From the NCBI GenBank assembly GCA_016199545.1, contig JACQGN010000114.1, positions 1-54,023 of the forward strand: a stretch of DNA of 54,023 nucleotides, read 5' to 3'. This DNA is from Betaproteobacteria bacterium. GTDB lineage: Bacteria; Pseudomonadota; Gammaproteobacteria; Burkholderiales; SG8-41. Both the position numbers and the translations under genes were made by a program. This document shows positions 1 through 54,023 of this stretch, in pieces; the first letter of the stretch is position 1, and every line of letters starts with the position of its first letter. Under the pieces are notes generated by a model that searched no databases, was not told the DNA's origin, and was given only the letters and a program-made list of their open reading frames with translations.

Positions 1-35
1 GCGCGGTTGGGTGAGCCGAAAGCTCGTAACAGGTC

Positions 36-257
36 GTGAGCTCGCGAGACTCATCGCCGATCTCTCGACGACGGTTGATCTACATCAACATATCGTGCCG
101 ACGAGCGACCTATGTTGTGAGTCGAGCGAAACAGGGGAACGCCATCATGTACAAGCGCATCCTCGTGCTCGGCAGTGTTGCGGAGGGCGTGCTTCGCCGC
201 GCGACGGCGCCGGTATTGCTGCTGCGTCCTGCGGCATCCGAAACGGGGTTGACTTGA
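36..257 (+). pseudogene. Universal stress protein (UspA-like) C-terminal fragment
   Basis: The 73-codon ORF ends in ...GSVAEGVLRRATAPVLLLRP, which matches the conserved C-terminal motif of Usp domains. In-frame stops at 12-14 and 27-29 leave only about half a domain, so this is a fragment or pseudogene. Confidence 0.3.
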
Positions 258-332
258 ATCAATATCCCGCGTCCTCGGGTCCATTAGCCTGTCTGGCAAG
301 TCCAGGTCCACTTTAGACGACGAGGCGATACG

Positions 333-584
333 ATGCCCACGAAAAATCCGCTACCCCAGGTTGGCGCTCCCGATCCCGAACACAAGACTTCACCGATCGT
401 GGACGAGGACGATGAACTGTCGCTCGATCTTGAACTGGAGACCGGTGCGTGCTACTTCAACGGGGTGGCCTATCGGATGGGCCAATACGTGCGCAGCGGC
501 AGCGAGCTCCTGCACTGCGAGGAGCGCGGCGTCTGGGTGCGCAAGGGTGAAATGCGGCCGGAGCAGGCCAGGGAGGCAATATGA
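333..584 (+). CDS. Hypothetical small protein (83 aa)
   Basis: The ORF has an acidic N-terminal half, and its stop overlaps the next gene's start (ATGA at 581-584), suggesting translational coupling. No family recognised. Confidence 0.5.
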   Translation: MPTKNPLPQVGAPDPEHKTSPIVDEDDELSLDLELETGACYFNGVAYRMGQYVRSGSELLHCEERGVWVRKGEMRPEQAREAI

Positions 585-1054
585 GCATCAGTACTCTCGC
601 TCAACGTGTCGTGGTGACGATCCACCGGCAGGCGACCACCGAGGACGCGGCAAGCTTGATGCGCAGCAGCCATATCGGCGACGTCGTTGTCGTGGACGCA
701 GCCAACACCCGCGTGCCCGTGGGCATGATTACTGATCGCGACATCGTCGTCAAGGTCATCGCCCAGGGCCTCATCCCGGCGCAGACACCGGTCGGCAGCG
801 TCATGAGCAGCCCCGTGCTTACGCTGCGGGAGGAGGACGGGTTCATCGAGGCGCTGGACAAGATGTCGGCGCACGGTGTGCGACGCGCGCCGGTCGTGGA
901 CCGGGACGGGAACCTGCGCGGCCTGATTTCGGTCGATGACCTGGTGCCGCTGCTCGCCCGCGAGCTGGCCAAGATCGGCGCGCTGATCCGGCATGGGCAG
1001 GCCGCTGAGATACAGAAGACCGAGCATTCGTTAAGTGACGAGTTCGCGACCTGA
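581..1054 (+). CDS. CBS domain pair protein
   Basis: Two CBS-like repeats are present (...HIGDVVVVD...GMITDRDIVVKV... and ...HGVRRAPVVDRDGNLRGLISVDDLV...). Confidence 0.85.
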   Translation: MSISTLAQRVVVTIHRQATTEDAASLMRSSHIGDVVVVDAANTRVPVGMITDRDIVVKVIAQGLIPAQTPVGSVMSSPVLTLREEDGFIEALDKMSAHGVRRAPVVDRDGNLRGLISVDDLVPLLARELAKIGALIRHGQAAEIQKTEHSLSDEFAT

Positions 1055-1114
1055 GTGATCGCAACATCCGAGCAGATGACTCCAGGTGGAGCCGCGTGAT
1101 CTTGTCAGAGGGTT

Positions 1115-2140
1115 TCAGGCGACGGCCGGCATCACTTCGCGAGCGAAGAGTTCCATCGAGCGCAGCACGCGCGCCTGGTCGAGGTCGCCGAACCAGAAGC
1201 TGCAATTGAAGTGCGAGATGCCCACGAGTTCGCGCACGCGCTGGATCTGGCGGATCACCGTGTCGGGCGTCCCGATGATCAGATAGCGGTCGAGGAGTTC
1301 GTCGATGGTGGGCTCGGTCTTAGCCGGCACCGGAATGGCGTTGCCACGATCGACTTGCTCGTAGTTGTTGCGCAGGCTCAGCGTCACCCGCATGTTCCAG
1401 AGCGCCTGCTCGGCGGCTTCGCGCGCATCGGCTGCGTCCTTCGTAACGTACACCGCCCGCTGCACGCCGATGAGCGGCTGCTGCGCCGGCTTCATGTCGG
1501 CATTCATGCGCTTGACGTGCTGGCCGAATTCGGCGAGCCGCTCCACAGGGATGCCAAATCCGCCGGTGAGCACGTTGAAGCCGCGGCGCACCGCTGCTTC
1601 CAGCGCATACTGACTCTGCGCCGTGATCCAGATCGGCGGATGCGGTTTCTGCAGCGGCTGGGGAAAAAGCGAGGTCTCGGGAATCTTGAAGAGCTTGCCC
1701 TCGTAGCTGAAGGGCCGTCCCTCGAACGATTTCTGGAGAATGTCGATCGATTCCTCCCACCGCTGGCCGCCGGAATCGAGCTGCAGCCCGAAGCGCTCGA
1801 ACTCGTAGCGCTGATAGCCGCGCCCGAGCCCGATATCGAGCCGCCCGCCGCTCACCACGTCGAGCGTGGCGATTTCCTCGGCGATCACCAGCGGATGGTG
1901 CAGCGGAACCACGACGACCGCCGTGCCTACCCGCAGCTTCGTCGTCTTCGCGGCAATGTAGCTCGCGAGCTGCAACGGGCGGGACAGATAGCCGTAGGTC
2001 GAGAAGTGATGCTCGGCCAGCCACACGTTGCGATAGCCGAGGGTTTCGGCGGCCTGCGCCTGCTCGAGCGCGCGCGCGTAGATCTCCTGCGAGGAGCGCG
2101 CCGACGGCGACTGCATGAGAAGGAAAGTTCCGATGTCCAT
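1115..2140 (-). CDS. LLM-class (luciferase-like) flavin-dependent oxidoreductase
   Basis: MDIGTFLLMQ...GYRNVWLAEHHFSTYGYLSRPL...GGRLDIGLGRGY is typical of luciferase-like monooxygenases. I chose the start at ATG 2140 (GAGAGG 6 nt upstream); the longer ORF to 2257 runs into a repeat element. Confidence 0.85.
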   Translation of the reverse strand: MDIGTFLLMQSPSARSSQEIYARALEQAQAAETLGYRNVWLAEHHFSTYGYLSRPLQLASYIAAKTTKLRVGTAVVVVPLHHPLVIAEEIATLDVVSGGRLDIGLGRGYQRYEFERFGLQLDSGGQRWEESIDILQKSFEGRPFSYEGKLFKIPETSLFPQPLQKPHPPIWITAQSQYALEAAVRRGFNVLTGGFGIPVERLAEFGQHVKRMNADMKPAQQPLIGVQRAVYVTKDAADAREAAEQALWNMRVTLSLRNNYEQVDRGNAIPVPAKTEPTIDELLDRYLIIGTPDTVIRQIQRVRELVGISHFNCSFWFGDLDQARVLRSMELFAREVMPAVA

Positions 2141-2218
2141 GGTCAGCCTCTCGGCGCACGTCATGACAAATGCTTCGGTGGCATCAGGTAGTGCGCCGCG
2201 CAACTTGGCCTGAAACCT

Positions 2219-2310
2219 GTCATTGCGAGTAAAACGAAGCAGTCCCGTTGCTGGCAACGTAACCGCGCCCGCCGCGGGATCGCTTCGTCAGCGAGCTTCC
2301 TCGCGATGAC
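2219..2310. repeat. Nested-palindrome REP/MITE-like element (GTCATTGCGAG ... CTCGCGATGAC), copy 1
   Basis: It has 11-bp terminal inverted repeats plus an internal inverted repeat (ACGAAGCAGTC / GATCGCTTCGT). By hand alignment it is about 85% identical to the reverse complement of 3997-4086. Confidence 0.8.
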
Positions 2311-2343
2311 ACCGACTGCCTGTCAGCGGTTTGTTACGCTCGA

Positions 2344-2748
2344 TCACGATGCAAGCGCGAACATCGGCACCGACGCGCCGCCTTCGGTTTTCCGGAAGAC
2401 CACCTTCACCTTCTGCCCGATCCGGATCGTGTCGAGATCGCAGTCGACGATGTTGGTCATCATCTTCACGCCCTCGTCGAGCGTCACGTAGGCAATGCAG
2501 TAGGGAACGGGGCCGCCGCGGCGCGTCACGCTATAGGTGTAGATCTCGCCGGTGCCTTTTGCCTGCACCCACTCGACCTTGTCGCTGAAGCAGTGCGGGC
2601 AGAGGCCGCGCGGGTAGTGGTGGTACTCGCCGCAATCCCTGCATTTCTTGAGCATCAACTTGCCCTCGGCCGCGGCGTCGAAGTAGGGCTGGTCGCCGGG
2701 ATTCAATGCCGGGTCGCGGAGTTTTCTTTCCTGGTATGGGGTGGCCAT
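2344..2748 (-). CDS. Zn-ribbon / OB-fold protein (DUF35 family)
   Basis: It has the CxxC...CxxC ribbon (CRDCGEYHHYPRGLCPHC) followed by an OB-fold-like C-terminus, and it sits immediately downstream of a thiolase-like gene, the usual pairing. Confidence 0.85.
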   Translation of the reverse strand: MATPYQERKLRDPALNPGDQPYFDAAAEGKLMLKKCRDCGEYHHYPRGLCPHCFSDKVEWVQAKGTGEIYTYSVTRRGGPVPYCIAYVTLDEGVKMMTNIVDCDLDTIRIGQKVKVVFRKTEGGASVPMFALAS

Positions 2749-2752
2749 CGTG

Positions 2753-3919
2753 TTACTCCCTTTCCATGATCAATGTGGCGCTGCCGTGCCGGTGCCCGAG
2801 GGCGCCGCCGGTGCCGTGCGCGAGCGCGAGGTCACAGTTTTTCACCTGGACTTTGGGGTGTGCTTCCCCGCGCAACTGGCGCACGGCCTCGATGATCTTG
2901 GTCATGCCGCCGCGGTTCGCCGGGTGGTTGTTGCACAGCCCGCCGCCGTCGGTGTTGAACGGAAACTTTCCGCTGCCGGAGATGAGGTTGCCGTCGGCGA
3001 CGAATTTTCCGCCTTCGCCTTTCTTGCAGAATCCGAGATCCTCGATCTGCATCACGACCGTGATCGTGAAGCTGTCGTAGATCGACGCGTACTTGATGTC
3101 GGAGGGCTTGATACCCGCTTCCTCGAACGCCCGCGGACCGGTCCACACCGCGCCTGAATAGCTGAGATCGACCTTGCCGCCCATCTGGCCCTTCGTCGTC
3201 TCGCCCGCGCCGGTGATTTTCACCAGCGGGCGCTTGAGCTTCTTCGCGATCTCGGGCCGCGCCACGATCACCGCACCGCCGCCGTCGCTCACGACGCAGC
3301 AGTCGAGGCGATGCAGAGGGTCGGAAATCATCGGCGAGTTGACCACTTCCTCGACCGTCACCAGGTTACGGAGCATCGCGTTGGGGTTGTGCTGGGCGTG
3401 GTGCGAGGCCGCGACCTTCACCCAGGCGAGCTGTTCGCTGGTGGTGCCGTACTCATGCATGTGGCGCATCGCCACCATCGCGTAGAGATTCACCGTCACC
3501 GGGCTGTATGGCATCTCGTACGGGGCATCGGGGAGGTTCACGCCGCGGTCCCGCACTTGCGTGCCGGAACTTCCTTCCGAGTTAGGGCGGCCGGCGAGCG
3601 TCACCAGCGCGATGTTGCACTTCCCCGCCGCGATCGCCTGCGCCGCGTGGGCGACGTGGACCAGATACGAACAGCCGCCCATGTCCGTGGAGTCCACGTG
3701 GCGGAGCTTCAGGTTCATGTAGTTGGCCATGCTCCAGACATTGGCCCCGGGGGCGTCGCCGGCGCAGAAGTAGCCGTCGATATCGTCCTTCTTGAGACCC
3801 GCGTCCTCCAACGCCCCCTTGGCGACCTCGGCGTGGATCTGCGCGACCGATTTGTCGGGCGCTTTTCTGAGCGGATGCTCGTAAGCGCCCACGATGCAGG
3901 CTTTGCCTTTGATGCTCAT
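2753..3919 (-). CDS. Thiolase-like protein (SCP-x / non-specific lipid-transfer type acetyl-CoA acetyltransferase family)
   Basis: MSIKGKACIVGAYEHP...GGCSY...FNTDGGGLCNNHPANRGGMTKIIE...HGTGGALG has a thiolase-fold pattern. The start is ATG 3919 with AAGGGA upstream. Confidence 0.85.
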   Translation of the reverse strand: MSIKGKACIVGAYEHPLRKAPDKSVAQIHAEVAKGALEDAGLKKDDIDGYFCAGDAPGANVWSMANYMNLKLRHVDSTDMGGCSYLVHVAHAAQAIAAGKCNIALVTLAGRPNSEGSSGTQVRDRGVNLPDAPYEMPYSPVTVNLYAMVAMRHMHEYGTTSEQLAWVKVAASHHAQHNPNAMLRNLVTVEEVVNSPMISDPLHRLDCCVVSDGGGAVIVARPEIAKKLKRPLVKITGAGETTKGQMGGKVDLSYSGAVWTGPRAFEEAGIKPSDIKYASIYDSFTITVVMQIEDLGFCKKGEGGKFVADGNLISGSGKFPFNTDGGGLCNNHPANRGGMTKIIEAVRQLRGEAHPKVQVKNCDLALAHGTGGALGHRHGSATLIMERE

Positions 3920-3996
3920 ATGTTCGTCCCTTTGAATTGAAGTCGGCTCAACGCACGTCATTGCAGCGAAGAAGTTTGTGCAAAAACCCGTACTGT

Positions 3997-4086
3997 GTCA
4001 TTGCGAGGAACGGCAGCGACGAAGCAATCTCGCGGCGGGCGCGGTTACGTTGCTTGCAACGAGATTGCTTCGTGCCTCGCAATGAC
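3997..4086. repeat. Nested-palindrome REP/MITE-like element (GTCATTGCGAGG ... CCTCGCAATGAC), copy 2
   Basis: It has perfect 12-bp terminal inverted repeats and an internal 13-bp inverted repeat (CGAAGCAATCTCG / CGAGATTGCTTCG). Its orientation is inverted relative to copy 1. A partial half-site GTCATTGCAGCGAAG lies at about 3957. Confidence 0.8.
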
Positions 4087-4122
4087 GGACAGCCATCTTG
4101 CTACACAGACTCGTACGCCATA

Positions 4123-5349
4123 ATGAGATACGCGGTACCGGCCGAATTGACTGCTTTGCATACCGCACCAACCATCAATGATACAAGTATTTTGAACGCA
4201 AACGCGTCCGCATCGCGGACTCCGCTTTATCTCACGTTTTCGCTGATGCTGTTCGGGTTCAGCAGCATCGGCTCCGCACGCGTCACGTTTTCACTCTACG
4301 CGCTCGAGTTGGGCGCCTCCGCCTCTGCGGTGGGGGTGCTCGTGGGCCTGCTCTACGTTTTTCCGCTGTTCATCTCGTGGCCGGTCGGTCGCTATGCCGA
4401 TCACGTCGGCTCGCGCGGGTTGCTCCTTATCGGCGCCGCCTGCGGCGCGGTCGCCATGCTGATCCCGTATTTCGTGCGGGAACTGGCGGCGCTCTACGTT
4501 GCGTCGATGCTGATGGGCATGTCGTTCACGCTCTACAACGTGCTCCTGCCGAACATCGTGGGCCTGCTGAGCGAGGCGCACGAACGCCCGCGAAACTTCA
4601 GCAATGCAAGCCTTGTGGGTTCGATCACGATGTTCGCGGGGCCGCTCCTGGCGGGGATTGCGATCGATCTCGCGGGCCATGCGCTGGCATGCCTTTACCT
4701 GGTGGCGCTGTCGGCGTCGGCCGGCGTGCTGCTCATCGCGTGGGGCTGGATGCTGCCCGGTGGCAGCCGGCAGCCTCGGTCGGGAGGCGGGATTCGGGAC
4801 GCGCTGACTGACCCCCCGATGGTGCGGGCGCTCGCGACGAGCGGCCTGGTGCAGGTGGGGCAGGATTTGTATCAGTTCTACATTCCCGTTTACGGCCACG
4901 GGCTCGGCCTTCCGGCTTCGGCTATCGGCGCGCTGCTCGCAACGCTCGCGGTGGCGTCGTTCCTCGTGCGCATCACTCTTCCCCGGCTTATGGCAAGGTT
5001 TGGTGAGGAACGGGTGCTTGTCGTCTCGTTCTATCTTTCAGCCGCGGGGTTCGCGCTGGTGCCGTTCTTCGAAAGCATTGCGGTGCTGGCGGTGGTGTCG
5101 TTCGCGTTCGGACTCGGCGTGGGCTGCGGCCAGCCGATCACGACGCTCCAGATCTTCAGTCGTTCCGCGGAGGGCCGTTCGGGCGAGATGCAGGGGCTGC
5201 GGCAGAGCGTGAACAATGCCATGCGCGTGAGCGGTCCGGTCGTGTTTGGATTCGTCGCGACGGCCTTCGGCTTGCCCCCGGTATTCTGGATCAGCGCGCT
5301 CATGATGGGCGGGGGCGGCATCCTGTCGCGCCCGCGGCGCAACAAGTGA
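4123..5349 (+). CDS. MFS transporter
   Basis: About 12 hydrophobic segments with an MFS-like loop (GRYADHVGSRG). I chose the start at ATG 4123 because the upstream part of the 470-aa ORF is just translated repeat element. Confidence 0.8.
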   Translation: MRYAVPAELTALHTAPTINDTSILNANASASRTPLYLTFSLMLFGFSSIGSARVTFSLYALELGASASAVGVLVGLLYVFPLFISWPVGRYADHVGSRGLLLIGAACGAVAMLIPYFVRELAALYVASMLMGMSFTLYNVLLPNIVGLLSEAHERPRNFSNASLVGSITMFAGPLLAGIAIDLAGHALACLYLVALSASAGVLLIAWGWMLPGGSRQPRSGGGIRDALTDPPMVRALATSGLVQVGQDLYQFYIPVYGHGLGLPASAIGALLATLAVASFLVRITLPRLMARFGEERVLVVSFYLSAAGFALVPFFESIAVLAVVSFAFGLGVGCGQPITTLQIFSRSAEGRSGEMQGLRQSVNNAMRVSGPVVFGFVATAFGLPPVFWISALMMGGGGILSRPRRNK

Positions 5350-5354
5350 ACCCC

Positions 5355-5475
5355 GGCTGACTCCCCTCCTTTTCAAGGAGGGGTGGCCCGTAGGGCCGGG
5401 GTGGTTTAAAGCGGAGGCTCGCATGCCCACCACTCCGTCGCTTCGCCTCACCCCTCCTCAACGAGGAGAGGAGCT
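5355..5475. repeat. GC-rich REP-like palindrome cluster
   Basis: Three hairpins are visible: CCCCTCCTT-TTC-AAGGAGGGG (5363-5383), GGCCC-GTA-GGGCC, and CCTCCTC-AAC-GAGGAG. The cluster is directly downstream of the MFS stop and may also act as a terminator. Confidence 0.5.
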
Positions 5476-5823
5476 CATCTCGTTTCGTGCTTCATGTATT
5501 CCTATAACGTTTCCGATCAGCGACCGCAATGAAGCGGTCCGCTGCATGGGTTGGGCGTCAATGTTATCGTCGCAGGCCCGCGCATTACCGAAGTTGCCCG
5601 CGCACAATCTCAAGGAGCGCCGTCAACTCGGACGTCATGGGTTCAGCGCCGGGAGAGACAATGCCGTAAACATCGGTTGGCCGCCTGCGCCGTAAGTGAG
5701 CCAGTGCCGGTGTTTGATTCCATTCCTATGACGCCCAACGTCTTGGTGAGCGGCAGGCCAGCGCAGACGAAAGAAGTGGCACGGAGCATATGGCCCGTCC
5801 GCTCGACCTAAAGTTTGTACCGC

Positions 5824-6441
5824 TCAAACGACTGATTGTTGGCTAATTTCAACTTGCGTCACGTTAGTAAGTGCGATGTGATTAACTGTCCAAATCCGAC
5901 CGCCTGGAGCATTGTAGCGTGCGTCGAAACTCCGTACCGAGGCAACGGTTAGCCACTCGTCAAATGGGAACTGGTCGAAGTCATGTTGGTCCTCAATAAG
6001 ACCTATGAACATGGGTTGATTAGTCACGCCACGACCCGAAATGAAACTCATGATTCGAACAAAAAAGCCGAAGATGGAAAATATTGGGCCGGAGCCAACG
6101 GTCTCATGTTTCAGGGACCTCAAGAATTTGACGCGCATTCCAGGAGAGATGATTTCTGTAATCGGAAGCCTTTTTCTTGTCAGTACCCGTTGAAGGCGGC
6201 TAAATGGTTCAAGGCACGATGATGACTTTTTCACTCCAACTCTGGCGAATCTCCCGCTATCGTCAAGATATTGCTCACCCCACCCTAGAGCCCCCAGGTG
6301 TTGTCGCATTGATATTTCTGAATTCTTGTACATGTCTAAATCCCGAAGCCTAACGCTTTGGTGAGCCGCGCCAGACTCGGACAGAACCGCGAAGCGCCGC
6401 CGTCGGGTCACGGCGTCGGCTCGAGCAAAGAGTGTTCTCAT
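5824..6441 (-). CDS. Hypothetical protein (205 aa, unknown family) in low-GC cassette
   Basis: The ORF start overlaps the upstream gene's stop (ATGA, 6438-6441). Most of the gene is markedly AT-richer than its surroundings. An alternative start is Met37 (6333). No motif recognised. Confidence 0.5.
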   Translation of the reverse strand: MRTLFARADAVTRRRRFAVLSESGAAHQSVRLRDLDMYKNSEISMRQHLGALGWGEQYLDDSGRFARVGVKKSSSCLEPFSRLQRVLTRKRLPITEIISPGMRVKFLRSLKHETVGSGPIFSIFGFFVRIMSFISGRGVTNQPMFIGLIEDQHDFDQFPFDEWLTVASVRSFDARYNAPGGRIWTVNHIALTNVTQVEISQQSVV

Positions 6442-6833
6442 GAGGCATCACGTTTCCACTTCTCTTCGAATTCCTTTGCTTTTCTTAACTGAAATTTGGT
6501 TGCCTTTTTTTTGAAAAAGAGAAAATAGCAAAGTAAAAACAGGGCAAGGAATCCCAGAAGAAACAGACCAGCCGCGTCCCACTTATAGTTGTTTGCCCCC
6601 AACCATTGAAGCACAAAGCCCACGATGAGTAATGCGGTGCCGGTTATTCCGTCCGTTCTTGTCTCAATTCCCGCTTCAAGCACACCTGCGTTCCCGCCGT
6701 AGAACGTTTGGCTATTAAGAAAAAATGCTGATATTTTCGTGGAAAAAAACGCGTAGCCCAAAATTGATACGCCAATCCCATCATAAACGAGACCAACTGA
6801 ATTCAGATCAAGCAAGTTGTTCATATTGAACAC
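6438..6833 (-). CDS. Small integral membrane protein (131 aa, about 3 TM, basic/acidic C-terminal tail)
   Basis: The hydrophobic segments are GLVYDGIGVSILGYAFF, GITGTALLIVGFVLQWLG and AAGLFLLGFLALFLLCYFLFF, followed by KKKATKFQLRKAKEFEEKWKRD. GC is about 40% by eye. Confidence 0.6.
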   Translation of the reverse strand: MFNMNNLLDLNSVGLVYDGIGVSILGYAFFSTKISAFFLNSQTFYGGNAGVLEAGIETRTDGITGTALLIVGFVLQWLGANNYKWDAAGLFLLGFLALFLLCYFLFFKKKATKFQLRKAKEFEEKWKRDAS

Positions 6834-6881
6834 TAACGTTCCCGATGATGCGCTGCGGAGCAGTCACAATCGACCGGGCGG

Positions 6882-7151
6882 TTAGGTGCTGGATCGCGCC
6901 ACCAGTGGGAACTTCTCGGGGTGGCGGATGGATTCGACGGCCAGATCCACATCAAGGTCGGGCCAGTAGAGATGATGCGGTTGAGGACGCTCGACATTCG
7001 TGAGCTTGGCGATCGGAGCGTCCTTGAACCAGGGAAACGCCGAAAAAGGCACAAACAACTCCTCGGTCCCCAGCATCAGCCAGAAACCGTGAGTCGAGAC
7101 GTTCGTGACCTCAACTTCCGAAGTGCTTGCGCCAGGCAGCACGGATGTCAT
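6882..7151 (-). CDS. DUF2442 domain protein (putative antitoxin-like partner)
   Basis: ...VEVTNVSTHGFWLMLGTEELFVPFSAFPWFKDA... matches the DUF2442 pattern. It is paired with and overlaps the upstream DUF4160 gene. Confidence 0.75.
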   Translation of the reverse strand: MTSVLPGASTSEVEVTNVSTHGFWLMLGTEELFVPFSAFPWFKDAPIAKLTNVERPQPHHLYWPDLDVDLAVESIRHPEKFPLVARSST

Positions 7152-7368
7152 TTTCGTGTCTCCGGATCAACCCTTCCGCCGCCCGAATCTGGCGGTCGTT
7201 CAGGCCGTAATTCTGCGCCAGTTCGATCAAGGGCTCAAGCCAGAACTTCGCTTCCCCGTCCGCGTGATACACGTGCACGTGGAGCCGGGACTCCTCGCGC
7301 GAGAAGAAAAAGAAGCGAAATCCATCCTCGCGAAAGATCGTCGGGCTCACGAGATGTTCGTCCAGCAC
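7111..7368 (-). CDS. DUF4160 domain protein (putative toxin-like partner)
   Basis: ...FRFFFFSREESRLHVHVYHADGEAKFWLEP... is the DUF4160 signature (H-x-H followed by AKFWL). Confidence 0.75.
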   Translation of the reverse strand: MLDEHLVSPTIFREDGFRFFFFSREESRLHVHVYHADGEAKFWLEPLIELAQNYGLNDRQIRAAEGLIRRHENDIRAAWRKHFGS

Positions 7369-7387
7369 CTAACGCCTGTTACGCGCT

Positions 7388-7729
7388 CTAAGGCAGATCG
7401 TATCTCACTGCGACGGCGGCGCTGGCGATCACTGCCATATCATGGTTGCCTTCGGCGGGCACGTCCAATCCGCCCTTGACGAGTTTTACCGTGACCTTTC
7501 CATGCGGCAGGCTGGCTTTGACCTTCGCGGCATCGACCTGGTCCGGGCGCTGCACGCCGATCGTAACCTCAACTTGCGTTGCTCTCGAATCGAGGCCGAG
7601 CGAGCGTAGCCAGCTCATGGACGAGTGATGCAGCGCATCCTCGACCGCGCGCAGCGCGGCCTTGGTGTAGTCGGCACCGTGCAGATCGTTGCCGGCGCCC
7701 ATTTCCAGTATGACTCGTTTCAGTGGCAT
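7388..7729 (-). CDS. Lin0512-family protein (function unknown), paralog 1
   Basis: MPLKRVILEMGAGNDLHGADYTKAALRAVEDAL... resembles the Lin0512 family N-terminus (xxEMGMGxDxHGxDxTKAAxRAVxDA). Confidence 0.7.
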   Translation of the reverse strand: MPLKRVILEMGAGNDLHGADYTKAALRAVEDALHHSSMSWLRSLGLDSRATQVEVTIGVQRPDQVDAAKVKASLPHGKVTVKLVKGGLDVPAEGNHDMAVIASAAVAVRYDLP

Positions 7730-7741
7730 CGCGCTGCTCCT

Positions 7742-8080
7742 CTACACATCAAGGCGGACGACGGCCGCTGCGTGCGCGAGCACGGTCGAGCCGGTGCCGG
7801 CGTCGTTCGGAATTTCCAGGCCGCCTTCGACCACCTTCACCGTTCCAGTACCATGCGGCAGCACCGCAAGCACCTCGTCCTTGTTGACCCGTTCGGGTTT
7901 CGGAACGCCGATCAGGACTTCCACGACCATGGAGTCGGTTGGCTTTCCCAGCGCCGCGGCGACATTGAGCGAGTTGTGCCAGAGCGCGTCACGCAACGCC
8001 CGCACCGCGGCCTTGGTGTAATCGGCGCCGCGTATGTCCGTGCCCATGCCGATCTCCGTCACCATGCGTTTCATGGTCAT
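7742..8080 (-). CDS. Lin0512-family protein (function unknown), paralog 2
   Basis: MTMKRMVTEIGMGTDIRGADYTKAAVRALRDAL... has the same pattern. The start is ATG 8080, preceded by AGGAGG. The longer 311-aa ORF is an R/P-rich extension that overlaps the divergent gene. Confidence 0.7.
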   Translation of the reverse strand: MTMKRMVTEIGMGTDIRGADYTKAAVRALRDALWHNSLNVAAALGKPTDSMVVEVLIGVPKPERVNKDEVLAVLPHGTGTVKVVEGGLEIPNDAGTGSTVLAHAAAVVRLDV

Positions 8081-8258
8081 AGCCGTTTCCTCCTGTGATC
8101 TGCGATCCTGATGTCTGACCGACATGTTACTCCGGCCTGAACGCAACGTGTATGGCTCGACCGTGGAGTGGCGTCGCCCTGCCGGGTGTTTCATGCACGG
8201 ACGCTGATAGAATCCCCGTATCGGAGCGGAACGCAGGACCGGGGAAACAGGGGAAACA

Positions 8259-8720
8259 ATGACCAGGGAGAAGAAACCGGGCAAACCGCTGCGCGACACC
8301 ATGGCGAACCGGATGCGCCGTGCGCGCAGCGTATTTGCCGCGGGTGCGCCCAGCGCAATGGGGGTGAAGCCGATCAGCCTTACGCCGCAGAAGGTGACCG
8401 CGGCGATGCGCGTGCGGCCGATGCACCTCAATCGCAACGATGTGGTCAACGGCGGAATCATCATGGCTTTCGCGGACGTATTGGGCGCCGCGGGGGCGGT
8501 GCTGAACCGGCCGCTCCAGAGCCGCGGCGGTACGCTCGAATCGAAGACCAACTTCTTTGCGCCGGGGCGCGGGCCGAAGCTCATCGCCGAATCGGTGCCG
8601 CTGCACGTCGGCCGCACGACCTCGGTGTGGCAGACCACCGTCAGGAACGCCGATGGCCGGATGGTGGCGATCGTCACGCAAACGCAGATGTCGCTGCCCC
8701 GCCATTCGGACGGGGCGTGA
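8259..8720 (+). CDS. PaaI-family (hotdog fold) thioesterase
   Basis: ...LNRNDVVNGGIIMAFADVLGAAGA...ESKTNFFAP...HVGRTTSVWQTTV... is the typical PaaI/4HBT pattern. GGGGAA lies upstream of the ATG. Confidence 0.8.
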   Translation: MTREKKPGKPLRDTMANRMRRARSVFAAGAPSAMGVKPISLTPQKVTAAMRVRPMHLNRNDVVNGGIIMAFADVLGAAGAVLNRPLQSRGGTLESKTNFFAPGRGPKLIAESVPLHVGRTTSVWQTTVRNADGRMVAIVTQTQMSLPRHSDGA

Positions 8721-8738
8721 CTCCGTAGTGAGTATTAC

Positions 8739-8762
8739 GAAACCGGGTGACAGGCCGGTTTT
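8739..8762 (+). terminator. Putative rho-independent terminator
   Basis: AAACCGG-loop-CCGGTTTTT lies 19 nt after the thioesterase stop. The stem is short (7 bp). Confidence 0.4.
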
Positions 8763-8770
8763 GCTCGACG

Positions 8771-8808
8771 CTCCCCTCGCCCTCCGGGAGAGGGGTTGGG
8801 GGTGAGGG
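8771..8808. repeat. GC-rich REP-like element (CTCCCCTCGCCCTCCGGGAGAGGGGTTGGGGGTGAGGG)
   Basis: It has a palindromic core (CCCCTC ... GAGGGG) and is intergenic. I recall this sequence type as a dispersed repeat in many proteobacterial genomes. Confidence 0.4.
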
Positions 8809-8851
8809 ATCGAGCGATGTGACGAAGTTATTCAATGCTCGATAATAGGGA

Positions 8852-9895
8852 ATGACGAGGATGAGCGGCAAGCGATTGGCGGTTTTGGGCGCCGGTGCGA
8901 TCGGCAGCAACGTAGGCGCGGACCTCACCCGGGCGGGACACGACGTCACGATCATCGACCAGTGGCCGGCGCAGGTGGAGGCGATGAAGGTGGAGGGGCT
9001 TTGCATCCAGATGCCGGATGAGGAGTTGCGCATTCCCGTGCGGGCCCTGCATCTGTGCGACCTCGCCTCGGCCAACCTGGAGTTCGATATCGTGTTCCTT
9101 GCCGTCAAGTCCAACGATGACCGGTGGTGCGCGGAATTCATCCGGCCCTACCTCAAGGCCGACGGCGTGCTGGTCGGGACGCAGAACGGCATGAACGACG
9201 ACACGCTCGCCTCCATTCTCGGGCGCGATCGCGTTGTGGGCTGCGCGATGGAGCTCTCCGCGGAAATTTTCACGCCCGGGCTGGTGAAGCGCAATACCAC
9301 GCGCAAGACCACATGGTTTGCGGTGGGCGAACTCGACGGTTTCTACACGCCGCGCGTGAAGGAGATCCAGTCGCTGCTCGCCCACGTCGGCCGGTGCGAC
9401 GTGACCAACAACATCTACGGCGTCAAGTGGACCAAGTTGATCGCCAACACCATGACGATGGGGCCGTTCGGGCTGCTCGGCCTGGGAAATTCGGAGGCGG
9501 CGAGCCTGCCCGGGATGTTCGATATCTCGGTGAAGCTCGGCAGGGAGTCGCTCGCCGTTGGCGCCGCGCTGGGTTACCGCGTCGAGCCGATCTTCGGGCT
9601 GCGCGCCGATGAGTTCGCGGGCTCCAGCGACGAGAACCTGGTGACGGCGATGAAGACGCTGCTGGGGCACGTGAGCCGGGGCCGCACCGCGCCGATCCAC
9701 GACCACATCAAGGGCCGCACGAGCGAGATGGAGTTCATCCCCGGCGTGGTTGCCCGCAAAGGCCGTGAGCTTGGGATTCCGACACCGTGCAACGAGGCCG
9801 TGGTCGAGATCGACCGCAAGATCAACCAGGGGCAACTCAAGATGGACCGCTCGAACTTCGAACTGCTTCAGGAGCGAATCCGATCGGCCGGCTGA
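8852..9895 (+). CDS. 2-dehydropantoate 2-reductase family (ketopantoate reductase, ApbA/PanE-like)
   Basis: It has an N-terminal Rossmann motif (LAVLGAGAIGSNVG) and a PanE-like C-terminal domain (...KWTKL..N...). An alternative start at ATG 8861 has better SD spacing. Confidence 0.8.
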   Translation: MTRMSGKRLAVLGAGAIGSNVGADLTRAGHDVTIIDQWPAQVEAMKVEGLCIQMPDEELRIPVRALHLCDLASANLEFDIVFLAVKSNDDRWCAEFIRPYLKADGVLVGTQNGMNDDTLASILGRDRVVGCAMELSAEIFTPGLVKRNTTRKTTWFAVGELDGFYTPRVKEIQSLLAHVGRCDVTNNIYGVKWTKLIANTMTMGPFGLLGLGNSEAASLPGMFDISVKLGRESLAVGAALGYRVEPIFGLRADEFAGSSDENLVTAMKTLLGHVSRGRTAPIHDHIKGRTSEMEFIPGVVARKGRELGIPTPCNEAVVEIDRKINQGQLKMDRSNFELLQERIRSAG

Positions 9896-9930
9896 GGGGC
9901 GCACGCAGCGCGGGCCGGGATCGAACGCCG

Positions 9931-10422
9931 ATGAAGACGCTCCTGATCGTATTCCATTCGATGACCGGTGGCTCGCGGCAGATGGCGGAAGCTGCGTCGC
10001 GCGGCGCATCCGCTGAGCGGGAGGTCGAAGTGCGCCTGCGGCATGCCGCGCAGGCGAAGGCGCAGGATGTGCTGGAAGCCGATGGCTACGTCTTCGTCAC
10101 GCCCGAAAATCTCGCCTCGATGTCGGGGATCATGAAGGACTTCTTCGACCGCACCTATTACGCGGCGCTGGAACGGATTTCCGGCCGCCCGTATGCGACG
10201 CTGGTGTGCGCCGGCAGCGACGGCGCCAACGCCGTGCGCCAGATCGAGCGTATCTGCACGGGTTGGCGGCTCAAAGCGGTGTGCGAACCCATCATCGTGT
10301 GCACGCACGCGCAGACGCCGGAGGCGATACTCGCGCCGAAGACGATCGCCGTCGACGATTTGCGCCGTTGCGAGGAAACCGGCGCCGCCGTCGCCGCCGG
10401 CCTCGCTCTCGGAGTATTCTGA
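9931..10422 (+). CDS. Flavodoxin-like / NAD(P)H-dependent FMN reductase family protein
   Basis: MKTLLIVFHSMTGGSRQMAE...ADGYVFVTPENLASMSG has a flavodoxin-fold pattern. The start is ATG 9931. Confidence 0.7.
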   Translation: MKTLLIVFHSMTGGSRQMAEAASRGASAEREVEVRLRHAAQAKAQDVLEADGYVFVTPENLASMSGIMKDFFDRTYYAALERISGRPYATLVCAGSDGANAVRQIERICTGWRLKAVCEPIIVCTHAQTPEAILAPKTIAVDDLRRCEETGAAVAAGLALGVF

Positions 10423-10453
10423 TTGGGGAATCTTGGTAATAGGGGAGGCCATT

Positions 10454-10882
10454 TTGGATACCGTTACCGCCGATCGCAGCGTCAACTTACGCGCACTGAT
10501 CGATCTGTCTTCCGAGATCGCGCGTCGCGGATACGGCGAACCGGTCGTTGAACTGGCCCTGTATCGCAAAGGCGTGCCGCGGGAAATCGCCCGGCTCGTG
10601 GCGGCTTCCGCGATCGGGTGCCGGCGCGCGATCCTGGCCGCACAGGAATCCGGCGAGGCGGCGCGACCTCCAGTCAATGCGGCTCGCCCCATCAGCCAGG
10701 CAGATCTGCGCGCCGCGCGGGCCGCAAACAGGGCCTTATGGAAGATTGCGAATTTTCTCGTGCTGGTCGTGGCCGGATTCGGCCTGGGGGCGCTCGCCGG
10801 ATGGAGCATCGGCTTCGGCCACGGAGTCGAAGACGGTTTCGATTGGATCGTCCGGGTGATCGAGCGGCTGATTGCCGGCTGA
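10454..10882 (+). CDS. Hypothetical protein with C-terminal TM segment
   Basis: The ORF tail contains FLVLVVAGFGLGALAGWSIGF. A candidate TTG start at 10454 is preceded by GGGGAGG. No family recognised. Confidence 0.35.
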   Translation: MDTVTADRSVNLRALIDLSSEIARRGYGEPVVELALYRKGVPREIARLVAASAIGCRRAILAAQESGEAARPPVNAARPISQADLRAARAANRALWKIANFLVLVVAGFGLGALAGWSIGFGHGVEDGFDWIVRVIERLIAG

Positions 10883-10901
10883 CGGTGGCCGTGTCCGGGT
10901 A

Positions 10902-12086
10902 TCAGTTTGCGAACATCGCGTTTGCGGCCTTGAGAAAGAGCGTGCGATTGACCCCGTCCGAATGCAGGAACGCCGCGGCGTCGCGCACCAGCTTTTCCAC
11001 GCCCAGTTCCTTCATGTAGCCGTGACCACCGTGGATTTCGAGGCACCAGGCCGCGATCTGCCATGCGGCCTGTGACGCCATCGCCTTGGGCAGGATCGCG
11101 AGCGTCTTGTCCCAACCCACGTCCGGGTGATCAGCAAGCCACGCCGCGCGGTGGATGTAGGCGCGCGAGGCGTCGATCAGCATGCGCATCTCCGCAAGCT
11201 GCGCGCGGATGCCGTCATGTTCGGCAAGCCTCTTGCCGCCCTGCACGCGAAGGTGCGCCCGCTCGATGGCCTTGCGCTGCAAAGCGACCGCAACGCCGAG
11301 CACCGACGCGCCGGCGTAGGCGTTCGACTGCGGCGAGAACTGCGCGAAGATATTCGAAGCCCTGTCCACCTCTCCGACCACATTTTGGTCGGGGATGAAG
11401 CAGTCCTGGAACACCAGCTCGGCGTTGTTGGCGAGGCGCTCGCCCATCTTGTCGTGCACGCGGCCGATGGTGAAGCCGGGGCGGTCCCGCTCCACCAGGA
11501 AACACGAGGAGCCGTTGGCCATCGTCCTGGTCCTGTCGGTCTGCACCATCACCAGGTAGTGGCTCGCCCGGTTGCCGTTGGAGATGAAGTGCTTGGCGCC
11601 GTTCACGATCCAGCCGCCGCGGGTACGGTCGGCAGCGGTTCTGAACGGCACCGGGATGTTGAGGTGCTTGTCGGAGCCGTTGCCCGGTTCCGACATGCCG
11701 ATCGCGAGCAGCCCCCGCGGATCGCGCGCGAACCCCGGCAGGACGCGCGCCTGCTGCTCCTGATTGAAGGCCTTCTGCATGACCTGGGCGATCTTGAAGG
11801 TCTGGGCGAGCACCACGGATACGCCCATATCGGCGGTGGCGAGTTCCTCCACGACCATGGCGGTGGTCAGGGAGTCCGCGCCAAGTCCACCCCACTTTTC
11901 GGCGAGGGTCATGGTGCGTAGCCCTAATTGGTGCGCTCTCTCCACGATTTCCCAGGAGAAGCACTGCGCCGGATCCGGGTTCGCATCGAGTGCGGCCGCG
12001 CGGGGTTTGACCTCGTCCTCGTTGAAGCGCGCCACTGTTTTCAGGATGGCGCGCTGGTCCTCATTGACGGTGAAGATCTGTTCCAC
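10902..12086 (-). CDS. Acyl-CoA dehydrogenase
   Basis: Full-length ACAD pattern: ...GMSEPGNGSD..., ...GWIVNGAKHFISNG..., ...IHGGHGYMKE... Confidence 0.9.
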   Translation of the reverse strand: MEQIFTVNEDQRAILKTVARFNEDEVKPRAAALDANPDPAQCFSWEIVERAHQLGLRTMTLAEKWGGLGADSLTTAMVVEELATADMGVSVVLAQTFKIAQVMQKAFNQEQQARVLPGFARDPRGLLAIGMSEPGNGSDKHLNIPVPFRTAADRTRGGWIVNGAKHFISNGNRASHYLVMVQTDRTRTMANGSSCFLVERDRPGFTIGRVHDKMGERLANNAELVFQDCFIPDQNVVGEVDRASNIFAQFSPQSNAYAGASVLGVAVALQRKAIERAHLRVQGGKRLAEHDGIRAQLAEMRMLIDASRAYIHRAAWLADHPDVGWDKTLAILPKAMASQAAWQIAAWCLEIHGGHGYMKELGVEKLVRDAAAFLHSDGVNRTLFLKAANAMFAN

Positions 12087-12123
12087 AAAAACGGCTCCCG
12101 GATGCGTTGCAGATCGCCATCCA

Positions 12124-12168
12124 AGGAGTTTGTCGAAGTTAGCCTCGACAAACTCCTAATGCAAGACC
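12124..12168 (+). repeat. Hairpin + TAATGCAAGACC element, copy A
   Basis: AGGAGTTTGTCGA-(8 nt)-TCGACAAACTCCT is followed by AATGCAAGACC. It is related to the reverse complement of 19748-19792, with compensatory stem changes. Confidence 0.7.
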
Positions 12169-12399
12169 GGCAACATAAAAATTACGTGGATGGATGACAG
12201 TTGTGAGAATTTACCATCCTTTTCTTCACATGCGACTGCTTCGGCTGCATTTTCTTCCGAGCGGTTGGCCGGTCTCGCTGTTAGCAGCCTGTGCGGGCTG
12301 TCAAGACCGACAGGCTGCTGGCGCAGGCGGTATGATCGTGTCTGCGCCCGCGGTTCAAGTCATGCGGCGCGAGGCGAGTCACGACAACAGGCAAGGGCT

Positions 12400-13806
12400 A
12401 TGACTACGCAACAGCAGGCCGATCTCATCGTGCGCAATATCGACTGGCTGATCAGCGTCGATCCGACGCGGCGCGTGATCCGCGACGCCGCGCTTGCCGT
12501 GAAGGACGGCCGGTTCGTCGCGGTCGGCAAGAGCGCCACGATCGCGCGGGAGTGGCGCGCCGGGAGCATCGCGGAGGGCAGGGGGATGGTGGCCACGCCC
12601 GGCTTCGTCGACAATCACCTGCACTCGTCGTTCCAGATGTCGCGCGGTCTCGCCGACGAATCGAACGCGCAGGCGTTTCTGTTCGAGCACATGTATCCGT
12701 ACGAGGCGGCGGGAACGGAAGAGGACGACTACGTCAGCGCCTCGCTCGCCGCGGTGGAACTGCTGCGCCACGGCGTCACCTGCTTCATAGAGCCCGGCAA
12801 CTACCATCCGGACGCGACGGTGCGGGCGGTGATGGCGACGGGCCTGCGCATGGTGGTGGCGGTGAGTTGCTTCGACAGGAACAAATCCGTCACCGGGCTT
12901 CTGCCCGCGCGCATGATGGAGACTACCGCGCGCTGCCTTGCCAAGACCGAGGAGCTGTTTTCCACCTATCCCGGCAGGCATCGCGAGCGCCTCATGGTGA
13001 GCGCGTCGTTTCGGGGCATGAACAACAGTTCCGACGAACTGATCCTGGGCCTGAAGAGCATTGCCGAGCGTTACGGTGCGCTTCTCCAGACCCATGCCTG
13101 CTATTCGTATTTCACGCGCGATGCGAGCGTCGTGCAGTTCGGCCAGCCCGAGATCGCGCGGCTGGAGGCGCTCGGGGTGCTGGACGAGAAGATGCTGCTG
13201 CTGCACGCCGGGTGGCTGGAGCCGGAGGAGATCGCGCTGCTCGCGCGGCGCAAACCGACGCTGGTGTGCTGTCCCTCGTCGTCGATCCATAACGGCTACG
13301 GCAACATAACCGTCGGCAGACATCCGGAGCTGATGGCGCTCGGCGTCAACGTGAGCCTGGGCTCCGACCACGCGTCGTCGGGAACCGTCGACATGGTGCA
13401 GGAGATGCGCTATTGCGCCTGCGGCTACAAGGAGGCGCGGCTGAACCCGCGCCTCATGCCGCCCGAGCACGCGGTGGAGATGGCCACCATCAATGGCGCG
13501 CGCGGCGCGGGGCTGGCCGATCGCATCGGTTCGATCGAGGCGGGGAAGGAAGCCGATTTCGTGCTGTTCGATGCGACGGTCTCCGAGTGGCAGCCGTTGT
13601 ACAACCCGGTGTCGAACCTGGTCTACAGCGCGACCGGGAACACCGTCCGGCATGTCTTCATAGCCGGCGAGCAGGTGGTGCGCGACGGCCGCCTCACGCG
13701 GGTCGATCAGGATGCGCTCCTGCGGGAGGTCGAAGCGTCCGCCGCGCGCATCACGGCGCGCCTCGACATGAAGAAGATGCTCAAGCTCCGCTGGCCCGTG
13801 GAGTGA
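12400..13806 (+). CDS. Amidohydrolase-family protein (chlorohydrolase / aminohydrolase type)
   Basis: It has the metal-binding HxH motif (PGFVDNHLHSS) and later GSDHASSG and ...GSIEAGKEADFVLFD. The start is ATG 12400. Confidence 0.85.
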   Translation: MTTQQQADLIVRNIDWLISVDPTRRVIRDAALAVKDGRFVAVGKSATIAREWRAGSIAEGRGMVATPGFVDNHLHSSFQMSRGLADESNAQAFLFEHMYPYEAAGTEEDDYVSASLAAVELLRHGVTCFIEPGNYHPDATVRAVMATGLRMVVAVSCFDRNKSVTGLLPARMMETTARCLAKTEELFSTYPGRHRERLMVSASFRGMNNSSDELILGLKSIAERYGALLQTHACYSYFTRDASVVQFGQPEIARLEALGVLDEKMLLLHAGWLEPEEIALLARRKPTLVCCPSSSIHNGYGNITVGRHPELMALGVNVSLGSDHASSGTVDMVQEMRYCACGYKEARLNPRLMPPEHAVEMATINGARGAGLADRIGSIEAGKEADFVLFDATVSEWQPLYNPVSNLVYSATGNTVRHVFIAGEQVVRDGRLTRVDQDALLREVEASAARITARLDMKKMLKLRWPVE

Positions 13807-13918
13807 GCTGGTTCCCGTTTCTGTCCCCGCGTCCGGTGCCGGGGCGCGGATTCTGTCCTGTCGCACGTTATAATCGAAACGCGCCGCGAAGGCGCGCGGA
13901 ATCGGCGCACGCAAGGCA

Positions 13919-15115
13919 ATGGAAAGACAACATCGTAATGTGCTGGTTCTCTCGGGGTGCCAGGCGACCCTGCAGACCACCGGCGCGACCATGACCGCGG
14001 TCACCGGGCTCGCCGGGTTTGCGCTCGCAGACGACAAATCCTTTGCCACGGTACCGCTTACCTTTTATGTGCTGGGTTCCGCGGCGACGACGATACCGGC
14101 ATCGCTCCTGATGAAGTCGCTGGGGCGCCGCGGCGGATTCCAGGTCGGCACCGCGATCGGCATGGGCGGCGCGGCGGTGTGCAGTGCGGCGATGGTGGCC
14201 GCGAATTTCTGGCTGTTGTGCGCCGGGATGTTCGTGATGGGCGTGTATACCGCGTTCGGCAAGTACTACCGTTTCGCCGCGGCCGACGGCGTGACCGGCG
14301 GGTTCCGGGCCAAGGCGATATCGCTCACCCTTGCGGGCGGCATCGTGGGCGGCGTCTTCGGGCCGGAAATGGCCAAACGCAGCAAGGACCTGATCGAGGC
14401 CACGCCCTATCTGGGGTCGTACCTGTCGCTGATCGCGGTCTGCCTGGTGGCAACGCTGCTCCTCACGCGCCTCGACATTCCGCAACTCAGCGAGAGCGAA
14501 CGCAGCGATTCCGGGCGGCCGCTTGCCGAGATCATGCGCCAACCGGTATTCATCGTGGCGGTGCTGGCGGCGATGCTGTCCTATGGCATCATGAATCTCA
14601 TGATGACCTCGACGCCGCTGGCGATGCGCGCCCACGACCACCACTTCAACGACGCGGCGTTCGTGCTGGAGTGGCACATGATCGGGATGTACGGGCCGTC
14701 GTTTTTCACCGGAACGCTGATTAACCGCTTCGGCGTGCTGAACACCATCCTCGCGGGCATCGTATTGCTGTTGCTGTGCATCGTTGCCGCGCTGGCCGGC
14801 ACCGAGCTGCTCAATTTCTGGTTGGCGCTGTTCCTGCTCGGCGTGGGCTGGAACTTCATGTACGTGGGAGGCTCCGCGCTGCTCACCGAATGCCATGCGC
14901 CGGCCGAGCGCGCCAAGACCCAGGCGGCGAACGACTTCATGGTGTTCGTGATGATGGCGATTTCTTCCGCCTCATCGGGGTTGCTGCTCAACAAGAGCGG
15001 GTGGAGCGCGGTCAATTACGGATCGGTCCCGTTCCTGGTGCTTGCGGCGGGCGCGACCCTGTGGCTCGTGTGGAAGCGGCGGAGGCGCCGCAGTTCGAGC
15101 GGGAGCGGGCGGTAG
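13919..15115 (+). CDS. MFS transporter
   Basis: About 12 TM segments with an MFS loop motif (SLGRRGGF). Confidence 0.85.
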   Translation: MERQHRNVLVLSGCQATLQTTGATMTAVTGLAGFALADDKSFATVPLTFYVLGSAATTIPASLLMKSLGRRGGFQVGTAIGMGGAAVCSAAMVAANFWLLCAGMFVMGVYTAFGKYYRFAAADGVTGGFRAKAISLTLAGGIVGGVFGPEMAKRSKDLIEATPYLGSYLSLIAVCLVATLLLTRLDIPQLSESERSDSGRPLAEIMRQPVFIVAVLAAMLSYGIMNLMMTSTPLAMRAHDHHFNDAAFVLEWHMIGMYGPSFFTGTLINRFGVLNTILAGIVLLLLCIVAALAGTELLNFWLALFLLGVGWNFMYVGGSALLTECHAPAERAKTQAANDFMVFVMMAISSASSGLLLNKSGWSAVNYGSVPFLVLAAGATLWLVWKRRRRRSSSGSGR

Positions 15116-15127
15116 TACCTGCTAAAA

Positions 15128-16228
15128 TTGCGGGATTGGATCGCGGGTACACGAATGCAAAACGACACCAGGCCGTTGCTCAACCTCGACGCGTCGGTGA
15201 ATCCCGAGAACTACCGGATGTTCCGGGTCATCAACCACGTCGCGCGCCTCGGTTTCGTGGTGCACACGATTTTTGTGCCGTTGTTCGTGGTGCTGCAGGT
15301 GTACCCGCTCGCGGCATTCAATGTTCTCAGCAGCCTGGCGTCGTTCGCCGGCTACCGGATCAACCAGAAGGGCAATCATTCCCTCGCGGTGACCCTGCTC
15401 AGCTGCGAGGTCGTCCTGCACACCGCGCTTGCCGTGTACCTGGTCGGCTGGAGCGCCGGATTCCAGAATTACCTGATGGCGGCGATCCCGTTCGCGGTCT
15501 TCAACCATCAATGGCGCACGCGCACCATGATCGCCGTCACGGGAGGTGTTCTGGTGCTCTACTGCCTGCTGTATGCAGTGGCGGCACGGCTGCAGCCGGT
15601 GCCGATCGAGGCGTGGATCGTGGAGGGCATCTCGTACCTCAACGCGATCGTCGTTTTCGTTGCGCTCGGTGTCACGAGCTATTTTTTCCGCGAAGCCTCC
15701 CAGGAGACCGAACGGCACGTGGAAGACCTCGCCAATACCGATCCGCTCACCCAGATTCCGAACCGCCGCCGCTTGTGGGAACTGCTGGAACTGGAGCGGC
15801 TGCGCTCGGAAAGGAGCGGGCGATCATTTGTCATCGCGCTCGCGGATATCGATCACTTCAAGAGGTTCAACGACAGCTACGGGCATCACTGCGGCGACGC
15901 CGTGCTGAGTCATGTGGCGACGGTAATGCGTGCCTCGGTGCGGCGCACCGACACGGTCGGCCGCTGGGGCGGCGAGGAATTCCTGTTTATCCTGCCGGAG
16001 ACGCCACTGAGAGGCGCCATGGAGGTGCTGGAGAAGGTGCGCCGTTGCGTCGAAGAGGTCCCCTGCCGCTTCGGTGACCAGACCTACCACGTGACCGTGA
16101 CTTTTGGCGCCGCCAATTTCGGCCGCAAGCAGACGCTGGAGCGCTGTATCCGGGAGGCGGACGATGCGCTTTACCAGGGCAAGGAGCAGGGGCGCAACCG
16201 GGTGATGTCGGGGCCGCTCCTTTCCTAG
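15128..16228 (+). CDS. Membrane-anchored diguanylate cyclase (GGDEF domain)
   Basis: The N-terminal multi-TM region is followed by DPLTQIPNRR...DIDHFKRFNDSYGHHCGD...RRTDTVGRWGGEEF (intact GGEEF plus an RxxD I-site). An alternative start is ATG 15155. Confidence 0.85.
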   Translation: MRDWIAGTRMQNDTRPLLNLDASVNPENYRMFRVINHVARLGFVVHTIFVPLFVVLQVYPLAAFNVLSSLASFAGYRINQKGNHSLAVTLLSCEVVLHTALAVYLVGWSAGFQNYLMAAIPFAVFNHQWRTRTMIAVTGGVLVLYCLLYAVAARLQPVPIEAWIVEGISYLNAIVVFVALGVTSYFFREASQETERHVEDLANTDPLTQIPNRRRLWELLELERLRSERSGRSFVIALADIDHFKRFNDSYGHHCGDAVLSHVATVMRASVRRTDTVGRWGGEEFLFILPETPLRGAMEVLEKVRRCVEEVPCRFGDQTYHVTVTFGAANFGRKQTLERCIREADDALYQGKEQGRNRVMSGPLLS

Positions 16229-16306
16229 CGCGCGGGTCAAGCGACGCCGGGGCGCGCGTTCCCCGACTCGCCCGCGTTCCGCGGTACTCCTGTTAACATC
16301 GCGGTC

Positions 16307-18232
16307 GTGGCCGTTCTCGATGAATTCTTCTCGGCGCACGGCGCGCTGGCGCGTGTCGTTCACGGGTTCCGCGCGCGCCCGTTTCAGCTCGAGATGGCCC
16401 GCGCGGTGGCGCAGGCGATCGAAAGCAACTCGGTTCTCGTCGCGGAGGCGGGGACCGGAACCGGGAAGACCTTCGCTTATCTCGTGCCGGCCCTGGTGTC
16501 GGGTGGCAAGGTCGTCATTTCGACCGGCACCAAGACCCTGCAGGACCAGCTCTACGACCGCGATATCCCGACGCTGCGCACGGCGCTCAAGGTGCCGGTC
16601 AGCATCGCGCTGCTCAAGGGGCGCGCCAACTATGTGTGCCATCATCATCTCGAACGCGTGCTGGCGGACGGACGGCTGCCGGCGCGCGAGGATGCGCGTC
16701 ATCTTGCGGTGATCGAGCGCTTTGCGCGGACGAGCCAGAACGGCGACCGGGCCGACTGCGCGACCGTGCCCGAGGGTGCCGCGGTATGGTCGTACGTGAC
16801 CTCCACGCGCGAAAATTGCCTCGGCTCCCAATGCCGGCACTACGACCGCTGCTTCGTGATGCGCGCCCGCGCGCAGGCCCTCGAGGCCGACGTGGTGGTG
16901 GTCAACCATCATCTGTTTTTCGCGGACCTGGTGCTGCGCGACGAAGGCGTGGGAGAGCTGCTGCCCGCCTGCAATACGGTGATATTCGACGAGGCGCACC
17001 AGTTGCCGGAGACGGCGAGCCTGTTCTTCGGCGACAGCGTTTCCACCACCCAGTTGATCGAGCTCGCTCGAGATATCCGGCTGGAAGCGGCGGTTGCCGC
17101 GAAGGACTATGCGCCGTTGCCGGCGGCGGCGCAGGCGCTCGACAAGGCCGCACGCGATCTGCGGCTCGCCGTGCGTGAAGAGAGCGGGCGGCTGCCGCTG
17201 CGCGTGCTGGAGCGCAACGGCGTGTTTTCCGCCGCCCTCGGAACGGCGCTCGCGCGGCTCGACGATCTCGGCGCGGAGCTGCAGGAGCAGGGCAAGCGCA
17301 GCGAGGAACTGGAACGCTGCCGCCAGCGCGCGCTCACGCTCGCTGAATGCACCGAGCGCTGGCGCAGCGGCGCCGACGGCAGCCGCGTGCGGTGGGTGGA
17401 GCTGTTCGGCCACGCGCTGCATCTCAATTCGACCCCGCTGTCCATCGCAGGAACATTCCGCGCCCAGATCGAGGAGCACGCGCGGGCGTGGATTTTCACC
17501 TCGGCGACGCTGTCGGTGGGCGGCGATTTCAGCCATTACTGCGGCGAACTGGGACTGCAGGACGCGCAGAGCGTGAGCTGGGACAGTCCGTTCGACTATG
17601 AGCGGCAGGCGCTGCTCTACGTGCCTGAGAAGCTGCCTGATCCGAACACGCCCGAGCACACGCCGGCCGTGATCGAGGCCGCGCTGCCGTTGATAGAGGC
17701 GAGCGGCGGACGGACGTTCGTGCTGTTCACCAGCCTGCGCGCGATGCGCGAGGGGCACGCGCTGCTCGAGGCCGCATTCACGCGGCGCAGATGGGATTTC
17801 CCGCTGCTCGCGCAAGGGATGGGATCGCGTTCGGAGCTGCTGGAGCGCTTTCGCAGGCTCGGCAATGCGGTGCTGGCGGGCAGCCATTCGTTCTGGGAAG
17901 GCGTGGACGTGCGCGGCGAGGCCCTGTCAGTGGTGGTGATCGACAAGCTCCCGTTTGCCGCGCCCGACGACCCTGTGCTCGCCGCGCGTATCGACAAGAT
18001 GAACCAGGAGGGGCGCAACGCGTTTCTCGAATACCAGTTGCCCGAGGCGGTGATCACGTTGAAGCAGGGGGCCGGGCGGCTGATCCGGGACGAGAACGAT
18101 CGCGGCGTGCTGATGATCTGCGATCCGCGGCTGGTGACCCGCTCCTATGGCAAGCGCATCCTCGCGAGCCTGCCGCCGATGCGCCGCACGCGGAATGCGG
18201 CTGAAGTGGTGCGCTTCCTTGCTGGCGCCTGA
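16307..18232 (+). CDS. yoaA: ATP-dependent DNA helicase, DinG family (YoaA-like)
   Basis: It has Walker A (AGTGTGKTFAYL), DEAH (VIFDEAHQL) and a Cys cluster (C...C..C..C around NCLGSQCRHYDRCF). The GTG start and 641-aa length fit YoaA. Confidence 0.85.
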   Translation: MAVLDEFFSAHGALARVVHGFRARPFQLEMARAVAQAIESNSVLVAEAGTGTGKTFAYLVPALVSGGKVVISTGTKTLQDQLYDRDIPTLRTALKVPVSIALLKGRANYVCHHHLERVLADGRLPAREDARHLAVIERFARTSQNGDRADCATVPEGAAVWSYVTSTRENCLGSQCRHYDRCFVMRARAQALEADVVVVNHHLFFADLVLRDEGVGELLPACNTVIFDEAHQLPETASLFFGDSVSTTQLIELARDIRLEAAVAAKDYAPLPAAAQALDKAARDLRLAVREESGRLPLRVLERNGVFSAALGTALARLDDLGAELQEQGKRSEELERCRQRALTLAECTERWRSGADGSRVRWVELFGHALHLNSTPLSIAGTFRAQIEEHARAWIFTSATLSVGGDFSHYCGELGLQDAQSVSWDSPFDYERQALLYVPEKLPDPNTPEHTPAVIEAALPLIEASGGRTFVLFTSLRAMREGHALLEAAFTRRRWDFPLLAQGMGSRSELLERFRRLGNAVLAGSHSFWEGVDVRGEALSVVVIDKLPFAAPDDPVLAARIDKMNQEGRNAFLEYQLPEAVITLKQGAGRLIRDENDRGVLMICDPRLVTRSYGKRILASLPPMRRTRNAAEVVRFLAGA

Positions 18233-18259
18233 GGCCCGGTCGGTGCGCGGGGCTTCGCG

Positions 18260-19576
<1,317 letters not shown>

Positions 19577-19747
19577 GATGAAGCGTTTGAACCCCTAGCA
19601 GCCAGTCGGACTCAACAGTTCGTACAGGCTGCCAACAACAAAACCGGCTGACATTTCGGAAGAACCCCCACCCGAAGCGGCCGAAGCTGACGGAAAGCAG
19701 GGGTAAATTCGCACGTCTGTCATCCTCTCTTGAATCTTGCGGGCGCT

Positions 19748-19792
19748 GGTCTTGCATTAGGAATTTGTCGGACGTAGGTCCGGCAAATTCCT
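19748..19792 (-). repeat. Hairpin + TAATGCAAGACC element, copy B
   Basis: The reverse complement reads AGGAATTTGCCGGAC-CTAC-GTCCGACAAATTCCT-AATGCAAGACC. It begins 7 nt after the phaR stop and lies about 170 nt upstream of rimO. Confidence 0.7.
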
Positions 19793-19798
19793 GGGGCG

Positions 19799-20377
19799 TC
19801 AGCCCTTGTCGGGTTCGTTATCACCCGGCTCGGGCTTCGCGCCGGTGAAGTTGGGAAACGGGAAGCTGCCGAACAGATTGCGGGTCTGGGCCTGGAGTTG
19901 CTGTTGCATTTCCATGAAGGCGTTGGCGCTTTGCTCCAGGTAGCGCCCCATGAGACCCTGGATCGCCGGCCCTTGCATCTTTACGAATTCCCCCCAGGCT
20001 TCCGAATTCAGTATGGGGTTCTGGCCATAGAGTTGGCGCGACTGATCCTGCAGCCGCTTCTGGATTTCAATGAAGGTCTGGATGTTTTTTTCCAGGTAGC
20101 TGCCCATCATGCCCTGCATGGCATTGCCGTAGAAGCGGATGATCTGGGACAGCATGTCGCTGGAGAACATCGGCGCACCTGCCGTCTCTTCCTCCAGAAT
20201 GATCTGCAGCAGGATGCTCCGCGTCAAATCCTCCTTGCTCTTTGCGTCTTCCACCCGGAATGCCACATGGTCAAGCACCAGTTTCTTTACATCTGCGAGC
20301 GTGATATAGCTGCTGGTCTCGGTATCGTACAGCCGCCGGTTGGGATATTTCTTGATGATTCTCGGCTCGGCTTTCAT
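19799..20377 (-). CDS. phaR: Polyhydroxyalkanoate synthesis repressor PhaR
   Basis: IIKKYPNRRLYDTETSSYITLADVKKLV is the PhaR N-terminal signature. The start is ATG 20377. Confidence 0.9.
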   Translation of the reverse strand: MKAEPRIIKKYPNRRLYDTETSSYITLADVKKLVLDHVAFRVEDAKSKEDLTRSILLQIILEEETAGAPMFSSDMLSQIIRFYGNAMQGMMGSYLEKNIQTFIEIQKRLQDQSRQLYGQNPILNSEAWGEFVKMQGPAIQGLMGRYLEQSANAFMEMQQQLQAQTRNLFGSFPFPNFTGAKPEPGDNEPDKG

Positions 20378-20534
20378 GACGGTTCCCCTGGCGCATCGGC
20401 AGTTGGCTATTATTCCAGAGTAGCTGCTGCAACGCAACTTAACAGACTGAAAAATATCGGTAATTCAAAGCGCTGCGAGCATGCCGCTCGCCATCACGCA
20501 ATGCACCATCCGGCGCCATCCTTCATGCACGCCG

Positions 20535-21278
20535 CTAAGACATGTGTTGCCCGCCGTTGATCGCGACATTGGCGCCGGTCATGAAGCCCGCTTCATCGCT
20601 GCAAATGTACACTACGAGGGCGGCCACCTCCTCCGGCTTGCCCAGCCGCCCCACCGGAATCTGCGGGATGATCTTGCTGTCGAGCACCTCCTTCGGCACC
20701 GCCAACACCATCTTGGTCCCGATGTAACCGGGCGACACCGTGTTCACCGTCACGCCCTTGCGCGCATACTCGAGAGCGAGCGTCTTGGTGAATCCGTGCA
20801 TGCCGGCTTTGGACGCCGAGTAGTTGGCTTGGCCGAACGCGCCTTTCTGGCCATTGACCGAGGACATGTTGATGATGCGGCCCCACCCGCGGTCCGCCAT
20901 GCCGTCGATCACCGGCTTGGTCATATTGAACACGCTGTCAAGATTGGTGTGCATCACCAAGTCCCACGCCGCCTTGTCCATCCTGCGAAACGACGCGTCC
21001 CGCGTCGTGCCCGCGTTGTTCACCAGAACGTCGACGGGGCCGATTTCCGACTGGATTTTCGCCACCGCCTTCTGGCACGCGTCGTAATCCGAAACGTTTA
21101 CCTCGACCGCGTCAAATTCGTACCCCTGTTGCTTCATGCCGGCCAGCCACTCGGCTGACTTCTTGTTGCCGGGCGAGTAGGTTGCCACGACCTTGAATCC
21201 CGCCGTGGCAAGGCGCATGCAGATGACTTCCCCGATGCCGCCCATGCCGCCGGTCACCACTGCGATACGTTGTGCCAT
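20535..21278 (-). CDS. phaB: Acetoacetyl-CoA reductase
   Basis: An SDR with TGGMGGIG, NNAGTTRD and YSASKAG, in a phaC-phaB-phaR context. Confidence 0.9.
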   Translation of the reverse strand: MAQRIAVVTGGMGGIGEVICMRLATAGFKVVATYSPGNKKSAEWLAGMKQQGYEFDAVEVNVSDYDACQKAVAKIQSEIGPVDVLVNNAGTTRDASFRRMDKAAWDLVMHTNLDSVFNMTKPVIDGMADRGWGRIINMSSVNGQKGAFGQANYSASKAGMHGFTKTLALEYARKGVTVNTVSPGYIGTKMVLAVPKEVLDSKIIPQIPVGRLGKPEEVAALVVYICSDEAGFMTGANVAINGGQHMS

Positions 21279-21330
21279 GACCTCTCCTTCTGTGAAGGTA
21301 AACGCAGCTTACCAGATGCCGGGTTCCGTC

Positions 21331-23070
21331 TCATGCCGGCGTGGCGGCCCGACGGATCGATTTTTCCCGCACGTAGCGCCCCGGCGCTGGCTCGATTTCC
21401 GTATCGGCGCCGCCACCCAGTTTGACGCGCGCTGCAACCATCTTGCCGCTGTGTTGAGCGAGCCAGGCGCTCCAGTGGCTCCACCAGCTTCCCGGACACG
21501 TCTGCGCGCTGGCAAGCCATTGTTCAGGATCCTCGGTCACGGACGTGTTGATCCAGTAATTGCGCCGCTTGCGCGCGGCCGGATTGATCACGCCCGCGAT
21601 GTGTCCGCTTGCCGCCAGCACAAACTCCGGTCTTCCGGGGAGCAGTCGCCTGCCGGCGTACGCCGTTTTCCACGGAACGATGTGATCTTCACGCGAGGCG
21701 AGGAAATACGCGGGCGCATCGATGGTTCCCAGATCGACCGGAACTCCGCACATGGTGAGCCGGTGGGGCACGCGCAGGTTGTTCTCCAGGTACATGTTGC
21801 GGAGGTAGTACACGTACATGGCGCCCGGCAGATCAGTGCTGTCGCTGTTCCAGTAAAGCAGGTCAAAGGGCTCGGGAGTCCTGCCCTTGAGGTAATTGTT
21901 GACCACATAGTTCCAGATGAGGTCGTTGGCGCGCAGACTGGCGAAGGTGAGCGCGAGTTCTCTGCCGTGCAGCACGCCCCCGTGGCGGAACTCCTGCTCC
22001 CGGCGGGAGACGTGGGCCTCGTCGATGAACACGCTCAATTCGCCGGTGTCGGAGTAGTCCAGCATGGTTGTGAGGAGGGTGACGCTCGCCGCTGGCGTGC
22101 GTGCGCCGTGGCCCGCCGCCGCGAGCGCGCTCGCGAGCAGGGTGCCTCCTACGCAGAAGCCGAGGGCATTGACGCGGTCGACGCCGCAAATCTCCTGCGC
22201 CAGCGCGAGCGCCTTGATGACGCCGTGCTCCAGATAGTCGTCCCACGTCGCCCGCCCCATCGACACGGGCATATTGCGCCAGGACACCATGAATACCGTA
22301 TGTCCCTCCTCCACGGCGAAGCGCACGAACGAGTTCTCGGGTTGCAGGTCGAGGATATAGAACTTGTTGATGCATGGCGGCACCATCAGCAGCGGCCGCT
22401 CGAACACCGCTGCCGTCGCGGGGCGGTACTGGATCAACTGCATGAAGTCGTTTTCGTAGATCACCGCGCCGGGCGTGACAGCAAGATTGCGGCCGACTTC
22501 GAACGCCTGCTCGTCGGTTATCGACACCAGTCCCGTGTCGAGATCGGCCGCTAGATTCTTCAGGCCCGATGCGAGGCTCTCGCCCCGGGTTTCGGCCGCG
22601 AGCCGGATCGCCTCGGGATTGCTCCACGGAAAGTTTGCGGGCGACAGGGCGTCGATCCACTGGCGAGAGAAGAAATCGAGCTTCCTCCTGGCGTGCGGGT
22701 CGAGCTTGGCGGCGTCGACGGTCTCGCGCAGCCATTGCGCCGCGAGCAGGTAGGACTCGGCGAGATAGTTGAAGTAGGGCAGGCGCCACTCTGCACCGCG
22801 GAACCTTCTATCCGCAGGCGCTGCAGCGCCCGCAACCGGTCGCGCCGGGTCCGCGGCAACCAGATTCGACCAGAGTTCGAGCTGTTTCCTGCTGTAACGT
22901 CGGTGCAGCTCGTGCCAGCGTTCCGGGTGCTGTGTGATGCCGGCTGCAAATGCCTCGAGCAACCCGGGGGCACCGCTCTCGTGCCCTTGCCACAATGGTC
23001 TGAGCGCTGCATCGAGCAGCATCCGGTTGAAGCGCGACAACGCTTCCGCGGCTTCAGGGTTGTCATCCAT
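21331..23070 (-). CDS. phaC: Class I poly(R)-hydroxyalkanoic acid synthase
   Basis: 579 aa with the lipase-box-like GFCVGGT and a PhaC N-terminal domain. Confidence 0.92.
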   Translation of the reverse strand: MDDNPEAAEALSRFNRMLLDAALRPLWQGHESGAPGLLEAFAAGITQHPERWHELHRRYSRKQLELWSNLVAADPARPVAGAAAPADRRFRGAEWRLPYFNYLAESYLLAAQWLRETVDAAKLDPHARRKLDFFSRQWIDALSPANFPWSNPEAIRLAAETRGESLASGLKNLAADLDTGLVSITDEQAFEVGRNLAVTPGAVIYENDFMQLIQYRPATAAVFERPLLMVPPCINKFYILDLQPENSFVRFAVEEGHTVFMVSWRNMPVSMGRATWDDYLEHGVIKALALAQEICGVDRVNALGFCVGGTLLASALAAAGHGARTPAASVTLLTTMLDYSDTGELSVFIDEAHVSRREQEFRHGGVLHGRELALTFASLRANDLIWNYVVNNYLKGRTPEPFDLLYWNSDSTDLPGAMYVYYLRNMYLENNLRVPHRLTMCGVPVDLGTIDAPAYFLASREDHIVPWKTAYAGRRLLPGRPEFVLAASGHIAGVINPAARKRRNYWINTSVTEDPEQWLASAQTCPGSWWSHWSAWLAQHSGKMVAARVKLGGGADTEIEPAPGRYVREKSIRRAATPA

Positions 23071-23088
23071 GGCGTCGGTGTACGCGCT

Positions 23089-23247
23089 TCATTGCGAGCC
23101 TGCCGCGCCGAGCAGTGTTCCAGCTGCATGGCTGATCAGCACGGGAATCCGTGCGATTTTTGCCGTGATGGCGAAGAGTGCCGCAGCCAGCGCCGAAAGC
23201 ACGCCGCGCAGCACGGTCGCGCAGGTGATCCACAAGAGGATGGTCAT
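23089..23247 (-). CDS. Possible small hydrophobic protein (52 aa)
   Basis: An unlisted ORF, MTILLWITCATVLRGVLSALAAALFAITAKIARIPVLISHAAGTLLGAAGSQ, lies 18 nt upstream of phaC. The RBS is weak. Confidence 0.25.
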   Translation of the reverse strand: MTILLWITCATVLRGVLSALAAALFAITAKIARIPVLISHAAGTLLGAAGSQ

Positions 23248-23352
23248 ATCATCGATGCTTGCGGGGTGGCGTATTGCGTCCCGGCGCGGGGCGGGAATCG
23301 CGAAGGAGCGCGCGGATTATACGCGAACCGCGCTTGCGCGAAGCCGCGGACG

Positions 23353-24084
23353 CTATGACTCGCGCCAGATGAGCGCCGCCATGCGCCCGGTGGTGCGCTC
23401 GCGCCGGTAGGAATAGAATCGCTCCGGGTTGGAGTAGGTGCATTGCACGCCGCCGTAGATCCGGGTTACGCCCGCTCGCGCAAGGGCCCGCCGCGCGAGC
23501 ATGTGCAGGTCGGCAAACCATTTGCCCGGACGATGGGGTGAGAACGCGGCTCCGGCTTCAGGATCTTCCGCGACAAATGCGTCGCGGACATCGGCGCCCA
23601 CTTCGTACGCCGTCGGGCCGATGCAGGGGCCGAGATAGGCCAGCACGTTGTCCGGCGCGGCGCCCATCGCCTGCACCGCGGCTTCTACAACGCCGGCCGC
23701 GAGACCGCGCCAGCCCGCGTGGGCCGCTGCGACGACGCTTCCCGAAGCATCCGCGAGCAGCACTGGCAGGCAATCCGCGATCATCACAGCGCAGACGGTT
23801 CCAGGCTGGCGCGCGACGCTGGCGTCCGCTTCCGGGGGCGTGGTGACCTCGTCGGCCACCACCACCCGTGATCCGTGCACCTGCTTCAGCCACCGCGGCT
23901 CCTGAGGCAGCAGGCCGCGCAAGCGGGTACGGTTCGCCGCAACCGCCTGCGGGTCATCACCAGTGCGCTGGCCGAGATTGAGACTCGCGAATTCTCCGCG
24001 GCTGGCGCCGCCCTTGCGGGTCGTGATTATCGCCCTGATCCGCTTCGGTGCAGGCCAGTCCGGCAGAATCCAGTCGGGATCCAA
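23353..24084 (-). CDS. pgeF: Peptidoglycan editing factor PgeF (YfiH / laccase-domain family)
   Basis: ...QVHGSRVV...ADCLPVLL...AHAGWRG... is the YfiH signature. It is downstream of rluD, as in E. coli. Confidence 0.88.
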   Translation of the reverse strand: MDPDWILPDWPAPKRIRAIITTRKGGASRGEFASLNLGQRTGDDPQAVAANRTRLRGLLPQEPRWLKQVHGSRVVVADEVTTPPEADASVARQPGTVCAVMIADCLPVLLADASGSVVAAAHAGWRGLAAGVVEAAVQAMGAAPDNVLAYLGPCIGPTAYEVGADVRDAFVAEDPEAGAAFSPHRPGKWFADLHMLARRALARAGVTRIYGGVQCTYSNPERFYSYRRERTTGRMAALIWRES

Positions 24085-24086
24085 GG

Positions 24087-25010
24087 TCAGTACGCAGCCT
24101 TCAACGCCGCCGTAAGCCGTAGCATGTCGGGAGGCGGCTCAACATGCCACGCGACCACGTCGCGGGTAGCGGGATGCGTCAGCTCGAGCCGTTCGGCATG
24201 CAATGCCTGACGATTGAACGAAATCCCGCTGGCGCTGCGTCTTGCGCCGTAGACCGGGTCGCCGACGAGCGGATGTCCGATCGAATGCAGGTGCACGCGT
24301 ATCTGATGCGTTCGACCTGATTCAAGGCGGCAGTGCAGCAGGGTCGCATGTGCGAGGTGCGCGATGACTTCGTAATGCGTGACCGCAGGTTTACCGCGGG
24401 CGATGACTGCCATCCGCGTGCGGCGCGTCGGGTGGCGTCCAATCGGCGCCTCAATCCTGCCCGAACGCGCGACATGGCCATGGACCACAGCGAGGTAGAT
24501 GCGTTTGACGCTACGCGCCTGGAGCTGGCGCACGAGGTCGGTGTGGGCCGCGAGCGTCTTCGCAATAACCAACAGCCCGCTCGTATCCTTGTCCAGGCGA
24601 TGCACGATACCGGCACGCGGGAGCTGCGCGAGCTGCGGCGCGTGCGCAAGCAATGCGTTGAGCAGGGTGCCGCGCCAGTTGCCGCTCCCCGGGTGGACCA
24701 CGAGCCCCGGGGGCTTGTTCACGACGAGCAGGGTATCGTCCTCGAACATCACCTCCAGCGGGAGGTGCTCGGCTTGCGGCGCGAGTCCGGCCGGATCGGG
24801 CGTCGGTGCGATGTTGACGCGCTCGCCGCCCCAGACCTTGTGCCGGGGGACGGCGCACACCCCGTTCAACGTAACCTGGTGCTCGTTAACCCAGTGCGCA
24901 AGCCGGCTGCGTGAAAGATCAGGCAACAACCGGGCGAGCGCCTGGTCTAACCGGAGTCCCGCACAGTCGACTGGTATGGTCAGATCGAAGGAGGCGGCGG
25001 CCTCCGGCAT
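24087..25010 (-). CDS. rluD: 23S rRNA pseudouridine synthase RluD
   Basis: It has an S4 domain plus HRLDKDTSGLLVIAKT and is divergent from bamD. I chose the start at ATG 25010 because the longer ORF would overlap the bamD start. Confidence 0.88.
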   Translation of the reverse strand: MPEAAASFDLTIPVDCAGLRLDQALARLLPDLSRSRLAHWVNEHQVTLNGVCAVPRHKVWGGERVNIAPTPDPAGLAPQAEHLPLEVMFEDDTLLVVNKPPGLVVHPGSGNWRGTLLNALLAHAPQLAQLPRAGIVHRLDKDTSGLLVIAKTLAAHTDLVRQLQARSVKRIYLAVVHGHVARSGRIEAPIGRHPTRRTRMAVIARGKPAVTHYEVIAHLAHATLLHCRLESGRTHQIRVHLHSIGHPLVGDPVYGARRSASGISFNRQALHAERLELTHPATRDVVAWHVEPPPDMLRLTAALKAAY

Positions 25011-25041
25011 TGCGTTATAATTTCGAAGGGATGATCGCTTC

Positions 25042-25842
25042 ATGAAGCACAGTTTAGTCACATTGGCGGCGTTATTGGCGATCGCGCTTGGCGGTTGCGG
25101 GTTGCTGCCCAGCGAAATCGACGAGACCCGCGGCTGGTCGGCGGCGAAGCTCTACTCGGAAGCGCGCTCCGCGCTCAACGACCGGAACTACGAAACTGCC
25201 ATCAAGTACTACGAAAAGCTCGAGGCGCGATTTCCCTACGGCCGCTACGCGCAGCAGGCGCAGATCGAGACGGCCTACGCTTATTACAAGGACGGCGAGC
25301 CCGTGTCCGTCATCGCTGCGGCCGATCGCTTCATCAAGCTGCATCCCAATCACCCCAGCGTGGACTACATGTATTACCTCCGGGGACTCGCCAACTTCAA
25401 CGATGATCTCGGCCTGTTTGGTTACGTCAGCGCGCAGGACATGACCGAACGCGATCCCAAGGCGGCCGTTGACGCGTTCGAGGCCTTCAAGAGCCTCGTC
25501 ACCCGGTACCCCGACAGCAAGTACACACCCGACGCGATCCAGCGCATGAACTATCTGGTCAACGCGCTGGCCGCTCACGAAGTGCACGTGGCGCGTTATT
25601 ACATGAAGCGTGGCGCGTTTGTCGCGGCGGCGAATCGTGCCCAGCACGCGCTCAAGACCTATCCGCAGGCTCCCGCCAACGAGGAAGGGTTGCTGATCAT
25701 GGTCAAGGCCTACGATGCGCTGGGCATGGCTGATCTGCGTAACGATGCCGAGCGCGTGATGCTCCAGAATTTCCCCAACAGCAAGTATCTGAAGGGCGGG
25801 GTGAGCCGCGACTATTCCTGGTGGCAGATCTGGAACTGGTGA
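25042..25842 (+). CDS. bamD: Outer membrane protein assembly factor BamD
   Basis: It has a lipobox (LALGGCG) and TPR-like repeats (AKLYSEARSALNDRNYETAIKYYEKLEARFPYGRYAQQAQ). Confidence 0.9.
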   Translation: MKHSLVTLAALLAIALGGCGLLPSEIDETRGWSAAKLYSEARSALNDRNYETAIKYYEKLEARFPYGRYAQQAQIETAYAYYKDGEPVSVIAAADRFIKLHPNHPSVDYMYYLRGLANFNDDLGLFGYVSAQDMTERDPKAAVDAFEAFKSLVTRYPDSKYTPDAIQRMNYLVNALAAHEVHVARYYMKRGAFVAAANRAQHALKTYPQAPANEEGLLIMVKAYDALGMADLRNDAERVMLQNFPNSKYLKGGVSRDYSWWQIWNW

Positions 25843-25866
25843 CGCGTCGCGCGGCCAGCACGCTGA

Positions 25867-25889
25867 ACGGCCGCGCACTGCGCGGCCGT
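25867..25889. terminator. Possible bidirectional terminator hairpin between convergent genes
   Basis: ACGGCCGCG-CACTG-CGCGGCCGT is a 9-bp GC stem. The T-run is weak (TTG). Confidence 0.4.
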
Positions 25890-25905
25890 TGTCAATCATC
25901 CCGCG

Positions 25906-26622
25906 CTAGTTCGCGACCAGCGCGCCTTCCACGACTTTGACCCGGTCGCCGACTCGGAACGCGGGCTGGCTTTCATAGGGGAAGCGCCGCGAGCCGCCGT
26001 CTTCCATGCGCACGACCACTTCGTAGCTCTTGCTCGACTTGACGTGCTTTTCGACCTGGTGCCCGGCGTATGCGCCGCCGGCGGCACCGGCGACGGTTGC
26101 AACCTTGCGGCCGGTGCCGCGCCCGACCTGGTTGCCGAGCAACGCGCCCGCGACACCACCGGCAATCGCGCCAAGACCGCTGCCTTCGCCTTGCTGTTCG
26201 CTTATATTGATGGCCTCGACGCTGCCGCAGTTGGTGCAGATCACCGGGCGCGCCGGCGGAGCAGTCGCCACTCGCGGGGCGTCGTATGCGGGGTCATAGG
26301 GACGTGCCACAGGTTGCGCCGGACGCTGATCGTAAGCGGGTTGGGCGGGCGCGGCGGCGGGGGTGCGCGCGACCCGACGCTCGGGGGCGGGCTGTTTTGC
26401 GACTTTGGGTTGTGGCTGCGCCGGCTGGACGGGTGCCGTCTGGACGGTGGCGGGCTGCGCCGGCGCCGCCGGAGGTGTGGCGACCGCCTCCGGTGCCGCA
26501 GGCGTGCTCTTGGAACTGGGGATATAGCCGGTCATTACGCCGACCCCGACGACGCTGAAAATGATCACTGCGATTGCTGCAATCGCGACCAACGGGTTGC
26601 TGCGGCTCTGAGTTTCGGACAT
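25906..26622 (-). CDS. Glycine-zipper 2TM domain protein (SlyB / 17-kDa-antigen-like) with Pro/Ala-rich linker
   Basis: It has an N-terminal TM segment, a PAAPAQP-type low-complexity region, and a C-terminal GAIAGGVAGALLGNQVGRGTGRKVATVAGAAGGAYAG glycine zipper. Confidence 0.75.
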   Translation of the reverse strand: MSETQSRSNPLVAIAAIAVIIFSVVGVGVMTGYIPSSKSTPAAPEAVATPPAAPAQPATVQTAPVQPAQPQPKVAKQPAPERRVARTPAAAPAQPAYDQRPAQPVARPYDPAYDAPRVATAPPARPVICTNCGSVEAINISEQQGEGSGLGAIAGGVAGALLGNQVGRGTGRKVATVAGAAGGAYAGHQVEKHVKSSKSYEVVVRMEDGGSRRFPYESQPAFRVGDRVKVVEGALVAN

Positions 26623-26775
26623 GGCGGATCTCCTCAGGTAATTGCATCCAGTGACGCTCCGTACCGATCGGCATCATAGCAGAAAACCTGCGTCTGAATG
26701 TGAAAAACCGCACATTGAAACAGACTGTTACAACCTGGTCGCTGCATGTTTTGAAGTGCGCTCCGGGAAGCGCCC

Positions 26776-28743
26776 TCATGCGGCAAGTTCGGGGAGGTTA
26801 CGGAAAAGGTCGAGCGCTTCTGGATTGGCGAGCGCTTCGATATTCGTGACCGGGCGCGCGTGGACGACGTCCCGTACCGCGAGTTCGACGATCTTGCCGC
26901 TGCGGGTGCGCGGGATGTCGGTCACCTGGACGATCTTCGCGGGAACGTGACGGGGACTCGCCTGCTCCCGGATACGTTGCCTGATCCTGTCGGTCAGCGC
27001 CGCGTCGAGGCTCAACCCGTCGCGCAACCGCACGAACAGCACCACGCGCACGTCGCCAGTGTGTCCGGGTGGCCAGTCCTGCCCGATCGCAAGGCTTTCC
27101 AGGACCTCGTCGAACTGCTCGACCTGGCGGTAGATCTCAGCGGTGCCGATACGCACGCCCCCGGGGTTGAGCACGGCGTCCGAGCGTCCGTAGATTATCA
27201 TGCCGTCGTGCGCGGTGCGTTCAACGTAATCGCCGTGGCACCACACGCCCGGAAACCGCTCGAAATAGGCGGCGCGGTAGCGGGCGCCATCCGGGTCGTT
27301 CCAGAAGCCAGTCGGCATGGAAGGAAACGGGGCGGTGCACACCAGTTCTCCGCGCCGTCCGCGCACGGATGTGCCTTCGTCGTCGAATACCTCCACCTTC
27401 ATGCCCAGCCCCCGGCACTGAATCTCTCCGCGCCACACCGGGAGCAGCGGATTGCCCAGCACGAAGCAGGATATGAGGTCCGTGCCGCCCGACATCGAAG
27501 CAAGTTGCACCTCCGGCTTGACGTCGCGATAGACGTAATCGAAAGCCTCTGGCATCAGGGGAGAACCGGTCGACAGGATGCTTTTCAGGGCGTCCAGCTT
27601 GTGCGTGAGGCGGGGTTTCAGCCCGAGCTTCGCGGCCGCATCCAGGTATTTCGCCGAGATGCCCAGTACCGTGATGTGTTCGCGTTCCGCGAGGTCGAAC
27701 AGGATGCCGCCACCCGCCGCGAACGGCGAGCCGTCGTAGAGCACCAGGGTGGCGCCCGAGGCGAGGCCGCTGGCGAGCCAGTTCCACATCATCCAGCCGC
27801 AGCTCGTGAAATAGAACAGGCGATCGCCGCGCCTGAGATCGACGTGGAGCTGGTGTTCCTTCAGGTGTTGCAGCAGGGTGCCACCCGCCCCGTGCACGAT
27901 ACACTTGGGGACACCGGTGGTGCCTGAGGAGTACATCACGTAGAGCGGGTGATCGAACGGCAGTGGCTCGAAGCGGATCCTGCCGGGGTGGAACGGCGCC
28001 ATGAATCGATGCACGTCGACCGCGCGCGGAAGATCGGCGAGTGGCGGCGCGCCGCGCGTGTAGGGCACGACGACGAGTTTCTCGACCGATGGCAAACCAG
28101 CGACGATCGCCTTGAGCCGCGGCAGCACGTCGATCGTCCTGCCGGCGTAGAAGTAGCCATCGGCGCTGATCAGTATCCGCGGCGCGATCTGGCCGAAGCG
28201 GTCAAGCACGCCCTGCACGCCGAAGTCCGGAGAACACGAAGACCATACCGCGCCGATGCTGGTGGCCGCGAGCATGGCAATGAGCGTGCCCGGCAGGTTG
28301 GGCATGTAGGCGGCGACCCGATCGCCGGGCACGATGCCCGCAGCGCGCAGCGCTTGTGCAAAGCGCGAAACTTCAGCGTGTAGCTCGCCATAGGTGATGT
28401 GGCTTTTCAGCCGCTCCTCGCCCCAGAACGCCACCGCCGTCGCATCGTCGCTTCGCCGCAGCAGGTTCTCCGCGAAGTTGAGCCGGGCACCGGGGAACCA
28501 GCGGGCGCCGGGCATGCGGTCGCCGTCGGCCAGCACCACGCCGCCACGCCGTTGCGCCTTGACGCCACAGAATTCCCAGACGGCCGACCAGAAATCCGCC
28601 CGTTCCGAAACCGACCACTCATGCAGGGCGGCGTAGTCTTCCACTCGCACGTCGTGCCGCGCGCGCACGTGGCGCATGAAGGCCGTAAGGTTGGAGGCGG
28701 CGGCCTGCTTGGGTGTGGGCCGCCACAGCGCCCGCTCAGTCAT
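26776..28743 (-). CDS. Acetoacetate-CoA ligase (acetoacetyl-CoA synthetase)
   Basis: 655 aa. The N-terminal region (...[18 protein letters not shown]...) and the AMP-binding motif [10 protein letters not shown] are typical of acetoacetyl-CoA synthetase. Confidence 0.88.
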
Positions 28744-28759
28744 GCAGTCGGCCGCGCGG

Positions 28760-30244
28760 TCATTCGGGGCGCAGGTGGGGGAAAAGAATCACGTCGCGGA
28801 TCGAGGGACAATCCGTCATCAGCATCACTAGGCGGTCGATGCCGATGCCGGCGCCGGCACACGGCGGAAGCCCGTATTCGAGGGCGCGGATGTAATCGGC
28901 GTCGTAATGCATGGCCTCGGCATCGCCGGCGTCCTTCTTCGCCGCCTGCTCGCGGAAACGCGCCGCCTGGTCTTCCGGGTCGTTCAGTTCGGAGAAGCCG
29001 TTGGCGATCTCGCGGCCCGCGATGTAGAGCTCGAAGCGCTCGGTCATGCCGGGGTGCTTGTCGCTGCGCCTGGCGAGCGGCGAGGTTTCCGCCGGATAGT
29101 TGATGATGTAGGTCGGCTCGAACAGCACCTGCTCGGTGGTGTTTTCAAAGAGCGTCAACTGAAGGCCACCGATGCCGTCTGTCGCGCGGTACGCGATGCC
29201 ACGCGTGTTGAGCTGCGCGATCAGCGTCTCCCGGTCGCCCAGTACGGTATCGGTAAACTCGGGGTGGTATTTCGTGAGGGCTTCGGTAATGGTGAGTCGC
29301 TCGTACGGCCTGCTGAAGTCGAGGGTCTTTCCCTGGTAGGAAACCGTCGTGGTCCCGAGCGCCGCCTGCGCGACTTCTCGCAGCATCTGCTGCACCAACT
29401 CCATCATGAACTCGTAGTCCGCGTATGCCATGTAGAACTCCAACATGGTGAACTCGGGGTTGTGGCGCGTCGAGATGCCTTCGTTGCGGAAGTTGCGGTT
29501 GATCTCGAACACTTTTTCGAACCCGCCCACCACCAGCCGCTTCAGATACAGTTCCGGCGCGATGCGCAGATAGAGATCCATGTCGAGCGCGTTATGATGG
29601 GTGATGAACGGCCGCGCGGCGGCGCCGCCGGGGATGGGCTGCATCATCGGGGTCTCCACCTCCAGATAGCGCCGCCCCAGCAGAAAATTCCGCATCGCCT
29701 GAATGATGCGCGAGCGCTGGACGAATACGAGACGCGACTCCTCGTTCACGATCAGATCGACGTAACGCTGGCGGTACTTCAACTCCAGGTCGGTGAGGCC
29801 GTGGAACTTCTCCGGCAGGGGGCGCAGCGATTTCGTGAGCAGCCGCAAGTCCCTCACCCGCACCGTAACCTCGTCGGTCCGGGTCTTGAACAACACGCCG
29901 TTGACCCCGATGATGTCGCCGATATCGTAGTGCTTGAATGCTTCGTGCTGCTCCTTGCCGGGATAGCTGTCGGTAAGGTAGAGCTGGATCTGTCCGCTCA
30001 TGTCCTGGATGGTGGCGAAACTCGCCTTGCCCATGACGCGCTTCAGCACGATCCGTCCTGCGATCTTGACGATCACGGGATGGAGATCGAGCGTGTCGCG
30101 GTCGACCCTCTCGTATTTTTCAACGAGTTCGGCTGCAAGGTTCTGGCGCCAGAAGTCGTTGGGATAGGCGACGCCCTTCTCCCGCAACGCCTTCAACTTC
30201 GCGCGGCGCTCTTCGATGATCTGGTTGGTGTCGTCCATCAGCAT
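28760..30244 (-). CDS. lysS: Lysine--tRNA ligase (class II)
   Basis: ...[19 protein letters not shown]..., class II motifs (FRNEGIS..., [17 protein letters not shown]). It is immediately downstream of prfB. Confidence 0.93.
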
Positions 30245-30251
30245 CCCGCCC

Positions 30252-31359
30252 TTATTGAATTCCCTGCTTCAGGCTGGCGGCGATGAAATCGTCGAGATCT
30301 CCGTCGAGCACGGCCTGGGTATTGCCGATTTCCACACTGGTGCGCAGATCCTTGATCCGCGACTGATCCAGCACGTAAGACCGGATCTGGTGGCCCCATG
30401 CGATATCGGTCTTGGTGTCTTCGAGCGCCTTTTTCTCCTCGTTGCGCTTTCTCAACTCGAGTTCGTAGAGGCGCGATTTCAGGATCGCCATGGCCTCGGC
30501 GCGGTTACGGTGCTGCGAACGGTCGTTCTGGCACTGCACCACGATATTGGTCGGAAGGTGCGTGATCCGCACCGCCGAGTCCGTCTTATTGACGTGCTGG
30601 CCGCCGGCGCCCGAGGCGCGAAACGTGTCGACGCGAAGATCCGCTGGATTGATCTCGACTTCTATGGTTTCGTCGACCTCGGGATAGACGAAGACGCTGG
30701 CGAACGACGTGTGCCGCCGGTTATTGGCGTCAAACGGCGACTTACGCACCAGGCGATGCACGCCGGTCTCGGTGCGCAGATGGCCATAGGCGTAGGGGCC
30801 GTTCACCCTCAGGGTCGCGCTCTTGATGCCGGCGACTTCCCCGGGCGACTCTTCCAGCAGCGCCGCCTTGAATCCCTTGCGCTCGCAGTAGCGCAGGTAC
30901 ATGCGTTCGAGCATGGCCGCCCAGTCCTGCGCCTCGGTGCCGCCGGACCCGGCCTGAATATCGACGAAGCAGTTGTTGGAGTCCATCGCATTGGAGAACA
31001 TGCGCTTGAACTCCATGTCCGCGACCGTCGTTTCAAGCGCGGTGACGTCCTTGCCGATGGATTCAAGTGCCCCATCATCGCGCTCGGCTTCGGCCAGTTC
31101 GAACAATGCTACCGAATCGCCAAGCGCAGCGGCCGTCGAGTCGAGCCGCTCTACGACTGTTTCGAGCTGCTTTTTCTCTTTGCCGAGCTCCTGGGCGCGT
31201 TTACTGTCGGACCAGACATCCGGTTTTTCCAGCTCCTTTCGCAGAAAATCAAGACGCGCCGTCTTGGCGTCATAGTCAAAGATACCTCCGTAGATCCGTG
31301 GCGCGCGCCTGGATGTCCTCCAACTGCTTCGCAAGGGCGTTGATTCGTTCCGCTTCCAT
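30252..31359 (-). CDS. prfB: Peptide chain release factor 2 (two frames joined by +1 programmed frameshift)
   Basis: Frame 0 runs 31359..31279 ([27 protein letters not shown]) and ends at the in-frame TGA 31278..31276. Frame +1 runs 31277..30252 ([12 protein letters not shown]...[16 protein letters not shown]...). The SPF and GGQ motifs are present. Confidence 0.93.
31275..31291 (-). promoter_or_regulatory. prfB: prfB +1 frameshift site with internal Shine-Dalgarno
   Basis: The minus strand reads ACGGAGG TAT CTT TGA C. GGAGG lies 3 nt before the slippery CTT-TGA-C, the same architecture as the E. coli site. Confidence 0.9.
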
Positions 31360-31513
31360 CGAGTAAGGCCCTGAAAAAACAAGGATTATACACGACGTGG
31401 CACGAGGCACCGGGTATCCATCGCCCCCGCTAGCGCACGCCCCGCCACAGGATCAGCCCAGCGCAAAGCCAGGCGGAGGGTCGATGGCAGAAAGGGTGCC
31501 GCATCACGCGGTG

Positions 31514-33292
<1,779 letters not shown>

Positions 33293-33298
33293 GCCGGC

Positions 33299-34351
33299 TC
33301 AGGCTGTGTGAGTCGCGGCATGCGCGGCGAGTGGCGTCCTGGCGCGCCAGACCCGCAGCAGACCGACAGGTGTGACCTCGAACCGGACGCCGCGATCCGG
33401 TCCGATCGCCGCTATGGTAAGACGCGTGACACGGCGTTCGCGCACGGCCCGCAGCAGCGGCGCAAACCACTCCTGCTCGAGCCGCGCAAGGCGCTCGCGC
33501 CACATCGGCAGGTCGCCATGGCGAGCCGGCAGCATCAATTGATCGAGCACGACCAGGTGGTGTCCGCCGCGCGCCTCCCGTGTCACCGACTCCAGCCACG
33601 GGCCCCGGGCATCGCCGTTCGGCGCCGCGGGCAGTCCCGCGTTCCGCGCCAGCCCGAGGGCGAGCGCATCCTTGCTCCAGAGCCCATGAAATCCGCCGGT
33701 GGAAATGCTGGGGAGATGACCACCGCCCCACAGCCAGACGCTGTTGATGATGGGGTCACCGCGCTCCGCGCGCGCCTCGTTTACGGCATGGGCATGCAAC
33801 AGCATCTGGATTTCGTTCGCCATGCGATGCCAATACAGCGCCTGGGGACCGGCAGGCAGCAGCGGATGGATATCCTTGCCGATCGCCTCGAGCAGCGTGC
33901 GCGTCGCGATCTGAGGGTGGACGTTGAGACGCAGATACCAGCGCTGCGGGTGGAGTGCAAAGAACTGCCGGGTGTCGTCGGCGAAATAGGCGTTCAGTGC
34001 CGCGACAAGCGTGTCGGCCTCCTCCGGCCGAATGGAAAGAACGCTGGCGTCGGACAGCAGGACGCGATCGCGGGTGGCGCGCAGATGCACCGGATCCGCG
34101 CGCAGCCAGAAGCCCCCGTCGTCGTCGCCGCCGCGATCCACGAGGAGCGTGAGCGCCGCAACCGGCCAGTCCGGCTGCGGCGCAGCGCCAAATGCCTGGC
34201 ACAGCCAGGCTTCGAAGCCTTGCCCGGGAAGCGTGGTCGAATCCGAGCGCGACAACAACCGCTCGAGGGCCGGCAGTTGCAGGTCGCGATACGCGTCGTC
34301 GTGGACGGCACGCGGCAGGAAGAGATCTGGAAGCAGAAGCGTGCACAGCAT
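33299..34351 (-). CDS. Conserved hypothetical protein (possibly RpfE-type regulatory protein, by position next to recJ)
   Basis: A 350-aa ORF (start ATG 34351) ends 6 nt before the recJ start. I recall an rpfE gene adjacent to recJ in Xanthomonas. That name rests on synteny memory only, not on a motif. Confidence 0.5.
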   Translation of the reverse strand: MLCTLLLPDLFLPRAVHDDAYRDLQLPALERLLSRSDSTTLPGQGFEAWLCQAFGAAPQPDWPVAALTLLVDRGGDDDGGFWLRADPVHLRATRDRVLLSDASVLSIRPEEADTLVAALNAYFADDTRQFFALHPQRWYLRLNVHPQIATRTLLEAIGKDIHPLLPAGPQALYWHRMANEIQMLLHAHAVNEARAERGDPIINSVWLWGGGHLPSISTGGFHGLWSKDALALGLARNAGLPAAPNGDARGPWLESVTREARGGHHLVVLDQLMLPARHGDLPMWRERLARLEQEWFAPLLRAVRERRVTRLTIAAIGPDRGVRFEVTPVGLLRVWRARTPLAAHAATHTA

Positions 34352-34445
34352 GGATGCGCCGGTCGGGCCGCAGTTTAACACAGGGCTGTGCGTGATTTGC
34401 GTGACGCCTTGTGGCAAACTCCCCCTTATTTCATCTCGGCCCGCC

Positions 34446-35690
34446 TTGAATTCCTACGAGCTTTTCATCGGACTGAGGTACACGCGCAGCAGGCAGCGCA
34501 CGCGCTTCATTTCGTTCATTTCGGTGATGTCAGTCGCGGGCATGGCGCTCGGCATGATGGTGCTGATCACCGTGCTCTCGGTGATGAACGGGTTCCAGCG
34601 CGAAATCCGCACGCGCATCCTCGGCGTCGCCTCGCACGTCCAGATCTCCGCCGGAGACAAGACGCTCGACGGCTGGCAGGAAGTTGCCGCGGAGGCGTCG
34701 CGCCACGAGCAGGTGCTCGCCGCGGCTCCCTACATCAATGCCCAGGGGCTGCTCACTTACGGTTCCGCAGTGCGCGGCGCGTTCATCCGGGGCATTCTGC
34801 CCGAGCAGGAGGAGCGGGTGGCGGATTTCGCACGCCACATGCGCAGCGGGCGCCTCGAGGCGCTGCGCGCGAACGAATTCGGCATCATACTGGGAGGCCA
34901 GCTCGCGCGCGCCCTGGGAGTGGCGGTGGGCGAGAAAGTCGTGCTGGTCGCGCCCCAGGGGCAGGTCACGCCGGCAGGAATCCTGCCGCGGCTCAAGCAG
35001 TTCACGGTGGTCGGCGTCTTCAACGTCGACCATTTCGAATATGATTCGGGCCTCGCGCTTGTGCACCTGGAAGACGCACAGAAGCTGTTTCGCTTCGGCG
35101 CAGGCGTGTCGGGCGTGCGGCTCAAACTGAAGGACCTGTTCCGCTCCGGGGTGGTTGCGCGCGATCTTTCGCGCGCGATCGCCAAACCGGTTTTCATCAG
35201 CGACTGGACGATGCAGCACGCCAACCTGCTGCGTGCCATCCAGATCGAGAAACGCATGATGTTTCTGATCATCTTTCTCATCATCGCGGTCGCCGCGTTC
35301 AACATCGTGTCGAGCCTGGTGATGGCGGTGAAGGACAAGCAGGCCGATATCGCGATCCTGCGCACGCTGGGGGCGAGCCCGCGCAGCATCACCGGGATCT
35401 TCATGATTCAGGGCACCATGATCGGCGTTCTGGGCACCGTGCTCGGGGTGGTGAGCGGGGTGCTGCTTGCGCTCAACGTGGACACCGTCGTGCTGTTCAT
35501 CGAAAACCTGTTCGGCTTCAAGTTCTTCGCGAAGGACGTGTACCTGATCTCCGACCTGCCCTCGGAATTGCAGATCCCGGACGTCGTCATCACCGCGGTC
35601 GCTTCGTTTGCGTTGAGCCTGGTCGCGACCATCTATCCCAGCTACCGGGCGGCCAAGGTGAATCCGGCCGAGGCGCTGCGCTACGAGTGA
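34446..35690 (+). CDS. lolC: Lipoprotein-releasing system transmembrane subunit LolC/LolE
   Basis: (TTG)NSYELFIGLRYTRSRQR...MacB-like periplasmic domain...FtsX C-terminus (...SLVATIYPSYRAAKVNPAEALRYE). The TTG start at 34446 is the only start that fits the conserved N-terminus. Confidence 0.88.
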   Translation: MNSYELFIGLRYTRSRQRTRFISFISVMSVAGMALGMMVLITVLSVMNGFQREIRTRILGVASHVQISAGDKTLDGWQEVAAEASRHEQVLAAAPYINAQGLLTYGSAVRGAFIRGILPEQEERVADFARHMRSGRLEALRANEFGIILGGQLARALGVAVGEKVVLVAPQGQVTPAGILPRLKQFTVVGVFNVDHFEYDSGLALVHLEDAQKLFRFGAGVSGVRLKLKDLFRSGVVARDLSRAIAKPVFISDWTMQHANLLRAIQIEKRMMFLIIFLIIAVAAFNIVSSLVMAVKDKQADIAILRTLGASPRSITGIFMIQGTMIGVLGTVLGVVSGVLLALNVDTVVLFIENLFGFKFFAKDVYLISDLPSELQIPDVVITAVASFALSLVATIYPSYRAAKVNPAEALRYE

Positions 35691-35718
35691 CGAGTGACGG
35701 GTGACAAGTGACGAGTGA
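35684..35718. repeat. Heptamer array (CGAGTGA CGAGTGA CGGGTGA CAAGTGA CGAGTGA)
   Basis: Five tandem 7-nt units span the lolC stop (35688-35690) and the lolD GTG start (35708). Confidence 0.85.
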
Positions 35719-36409
35719 CGGGATCAGTCAGGCCGCTGTCGCATCGTGCCGCGGCCTGCGCAAGAGCTTCTGGCAGGGAGCGGTCGAAGTGCCAGTGCTA
35801 CTCGGCGTCGATCTAGACGTCGGCGCCGGCGAGCGCGTCGCGATCGTGGGCGCCTCGGGCTCGGGCAAGAGCACGCTGCTGCATCTGCTCGGCGGCCTGG
35901 ATGAGGCAAGCGCGGGCGAAATCACGATCATGGGGCAAGACCTGCGGCGGCAAAGCGAAGCGCAGCGGGGCGCCACGCGTAACCGGGCGCTGGGTTTCGT
36001 CTACCAGTTTCACCACCTCCTGCCTGAATTCACTGCGCTGGAAAATGTCGCGATGCCACTCCTCATCCGGCGGGTTTCCGAGAAGGAGGCCTGGGCGGGC
36101 GCAGCGGGGATACTGGAGAAGGTGGGCATGGGTCACCGCCTTGCACACACCCCAGGCGAACTCTCGGGGGGCGAGCGCCAGCGCACGGCTCTCGCGCGTG
36201 CGCTGGTCACGCAGCCGGCGTGCGTGCTCGCCGACGAACCGACCGGCAACCTCGATCGCCATGCTGCGCAGACGGTGTTTGACCTCATGCTGGCGTTGAA
36301 CCAGAATCTCGGCACGAGCTTCGTGATCGTCACCCACGATCGCGAGCTCGCCGCCCGCGCCCACCGCGTGTTGCAGTTGATCGACGGCGTGCTGCAGCCG
36401 GAATCCTGA
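35708..36409 (+). CDS. lolD: Lipoprotein-releasing system ATP-binding protein LolD
   Basis: It has Walker A (GASGSGKST), the signature LSGGERQR and Walker B ([11 protein letters not shown]). GTG 35708 is the first possible start after the in-frame TGA at 35702. Confidence 0.9.
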
Positions 36410-36447
36410 CCTCCGCAGGCGGCAATCCTCAGGATGTCGCCGGCCTA

Positions 36448-36765
36448 TCAGGCAACCTGCTGAACTCGCAGCACGCCGGCCTCGGTGACTTCGCTGTAAG
36501 TCCGTTCGTCGTCGATGGCCTGGGACAGGATGAAGTGGGGCGCCGAACGCCTGATCACGCGCGGGATCACGATGCCGGCGGCAAGCACGGCGAGACCGCT
36601 CCAGATCCAGCCGATTAGCGCCAGCGCGACGCCGCCGCCCAGCACCGGCAGCATGACGAGAGGCAGCAGCAGCTGCGCGCTTATGTACCTGCCGGCGGCG
36701 CCGGGATCGATCTGCACCCTGATGCGTCCCTCGCGGAATGCCGCGACAAACTCAGGATGGGTCAC
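36448..36765 (-). CDS. Small membrane protein, unknown function (105 aa)
   Basis: Two hydrophobic segments are present (LLLPLVMLPVLGGGVALALIGWIWSGLAVLAAGIVIP). It starts 3 nt after the upstream glycosylase gene ends. Confidence 0.5.
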   Translation of the reverse strand: MTHPEFVAAFREGRIRVQIDPGAAGRYISAQLLLPLVMLPVLGGGVALALIGWIWSGLAVLAAGIVIPRVIRRSAPHFILSQAIDDERTYSEVTEAGVLRVQQVA

Positions 36766-36768
36766 GGC

Positions 36769-37395
36769 TCAGTACTCGACCGGGATGGGATCAAGGCTGC
36801 GCCACAGATACCAGGTTGCCACCGAGCGCCACGGCGCCCACGTATCGGCGATCCGGCGCATCCTCCCCCGACTCAGTGGCCGGCCGCGACCGTAATGCAG
36901 ATTCATGGCCCGCTGCAGGCCGAGGTCGTCGAGCGGCAGCACATCGGGACGCGCAAGATAGAAGATCAGGAACATCTCCGCGGTCCAGCGCCCGATGCCT
37001 TTTACCTGGGTCAGTTCCAGGATCAATGCTTCGTCGCCGAGATGCCGCCAGGCACCCGCATCCAGCATCCCGGTGGCAAAGCGCTGCGCAAGGTCGCCGA
37101 GGTAAAGCGTCTTCTGCCGCGAGAGTCCGCAGCCGCGCAACTGTCCGGGATCCTTCGCGAGGACATTGGCAGGTGTGACGGCGCCGACTTCGGCTTCCAC
37201 CCGATTCCAGACAGACTGCGCAGCCTTGACGGAAATCTGCTGGCCCACAATGGCGCGCGCCAGCGTCTGGAAAGCGTTGCCGCGGCTCCCCAGAGCGAGT
37301 CCCTGGAACCGCGCGATGAGTCCGCGCAAGACCGCATCGCGGCGGGCGAGTTCACGGGCGGCGGTCTTCCAGTATTCGGGTGCCATGTGCGCCAT
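36769..37395 (-). CDS. DNA-3-methyladenine glycosylase II family (HhH-GPD, AlkA-like)
   Basis: HhH-GPD motif ...LTQVKGIGRWTAEMFLIFYLARPDVLPLDDLGLQRA... The start is ATG 37395 (or 37386). Confidence 0.85.
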   Translation of the reverse strand: MAHMAPEYWKTAARELARRDAVLRGLIARFQGLALGSRGNAFQTLARAIVGQQISVKAAQSVWNRVEAEVGAVTPANVLAKDPGQLRGCGLSRQKTLYLGDLAQRFATGMLDAGAWRHLGDEALILELTQVKGIGRWTAEMFLIFYLARPDVLPLDDLGLQRAMNLHYGRGRPLSRGRMRRIADTWAPWRSVATWYLWRSLDPIPVEY

Positions 37396-37460
37396 TTTAC
37401 CGAACGCGGTACGCCTACCCGTCATCTGCCGCGTTGAAGGTGCGACAGGAGGCATGCAGC

Positions 37461-39851
37461 GTGTGGGTGAGCGTCGTATTCTTCGCCGGCGGAGTCTGGT
37501 TGCTGCAACAGCAGGCGCAACTCCCCGCCATGACGCTCGCGTGCAGTCTGGCAACAGCCGGGGCCCTGATCCTGCTGCGCGGCGAACATGCGGCAATGCG
37601 CGTTAGCCGATGGGTGCTCACCTGCGCGTTGTGCCTGGGTGCGGGTTTTTTCTGGGCGGCGGCTGCCGCCCACTGGCGCATGTCGGATGCGCTGCCCGCG
37701 GAGTGGGAGGGACGGGACGTGATCCTCATCGGCACCGTCGCGAGCCTGCCGCAAGTCTACGAGCGCAGCGTGCGGTTCGAATTCGACGTCGAAACGGTGC
37801 TCACCGAAGGCGCGCACGTGCCACGCCGCGTCGTGCTCGCGTGGTGGGGCAGTTCCGCGCGCGAAGGCGCCCCGCCCACGCTCGCTGACGTGCGGGCCGG
37901 CGAGCGCTGGCAGCTGGCGGCGCGCTTTCGGCGGCCGCGCGGCACCGCCAATCCGCACGGCTTCGACTACGAGGCGTGGCTGCTCGAACGCGAGATACGG
38001 GCGACGGGTTACGTGCGCGGCAAAGGCGCGAACCGCAGACTCGCGGGGATGGTGCACCGGCCGGGCTACTGGGTGGAGGCGGCACGCGGCGCACTCAGGC
38101 AACGGATACAGCGGGCGTTGCCGGACGGGCCGTACGCAGGTGTGGTGGTCGCGCTCGGCATCGGGGACCAGCGCGCCATTGCGCAGGATCAATGGCAGGT
38201 CTTCACGCGCACCGGCGTCAATCACCTGATGAGCATTTCCGGTCTGCACGTGACGATGCTTTCCGGGCTGGCGTTTGTGCTGGCCTACTGGCTGTGGCGC
38301 CGGAGCGCGCGGCTCACGTTGTGGCTGCCGGCGCAAAAAGCAGCGGCGTTGTGCGGTGTCGCGGCGGCGTTCGCCTACACATTGCTTGCGGGCTTCGCCG
38401 TGCCCGCGCAGCGGACGCTTTACATGCTGGTGGTGGCGGCGGTCTTTCTCTGGTGTGGCATCACGGGTTCGGTGTCGACGATCCTGGCGGCGGCGCTCCT
38501 CGTTGTTCTGGTGCTCGACCCGTGGGCGGTACTGGCGCCGGGGTTCTGGCTTTCATTCAGCGCGGTGGCGGTGATCCTGTATGTGACCGTCGGCCGGATC
38601 GGCGACTCGCACTGGCTCAAATCGTGGCTCCACGTGCAATGGGCGGTGACGGTAGGGCTGGTACCGCTCCTCCTCGCGCTGTTCCAGCAAGTCTCGATCA
38701 TCTCGCCGCTGGCGAACGCGGTGGCGATTCCGGTCGTGAGCCTCATCGTAGTGCCGCTGACGCTCGCCGGCATGCTGCTGCCGTTCGATCTTGTCCTGGG
38801 CGCAGCACACCTGGTCATGGCGGGGTGCGGGTCGTTGCTCGAATGGATGAGCGCCGTGCCCGCCGCCGTCTGGCAACAGCGCGCGCCACCCGCATGGTCA
38901 ATGCCAGTTGCCGTAGGCGGCGTCGCCTGGCTGCTGCTGCCGCGGGGTTTTCCCGCGCGCTGGCTTGGCGTGGTCTGCCTGTTGCCGCTGTTTCTCGCGC
39001 CGCGGTCTGAACTGGCGGAGGGTGACTTCAAGCTGACCGTGCTGGACGTGGGGCAGGGACTTGCAGTCGTCGCGCAAACGCGCCATCACGCGCTTCTCTA
39101 CGACACCGGACCGGCCTTCGGTCCGGGGGCGGACAGCGGCAACCGCATCGTGGTGCCGTTCCTGCGTGCCTCTGGCATCGCGCGCCTTGACACCATGATC
39201 GTCAGTCATGACGACGTGGATCATACCGGGGGCGCACTGTCGGTGCTGCAGGCGCTGCCGGTGGCGAGGCTGCTCACGTCGCTGCCCGACATGGACCCCC
39301 TGTCGCTGATGGCGGAGCAGGCATTTCGATGCTTTGCCGAACAGCACTGGGAATGGGACGGAGTTCAGTTCGAAATGCTCCACCCGCCGCGCGCGAGTTA
39401 CGCCGAAACGGGACTCAAGGATAACGACCGGAGCTGCGTGATCAAGATCACCGCGAAGGGCGGCGCGGCGCTGCTGCCGGCGGACATCGAGCGGCGCGGG
39501 GAAACGGCGCTGTTGCGCGGGCACGGTGACGCGTTGCGCGTGCCGGTGCTGATTGCGCCGCACCAAGGCAGCAAGACCTCATCGATGGCGAGGTTCGTGG
39601 ACCGCGTCAATCCGGATGTGGTGATTTTCCCGGTGGGCTACCGTAACCGCTTCGGCCATCCGCATGAGGAAGTGGTCGACCGCTATCGCGCGATCGGCAG
39701 CCGCATCTATCGCACCGACCGCGACGGCGCCATTACGCTTGACTTCAGCGCTGCGGCTGTTATCCGCGTCGAGCCTTATCGCGCCACTTATCGGCGCTAC
39801 TGGCAGACGCCGCTCGTCGGCGACCCGGTCCCGGATCCGGAGGAGTTATGA
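37461..39851 (+). CDS. comEC: DNA internalization-related competence protein ComEC/Rec2
   Basis: It has an N-terminal DUF4131-like region, a multi-TM competence domain, and a C-terminal metallo-beta-lactamase domain (LTVLDVGQGLAVV...VSHDDVDHTGG). GTG 37461 is preceded by AGGAGG 8 nt upstream. Confidence 0.88.
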   Translation: MWVSVVFFAGGVWLLQQQAQLPAMTLACSLATAGALILLRGEHAAMRVSRWVLTCALCLGAGFFWAAAAAHWRMSDALPAEWEGRDVILIGTVASLPQVYERSVRFEFDVETVLTEGAHVPRRVVLAWWGSSAREGAPPTLADVRAGERWQLAARFRRPRGTANPHGFDYEAWLLEREIRATGYVRGKGANRRLAGMVHRPGYWVEAARGALRQRIQRALPDGPYAGVVVALGIGDQRAIAQDQWQVFTRTGVNHLMSISGLHVTMLSGLAFVLAYWLWRRSARLTLWLPAQKAAALCGVAAAFAYTLLAGFAVPAQRTLYMLVVAAVFLWCGITGSVSTILAAALLVVLVLDPWAVLAPGFWLSFSAVAVILYVTVGRIGDSHWLKSWLHVQWAVTVGLVPLLLALFQQVSIISPLANAVAIPVVSLIVVPLTLAGMLLPFDLVLGAAHLVMAGCGSLLEWMSAVPAAVWQQRAPPAWSMPVAVGGVAWLLLPRGFPARWLGVVCLLPLFLAPRSELAEGDFKLTVLDVGQGLAVVAQTRHHALLYDTGPAFGPGADSGNRIVVPFLRASGIARLDTMIVSHDDVDHTGGALSVLQALPVARLLTSLPDMDPLSLMAEQAFRCFAEQHWEWDGVQFEMLHPPRASYAETGLKDNDRSCVIKITAKGGAALLPADIERRGETALLRGHGDALRVPVLIAPHQGSKTSSMARFVDRVNPDVVIFPVGYRNRFGHPHEEVVDRYRAIGSRIYRTDRDGAITLDFSAAAVIRVEPYRATYRRYWQTPLVGDPVPDPEEL
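39791..39842 (+). repeat. 52-bp direct repeat, left copy (last codons of comEC)
   Basis: ATCGGCGCTACTGGCAGACGCCGCTCGTCGGCGACCCGGTCCCGGATCCGGA matches 43967-44018 at 51 of 52 positions. Confidence 0.9.
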
Positions 39852-40642
39852 GCATCGCAGCCTTTACGCGGCATTCCGTCTTCTGGATAAGCCAGGCGCG
39901 CAAGGAAGGTGTTGAGAATCAGCGTGTCCCGGTCTTCCACATGCTGCGCGACCGTTTGAATACCGAATGTCCGACATGCGCGAGTGAGTGAACGCAGCTT
40001 TGCGATAGATCCTATATTACCCATCAGGTTTTTGGTCAGGCCACCGCCGATTTTCATGAAATCCGCCGTGAAATCCTTCGCTGGCCGGAATGTTACGCCG
40101 CCTGGGTGGTCAACCCCGACTGCAATACTGCAGCCTGCCGCCTTGAGTCTCGTAGTGAACTCATGCGTAACCGGATCGGATGGTCCGTCAACGCTCGGGA
40201 TCTCAAAACAAAGACTGTCACCGCCGCAACCGGCGGTCTCTAATTCGGCGACAACGAGTGAAGGAAATTCCAGGTCGATCAAAGTTCCCCGGCAGAGATT
40301 GATATGCAGAATGAATCCGACCTCGCGCCTGTTGCTGCGATACCAGGCCAGAGCCCGCCGCAGCACATGCTGGTCGAGCGTCGGACCAAGCTTGTAGTGC
40401 TCAAGTCTCGGCAGGAAGGTTCCGGGCGGGACCACGTTTTGTTCTTCCTCTTTCAGCCGGACGTAAATCTCGGTGTGTGGACGGTTGTCGCCACCCGATC
40501 CCAATTTCTCGACCGGTTGGCTGTACAGCAGGAATTCGTTCTGCGCAAATGCCTGGGCAAACCTTTCCCGCGGATCTTCCCATTCAAGAAAGCCATTCGC
40601 TGTGCTGCCGACATAACCCTGCACGAAATCTCCGCCGTCCAT
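39797..40642 (-). CDS. Degenerate EAL-domain protein
   Basis: The EAL-fold pattern is recognisable (FLLYSQPV...TEIYVRL...PPGTFLP...HINLC...FEIPS...DFMKIGG...VAQHVED), but catalytic positions diverge (EAL to EIY, DDFG to VDHPG, K-x-D to K-x-G). The last 15 or so codons are antisense to the comEC tail. Confidence 0.6.
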   Translation of the reverse strand: MDGGDFVQGYVGSTANGFLEWEDPRERFAQAFAQNEFLLYSQPVEKLGSGGDNRPHTEIYVRLKEEEQNVVPPGTFLPRLEHYKLGPTLDQHVLRRALAWYRSNRREVGFILHINLCRGTLIDLEFPSLVVAELETAGCGGDSLCFEIPSVDGPSDPVTHEFTTRLKAAGCSIAVGVDHPGGVTFRPAKDFTADFMKIGGGLTKNLMGNIGSIAKLRSLTRACRTFGIQTVAQHVEDRDTLILNTFLARLAYPEDGMPRKGCDAHNSSGSGTGSPTSGVCQ

Positions 40643-40694
40643 GACCTGTGTCTCGCTGTTGTTCTCGCCGCCTCACGAAAATCCCGTGGCCGGC

Positions 40695-41006
40695 TCAGGC
40701 GGCATCGATGAGTTCCGGGGTGAGCGAGAGTATGGCCTGGTGGATGTGAAGCTGGAAACGCAGGAATTCCACAGCCGCATCGAGGGCATCGAAACACAGG
40801 GGCTCATTGTTCTCGTTGACAACGTAGTACACGTCCCACTCCGGATAGGCTGTTTGCTTCCCTATTGCGTAACCCATGCGATAGGGCCCGACACACCACA
40901 TCGTCGGGCTCACCAGCGCGATGTGTCTTGCCTTGTCCAGGGTCAGCATGTGCCGACCGCAGGAATTGACCGGCAGCTCGTTTAACCACACATTGGCTGT
41001 ATCCAT
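40695..41006 (-). CDS. Hypothetical protein (103 aa)
   Basis: An ORF in an operon position between the degenerate GGDEF and EAL genes. No family recognised. Confidence 0.45.
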   Translation of the reverse strand: MDTANVWLNELPVNSCGRHMLTLDKARHIALVSPTMWCVGPYRMGYAIGKQTAYPEWDVYYVVNENNEPLCFDALDAAVEFLRFQLHIHQAILSLTPELIDAA

Positions 41007-41054
41007 AGTTGCGACTCCGGATCATTGCGCCAGGTTGGGCAACTCGCGTAGCCG

Positions 41055-41666
41055 TCAACCGGCATCGATGCAGTTGCTGGCGCTGGCTTCAGCGTGGGAC
41101 AGCGCCGATTCGGCCCGTTGCATCAAGGCGCCGATGTCCTCGCCACGCCTAAACTCCGCCAGACCGATCGACGCGGTGACTTTGCACGGCCGGCTCAGAC
41201 CGCCTATTTCCAGCGATGCAATCCGGCGGCGCACGCGCTTCGCTGGAATGGACGCTCGGTCGAGACGGGTCTGGAGGAGAACGAAAACAAACTTTTCGTC
41301 ACCGTAACGGCCGACCGCGTCCACCCCGCGCAGTTCCACCGCGATCGCAGCGGCTACGTGGCGCAGCACATTGTCGCGCGTTGCGCGCCCGTGGAAGTCA
41401 TCGACCATGCCGAGGGAGTCGACATCGACGATGCCCACGCAAAACACGCCTTGCCCTGCATCGCTCCGCGCTTTTTCCTGCTCCAGCAACGCCACGAGAT
41501 GCCGCTGATCGTGGACTCCCGTGACCTCATCGAAAATCGGCCCGCGCCGGGTTTGCGCCAAGTTCTGCTGCGGATCGTGGTTGGGCCCGCACAACTTTTG
41601 CAGCAGGGCGCGGATGTAGTCGCCTACAACTGTGCGCGCTGCTGCGTGAGCGATGGCGGAGAACAT
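41055..41666 (-). CDS. Degenerate GGDEF-domain protein (GDEKF in place of GGDEF; RxxD retained)
   Basis: DEVTGVHDQRHL...VDVDSLGMVDDFHGRATRDNVL...RGVDAVGRYGDEKFVFVL...ASIGLAEF aligns to a GGDEF domain with a broken A-site and an RGVD motif 5 residues upstream. Confidence 0.7.
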   Translation of the reverse strand: MFSAIAHAAARTVVGDYIRALLQKLCGPNHDPQQNLAQTRRGPIFDEVTGVHDQRHLVALLEQEKARSDAGQGVFCVGIVDVDSLGMVDDFHGRATRDNVLRHVAAAIAVELRGVDAVGRYGDEKFVFVLLQTRLDRASIPAKRVRRRIASLEIGGLSRPCKVTASIGLAEFRRGEDIGALMQRAESALSHAEASASNCIDAG

Positions 41667-41709
41667 GCTTGGACCTCACATCGGTGCGGCGGTGCACCCC
41701 CGGATTTGC

Positions 41710-42861
41710 CTAGTTCCGCATGATGGCGTAGCCATCGGGCAGCGCGATCCCCCGGGGAGCGTCCGTGTTACCGAGGGCGCGCGCGCGGTCATTCGGCGCA
41801 GGGCAAGCGAGCCCCGGAGGCGAGTCCCTCCCCAAAGTTGCGCGGTAATCAAGCCCGCGCGGCGCGATGACAACCCGGTTGCGTCCGCCACCCTTGGCGA
41901 GGTACACCGCATGCTCGGCTTCCGACAAGAGATCCTCGGGGGTGTCGCCATGCTCGGGATAGGCAGCGACTCCGATCGAAACCGTTATCCGGCATACAAG
42001 ATCGGGGTTCGGCCGGAGTTCGAGCATTTCAACTCTCGCCCGCAGCTTCTCGGCGCGCGCCGCCACCACATCGGTCGCCGCATCGGGCATGACCAGGAGG
42101 AACTCCTCGCCTCCCAGCCGGCAGGCGATGTCTTCCTTGCGGATGCCGCCGGCGAGCAGCGCGCCCAACTCCCGCAGCGCCGCATCGCCCGCGTCATGCC
42201 CGTAGGTGTCATTGATGTGCTTGAAGTCATCGATGTCCAACGCGATCACTCCAAGCCGGGAACGACGCTGCACAGCACGACTCAACTCCCGCGCCAGTGC
42301 GTCGGTGAGGTGGCGACGGTCGTAGAGCCCGGTGAGCCGATCGCGCGGCGCCAGCACGCCCAGTTCAAGTTGCGCCATCACCTGGGCCGCGAGGAACTGC
42401 AGCGCCTCGCGCTGCTCGTCGGTCAACTTCCGCCGCACATAGTCGATCACCGACACCGAGCCCAACACATGCCCGTCGGGCGCCACGATTGGCGCTCCGG
42501 CGTAGAAACGAACATGCGGCGCGCCCGCCACCCACGGGTGCCGCTCGAAGCGCGGATCGCGGCTCGCGTCCCGCACCTCGAACACCTTGCCTCGGCGCAT
42601 GGCGTAATCGAAGAACGCGTGCGAGCGAGGCGCCTCGGACACCGTGAAGCCCAGCGCCGACTTGAAGAATACGCGCGTTTCATCGACCAGGCCCACCAGC
42701 GCGACCGGCGTGGCGCAGAAGCGGGAGGCGAGCAGCGTAATGTCGTCGAACCGCCGTTCGTATCCGGTCTCCAGCGCGTAGTAGCCCCGCAGCGTCGCCA
42801 GCCGCTCGGCTTCTTCCTTGCTTGGGAGCACTCTTACTCCCGCCTCAGTGATTGACTCCAT
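41710..42861 (-). CDS. GAF-domain diguanylate cyclase (intact GGEEF and RxxD I-site)
   Basis: The GAF-like region (...ALVGLVDETRVFFKSALG...FYAGAPIVAPDGHVLGSVSVID) is followed by DRLTGLYDRRHL...DIDDFKHINDTYGHDAGD...RKEDIACRLGGEEFLLV. ATG 42861 is preceded by GGAGG; an alternative GTG start is at 42987. Confidence 0.85.
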   Translation of the reverse strand: MESITEAGVRVLPSKEEAERLATLRGYYALETGYERRFDDITLLASRFCATPVALVGLVDETRVFFKSALGFTVSEAPRSHAFFDYAMRRGKVFEVRDASRDPRFERHPWVAGAPHVRFYAGAPIVAPDGHVLGSVSVIDYVRRKLTDEQREALQFLAAQVMAQLELGVLAPRDRLTGLYDRRHLTDALARELSRAVQRRSRLGVIALDIDDFKHINDTYGHDAGDAALRELGALLAGGIRKEDIACRLGGEEFLLVMPDAATDVVAARAEKLRARVEMLELRPNPDLVCRITVSIGVAAYPEHGDTPEDLLSEAEHAVYLAKGGGRNRVVIAPRGLDYRATLGRDSPPGLACPAPNDRARALGNTDAPRGIALPDGYAIMRN

Positions 42862-42989
42862 TGATGCCTCCAACGTCAGTTGATCGAGCCCAGCACACGA
42901 CGCCCCCGGATTGAAGCTGTTGCCGTTGTCCACGTTGTCGGGACTTCCGTTGCCGGTCCTGCGTTTATTCCGTTTAGCGGGCGCCACAC

Positions 42990-43325
42990 CTAAATGAAAG
43001 ACGCCAGCGCCCTGACGCGGTCGAGGAACGCATCATCGATCGACGCCAGATCCTCGGGCAGATCGGGCCCGGTTTCATACAGGTGCCGGTCGCAGGCCGT
43101 CGTGTGCAGCCCACCAACAATCGCTGACTCGGTGCGCGGCGGTTCCGCGCTGTCGCTCGGCAGTGCCGCAACTTGCGCCGCTTTCGCATGACTGAATTCA
43201 TCCTGGTAGGTCACGATCGCACTCTCCAATTGGTTGATCCGTACCAAGCACGTGCAGATTTCATGCCAGGCGCCTTGGAGGAACGGCGTGGAAAGATAAC
43301 TTGAGTGCAACGATCTGATCCACAA
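42990..43325 (-). CDS. Hypothetical protein (111 aa, or 75 aa from GTG 43214)
   Basis: The ORF ends 3 nt before the extended start of the cyclase gene. The internal GTG 43214 has GGAGAG 7 nt upstream. No family recognised. Confidence 0.35.
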   Translation of the reverse strand: MWIRSLHSSYLSTPFLQGAWHEICTCLVRINQLESAIVTYQDEFSHAKAAQVAALPSDSAEPPRTESAIVGGLHTTACDRHLYETGPDLPEDLASIDDAFLDRVRALASFI

Positions 43326-43603
43326 GGATTTGAAGAGGAGCGGTGTGACCGTGCGCTGCGTACCGTATTCCTGAATTTGCGTCGAGAACTTGACGATCGC
43401 TAGAGATGCCGGCGACTGCCCAGCGTTTTTTCGATATTACCCCTGCAAGAACCGTGAACTTTGTCACTGCACACGTCCGTGGGTACGCTGGCTGATCCAA
43501 GACAAAGCACGGCACATGGCCGCGCATCAAGAGTGCTTCACCGACTACTACCAGTTTGCCGAGGGCTTGTTTGACGCGGCCGAGAAGGACACGCACAGAC
43601 AGC

Positions 43604-43786
43604 TCAACCGGCGAGCGGTGCCGCCAGAATCGTGGTGAAAACGGTCAGATCGAACACCATACGCCATGCGATAGATGCTCTTTCGCCCGCATATCCGCCA
43701 TGACGCGCCATTGCACGGACGCCGGAGAGGAACGAAATGATCACGCCCATTGTGCCTACAAAGGTGAGAAGAGCGAATGTGTTCAT
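43604..43786 (-). CDS. Twin-transmembrane-helix small protein (HIG1-like)
   Basis: 60 aa, MNTFALLTFVGTMGVIISFLSGVRAMARHGGYAGERASIAWRMVFDLTVFTTILAAPLAG: two TM helices around a basic loop, resembling the HIG_1_N / twin-TM small protein pattern. Confidence 0.45.
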   Translation of the reverse strand: MNTFALLTFVGTMGVIISFLSGVRAMARHGGYAGERASIAWRMVFDLTVFTTILAAPLAG

Positions 43787-43966
43787 GGCTGCCTCGATTC
43801 CTGTCTGTTGATGGCCACACTGTAGCGGGCCGGAATGCCCAGGTCTGTCAGGAGATCACGACAAGTTCCCATGCTGATACAGGGAATCCATGATTGCGTC
43901 GTGCCTCGAAACAGTGCGCGAGGGTGACCGATGTGGAAATCGGGATGGCCGCGAACGCTATGGAGC

Positions 43967-44018
43967 ATCGGCGCTACTGGCAGACGCCGCTCGTCGGCGA
44001 CCCGGTCCCGGACCCGGA
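43967..44018 (+). repeat. 52-bp direct repeat, right copy (orphan duplicate of the comEC 3-prime end)
   Basis: ATCGGCGCTACTGGCAGACGCCGCTCGTCGGCGACCCGGTCCCGGACCCGGA would encode ...RRYWQTPLVGDPVPDPEAL-stop but has no comEC-like sequence upstream. Confidence 0.9.
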
Positions 44019-44091
44019 AGCGCTCTGACCGTACTCGCGATCGTGGTAAGCGATTTCGAGCGCGTTGAGTTCCAACCGGGGCGGCGCGGTC

Positions 44092-47000
44092 TCATCCCGC
44101 TGGCCACGGCTGATAGAGCAGATCCAGCGTCAGCGGGAAATCGGGATTGGGCGGTTCGGGGCGCACCGTCATGGGCCCCGGCGTGTGGCCATGGTCCCAG
44201 AAGCGCGCGGTGCGCCGTGCCTCGGCTTCGCCGGCATTGACCGGGTAGGCATCGTAGTTGCGTCCGCCGGGGTGCGAGACGTGGTAAGTGCAGCCGCCGA
44301 TCGAGCGCCCGCTCCAGGTATCCACGATGTCGAACACGAGCGGCGTGTGTATGCCGATCGTCGGATGCAACGCCGACGGCGGATGCCAGGCGCGGTAGCG
44401 CACGCCGGCGACGGACTCACCGGGTATTCCGGTGGGATGAAGCGGCAGCGCGCGGCCGTTGCAGGCGACGACATGGCGCGGGGCGGTGAGCCCGGTGACT
44501 CTCACCTGCAGGCGCTCCACCGAGGAATCGACGTAGCGGGCGGTCGCGCCGGCACTCACGTCTTCTCCGAGGACGTTCCAAGGCTCGAGCGCGTGGCGCA
44601 GTTCAAGCTGCGTGTTGTCGTAGACCACCGTGCCATAGCGCGGGAAGCGGAATTCAATGAAAGGCGCAAACCAGCGGGAATCGAACGAATAGCCGGCGCG
44701 CTGCATGTCCAGCGCGATATCGTGCATGTCGGCCGCGACGAAGTGGGGCAGCATGAAGCGGTCGTGAAGCTGCGTACCCCAGCGGATGAGCGCGCCCGAG
44801 TACGGCGTCCTGCAGAAGCGGGCCACCAAGCCGCGCAGCAGCAGCATATGCACGAGGCTCATCTGCGGATGCGGCTGCATCTCGATGGCGCGGAGTTCAA
44901 GCAGCCCCAGCCGCCCGGTCGGGGCGTCCGGCGAGTGGAGTTTGTCGATGCAGAACTCGGCGCGATGGGTGTTGCCGGTGAGATCGACCAGCAGATTGCG
45001 CAACATGCGATCCACCAGCGACGGCGCCACCGATCCGTCTCCAGCGTTCTGCTCCAGTTTCATCTGCTGGAACGCGATCTCGAGTTCGTAGAGCGAATCG
45101 TGACGCGCTTCGTCGACGCGCGGCGCCTGGCTGGTAGGGCCGATGAACCGGCCCGCGAACAGGTACGACAGGGCGGGGTGGTTCTGCCAGTAGGCGATCA
45201 GGCTCTGCAACAGGTCGGGGCGCCGCAACAGTGGACTGTCCACTGGTGTCGGCCCGCCGAGCGTCGCATGGTTGCCGCCGCCGGTGCCGGTGTGGTGTCC
45301 ATCGAGCATGAATTTCTCGGTGGTGAGGCGCGTGGCCCGCGCGTCCTCGTGCAGGGCGAGCGTGTTCCCGACCAGTTCGTTCCAGCCCGCCGCAGGGTGG
45401 ATATTGACTTCGATCACACCGGGGTCCGGCGTGACGTTCAGAACCCTGATGCGGGTATCGAACGGCGGCGGATAGCCTTCCAGCCGCACGGGGCGGGCGA
45501 GTGCGGCGGCGACGCGCTCGACCGCGGCTACCAGAGCGATGAAGTCCTCGGTGCGCAACAAAGGTGGGAGAAATACGTGGACACGTCCGTGCCGCACTTC
45601 CACAGTGAACGCGGTGCGCACCACGGCGCGGCCCGGTTCGGACTGCAATTCGCCCGGCAAGCGGGCGGGCAGCGAATCGAGCGGGAGACGATTGCCGATC
45701 GAAGCATCACCCGGTATCAGAAAGAGACATGTGCGCCGCAAGGGCCACGGGGACGTCTCCCACGTTTCTGGAGATCCCGGTTGTTCCGCTGCGCGGCGCG
45801 GACGCAGCGGGAGCACGATTCCCGCAACCTGTGCGGGTGCGCCTTCGAGCCTGCCGAGAATTCGCGTTCGGTCGGATTCCGGCGCACTCGACGCGTGTGC
45901 CGGATCCGCATCAATCGGAAGCCGTCCTTCTGCCTCCAGCAGCGGGAGCGGATCCTCAAAGGCCTCGATGAGGGATTCGTGAGTCAAGCCCAGTGCATCG
46001 GCAATGCCTCGCGCCACGCGCCACGCATCATCGAGAGTGGCATTGGCCGCAGATGACTCACTTGCGATCAGACCGGGGTCGCGCCATAGGGGCTCGCCGT
46101 CCACGCGCCAATACACTCCGATCGCCCAGCGCGGCACCGGCTCGCCCGGATACCACTTGCCCTGGCCATAGAACACCATGCCGCCGGGCGCGAAGCGCGC
46201 CCGCAGGCGCCATGCAAGCTGCTCGGCGAGTTCCCATTTGTGCTGGCCGAGTGCGGCCGTATTCCACTGCGGATCTTCGCGTTTGTCGATCGCGACGAAA
46301 GTGGGCTCGCCCCCCTGCGTAAGACGCACGTCGCCCGCCGCAAGCTCAGTGTCGATGTCCCGGCCCAGGCGGTCGATCGCGCTCCACTGGTCGTCGCCGT
46401 AGGGCCGGGTGGTCCGGGGATCTTCATGGATACGCATCACCGACGCAGAGAACTCGAACGTCGTCTCGCACGGCTCGACCGCGCCGGTAACCGGCGCGGC
46501 CGCCGCGGGGGAGGGTGTGCACGCAAGCGGGATATGTCCCTCGGCGCAGAACAGGCCCGAGGTGGGGTCGAGTCCGACCCAACCGGCACCGGGGAGGTAG
46601 ACCTCGGCCCAGGCGTGCAGATCCGCAAAGTCGCGCTCCGAGCCCGCGGGACCGTCGAGCGGCTTCACATCCGGCTTGAGCTGAATCAGGTAGCCGGAGA
46701 CAAAACGTGAGGCAAATCCCAGATGGCGCAGGATCTGCACCAGGAGCCACGCGCTGTCGCGGCACGATCCGCTCGCGCGCTGCAGCGTTTCCTCGCAATC
46801 CTGGACGCCGGGTTCCATGCGCACGACGTATCGCACGTCACGACTCAGGCCGCGGACGAGATTGACCAGGAACTCGACCGTGCCGGTTGTCGCTCCCTCG
46901 CGGCGCACGGATGCGATCCACGCGGTGAGCCGCTGGCCGCGTTCCGCAAGGTCAAGGAACGGCACGAGATCCCGCGCGAGTTCGCCGCGGTAGGCAATCG

Positions 47001-47307
47001 GATAGCGCTCGGCGTCATTTTCGACGAAGAAATCGAAGGGGTTGATGACGCGCATATCGGCAATGAGGTCGACCGTGATCTCCAGTGCTCCGGCCTTCTC
47101 CGGAAAGACGAAGCGCGCGACGTGATTGCCGAAGACGTCCTGCTGCCAGTGGACGAAATGCCGATCAGGCGCGATATTGAGCGAATAGCCGAGTATCGGG
47201 GTGCGGCAATGCGGCGCAGGGCGCAGGCGGATCTGGTGCGGCGACAGGATGACCTGCTTGTCGTAACGGTAGCGGGTCTGGTGGTGCAGTGCGACCTGGA
47301 TACTCAT
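44092..47307 (-). CDS. Transglutaminase-family protein with DUF2126-type C-terminal region (1071 aa)
   Basis: It has Bact_transglu_N (MSIQVALHHQTRYRYD...) and a transglutaminase core with catalytic Cys (SGSCRDSAWLLVQILRHLGFASRFVSGY), then a long conserved C-terminal region. The start is ATG 47307. Confidence 0.9.
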   Translation of the reverse strand: MSIQVALHHQTRYRYDKQVILSPHQIRLRPAPHCRTPILGYSLNIAPDRHFVHWQQDVFGNHVARFVFPEKAGALEITVDLIADMRVINPFDFFVENDAERYPIAYRGELARDLVPFLDLAERGQRLTAWIASVRREGATTGTVEFLVNLVRGLSRDVRYVVRMEPGVQDCEETLQRASGSCRDSAWLLVQILRHLGFASRFVSGYLIQLKPDVKPLDGPAGSERDFADLHAWAEVYLPGAGWVGLDPTSGLFCAEGHIPLACTPSPAAAAPVTGAVEPCETTFEFSASVMRIHEDPRTTRPYGDDQWSAIDRLGRDIDTELAAGDVRLTQGGEPTFVAIDKREDPQWNTAALGQHKWELAEQLAWRLRARFAPGGMVFYGQGKWYPGEPVPRWAIGVYWRVDGEPLWRDPGLIASESSAANATLDDAWRVARGIADALGLTHESLIEAFEDPLPLLEAEGRLPIDADPAHASSAPESDRTRILGRLEGAPAQVAGIVLPLRPRRAAEQPGSPETWETSPWPLRRTCLFLIPGDASIGNRLPLDSLPARLPGELQSEPGRAVVRTAFTVEVRHGRVHVFLPPLLRTEDFIALVAAVERVAAALARPVRLEGYPPPFDTRIRVLNVTPDPGVIEVNIHPAAGWNELVGNTLALHEDARATRLTTEKFMLDGHHTGTGGGNHATLGGPTPVDSPLLRRPDLLQSLIAYWQNHPALSYLFAGRFIGPTSQAPRVDEARHDSLYELEIAFQQMKLEQNAGDGSVAPSLVDRMLRNLLVDLTGNTHRAEFCIDKLHSPDAPTGRLGLLELRAIEMQPHPQMSLVHMLLLRGLVARFCRTPYSGALIRWGTQLHDRFMLPHFVAADMHDIALDMQRAGYSFDSRWFAPFIEFRFPRYGTVVYDNTQLELRHALEPWNVLGEDVSAGATARYVDSSVERLQVRVTGLTAPRHVVACNGRALPLHPTGIPGESVAGVRYRAWHPPSALHPTIGIHTPLVFDIVDTWSGRSIGGCTYHVSHPGGRNYDAYPVNAGEAEARRTARFWDHGHTPGPMTVRPEPPNPDFPLTLDLLYQPWPAG

Positions 47308-47341
47308 GGCGTCCCACTCACCGGAGCCGCGCGGTGATGGA

Positions 47342-48082
47342 CTACGCGCCCACGGTCCAGTCGGGATTCGGGATGCCGGCAAACACCTTGCGCAGGCCGT
47401 TGCCCCATTGCTGGTGGATCATTGTGAAGTAAGGATCGTCTTCTTCGACGCGCCTTTGCATGCCGATCCTGAAGCTGTCGCGCACGTAAACCAGCAGGTC
47501 GATAGGCAGTCCCACCGAAATATTGCTGCGCATGGTCGAATCGAACGACACCAGTATGCACTTCGTCGCATCGAGTATTTCGGTATTGCACTTGATCACC
47601 CGGTCGATGACCGGCTTGCCGTACTTGCTCTCGCCGATCTGAAAGTAGGGCGTGTCGCGGGTGGCTTCGATGAAATTGCCCTCGTTGTAGATGTGGAACA
47701 GCCGCTGGCGCTCGCCCCGGATCTGCCCGCCAACCAGCAGTGTTGCGCTTGCGTCGACGTTGCTCTGCTCGAGATACGGTCCGTCGCGCCGCTTGACTTC
47801 GCGCAGCGTTTCACCCACCCGTTCTGCGACCTCGATCATCGAGGCGACGTTCATGACGGTCTTCTTGGCGTCGGGGTTGCGCGACTGGTGGTCGAGAATG
47901 TTGACCACGTTCTGGGTGATCGAAAGGTTACCGGAGGAAAGAATGATGATGACCCGCTCGCCCTCGGTGGCGAAGATTCTCATCTTGCGAAAACTCGAGA
48001 CGTGATCGACGCCGGCGGAGGTTCGCGAATCCGAAGCGAACACCATTCCCACGTCCAGAACCGCGGCTACGCAATAAGTCAT
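47342..48082 (-). CDS. Proteasome-type protease (Anbu, ancestral beta-subunit family)
   Basis: MTYCVAAVLDVGMVFASDSRTSAGVDHVSSFRKM... has an N-terminal Thr directly after Met, the Ntn-hydrolase beta-subunit pattern characteristic of Anbu. Confidence 0.88.
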   Translation of the reverse strand: MTYCVAAVLDVGMVFASDSRTSAGVDHVSSFRKMRIFATEGERVIIILSSGNLSITQNVVNILDHQSRNPDAKKTVMNVASMIEVAERVGETLREVKRRDGPYLEQSNVDASATLLVGGQIRGERQRLFHIYNEGNFIEATRDTPYFQIGESKYGKPVIDRVIKCNTEILDATKCILVSFDSTMRSNISVGLPIDLLVYVRDSFRIGMQRRVEEDDPYFTMIHQQWGNGLRKVFAGIPNPDWTVGA

Positions 48083-48145
48083 CGGAGCACCTTCTCGAAT
48101 GAGCCGGTGAGCTTAGGGCAAACGCCCGGCGTTGACAAGCCGGTT

Positions 48146-49153
48146 TCAGCGGGAGGCCTGCGTCATGCCCGCGCGGCCGGGTTCCGGCGCGGTCACGTAC
48201 TCCGGAACCAGGAAATGCCGGTTGATCTCGCCGTTGAGCGCGTCCAGCTTCTCGATGAAGCTCATGAGGTATTCGTGCAGTCCCAGGCTGATGATCTGCT
48301 CGGTGCGGCCGTAATGCAGATGGGCGTGGATCTCGCCGGCCAGCCGCTCTGCTTCGCGCGACGACGGTTCGCAGATGTCGCGCAGGATGTCGTAGATCTC
48401 GTTCATGCAGGCGTGGAGCGACCGTGGCACGTCATCGCGCAGCACCAGCAGCTCGGCGACCCGCATTGGGGTCAGCACGTCGCGGTAGACCTTGCGATAG
48501 GCATCGAAGGCGCTTACGGAGCGCAGCAATGCGCTCCACTGGTAATAGTCGACCGCCCCGCCCACGTCCGTGACACTCGGCAGCAGCGTGTGATACTTGA
48601 CGTCGAGCAGCCGCGCCGTGTTGTCGGCGCGCTCGATGAAAGTCCCGAGACGGATGAAACTGTAGCCTTCGTCGCGCAGCGAGGTGCCGAAGGTGACGCC
48701 TCGAAACTGGTGCGAGCGCGTTTTGACCCAATCGAAGAACCCGCTCACCCCGCGCGCCTGCAAGCCGTCGAAATCCCGGTCGCGCAGCTCCAGCCAGAAC
48801 GCGTTGATGTCCTCGTACATCTCCGAGGTGATGGCCCCGCGGGCGGTGCGCGCGTTCTCGCGCGCGGACTGGATGCACGAGTAGATGCTGGAAGTGTTGG
48901 TGGCGTCGAGCACCATGTACCGCAGCACGTTCTCGGCGGACAACGGGCCCGGATAGCGTTCATAGTACGCCGTGGCGAGCCCGTTGATCACCAGCGGCAG
49001 CGCCCACGGCTCGGCCCACGACTGTCCCGGCTCGAGGATGCGGTAGGGCAGCAGCGACATGCGGTAGGTGACATCGAGCAGCCGCGCGGTATTCTCCGCG
49101 CGCTCGATGTGCCGCGACATCCAGTAGAGGTTGTTGGCGACCCGGCTTAACAT
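48146..49153 (-). CDS. Alpha-E domain protein (DUF403)
   Basis: MLSRVANNLYWMSRHIERAENTARLLDV... is the alpha-E N-terminal signature. Confidence 0.9.
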   Translation of the reverse strand: MLSRVANNLYWMSRHIERAENTARLLDVTYRMSLLPYRILEPGQSWAEPWALPLVINGLATAYYERYPGPLSAENVLRYMVLDATNTSSIYSCIQSARENARTARGAITSEMYEDINAFWLELRDRDFDGLQARGVSGFFDWVKTRSHQFRGVTFGTSLRDEGYSFIRLGTFIERADNTARLLDVKYHTLLPSVTDVGGAVDYYQWSALLRSVSAFDAYRKVYRDVLTPMRVAELLVLRDDVPRSLHACMNEIYDILRDICEPSSREAERLAGEIHAHLHYGRTEQIISLGLHEYLMSFIEKLDALNGEINRHFLVPEYVTAPEPGRAGMTQASR

Positions 49154-49158
49154 GGGGC

Positions 49159-49259
49159 AATGATGAATGCGGAATGATGAATGCGGAATACAGGCTCCGA
49201 CGAACGAGCGTGCATTGCAATACTATTCATCATTCAGCATTCCCAATTCATCATTCCTC
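49159..49259. repeat. Heptamer-array palindromic element (AATGATG/AATGCGG units), intergenic
   Basis: The left arm is AATGATG AATGCGG AATGATG AATGCGG AATA. After a 34-nt spacer, the right arm is ATTCATC ATTCAGC ATTCCCA ATTCATC ATTCCTC. The arms are imperfectly complementary (about 26 of 32). Confidence 0.85.
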
Positions 49260-50702
49260 TAGCACCCACGTATCCTTGGTTCCGCCGCCCTGGGACGAGT
49301 TGACGACGAGCGAACCCTCGCGCAGCGCAACGCGCGTGAGTCCTCCCGGCACCAGCGTCACCGACCTGCCGCTCAACACGTACGGCCGCAGGTCCACGTG
49401 ACGCGGGGCGATGCCCGAGCCGCAGAATGTCGGGCAGGTGGAAAGCGCCAGCGTCGGCTGAGCAATGAAGGAGGCGGGGTTTGCGACGATACGCTCGCGG
49501 TAGGCGGCGATCTCCTGCAGGGTTGCAGCGGGGCCCACCAGCATGCCGTAACCGCCCGATCCCTGCACCTCCTTGACCACCAGTTCGTGCAAATGTTCGA
49601 GCGTGTACTGGAGGTCGTCCGGAATCCCGAGGCGGTAGGTCGGAACATTGGAGAGGATCGGATTCTCGCCGAGATAAAACCGGATCATCTCCGGCACGTA
49701 GGTGTAGATCGACTTGTCGTCGGCGACGCCGGTGCCGATCGCGTTGGCAAGCGTGACGCTGCCGGTGCGGTAGGCGGAAAAGAGTCCCGGTACGCCCAGC
49801 ACCGAATCGGGCCGGAACGCGACCGGATCCAGAAAGTCGTCATCGATGCGCCGGTAGATCACATCCACGCGCTGCGGGCCGCGGGTCGTGCGCATGTAGA
49901 CGACGTCGTTCGCGACGAAGAGGTCCTGGCCTTCGACCAGTTCCACGCCCATCTGCTGCGCGAGGAAGGCATGCTCGAAATAGGCGCTGTTGTACGGACC
50001 CGGGGTCAGCACCGTGACCGCGGGATTCATGATGCCGGGCGGGGCGACCGCGCGCAGGTTGTCGAGGAGCACGTCGGGGTAGTGATCGACCGGCGCCACC
50101 GCCATGCGCGCGAACAGTTCCGGGACGAGCCGCATCATCATCCTGCGGTTTTCGAGCATGTAGGAGACGCCCGACGGCGTGCGCAGATTGTCTTCGAGCA
50201 CGTAGAACCGGTCGCGATCGGTCTGCACGATGTCGATGCCGGCGATGTGGATGTAGACGTCACCGGGAACGTCGAACCCGCACATTTCGCGGCGGTAGAG
50301 ATTGTTGTTGAGTATCGGTTCCGCCGGCACGCGCCCCGCCTTGATGATCTCTTGTGCGTGATAGACATCCCTGAGGAACGCGTTGAGGGCGCGCACCCGC
50401 TGGCGCGTGCCGTCGCAGATGGTCTTCCACGCGTCCGGGCGCAGGATGCGCGGGATTATGTCGAAGGGGATCGAGCGTTCGACGCCGCCTCCGTCGCCAT
50501 ACACCGCGAAGGTGATGCCAAGGCGGGTATACAAGGTATCCGCCTCGCGTTGCTTCTGCAGCATGTACTCGAGCGGCTTGTCCGTGAGCCATGCCGCATA
50601 GCGCTCGTAGTGGGGCCGCACCGACCCGTCAACGTCGTGCATCTCGTTGTAGATTTGGGACCGGGGAGGAGCGCTCTCAGGCTCAAGAGCCGATTTGTTC
50701 AT
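49251..50702 (-). CDS. Circularly permuted type-2 ATP-grasp protein (DUF404/DUF407)
   Basis: ...RPHYERYAAWL...LGITFAVYGD...ERSIPFDIIPRIL...YVLEDNLRTPSGVSYMLENR... is the typical pattern. It is the first gene of the Anbu operon. Confidence 0.9.
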   Translation of the reverse strand: MNKSALEPESAPPRSQIYNEMHDVDGSVRPHYERYAAWLTDKPLEYMLQKQREADTLYTRLGITFAVYGDGGGVERSIPFDIIPRILRPDAWKTICDGTRQRVRALNAFLRDVYHAQEIIKAGRVPAEPILNNNLYRREMCGFDVPGDVYIHIAGIDIVQTDRDRFYVLEDNLRTPSGVSYMLENRRMMMRLVPELFARMAVAPVDHYPDVLLDNLRAVAPPGIMNPAVTVLTPGPYNSAYFEHAFLAQQMGVELVEGQDLFVANDVVYMRTTRGPQRVDVIYRRIDDDFLDPVAFRPDSVLGVPGLFSAYRTGSVTLANAIGTGVADDKSIYTYVPEMIRFYLGENPILSNVPTYRLGIPDDLQYTLEHLHELVVKEVQGSGGYGMLVGPAATLQEIAAYRERIVANPASFIAQPTLALSTCPTFCGSGIAPRHVDLRPYVLSGRSVTLVPGGLTRVALREGSLVVNSSQGGGTKDTWVLEE

Positions 50703-50899
50703 CGTGCCCTCTGAAGCAACCGCCGTGCCATGGCCGCCTTTCGCGTGCAGCCATGTTCTGCCACCGGCTGCGATTTGTCAAAGTGCGTCAGTGCAGCACG
50801 GTCGGTCGTGCGCCATGGCACGCATTGCATTGCAGCGCACGGGGGCGATGTTGCACAATCGTGGTGCGTGCTCCTTATGAGCGCTTCCAAATATTCAAC

Positions 50900-53107
50900 A
50901 TGTCCGATGCGGCGAAATTTTCGCAATTCCGTCAGGTGAGCGACGACGATACCGCGCTTGCGGCGTGGCTTGCCGCGGTGCGTGCGCGCATGCCGCCGTC
51001 CGAAGCCGAGAAGGTCGCAAAGGCAATCGGGCTGGCCGCGCCCACGTACGCGAATCGCTCACTGGCGAGCGGCGAGCCGGTGCTGGCGCATGTGCTCGCG
51101 GTGGCCGATAGGCTGCTGCAGCTCAAACTCGATCATGAAACCGTCGCTGCTGCCCTCGTGTTTCGCTGCCTTGAACTTGCCCCCGATCTTGCCGCGCAGT
51201 GCCGTGAACGCCTGGGGAGCGCGGTCTCCGGTCTTGCTGAAGGGGTGCTGCGCATGGCGCAAATCGGGGCCCTCGCGAGCGGCCGCCAGGGTGGCCAGCG
51301 CCCGGCCGAGCAGGTGGCGCAGCTTGAAGCGTTGCGCAAGATGCTGCTCGCCATGGTGCAGGATGTGCGCGTGGTGCTCATCAAGCTCGTGGACCAGGCG
51401 CAGGAATTGCGTAGTGTGGTCAGGCTTACGGAGGGACCACTGCGGCAGTCGATCGCGGAACTAGCGCGCGACATCTTTGCGCCGCTCGCCAACCGTCTCG
51501 GCGTATGGCAGCTGAAATGGGAACTCGAAGACCTGTCCTTGCGCATCCTGGAGCCCGACGCCTACAAAAAGGTGGCCGGGCTCCTCGATGAAAAGCGTGC
51601 CGATCGCGAGCGCTACATCGAGGGCGTCATCACCGTACTGCGGCAAGAACTTGGGCGCGCCGGCATTGTCGCCGAAGTGACAGGACGGCCCAAGCACATC
51701 TTCAGTATTTACAAGAAGATGCAAATAAAGAACATTGATTTTGCATTACTTTATGATGTTAGAGCGGTGCGGATACTGGTCGCCAGCATCAAGGATTGCT
51801 ACGCGGCCCTGGGCCTGGTGCACCACCTTTGGTCCCCGATTCCGAAGGAGGTCGACGACTACATCGCACGGCCCAAGAGCAACGGTTACCGCTCGCTGCA
51901 CACGGCAGTCGTCGGGCCTGAGGCAAAGGCCATCGAAGTGCAGATCCGCACGCATGAGATGCACCAGAATTCCGAGCTCGGGGTGGCGGCGCATTGGCGT
52001 TACAAGGAAGGTTCGCGTCCCGAGGGCAGCTACGATCAGAAAATCGCGTGGCTGCGCCAGATTCTCGAATGGAAGGACGAGGTGCGCGATACCAGTGAAC
52101 TCGCCGAGCAGTTCAGAACCGGACTCACCGAGGATACGGTCTACGTGCTGACGCCGCAGGGGCGCGTGATCGATCTGCCCCGGGGCGCGACGCCGATCGA
52201 TTTCGCCTACCACGTGCACAGCGAGCTTGGGCACCGGTGTCGTGGCGCCAAGCTTGACGGCGCGATGGCGCCGCTCAATACGCCGCTTCGCAACGGTCAG
52301 CGGGTGGAGATCCTCGCGGCAAAGCAGGGCGGGCCAAGCCGCGACTGGCTCAATCCCCAGTTGGGGTATCTGAAGAGCCCCGGCGCGCGCACCAAGGTGC
52401 GGCAGTGGTTCAATCGACAGAATTACGTAGCCGAAGTGACACAAGGCCGCGCGCTGCTCGACCGGGAACTGCAGCGGCACGGCAAGACTGCGCTCAATCT
52501 CGACCAGCTTGCCGGCGTGTTCGGTCACGCAAAGACAAGCGATTTCCTCGCTGAAGTGGGCCGGGGCGAGATTGGGCCAAAACAGTTGCACGATGCCTTG
52601 GTCTCCCCGGACGCCACCCCGCCGTCAACGCCGGCCGCGGACACGCTGGTCGCGCGCAAATCGCGTTCGGGGGGGCAGGGTAGCGTATTGGTCGTCGGAG
52701 TCGATAGGCTGCTGACTACACCCGCCAAGTGCTGCAAGCCGGCGCCGCCGGAGCCCATCATAGGATTCGTCACGCGCGGGCGCGGCGTGAGCGTACACCG
52801 CGCCGGCTGCGTCAACGTGAAGCGGCTCGATCCCGAGCGCATGGTCACCGCCGAATGGGGCGCAGCTGCGGGTGCGACCTTCGCGGTCGACATCGAGATC
52901 GACGCGATCGACCGCACCGGGCTGCTGCGCGACATATCGGAGGTACTCTCTCGCGAGCGCATCAACGTGACGGCGACGAAGTCGCTGTCCACCGATTTCG
53001 CCGCGCGCATGCGTTTCACGGTCGAGGTGACGGACCTCGATCAGTTGCGACGGGCGCTCGCCCTGATACGCGAAGTGCGCGGCGTGACGCGCGCGCTGCG
53101 CCGCTAA
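50900..53107 (+). CDS. relA: GTP pyrophosphokinase RelA ((p)ppGpp synthetase I)
   Basis: It has the synthetase domain (GRPKHIFSIYKKM...YDVRAVRILV...GYRSLHTAV...EVQIRTHEMH) with TGS and ACT domains. The hydrolase HD motif is replaced (ALVFRCLE), which fits RelA rather than SpoT. The start is ATG 50900. Confidence 0.92.
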   Translation: MSDAAKFSQFRQVSDDDTALAAWLAAVRARMPPSEAEKVAKAIGLAAPTYANRSLASGEPVLAHVLAVADRLLQLKLDHETVAAALVFRCLELAPDLAAQCRERLGSAVSGLAEGVLRMAQIGALASGRQGGQRPAEQVAQLEALRKMLLAMVQDVRVVLIKLVDQAQELRSVVRLTEGPLRQSIAELARDIFAPLANRLGVWQLKWELEDLSLRILEPDAYKKVAGLLDEKRADRERYIEGVITVLRQELGRAGIVAEVTGRPKHIFSIYKKMQIKNIDFALLYDVRAVRILVASIKDCYAALGLVHHLWSPIPKEVDDYIARPKSNGYRSLHTAVVGPEAKAIEVQIRTHEMHQNSELGVAAHWRYKEGSRPEGSYDQKIAWLRQILEWKDEVRDTSELAEQFRTGLTEDTVYVLTPQGRVIDLPRGATPIDFAYHVHSELGHRCRGAKLDGAMAPLNTPLRNGQRVEILAAKQGGPSRDWLNPQLGYLKSPGARTKVRQWFNRQNYVAEVTQGRALLDRELQRHGKTALNLDQLAGVFGHAKTSDFLAEVGRGEIGPKQLHDALVSPDATPPSTPAADTLVARKSRSGGQGSVLVVGVDRLLTTPAKCCKPAPPEPIIGFVTRGRGVSVHRAGCVNVKRLDPERMVTAEWGAAAGATFAVDIEIDAIDRTGLLRDISEVLSRERINVTATKSLSTDFAARMRFTVEVTDLDQLRRALALIREVRGVTRALRR

Positions 53108-53110
53108 AGG

Positions 53111-53152
53111 GAGTGCAGAGTGCAGAATGCAGAGTGCAGAGTGCAGAGTGCA
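53111..53152. repeat. Heptamer array (GAGTGCA)x6 with one GAATGCA variant
   Basis: Six tandem 7-nt units start 4 nt after the relA stop, between convergent genes. Confidence 0.85.
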
Positions 53153-53166
53153 AAGACCGTTGCTGG

Positions 53167-54000
53167 TCAGTCGGTAAACTTGAGCGCGAGCCCTGTCACG
53201 CCTGAAAGCCCGGCGTAGGTCGAGGACCAGGTCTCACCCGCCTTGATCGGCATGGCGGTGGTGAGCGTGCCTGTCGTGATGATCTCGCCTGGTGCGAGTG
53301 CCTCGAACTGCGGCTGTCGCGCGAGGATATCGGCGAGAAAGGTCAGAGCGAGCGCGGGGTGATTGAGGGCGTTGGCGCCCACCCCACGGGTGAGCACCAG
53401 TTGCTCCCGGCTCAGCGCGACCTTGCAATCGCGCAACTGCGCGGCGAGCGCCGTGATGTCGTCCTGGCGCACCGCGACCGGTGTTCCCACGACGAGCCGC
53501 CAGTGAAAGGAAAAGTCTGCGGCGGAGTCGACGGGCTTGAACTTCCAGTGCGGGAAATGGCAGCACACGATCTCGAAGCTGGGCGCGTACCACTCGATCG
53601 CCTGAAGCACTTCTTCCGGCTCGCGGCAGCCCGGCGCGACGGGCGCCTTCAAGCGGAAAGCGATTTCCGGTTCAAGTCGCGGCTGGGCACTGCCCCGCAA
53701 TGACAGCGTCGCCGCAGCGTCGCGCGCATAAGTCAGGGTGCGGTCGTAAACGTGCGCCCAGATCGGTGAGGTGGCGCCATACTCGGCCCAGATGTTGCGG
53801 TTGGTAAAACCGATTTTGCGGCCCACTGGTGTTTCGCCCCGGGCCCGGCGCAGCGCCACAATCTCGGCGGCCACCGAGTACGCTGCGTCCCAGTCGAATG
53901 CCGGATCGTATTCGGCGACCGACGGTAGCAACTGACCTTCATCCAATGCCGCGAGCAGCTCGCGCGCCACGATACCTGTATCCAAGGATGCACCTGTCAC
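53167..54000 (-). CDS. 2-keto-4-pentenoate hydratase / FAH-family hydratase-decarboxylase
   Basis: ...VGRKIGFTNRNIW...EPEIAF...GEIITTGTLT... is an MhpD/FAH-fold pattern. Confidence 0.78.
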   Translation of the reverse strand: MTGASLDTGIVARELLAALDEGQLLPSVAEYDPAFDWDAAYSVAAEIVALRRARGETPVGRKIGFTNRNIWAEYGATSPIWAHVYDRTLTYARDAAATLSLRGSAQPRLEPEIAFRLKAPVAPGCREPEEVLQAIEWYAPSFEIVCCHFPHWKFKPVDSAADFSFHWRLVVGTPVAVRQDDITALAAQLRDCKVALSREQLVLTRGVGANALNHPALALTFLADILARQPQFEALAPGEIITTGTLTTAMPIKAGETWSSTYAGLSGVTGLALKFTD

Positions 54001-54023
54001 ATATACACAACTGACACTCCCGA

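Follow-up and report, generated by a model that had tools for sequence, protein, structure and literature searches.

The comEC gene of an uncultured betaproteobacterium carries an insertion of 4,177 nt in its last ~60 nt, which has duplicated the end of the gene and kept its coding end. We consider this best read as a Campbell-type event, a single reciprocal crossover inside the gene tail, and give this reading roughly even odds (probability about 0.5). The locus lies in a window of 54,023 nt, the whole stretch of DNA analysed here, and has the following features (compared sequences carry L numbers).

37461..39851, plus strand: comEC (ComEC/Rec2), 796 aa from the public-record start; Pfam Competence, DUF4131 and Lactamase_B.
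39790..39851, plus strand: T(L), left 62-nt comEC tail copy; functional comEC end (...YRRYWQTPLVGDPVPDPEEL, then stop).
39797..40642, minus strand: EAL-domain gene, 3'-truncated in this strain; Pfam EAL, only profile positions 2-217 of 236.
39852..39881: left arm start, spacer found after comEC in the donor-type arrangement; aligns with L001 11754-11783.
39882..39919: window-specific 38-nt replacement, standing for 274 nt of L001.
40695..41006, minus strand: orf103, small protein; matched by no Pfam, PHROGs or NCBIfam family.
41055..41666, minus strand: GGDEF-domain protein, 203 aa; Pfam GGDEF, E = 7e-23.
41710..42861, minus strand: GAF-GGDEF diguanylate cyclase; Pfam GAF and GGDEF, GGEEF motif, RxxD I-site.
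42990..43213, minus strand: small ORF, ~74 aa, first gene of the operon; C-terminus DDAFLDRVRALASFI kept in L087 and L088.
43253..43268, minus strand: predicted sigma54-type promoter, TGGCAT-N5-CTGCA; one of two window matches against 0.18 expected.
43269..43966: right arm, AT-richer, ~56% GC.
43604..43786, minus strand: orf60, possible small membrane protein in the right arm; 94% conserved in L001 and L086.
43967..44028, plus strand: T(R), right orphan comEC tail copy (...DPEAL, then stop); junction with the tag remnant as in L090.
44029..44096, minus strand: N-terminal remnant of tag (DNA-3-methyladenine glycosylase I, ~aa 1-23); abuts the T(R) stop codon, frame checked.
44092..47382, minus strand: transglutaminase-like/DUF2126 gene, the native right neighbour; Pfam DUF2126, Bact_transglu_N and Transglut_core.

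The two copies of the comEC 3' end, at 39790-39851 and 43967-44028, are identical at 57 of 62 positions and are spaced 4177 nt apart (39790 corresponding to 43967). Positions 1-46 are identical and five of the final 16 differ; an in-frame TGA closes both tails, after DPEEL in the left copy and after DPEAL in the right one. A sequence-only reading of this DNA had described a 52-bp repeat with 51 matches. This identity holds, but the left coordinates were one base too high (the copy starts at 39790), and the single T/C difference, given as 39837 versus 44013, is correctly 39836 versus 44013. Similarity was also said to end abruptly beyond the 52 bp, which is true of the left side, but on the right it extends as far as the stop codon, for a total of 62 nt. 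The 46-nt identical block has two exact occurrences in the window, against none expected from 100 shuffles. Searching for the repeat elsewhere, as had been suggested, showed a 33-nt core confined to the island locus in the collections searched: the JGI metagenomes held four stretches on three contigs, each at the comEC-tail island locus, and neither the core nor the comEC tail was present in IMG/VR. A dispersed repeat unrelated to comEC was rejected, as the window holds two copies and the JGI stretches are all at one locus. The island ends had no inverted repeats in common, and no arm-type repeats flanked the repeat core. The island with both tail copies was present in four more independent assemblies (L001, L082/L083, L084, and L086 with L115), which rules out an assembly artefact.

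The longest comEC ORF begins at 37380. ComEC scores 342 bits against NCBIfam TIGR00361 (cutoff 190), and the exact 796-aa product is present in a public collection; all ten ComEC proteins of its 90% cluster finish in DPEEL. An empty site was found in L090 (~88-90% nucleotide identity), where a single tail is followed by the 23-codon tag remnant and then the transglutaminase gene. L090 aligns to window positions 39432-39851 and 43969-45300 with a 60-nt overlap that represents the single tail, and its tail/tag-remnant junction is nucleotide-for-nucleotide that at the window's right copy. This one-tailed site indicates that the right copy is the original gene end. The earlier view of the right copy as an orphan was supported, as was the proposed insertion into the comEC 3' end with the tail duplicated and the coding end kept. 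The empty allele anticipated by that reading, with comEC directly before the transglutaminase gene, was found in modified form: the single tail is there, but the 23-codon tag remnant lies between the two genes. No empty site was seen among strains of at least 97% identity, and no second tail copy lay within 10 kb in the other 78 loci that include the end of comEC. L091 shows an older order, with comEC converging on an intact tag gene (191 aa) followed by the transglutaminase gene, and the tag and transglutaminase matches of L069 and L008 are in the same order. The transglutaminase gene is syntenic with comEC in L004, L008, L018, L021, L069, L090 and L091, and tblastn matches to the tag N-terminal remnant were obtained in L001, L083, L084, L086 and L090.

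At the time of insertion the tails differed at none of the first 46 and four of the final 16 positions, with three of the four changes synonymous; the chance of such clustering for four random changes is ~0.004. This pattern is what a breakpoint between two different alleles would leave. T(L) consists of the shared 46 nt, an imported 16 nt and imported flank, and T(R) of the shared 46 nt with the native 16 nt and native flank, the reciprocal mosaics of a Campbell-type insertion. T(L) shows no differences between the window and L001, T(R) differs at 3 of 62 positions, and T(R) is the original chromosomal comEC end, now drifting. The final 16 nt of T(L) and all DNA to its right would have come with the insert. 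In L115 with L086 two more private changes have arisen in the left copy, and the copies appear to be under no ongoing homogenisation.

In L001 the left-arm spacer runs on into a tag 3' remnant (11792-11962), a degenerate tag C-terminus with an internal stop, and both sit at native distance from the comEC stop. Exactly this spacer and tag C-terminal sequence had already been deleted in the lineage of L090 and the window. With the 38-nt replacement the window has lost the tag remnant and the final ~45 EAL codons, and the EAL ORF now continues antisense through the comEC tail; the L001 protein, of 289 aa, covers the whole Pfam EAL profile. The right arm had no homology to any other fetched sequence. 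Since the insert starts with a second comEC-tail allele, spacer and tag remnant of other lineages, it resembles a segment of a related chromosome. Given this, the lack of an integrase signal in the ORFs screened downstream of comEC and in IMG/VR, and the lack of arm-type repeats, attL/attR site-specific integration in the strict sense, as proposed earlier, is no more than a possibility.

A metagenome contig, L081, runs from the island right arm through a hybrid tail to the left arm. Its tail is of right type at position 13 but of left type at position 47, and the crossover falls in a 33-nt block identical in that strain. A circular excision junction had earlier been suggested as a thing to look for; L081 does join right end, tail and left end, and its sequence fits a tandem copy as well as a circle.

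We propose that the recipient before insertion would have had the order comEC tail, tag remnant (codons 1-23), transglutaminase gene. The incoming DNA would have carried its own comEC-tail allele, a 27-nt spacer and the tag 3' remnant of related genomes, followed by the sigma54-driven c-di-GMP operon and the AT-rich right arm. One reciprocal crossover in the 46-nt identical stretch would have brought the whole molecule into comEC, which would have acquired the imported 16 nt (ending in DPEEL), its old end (in DPEAL) being orphaned 4.2 kb downstream. Later recombination between the same repeats may have given the L081 junction, as a tandem copy or excised circle. The insertion, the duplicated tail, the empty site, the mosaic tails, the remnants of foreign flank, the lack of recombinase genes in cis and the junction contig are observations; the circular intermediate, the enzyme responsible, and the order and dates of the steps are inferred. 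Several points weigh against the Campbell-type reading. Homology of 46-62 nt lies near the minimum that RecA-dependent exchange requires, which makes events of this kind rare; a perfect block of 46 nt is consistent with RecA pairing but does not prove it. The donor would have had to be circular or permuted, and L081 may be its descendant rather than its source. The donor tail must also have matched the recipient over 46 nt, of which L090 differs at five. Precise reconstitution of a gene 3' end by an element-borne copy is, moreover, a classical hallmark of integrase islands, and a helper integrase could be encoded elsewhere in the genome, since the DNA searched was one 54-kb contig.

The most likely agent of the exchange, named tentatively, would be host homologous recombination on short homology; a site-specific integrase acting in trans is a close second, if a doubtful one, and we slightly favour host recombination over such an integrase acting on a CIME-like element. 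CIMEs are elements that retain attL and attR and have lost integration and transfer genes (PMC5704250). The island has this structure, with attL/attR-like ends and neither set of genes, and might be a decayed or non-autonomous element of this kind whose comEC-3'-end-specific integrase is encoded elsewhere or on a lost part, an explanation we regard as possible though unlikely. The tails would then be true attL and attR, and L081 an excised attP circle or an accretion/tandem junction; its P-core-P' junction with a crossover in an identical 33-nt block accords with this, as do the overlap of the repeats with the 3' end of a conserved gene, the restoration of the coding end by the element-borne copy and the empty site in L090, and the left-end difference between L001 and the window would be ongoing decay. 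With integrase-mediated islands generally it also shares terminal direct repeats, of which one overlaps the target gene, and a single-copy empty target in L090, but none of its ORFs matched a tyrosine or serine recombinase in Pfam, PHROGs or NCBIfam. The absence of a recombinase in or near the island, already noted from the sequence alone, was upheld: Pfam, PHROGs and NCBIfam identified no integrase, transposase or excisionase among the island ORFs, Pfam found no recombinase among the larger ORFs predicted on the 54-kb contig, and neither island nor contig had a conjugation or phage remnant. Among 121 ORFs within 5 kb downstream of comEC, drawn from about half of 79 relatives, no integrase family recurred (at least three members) and neither phage, ICE nor integrase signals were seen; IMG/VR gave none either, and a crude motif screen of all 209 such ORFs showed no tyrosine-recombinase box. 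No ICE or IME sharing the att site was found in the screened relatives, JGI, IMG/VR or the one 54-kb contig of this genome. A CIME-like origin is further disfavoured by a core without arm-type repeats, a left arm that is just chromosomal spacer and tag pseudogene, the restriction of the 33-nt core to this island in JGI metagenomes and its absence from IMG/VR, and the lack of a second tail beside comEC in the screened relatives. A transposon or insertion sequence was rejected on the absence of a transposase, the absence of inverted repeats between the ends, and the 62-nt duplication, which to our knowledge far exceeds the target duplications of bacterial transposons.

An origin in place, without a circular intermediate, seems improbable. 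Cargo would have replaced tag codons 24 to ~140, an illegitimate tandem duplication of tail, spacer, tag remnant and cargo would have produced an L081-type junction, and the second copy would have been lost up to the tail, for example via an imported tag-deleted allele, leaving tail, cargo, tail and tag remnant. Complementary tag fragments do flank the cargo as after simple insertion (the right one covering aa 1-23 and the left one, in L001, ~aa 141-188), tandem duplication predicts exactly the L081 junction, and each step is a common bacterial rearrangement requiring no recombinase. This route nevertheless needs at least three events whose breakpoints coincide by chance with the comEC stop codon and with a point 62 nt ahead of it, and no contig joins the cargo directly to the tag N-terminal remnant. 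A duplication before the L090 split also predicts drift along the whole orphan, against the 0/46 and 4/16 observed without homogenisation. We give little weight to the idea that the 4.2-kb unit, after capturing the comEC end and its neighbouring flank, is an active mobile cassette with no need of its own recombinase, which would move between circle or tandem (L081) and chromosome through host homologous recombination alone on a ~50-nt 'address tag'; as an alternative, one of its small ORFs (orf103, orf60 or the 74-aa ORF) might be an unrecognised recombinase. A linear transformed fragment is the least probable source. Homology with comEC would anchor its left end, by one-sided homology-facilitated illegitimate recombination or end-joining, and its right end would be joined illegitimately at the tail start, duplicating the tail. 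The host encodes ComEC, the insert begins with comEC-homologous DNA and its right end lacks target homology, but such recombination normally deletes recipient DNA rather than duplicating it, the illegitimate joint would lie upstream of the homologous anchor, requiring two chromosome copies, and the L081 junction is not explained by this process alone.

We regard the island as a well-documented and fairly ordinary integrase-less genomic island of a known kind. CIMEs flank ICESt1/ICESt3 at the fda 3' end of Streptococcus thermophilus. Like them, the comEC island is short, lacks integration and transfer genes, is bounded by direct repeats, one of them formed by the 3' end of a conserved protein-coding gene, and may form internal att-like junctions in tandem arrays. 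Unlike them, it has no cognate ICE/IME found at the comEC-tail site and no decayed mobility genes; its repeat, at 62 nt, is long and represents a second, diverged allele of the gene end, its left arm is captured chromosomal flank, the target is comEC, and the host is an uncultured betaproteobacterium. In Campbell-type integration, a non-replicating circle enters by a single crossover through a cloned homologous segment. The comEC case shares the homologous segment on both sides of the insert, the reciprocal donor/recipient mosaics and reversibility by recombination between the repeats, but its homology is only 46-62 nt and the event is natural. Products of aberrant excision, such as lambda gal/bio, carry host flank, and the comEC insert similarly carries DNA normally adjoining its target. 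A competence gene is also the target of the Listeria comK prophage, in which insertion by a phage integrase interrupts the gene; comEC stays intact and the island has nothing phage-like. SGI1 at trmE is an integrase-bearing island that targets and restores the 3' end of a housekeeping gene (PMC8409611). As in islands of this type, the comEC insertion lies within a few tens of nucleotides of the stop codon, supplies a replacement end and leaves an orphan copy; the integrase, excisionase and mobilisation functions that they encode, and their recurrence at one site in many genomes, were not seen for the comEC island.

The GC content of the island is 61.0%, against 65-66% in the flanks and 63.8% in the window. 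The description of the insert as AT-richer is correct overall and at the two ends, where the low GC sits (EAL, orf103 and right arm, 56-57%), but not for the GAF-GGDEF gene, which is host-like at 66.8%. All credible island genes are on the minus strand, as first described. The orf60 product matched no Pfam, PHROGs or NCBIfam family. Homologues of orf103 form only 12 clusters (66-90% identity), the sole source-named one coming from a Betaproteobacteria MAG. The cargo is a sigma54-promoted c-di-GMP operon comprising the small ORF, GAF-GGDEF, a degenerate GGDEF, orf103 and EAL genes. GAF-GGDEF homologues have 96-59% identity (public gene call, 383 aa), and the 203-aa GGDEF protein has the degenerate active-site motif RYGDEKF, read from the translation. 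This cargo appears ordinary: in related bacteria the operon adjoins a sigma54 activator or its genes stand alone, and in L087 the same sigma54 motif precedes a homologous operon directly after a sigma54 activator gene.

The end of comEC is present twice in the window, as direct copies at 39790-39851 and 43967-44028 with a spacing of 4177 nt. Positions 1-46 of the two copies are identical, and five differences fall in the remaining 16 nt. An in-frame TGA closes both copies, the left reading ...YRRYWQTPLVGDPVPDPEEL and the right ...DPEAL before the stop, so the repeat represents the last 62 nt of comEC. The direct repeat described by the sequence-only reading was thus upheld, although its left coordinates were one base too high and the similarity runs 10 nt further to the right than had been described. 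In our view, 4.18 kb of DNA was genuinely inserted into the tail of comEC, duplicating that tail (probability about 0.95). Chance or assembly artefact was rejected, as the 46-mer is unique, with two occurrences in the window against an expectation of 0, and the structure is common to four further independent assemblies. The possibility raised earlier of a general dispersed repeat was also rejected, since the 46-mer occurs only twice in the window and a 33-nt core has no match in JGI metagenomes away from this island.

The left flank is genuine comEC (Pfam Competence, DUF4131 and Lactamase_B; NCBIfam TIGR00361 above cutoff), and on the right lies a DUF2126/transglutaminase gene, the last of a CP-ATP-grasp / alpha-E / proteasome-like operon. 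All island genes lie on the minus strand, as had been noticed from the sequence:

43253-43268, minus, sigma54-type promoter
minus, ORF of ~74 aa
minus, GAF-GGDEF cyclase
minus, degenerate GGDEF protein of 203 aa
40695-41006, minus, orf103, with only 12 homologue clusters, the one source-named cluster coming from a Betaproteobacteria MAG
minus, EAL gene

The GC content of the island is 61.0%, compared with 65-66% in the flanks. This agrees with its earlier description as lower in GC, but the island is clearly AT-richer only at its two ends (56-57% GC), and the GAF-GGDEF gene is host-like. The reported lack of an integrase, transposase or excisionase was borne out: searches of the island against Pfam, PHROGs and NCBIfam gave no match to recombinase, transposase, excisionase, phage or transfer families. 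The larger ORFs predicted on the 54-kb contig likewise gave no recombinase match in Pfam; they are housekeeping genes, among them lolCDE-like transporters, recJ, prfB, lysS and pha genes. A tRNA or ncRNA target was rejected, as the window contains no tRNA and no credible Rfam match. The EAL gene contains a sub-threshold Rfam match to CRISPR-DR20 (40215-40249; 25.7 bits, gathering score 42, E = 0.044). This match, one copy outside any array, is almost certainly fortuitous.

The same island with both tail copies is present in L001, a 97% relative (MAG Betaproteobacteria bacterium RIFCSPLOWO2_02_64_14), and in the metagenome contigs L082/L083, L084 and L086+L115. This indicates that the structure is real and fixed in a species-level clade. 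The left end of the island differs: 274 nt in L001 (11784-12057) correspond in the window to 38 unrelated nt (39882-39919), for which no match was found in any fetched sequence. The EAL protein is complete in L001 (289 aa, full Pfam profile), whereas in the window its last ~45 residues are lost and the reading frame continues antisense across the comEC tail. The replacement is strain-specific; it shortens the EAL phosphodiesterase gene, eliminates a remnant of tag, the DNA-3-methyladenine glycosylase I gene, and marks the window copy as a decaying derivative. An integrase remnant at the left end was rejected because the extra 274 nt of L001 consist of the tag remnant and the EAL 3' end. The right arm, the island end next to the right copy, matched nothing at all, and contains no sigma54-activator remnant.

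The divergence of the tail copies is informative about their origin. As reconstructed from the window and L001, the copies would have differed at insertion at 0 of the first 46 positions and 4 of the last 16. Three of these four differences are synonymous (GAT/GAC and TTA/CTC, the latter counting as two) and the fourth is GAG/GCG; the probability of four random changes clustering in this pattern is ~0.004. Since then the orphan right copy has drifted, and the window and L001 now differ in it at 3 of 62 positions. In the strain represented by L115 (2999-3061) and L086 (2461-2523), contigs of one ENA sample that overlap at 100%, the functional comEC tail carries two private changes (VG to AS, GTCGGC to GCCAGC) not shared by the orphan copy, and the tail copies differ at 8 of 63 positions. 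The copies are thus not undergoing homogenisation and evolve independently; continuous gene conversion holding them identical was unsupported. The simplest reading is that two tail alleles were joined by a crossover within the 46-nt identical block. The ComEC C-terminus is DPEEL in all 10 proteins of the 90% cluster, and none of these members ends in DPEAL, as close empty-site alleles would.

In many relatives comEC is followed by a convergent tag gene (~190 aa), and in L008, L069 and L091 the transglutaminase gene is next after tag. The tag gene of L001 is in two pieces. One, a degenerate C-terminal remnant ending ...VNAYIFMQAAGLVNDHLVGCFRYDELKDTQ before its stop, with an internal stop upstream, lies 27 nt after the comEC stop and hence within the left arm of the island. 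The other, tag codons 1-23, sits between the stop codon of the right copy, which it abuts, and the transglutaminase gene. An empty site was found in L090, a 1.7-kb JGI contig from a ~88-90% relative, which aligns to window 39432-39851 and 43969-45300 with an overlap of 60 nt. It has a single tail, then the same junction at tag codon 23 (TGA|CC.T.CTCGC.ATCGTGG), then the transglutaminase gene. The right copy, tag remnant and transglutaminase gene are therefore the older, native configuration, and the insert extends from the 3' part of the left copy through the right arm. The opposite assignment, a foreign right copy and a native left copy, was rejected because the junction of right copy and tag remnant is also present in the L090 empty site. 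The left arm appears to be a piece of the comEC-downstream region of a related chromosome, and the insert would thus have restored a spacer and tag 3' remnant already deleted in the recipient lineage.

In two other relatives, L003 (6908-7066) and L014 (13896-14108), tag is kept as C-terminal fragments only, 1.1-1.5 kb from comEC; of the ORFs separating them from comEC, one encodes 293 aa and one 461 aa, membrane transporter-like by appearance. In this group, gene gain and tag decay seem to have recurred at the comEC-tag junction.

A contig from a separate JGI sample, L081 (1179 nt, 99.3% identity to the L001-type island), extends from the 5' end of GAF-GGDEF across the right arm, then a hybrid tail, and into the left arm, where it takes in the spacer and the first part of the tag remnant. 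At position 13 the hybrid tail carries the right-type C and at position 47 the left-type T. Either an excised circle or a tandem duplication would be expected to give such a junction. With an exact shared run of only 33 nt in this strain, any assembler k-mer longer than 33 would have required real reads spanning the junction.

The relatives and databases screened gave no sign that the comEC end is a recurrent integrase target. Among 78 other relatives with a locatable comEC end, none had a second tail copy within 10 kb, with only chance matches of 12-18 nt. None of 209 ORFs lying up to 5 kb downstream of comEC has the tyrosine-recombinase box II motif, and a Pfam scan of 121 of these gave housekeeping families only (e.g. 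relA/spoT, scpAB, thrS, infC). No arm-type repeats were seen beside the core. IMG/VR contained neither the 33-nt core nor the degenerate comEC-tail pattern; the 21 matches to a 20-nt degenerate pattern were all chance RRYWQTP strings in unrelated frames. A phage or prophage origin was rejected given this absence of the tail from IMG/VR and of PHROGs matches for the unannotated island ORFs; the GGDEF gene matched PHROGs families of unknown function only. A plasmid origin was rejected as well, the best 10 of 39 plasmid-collection records matching within the GAF-GGDEF gene only (65-73% identity).

The reciprocal mosaic tails, an insert carrying a target homologue and adjacent flank, and the junction contig together present what appears to be the anatomy of a Campbell-type single crossover. 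One crossover would have joined insert and chromosome inside the comEC tail. Host homologous recombination is slightly favoured as a tentative candidate, because there is no recombinase in cis and no sign of integrase-bearing elements using the site, the left arm is plain chromosomal flank, and the exchange lies within the longest block of perfect identity. An integrase acting in trans on a CIME-like element (a cis-mobilizable element keeping attL and attR but lacking integration and transfer genes, in the definition taken from PMC5704250) is somewhat unlikely, yet a serious rival, as precise restoration of a gene end is a hallmark of integrase action and the host genome is represented here by one contig only. 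Insertion into tag in situ, followed by tandem duplication and partial removal, would account for the complementary tag fragments and for L081, but requires a larger number of coinciding breakpoints and is a poor fit to the tail divergence, making it improbable. Of the earlier interpretation, insertion, tail duplication and an empty site were supported, and the site-specific mechanism is unproven.

Diverged versions of the small ORF-GAF-GGDEF-EAL cluster occur elsewhere at 75-80% nucleotide identity, in L087 directly after a sigma54 activator gene with the same promoter motif, and homologues with 59% identity occur as stand-alone chromosomal genes. The cargo is signalling DNA of a kind ordinarily found on chromosomes in this bacterial group and is not DNA of a mobile element. 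The island is an integrase-less, repeat-bounded island of known type at a new target, a case in which a regulatory operon enters a conserved chromosomal site, alters the C-terminus of a competence protein and leaves att-like repeats without a self-encoded recombinase. Island-finding tools that depend on an integrase would overlook it, and repeat-based finders would call it site-specific without proof. The evidence at the locus is unusually complete, preserving the intact ancestral state (L091), empty site (L090), occupied site, decaying derivative (the window itself) and circle or tandem junction (L081). The comEC 3' end adds to the protein-gene insertion sites in Betaproteobacteria; the principle is not new.

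Two conserved intergenic motifs were seen in the first 30 nt past the comEC stop of otherwise GC-rich relatives, an AT-rich AAATATCAATAAAAACAAATACTTA-like motif (L004, L005, L011, L012, L016, L019, L024, L035, L040, L041, L043) and a GGCAAAGCGTAACGACGTCAATGAGTTACC-like family (L039, L044, L046, L047, L049, L051, L052). Possible identities are promoters, binding sites or small RNAs.

GC content on the contig is lowest at 5400-7400 (1-kb windows at 48-53% GC), a stretch that may be a second small acquired island. Genes in and beside it are:

5824-6441 and 6438-6833, minus, two ORFs without family
6882-7151 and 7111-7368, DUF2442/DUF4160 pair adjoining these ORFs
7388-7729 and 7742-8677, two Lin0512_fam paralogues

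The sole sigma54-type promoter match in addition to that of the island is at 50715-50730 (minus strand; TGGCAC-N5-TTGCT), just upstream of the neighbouring operon:

49251-50702, CP-ATP-grasp
48146-49153, alpha-E
47342-48082, proteasome-like
44092-47382, DUF2126-transglutaminase

This match suggests that the island operon and its neighbour may both be sigma54-dependent.

Follow-up and report, generated by a model that had tools for sequence, protein, structure and literature searches.

The window (the whole stretch of 54,023 nucleotides that was analysed), from an uncultured betaproteobacterium, carries, in the 3' end of comEC, an integrase-less islet of 4177 bp (4.2-kb) that was probably acquired horizontally and whose cargo we read, with moderate confidence, as a mobile local c-di-GMP module that combines orphan partner proteins with sensor domains devoid of catalysis and that has in part decayed in this genome. 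The five cassette genes are co-directional, on the minus strand, with intergenic gaps of 43-129 nt, and encode in this order p85, a GAF-GGDEF protein, a 203-aa GGDEF protein, p103 and a stand-alone EAL protein (Table 1). This order and these domains are those of the original prediction and were recovered here from the ORF list and from Pfam and NCBIfam searches. A Shine-Dalgarno-like motif lies ahead of every cassette gene except p85, which starts with TTG.

Table 1. Coordinates of the features of the comEC islet and of its borders
Feature	Positions	Strand	Description and basis
Left direct repeat, attL-like	39790-39851	+	3'-terminal 62 nt of comEC, stop codon included; repeat search (family D1)
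Degenerate EAL protein, stand-alone	39797-40642	-	281 aa, 3'-truncated allele; Pfam EAL 97 bits
p103	40695-41006	-	orphan 103-aa acidic cytoplasmic protein, candidate EAL partner; no family match; AF2 model
Degenerate GGDEF protein	41055-41666	-	203 aa; Pfam GGDEF 81 bits; residues mapped on PleD and SiaD
GAF-GGDEF diguanylate cyclase (predicted)	41710-42861	-	383 aa; Pfam GGDEF 149 bits, GAF 59 bits
p85	42990-43247	-	small acidic protein; homologues at the cassette head; AF2
Probable non-coding upstream/leader region	43248-43603	-	homologous stretch of L033 has stop codons
p60	43604-43786	-	small basic two-helix membrane protein; weak DUF2909 / twin-helix matches
Right direct repeat, attR-like	43967-44028	+	orphaned comEC 3'-end copy; 92% identical to left repeat

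The 62-nt direct repeats that bound the islet are the sole such pair in the genome. The same pair was found in the sister genome G002, and comEC residues 804-823 match the position of the right repeat in both G002 and L034 (tblastn). These repeats duplicate the end of the target gene, as is the case for site-specifically integrated islets, and the integrase that such an islet would carry is missing: neither an integrase or recombinase ORF nor a corresponding domain was detected between 39852 and 43966 (ORF, Pfam and NCBIfam searches). The islet resembles integrase-less, att-flanked remnants of the cis-mobilisable-element type, in which the target gene has its 3' end copied in the repeat and its ORF restored, the GC content is lower and no internal recombinase is present; an integrase-bearing element that would be its cognate was not identified in the genome. 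The GC content is mosaic, with 0.57-0.59 for the p85, p103 and EAL genes, 0.64-0.66 for the two GGDEF genes, which are host-like in this respect, and 0.66-0.67 for the flanks. Furthermore, the cassette is missing in six of eight congeners, and L019 carries a full cassette with a different flank. The direct-repeat flanks, the lower GC content, the patchy distribution and the other flank in L019 therefore indicate that the cassette was horizontally acquired, as originally proposed.

The complete order p85-GGDEF genes-p103-EAL was found only in the lineage of the window (G000, G002 and metagenome contigs that are nearly identical) and in one other metagenome contig, L019, and it is only there that the GGDEF pair lies between p85 and p103. 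The five genes thus occur together in this lineage and L019, but the recurring unit is smaller: p85-p103-degenerate EAL, with no GGDEF gene, in L020 and L067, or p85-EAL alone in L065/L066. In evolutionary terms, the trio p85-p103-EAL forms the core of the cassette. The p103 gene is located upstream of the EAL gene in L019, L020, L067 and G002, and it adjoins c-di-GMP genes in eight of the nine contexts examined. For instance, L011 has the arrangement EAL-p103-RR-GAF-GGDEF-EAL, and in L012 p103 is divergent from p85 and followed by a TM-PAS protein. In G003, p103 stands on its own, and its more distant relatives are mostly not adjacent to c-di-GMP genes. Across the contexts examined, p103 and usually also p85 travel with the degenerate EAL clade. 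The two small proteins of the original prediction thus exist, and their genes show linkage to c-di-GMP genes.

In its sequence, the GAF-GGDEF protein lacks none of the signatures of a diguanylate cyclase that is active and product-inhibited, and it is predicted to be one. Its scores are far above the cut-offs of PF00990 (149 bits for 23.8) and TIGR00254 (168.6 bits for 37.4), it has GG[D/E]EF and the equivalents of PleD D327/K332/N335/D344/R366, and its substrate-binding and metal-binding residues and RKED I-site are intact (DIDDFKHIND, GHDAGD, RKED-IACRL-GGEEF), in agreement with the motifs noted beforehand. The ORF is open up to GTG 42987, and the start is most likely ATG 42861, which lies 6 nt behind GGAGG. 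These cyclase signatures are kept in G002 and L031-L034, not in L019, which reads GDEKF. The proposed combination of one writer with two degenerate domain proteins therefore stands for the window, where the respective signatures are intact or degenerate as claimed, but does not extend to L019.

In the 203-aa GGDEF protein, alignment to PleD supports the altered signature and substrate region that had been claimed: RYGGEEF reads RYGDEKF, K332 is replaced by G and N335 by D, while the equivalents of D327, D344 and E370 and the RxxD motif, as RGVD, are retained. The latter lies five residues upstream of the signature (RGVD-AVGRY-GDEKF), and relatives read RGVD or RRAD; GD[DE]xF and RxxD are found in all four members of the subfamily. 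With a dN/dS of 0.30, the gene is under purifying selection. PMC10519070 lists PelD and PopA among the c-di-GMP receptors with a GGDEF domain. Like them, the 203-aa protein combines an altered active site with an RxxD kept five residues upstream, so that it may bind c-di-GMP as an I-site receptor. However, it has neither the GAF or TM domains of PelD nor the receiver domains of PopA but only a short N-terminal extension (about 45 aa), and it keeps the equivalents of the metal-binding D327 and E370. The best match among both solved structures and NCBIfam models is SiaD (PDB 7e6g, E 6e-22; NF038266, 115.6 bits), which is close in size and also has an N-terminal helical stalk before its GGDEF domain; a small protein, SiaC, acts as the partner that controls SiaD activity. 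Nevertheless, 115.6 bits is far from the equivalog cut-off of 290, and SiaD is an active GGEEF cyclase. Moreover, no gene for SiaA, SiaB, SiaC (DUF1987), a PP2C or a kinase was found in the cassette (Pfam, NCBIfam).

PA0861/RbdA (5xgb), an active phosphodiesterase, served as the aligned reference for the motifs of the EAL protein. Compared with this enzyme, EAL reads EIY, its Glu and the next Arg being retained, DDFG reads VDHPG, KID reads KIG (KIGG), the second Glu of ExxE is replaced by Ser and the general-base Glu of E(x)VE by Gln (AQHVE). The alignments thus establish the loss of catalytic residues for this protein as for the 203-aa GGDEF protein, AQHVE adding to the changes already predicted. 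About 26 stand-alone proteins (43-92% identity) form a clade with it. According to the motif table, the DDFG aspartates are replaced by variable residues in all of them, and the general-base position is Gln in every member but P0108 (ATYVE); the canonical EALs neighbouring the clade retain every catalytic residue. Since the degenerate positions are fixed across this clade and the gene is under purifying selection (dN/dS 0.21-0.33), the loss of catalytic function dates far back and has been maintained. The protein thus belongs to a clade that, from its motifs, is predicted to be uniformly non-catalytic.

All 26 members of the clade retain the Gln of QP, E-x-x-x-R, Asn, Lys and QG. In solved EAL structures (RocR, TBD1265, FimX and LapD), these residues line the c-di-GMP pocket. 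The clade thus retains the residues that contact c-di-GMP in known receptors, and its EAL proteins may bind this messenger. FimX and LapD, whose EAL domains are among its PDB sequence matches (4f3h, 4foj and 3pjt), are listed as EAL-domain c-di-GMP receptors (PMC10519070). As in LapD from Pseudomonas fluorescens and FimX from P. aeruginosa and Xanthomonas, metal-binding and general-base residues are lost, and the clade retains the pocket residues, of which QG is deleted in the copy of the window. Unlike LapD and FimX, the EAL protein stands alone (~270 aa), no GGDEF, HAMP, PAS or REC domain being joined to it; its clade is a separate one marked by the AQHVE signature, and its partner would be an orphan protein and not LapG or PilZ.

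The copy carried by the window is damaged. Homology with relatives covers its residues 1-241 (40642-39920) and stops at 39920 for every one of them; the last 40 residues (242-281) are unrelated, being derived from antisense comEC sequence and from a deletion scar (39883-39919). DNA alignment with G002, in which the tail is intact, indicates that the gene is short of about 240 nt. The Pfam EAL match spans only profile positions 2-217 of 236, versus 2-236 in L020, and the copy does not form a complete (beta/alpha)8 EAL domain, as it has lost about 35 terminal domain residues that include the final strand and helix of the fold and the QG motif. Therefore, the EAL 'receptor' may be non-working in this genome.

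This damage raises the question of whether the islet is a mobile-element remnant undergoing pseudogenisation, with no working signalling role here and with 'degenerate' domains that result in part from erosion. The missing integrase and the absence of the cassette from most congeners would fit such decay. Furthermore, the cyclase of L019 reads GDEKF, the N-terminus of its p103 is replaced and L018 has p103 with only a 58-aa EAL fragment, so decayed copies are frequent. However, the degenerate positions are shared by a whole clade under purifying selection, the ORFs of p103, the degenerate GGDEF and the GAF-GGDEF remain intact in both G000 and G002 (91-96% identity), and damage in this genome is confined to the EAL tail. 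We consider this explanation rather unlikely.

Alternatively, the EAL fold could be a YdiV/STM1344-like protein-binding scaffold that sequesters or chaperones a target with p103, independently of c-di-GMP, the GGDEF genes being incidental or belonging to a separate circuit. The loss of catalytic residues agrees with such a role, as does the lack of a dedicated cyclase in L020, L065 and L067 and the pairing of p103, in L011, with an EAL protein whose catalytic motifs look intact. Nevertheless, the conservation of the pocket-lining residues across the clade and the large RR-GAF-GGDEF-EAL or PAS proteins that repeatedly adjoin the trio make it improbable.

The 103-aa protein, which had been presented as unknown, has no match in Pfam, NCBIfam, PADLOC or PHROG, and none of 67 family members matches Pfam. 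It is strongly constrained (dN/dS 0.13-0.18), and its AF2 model is a confident alpha/beta fold (pLDDT 88) for which Foldseek returned no fold match in the PDB (best E 0.17, TM 0.42) and no PilZ among the matches. A degenerate EAL domain associated with a small (~100-aa) adaptor is known from the FimX(EAL)-PilZ pair of Xanthomonas (PDB 4f48/4fou), which provides an analogy for EAL-p103. The PilZ adaptor of Xanthomonas FimX need not bind c-di-GMP itself. In contrast to that pair, p103 has neither a PilZ signature (Pfam) nor a PilZ fold match, and type IV pilus genes are not linked. The best fold matches of p103 overall are weak and correspond to uncharacterised phage proteins of small size (E 1.7e-3, TM 0.57-0.76). 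Together with the mobile, integrase-less site and with neighbours such as a restriction-modification locus and DUF6088 in L067 or a JetD_C fragment and RelE/HTH in L019, they could evoke a defence or addiction module, for instance a nucleotide-signal-triggered abortive-infection or toxin-antitoxin-like system with p85 and p103 as effector and antidote, but this is very improbable given that the cassette has no toxin-like domain, that seven proteins of the stretch have no PADLOC or PHROG match except a chance CorA-like one for p60 (PADLOC, E 0.017) and that most contexts are ordinary signalling neighbourhoods. To our knowledge, c-di-GMP made by GGDEF proteins has no established role as a defence messenger.

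A gene does exist where an unknown of 75-111 aa had been proposed at the head of the cassette, but its true form has 85 aa: it is in the frame of the 111-aa ORF and starts at TTG 43247, from which alone homologues align. In p85, a helix at the N-terminus and a conserved one at the C-terminus (LPxDLASIDxAFLDRVxALASxI) flank a disordered middle part; AF2 places the helices at residues 4-27 and 72-83 (pLDDT 67). Its homologues (38-96% identity) head the cassette in L012, L020, L065 and L067, and the gene is weakly constrained (dN/dS 0.34-0.68). The 75-aa ORF was rejected as a gene; it is in a different frame from p85, with atypical codon-position GC and no independent conservation. Another 111-aa ORF, at 43261-43596, is most likely spurious, with stops in L033, a dN/dS of 0.6-0.8 and substitutions devoid of codon-phase bias. 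Finally, p60 is a separate repeated module outside the c-di-GMP trio: paralogous copies occur in C178 (87.5% nt over 321 nt) and C248, and it is missing from L031.

Under the local c-di-GMP module that we favour, a ligand of the GAF domain would switch on local c-di-GMP synthesis, and the degenerate EAL would sense the product, as in LapD and FimX. p103 would be its partner or adaptor and relay its state to a target. The degenerate GGDEF might either bind c-di-GMP at RxxD, as PelD and PopA do, or restrain the cyclase via unproductive heterodimers, and p85 (helix, disordered linker, helix) may be a regulatory accessory at the operon head. No output gene (exopolysaccharide, pilus, adhesin or transcription factor) is linked to the cassette. 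Trigger phosphodiesterases and local modules of the PdeR-DgcM-MlrA type (PMC5052742) likewise associate a co-encoded cyclase and EAL-type protein in a local, interaction-based switch that does not rely on the global pool. However, trigger phosphodiesterases are catalytically active, whereas the EAL protein described here lacks the catalytic residues and has no linked transcription factor. Owing to the missing 3' end of its EAL gene, the module is likely to be impaired in this genome; G002 carries its intact form.

The cassette is an undescribed, lineage-restricted variant of ordinary bacterial second-messenger signalling. More tentatively, p103 could, together with p85, define a novel type of adaptor for c-di-GMP output and serve as dedicated partner to stand-alone, non-catalytic EAL sensors whose clade had not been recognised before (E-I-Y/F-V-R-L ... 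AQHVE ... QG). If so, the trio would be a transferable unit of sensor and adaptor, which different hosts connect to their local cyclases (GAF-GGDEF in this case, RR-GAF-GGDEF-EAL in others), and it would be functionally analogous to FimX-PilZ, yet built from an unrelated fold.

The best-supported reading of the cassette is that of a mobile, local c-di-GMP module, whose domain identities, motif states, linkage, selective constraint, insertion borders and truncation were directly observed. The ORF map of the window places five co-directional minus-strand genes between comEC and a gene encoding a 1096-aa transglutaminase-like protein (see table). The giant transglutaminase-like/DUF2126-type protein flanking the inserted DNA (44092-50702) served as synteny anchor. 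The original prediction listed an unknown protein of 75-111 aa in the cassette; this small protein is real, but it corresponds to the 85-aa p85, read from a TTG codon at the point where its homologues start and from which distant homologues begin to align. The 75-aa ORF was rejected, being in a different frame from p85, with atypical codon-position GC and no independent conservation. Likewise, a 111-aa ORF (43261-43596) is probably not a sixth gene, given its stops in the related contig L033, a dN/dS of 0.6-0.8 and no codon-phase bias. Searches of Pfam and NCBIfam with the upstream small ORFs gave no meaningful match. For the cyclase, the most probable start codon is ATG 42861, which is preceded by GGAGG and matches the gene calls on related contigs. 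A scan for sigma-70 promoters returned zero sites, terminator-like sites were not above their frequency in shuffled sequence, and neither a c-di-GMP riboswitch nor another RNA was found in the inserted DNA, a CRISPR-DR20 match (E 0.034, under the gathering score) being attributed to chance.

Features of the cassette and its flanks in the window
Feature	Position	Strand	Remarks
comEC	37380-39851	+	flank of cassette
EAL protein	39797-40642	-	Pfam/NCBIfam: EAL, 97 bits
p103	40695-41006	-	Pfam/NCBIfam: no match
GGDEFdeg (degenerate GGDEF protein, 203 aa)	41055-41666	-	Pfam/NCBIfam: GGDEF, 81 bits
GAF-GGDEF	41710-42987	-	Pfam/NCBIfam: GAF, 59 bits; GGDEF, 149 bits
p85 (85 aa, TTG start)	42990-43247	-	homologues in sister genome G002 and metagenomes begin at equivalent point
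p60 (60-aa two-helix membrane ORF)	43604-43786		real gene, separate repeated module (copies in own-genome contigs C178 and C248)
transglutaminase-like gene (1096 aa)	44092-47382	-	flank of cassette

Residue-level alignments upheld the proposed motif readings, i.e. one intact cyclase and two degenerate domains. Compared with the active phosphodiesterase PA0861 (5xgb), the EAL protein keeps the Glu and Arg of EIYVRL and the Asn of HINL; the second Glu is gone (FEIPS), and VDHPG, KIGG and AQHVE replace DDFG, KID and AE(F/G)VE, respectively. In GGDEFdeg, aligned with PleD, GDEKF replaces GGEEF and two positions are substituted (K332 to G, N335 to D); D327, D344, R366, E370 and the RxxD site (RGVD) are kept. 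GAF-GGDEF carries DIDDFKHIND, GHDAGD and RKED-IACRL-GGEEF. Hypr-GGDEF enzymes (cGAMP synthases) are distinguished by the residue at the D344 equivalent; this residue is Asp in the cyclase (GHDAGD) and such a reading was rejected. The GD[DE]xF plus RxxD signature of GGDEFdeg is common to G002, to the metagenomic contig L019 (Logan SRR22388042) and to a stand-alone paralogue of the same genome (C270:11722-12300, L062:4696-5373; RYGDDEF, RRAD; 59% identical), whose neighbours are a DUF559-like ORF and a fragment of 86 aa from an EAL C-terminus in which AEGVE/QGY is intact. No closer relatives than these were found in the host's family, the remaining matches being at most 41% identical. The GAF-GGDEF homologue of L019 (55-981, 85% identical) itself reads RLGDEKF, with the same G to D and E to K substitutions that mark GGDEFdeg in the window.

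The EAL protein belongs to a clade of 26 stand-alone EAL proteins (43-92% identity). All 26 have lost DDFG, at a position that is hypervariable within the clade; the general-base Glu is replaced by Gln in all but P0108 (ATYVE), and most have KIG for KID. Nearly all keep the Gln (QP/QS), E-I-Y/F-V-R-L, the Asn, the first Glu of ExxE, the Lys and QG. Canonical EALs from neighbouring genes retain every catalytic residue. Pairwise dN/dS is 0.21-0.33 for EAL, 0.30 for GGDEFdeg, 0.31 for GAF-GGDEF, 0.13-0.18 for p103 and 0.34-0.68 for p85. Judged from these comparisons, the degenerate GGDEF and EAL domains appear to be maintained, beyond mere erosion.

A rival, less likely reading is that the cassette is decaying mobile cargo, supported by the truncation of its EAL gene in this genome and by the damaged copies in L019 and in another relative (L018). 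Alignment with G002 DNA indicates that about 240 nt are missing between 39883 and 39919. Homology to all relatives stops at residue 241 (39920), and the last 40 residues derive from the deletion scar and antisense comEC sequence. The lost segment holds LG(F)DYAQGY, corresponding to the barrel's final strand and helix and including the QG motif. Hence, the Pfam EAL match is restricted to profile positions 2-217 of 236 in the window, versus 2-236 in the related contig L020.

The cassette lies in an islet bracketed by a 62-nt direct repeat of the comEC 3' end (92% identical; 39790-39851, at the end of comEC, and 43967-44028) enclosing 4177 bp, and G002 has the same repeats and the same cargo. No integrase was found inside the islet. 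The p85, p103 and EAL genes have a GC content of 0.57-0.59, below that of the two GGDEF genes (0.64-0.66) and of the flanks (0.66-0.67), a mosaic that fits insertion of the GGDEF pair into a p85-p103-EAL trio. Among eight congeners, only G002 carries the cassette at the comEC site and no truly empty site was found; synteny is broken there in the congener G008. In G003, another congener, a tag-like glycosylase gene takes the place of the islet between comEC and the transglutaminase-like gene, so this junction is a variable spot. The corresponding 213-aa ORF (L026:4310-4951, G003:C149) resembles DNA-3-methyladenine glycosylase I, as judged by sequence without a family search. The right end of the islet also varies among lineages, since a related metagenome contig (L031) lacks p60 and has, at the junction with the transglutaminase gene (2046-2126), a fragment matching comEC residues 746-772, not 804-823. 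Together with about 140 nt of upstream sequence, the p60 gene (43604-43924 in all) is a repeated module in this genome, with copies at C178:639-959 (87.5% nucleotide identity over 321 nt) and C248:4394-4662 (73%). Next to the C178 copy, where that contig starts, is a gene for an AlpA-like regulator, a hint that the p60 end is common to a family of islands.

Close p103 homologues are rare: only about 12 were found among 5.8 billion proteins, one labelled 'Betaproteobacteria bacterium', and profile searching across 1.84 billion representatives yielded 69 clusters. Of the 159 genomes of the host's family, 24 have the gene, and a sample of 400 other genomes from across the order has no copy. Nine contexts of close homologues (66-94% identity) were compared, the window and G002 islets counting as one; the contig of P0008 and P0097, p103 and EAL homologues each on a 2881-base NCBI contig that is probably the same one, was excluded. 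The order p85, GAF-GGDEF, GGDEFdeg, p103, EAL is that of the window and G002. L019 encodes GAF-GGDEF (85%, GDEKF), an extra ORF, GGDEFdeg (75%, GDDRF), p103 (86%, N-terminus replaced) and EAL (69%), then a JetD_C fragment and RelE/HTH. L020 has a p85 homologue, p103 and EAL (55%) without a GGDEF gene, and in L067 the same trio adjoins RR-GAF-GGDEF-EAL and HD-GYP-like genes. Other loci carry an EAL with intact catalytic motifs, p103 and RR-GAF-GGDEF-EAL (L011), p103 divergent from a p85 homologue, then a TM-PAS protein (L012), p103 with a 58-aa EAL fragment (L018) or p103 alone (L013). EAL also occurs without p103, either with p85 (L065, L066) or alone (L068), and distant p103-family members lie mostly away from c-di-GMP genes (GGDEF gene within 1.5 kb in 3 of about 22). 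These contexts indicate that the recurring unit is the trio p85-p103-EAL and that the order of all five genes is a lineage-specific elaboration of the trio. At L067:796-5869, the trio has immediately upstream of it a restriction-modification-type gene (HSDR_N_2/N6_Mtase/Eco57I), a gene for an unknown protein of 456 aa and a DUF6088 gene, surroundings that are defence-island-like.

Neither p103 (with 67 family members) nor p85 (with 11) matched a family in Pfam, NCBIfam, PADLOC or PHROGs, and a PDB profile search and Foldseek against PDB also found nothing. The AF2 model of p103 is confident (pLDDT 88, pTM 0.79) with alpha/beta topology. Since its best PDB match is not significant (E 0.17, TM 0.42), p103 is neither PilZ-like nor SiaC-like; BFVD yielded only weak matches, to small phage proteins that are unnamed and uncharacterised (E 1.7e-3). 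Candidate p103 domain fusions were rejected, the long open frames being high-GC artefacts and P0055 a spurious repeat-protein match. The prediction for p85 (pLDDT 67) has helices at the N-terminus (4-27) and the C-terminus (72-83), joined by a disordered linker.

For the local c-di-GMP module, we infer ligand binding, protein-protein contacts and direction of signal flow as follows. A GAF-gated, product-inhibited cyclase would produce the signal, and the non-catalytic EAL would sense it, by analogy with the EAL-domain receptors LapD and FimX (PMC10519070). p103 may be the partner or adaptor of this sensor and p85 an accessory regulator. GGDEFdeg could be a second receptor acting through its I-site, as in PelD and PopA, or a brake heterodimerising with the cyclase. 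No output gene was linked to the cassette in the contexts examined. Alternatively, the EAL protein could possibly be a c-di-GMP-independent, YdiV-like scaffold. A defence or addiction module is also possible in view of the mobile contexts, but PADLOC and PHROG searches gave no match.

Each domain type, and the use of degenerate GGDEF/EAL domains as receptors, is already well known. To our knowledge, such degenerate domains are common, and few of them have an established receptor role and downstream partner. Furthermore, no description of the trio, of the AQHVE-type stand-alone EAL clade as a unit or of the p103 fold was found in Pfam, NCBIfam, PADLOC, PHROGs, PDB or a literature search. The family is restricted to a single family of uncultured Betaproteobacteria, and the copy studied here is damaged. 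Within this scope, the trio forms a compact module that can be transferred and that links, at the genetic level, an EAL clade non-catalytic throughout with two small orphan proteins; the cassette exemplifies how a cyclase pair is inserted into a module of this kind in nature. With its strong constraint and confident fold, p103 is a testable candidate for forming, with EAL, a new c-di-GMP effector-adaptor pair.
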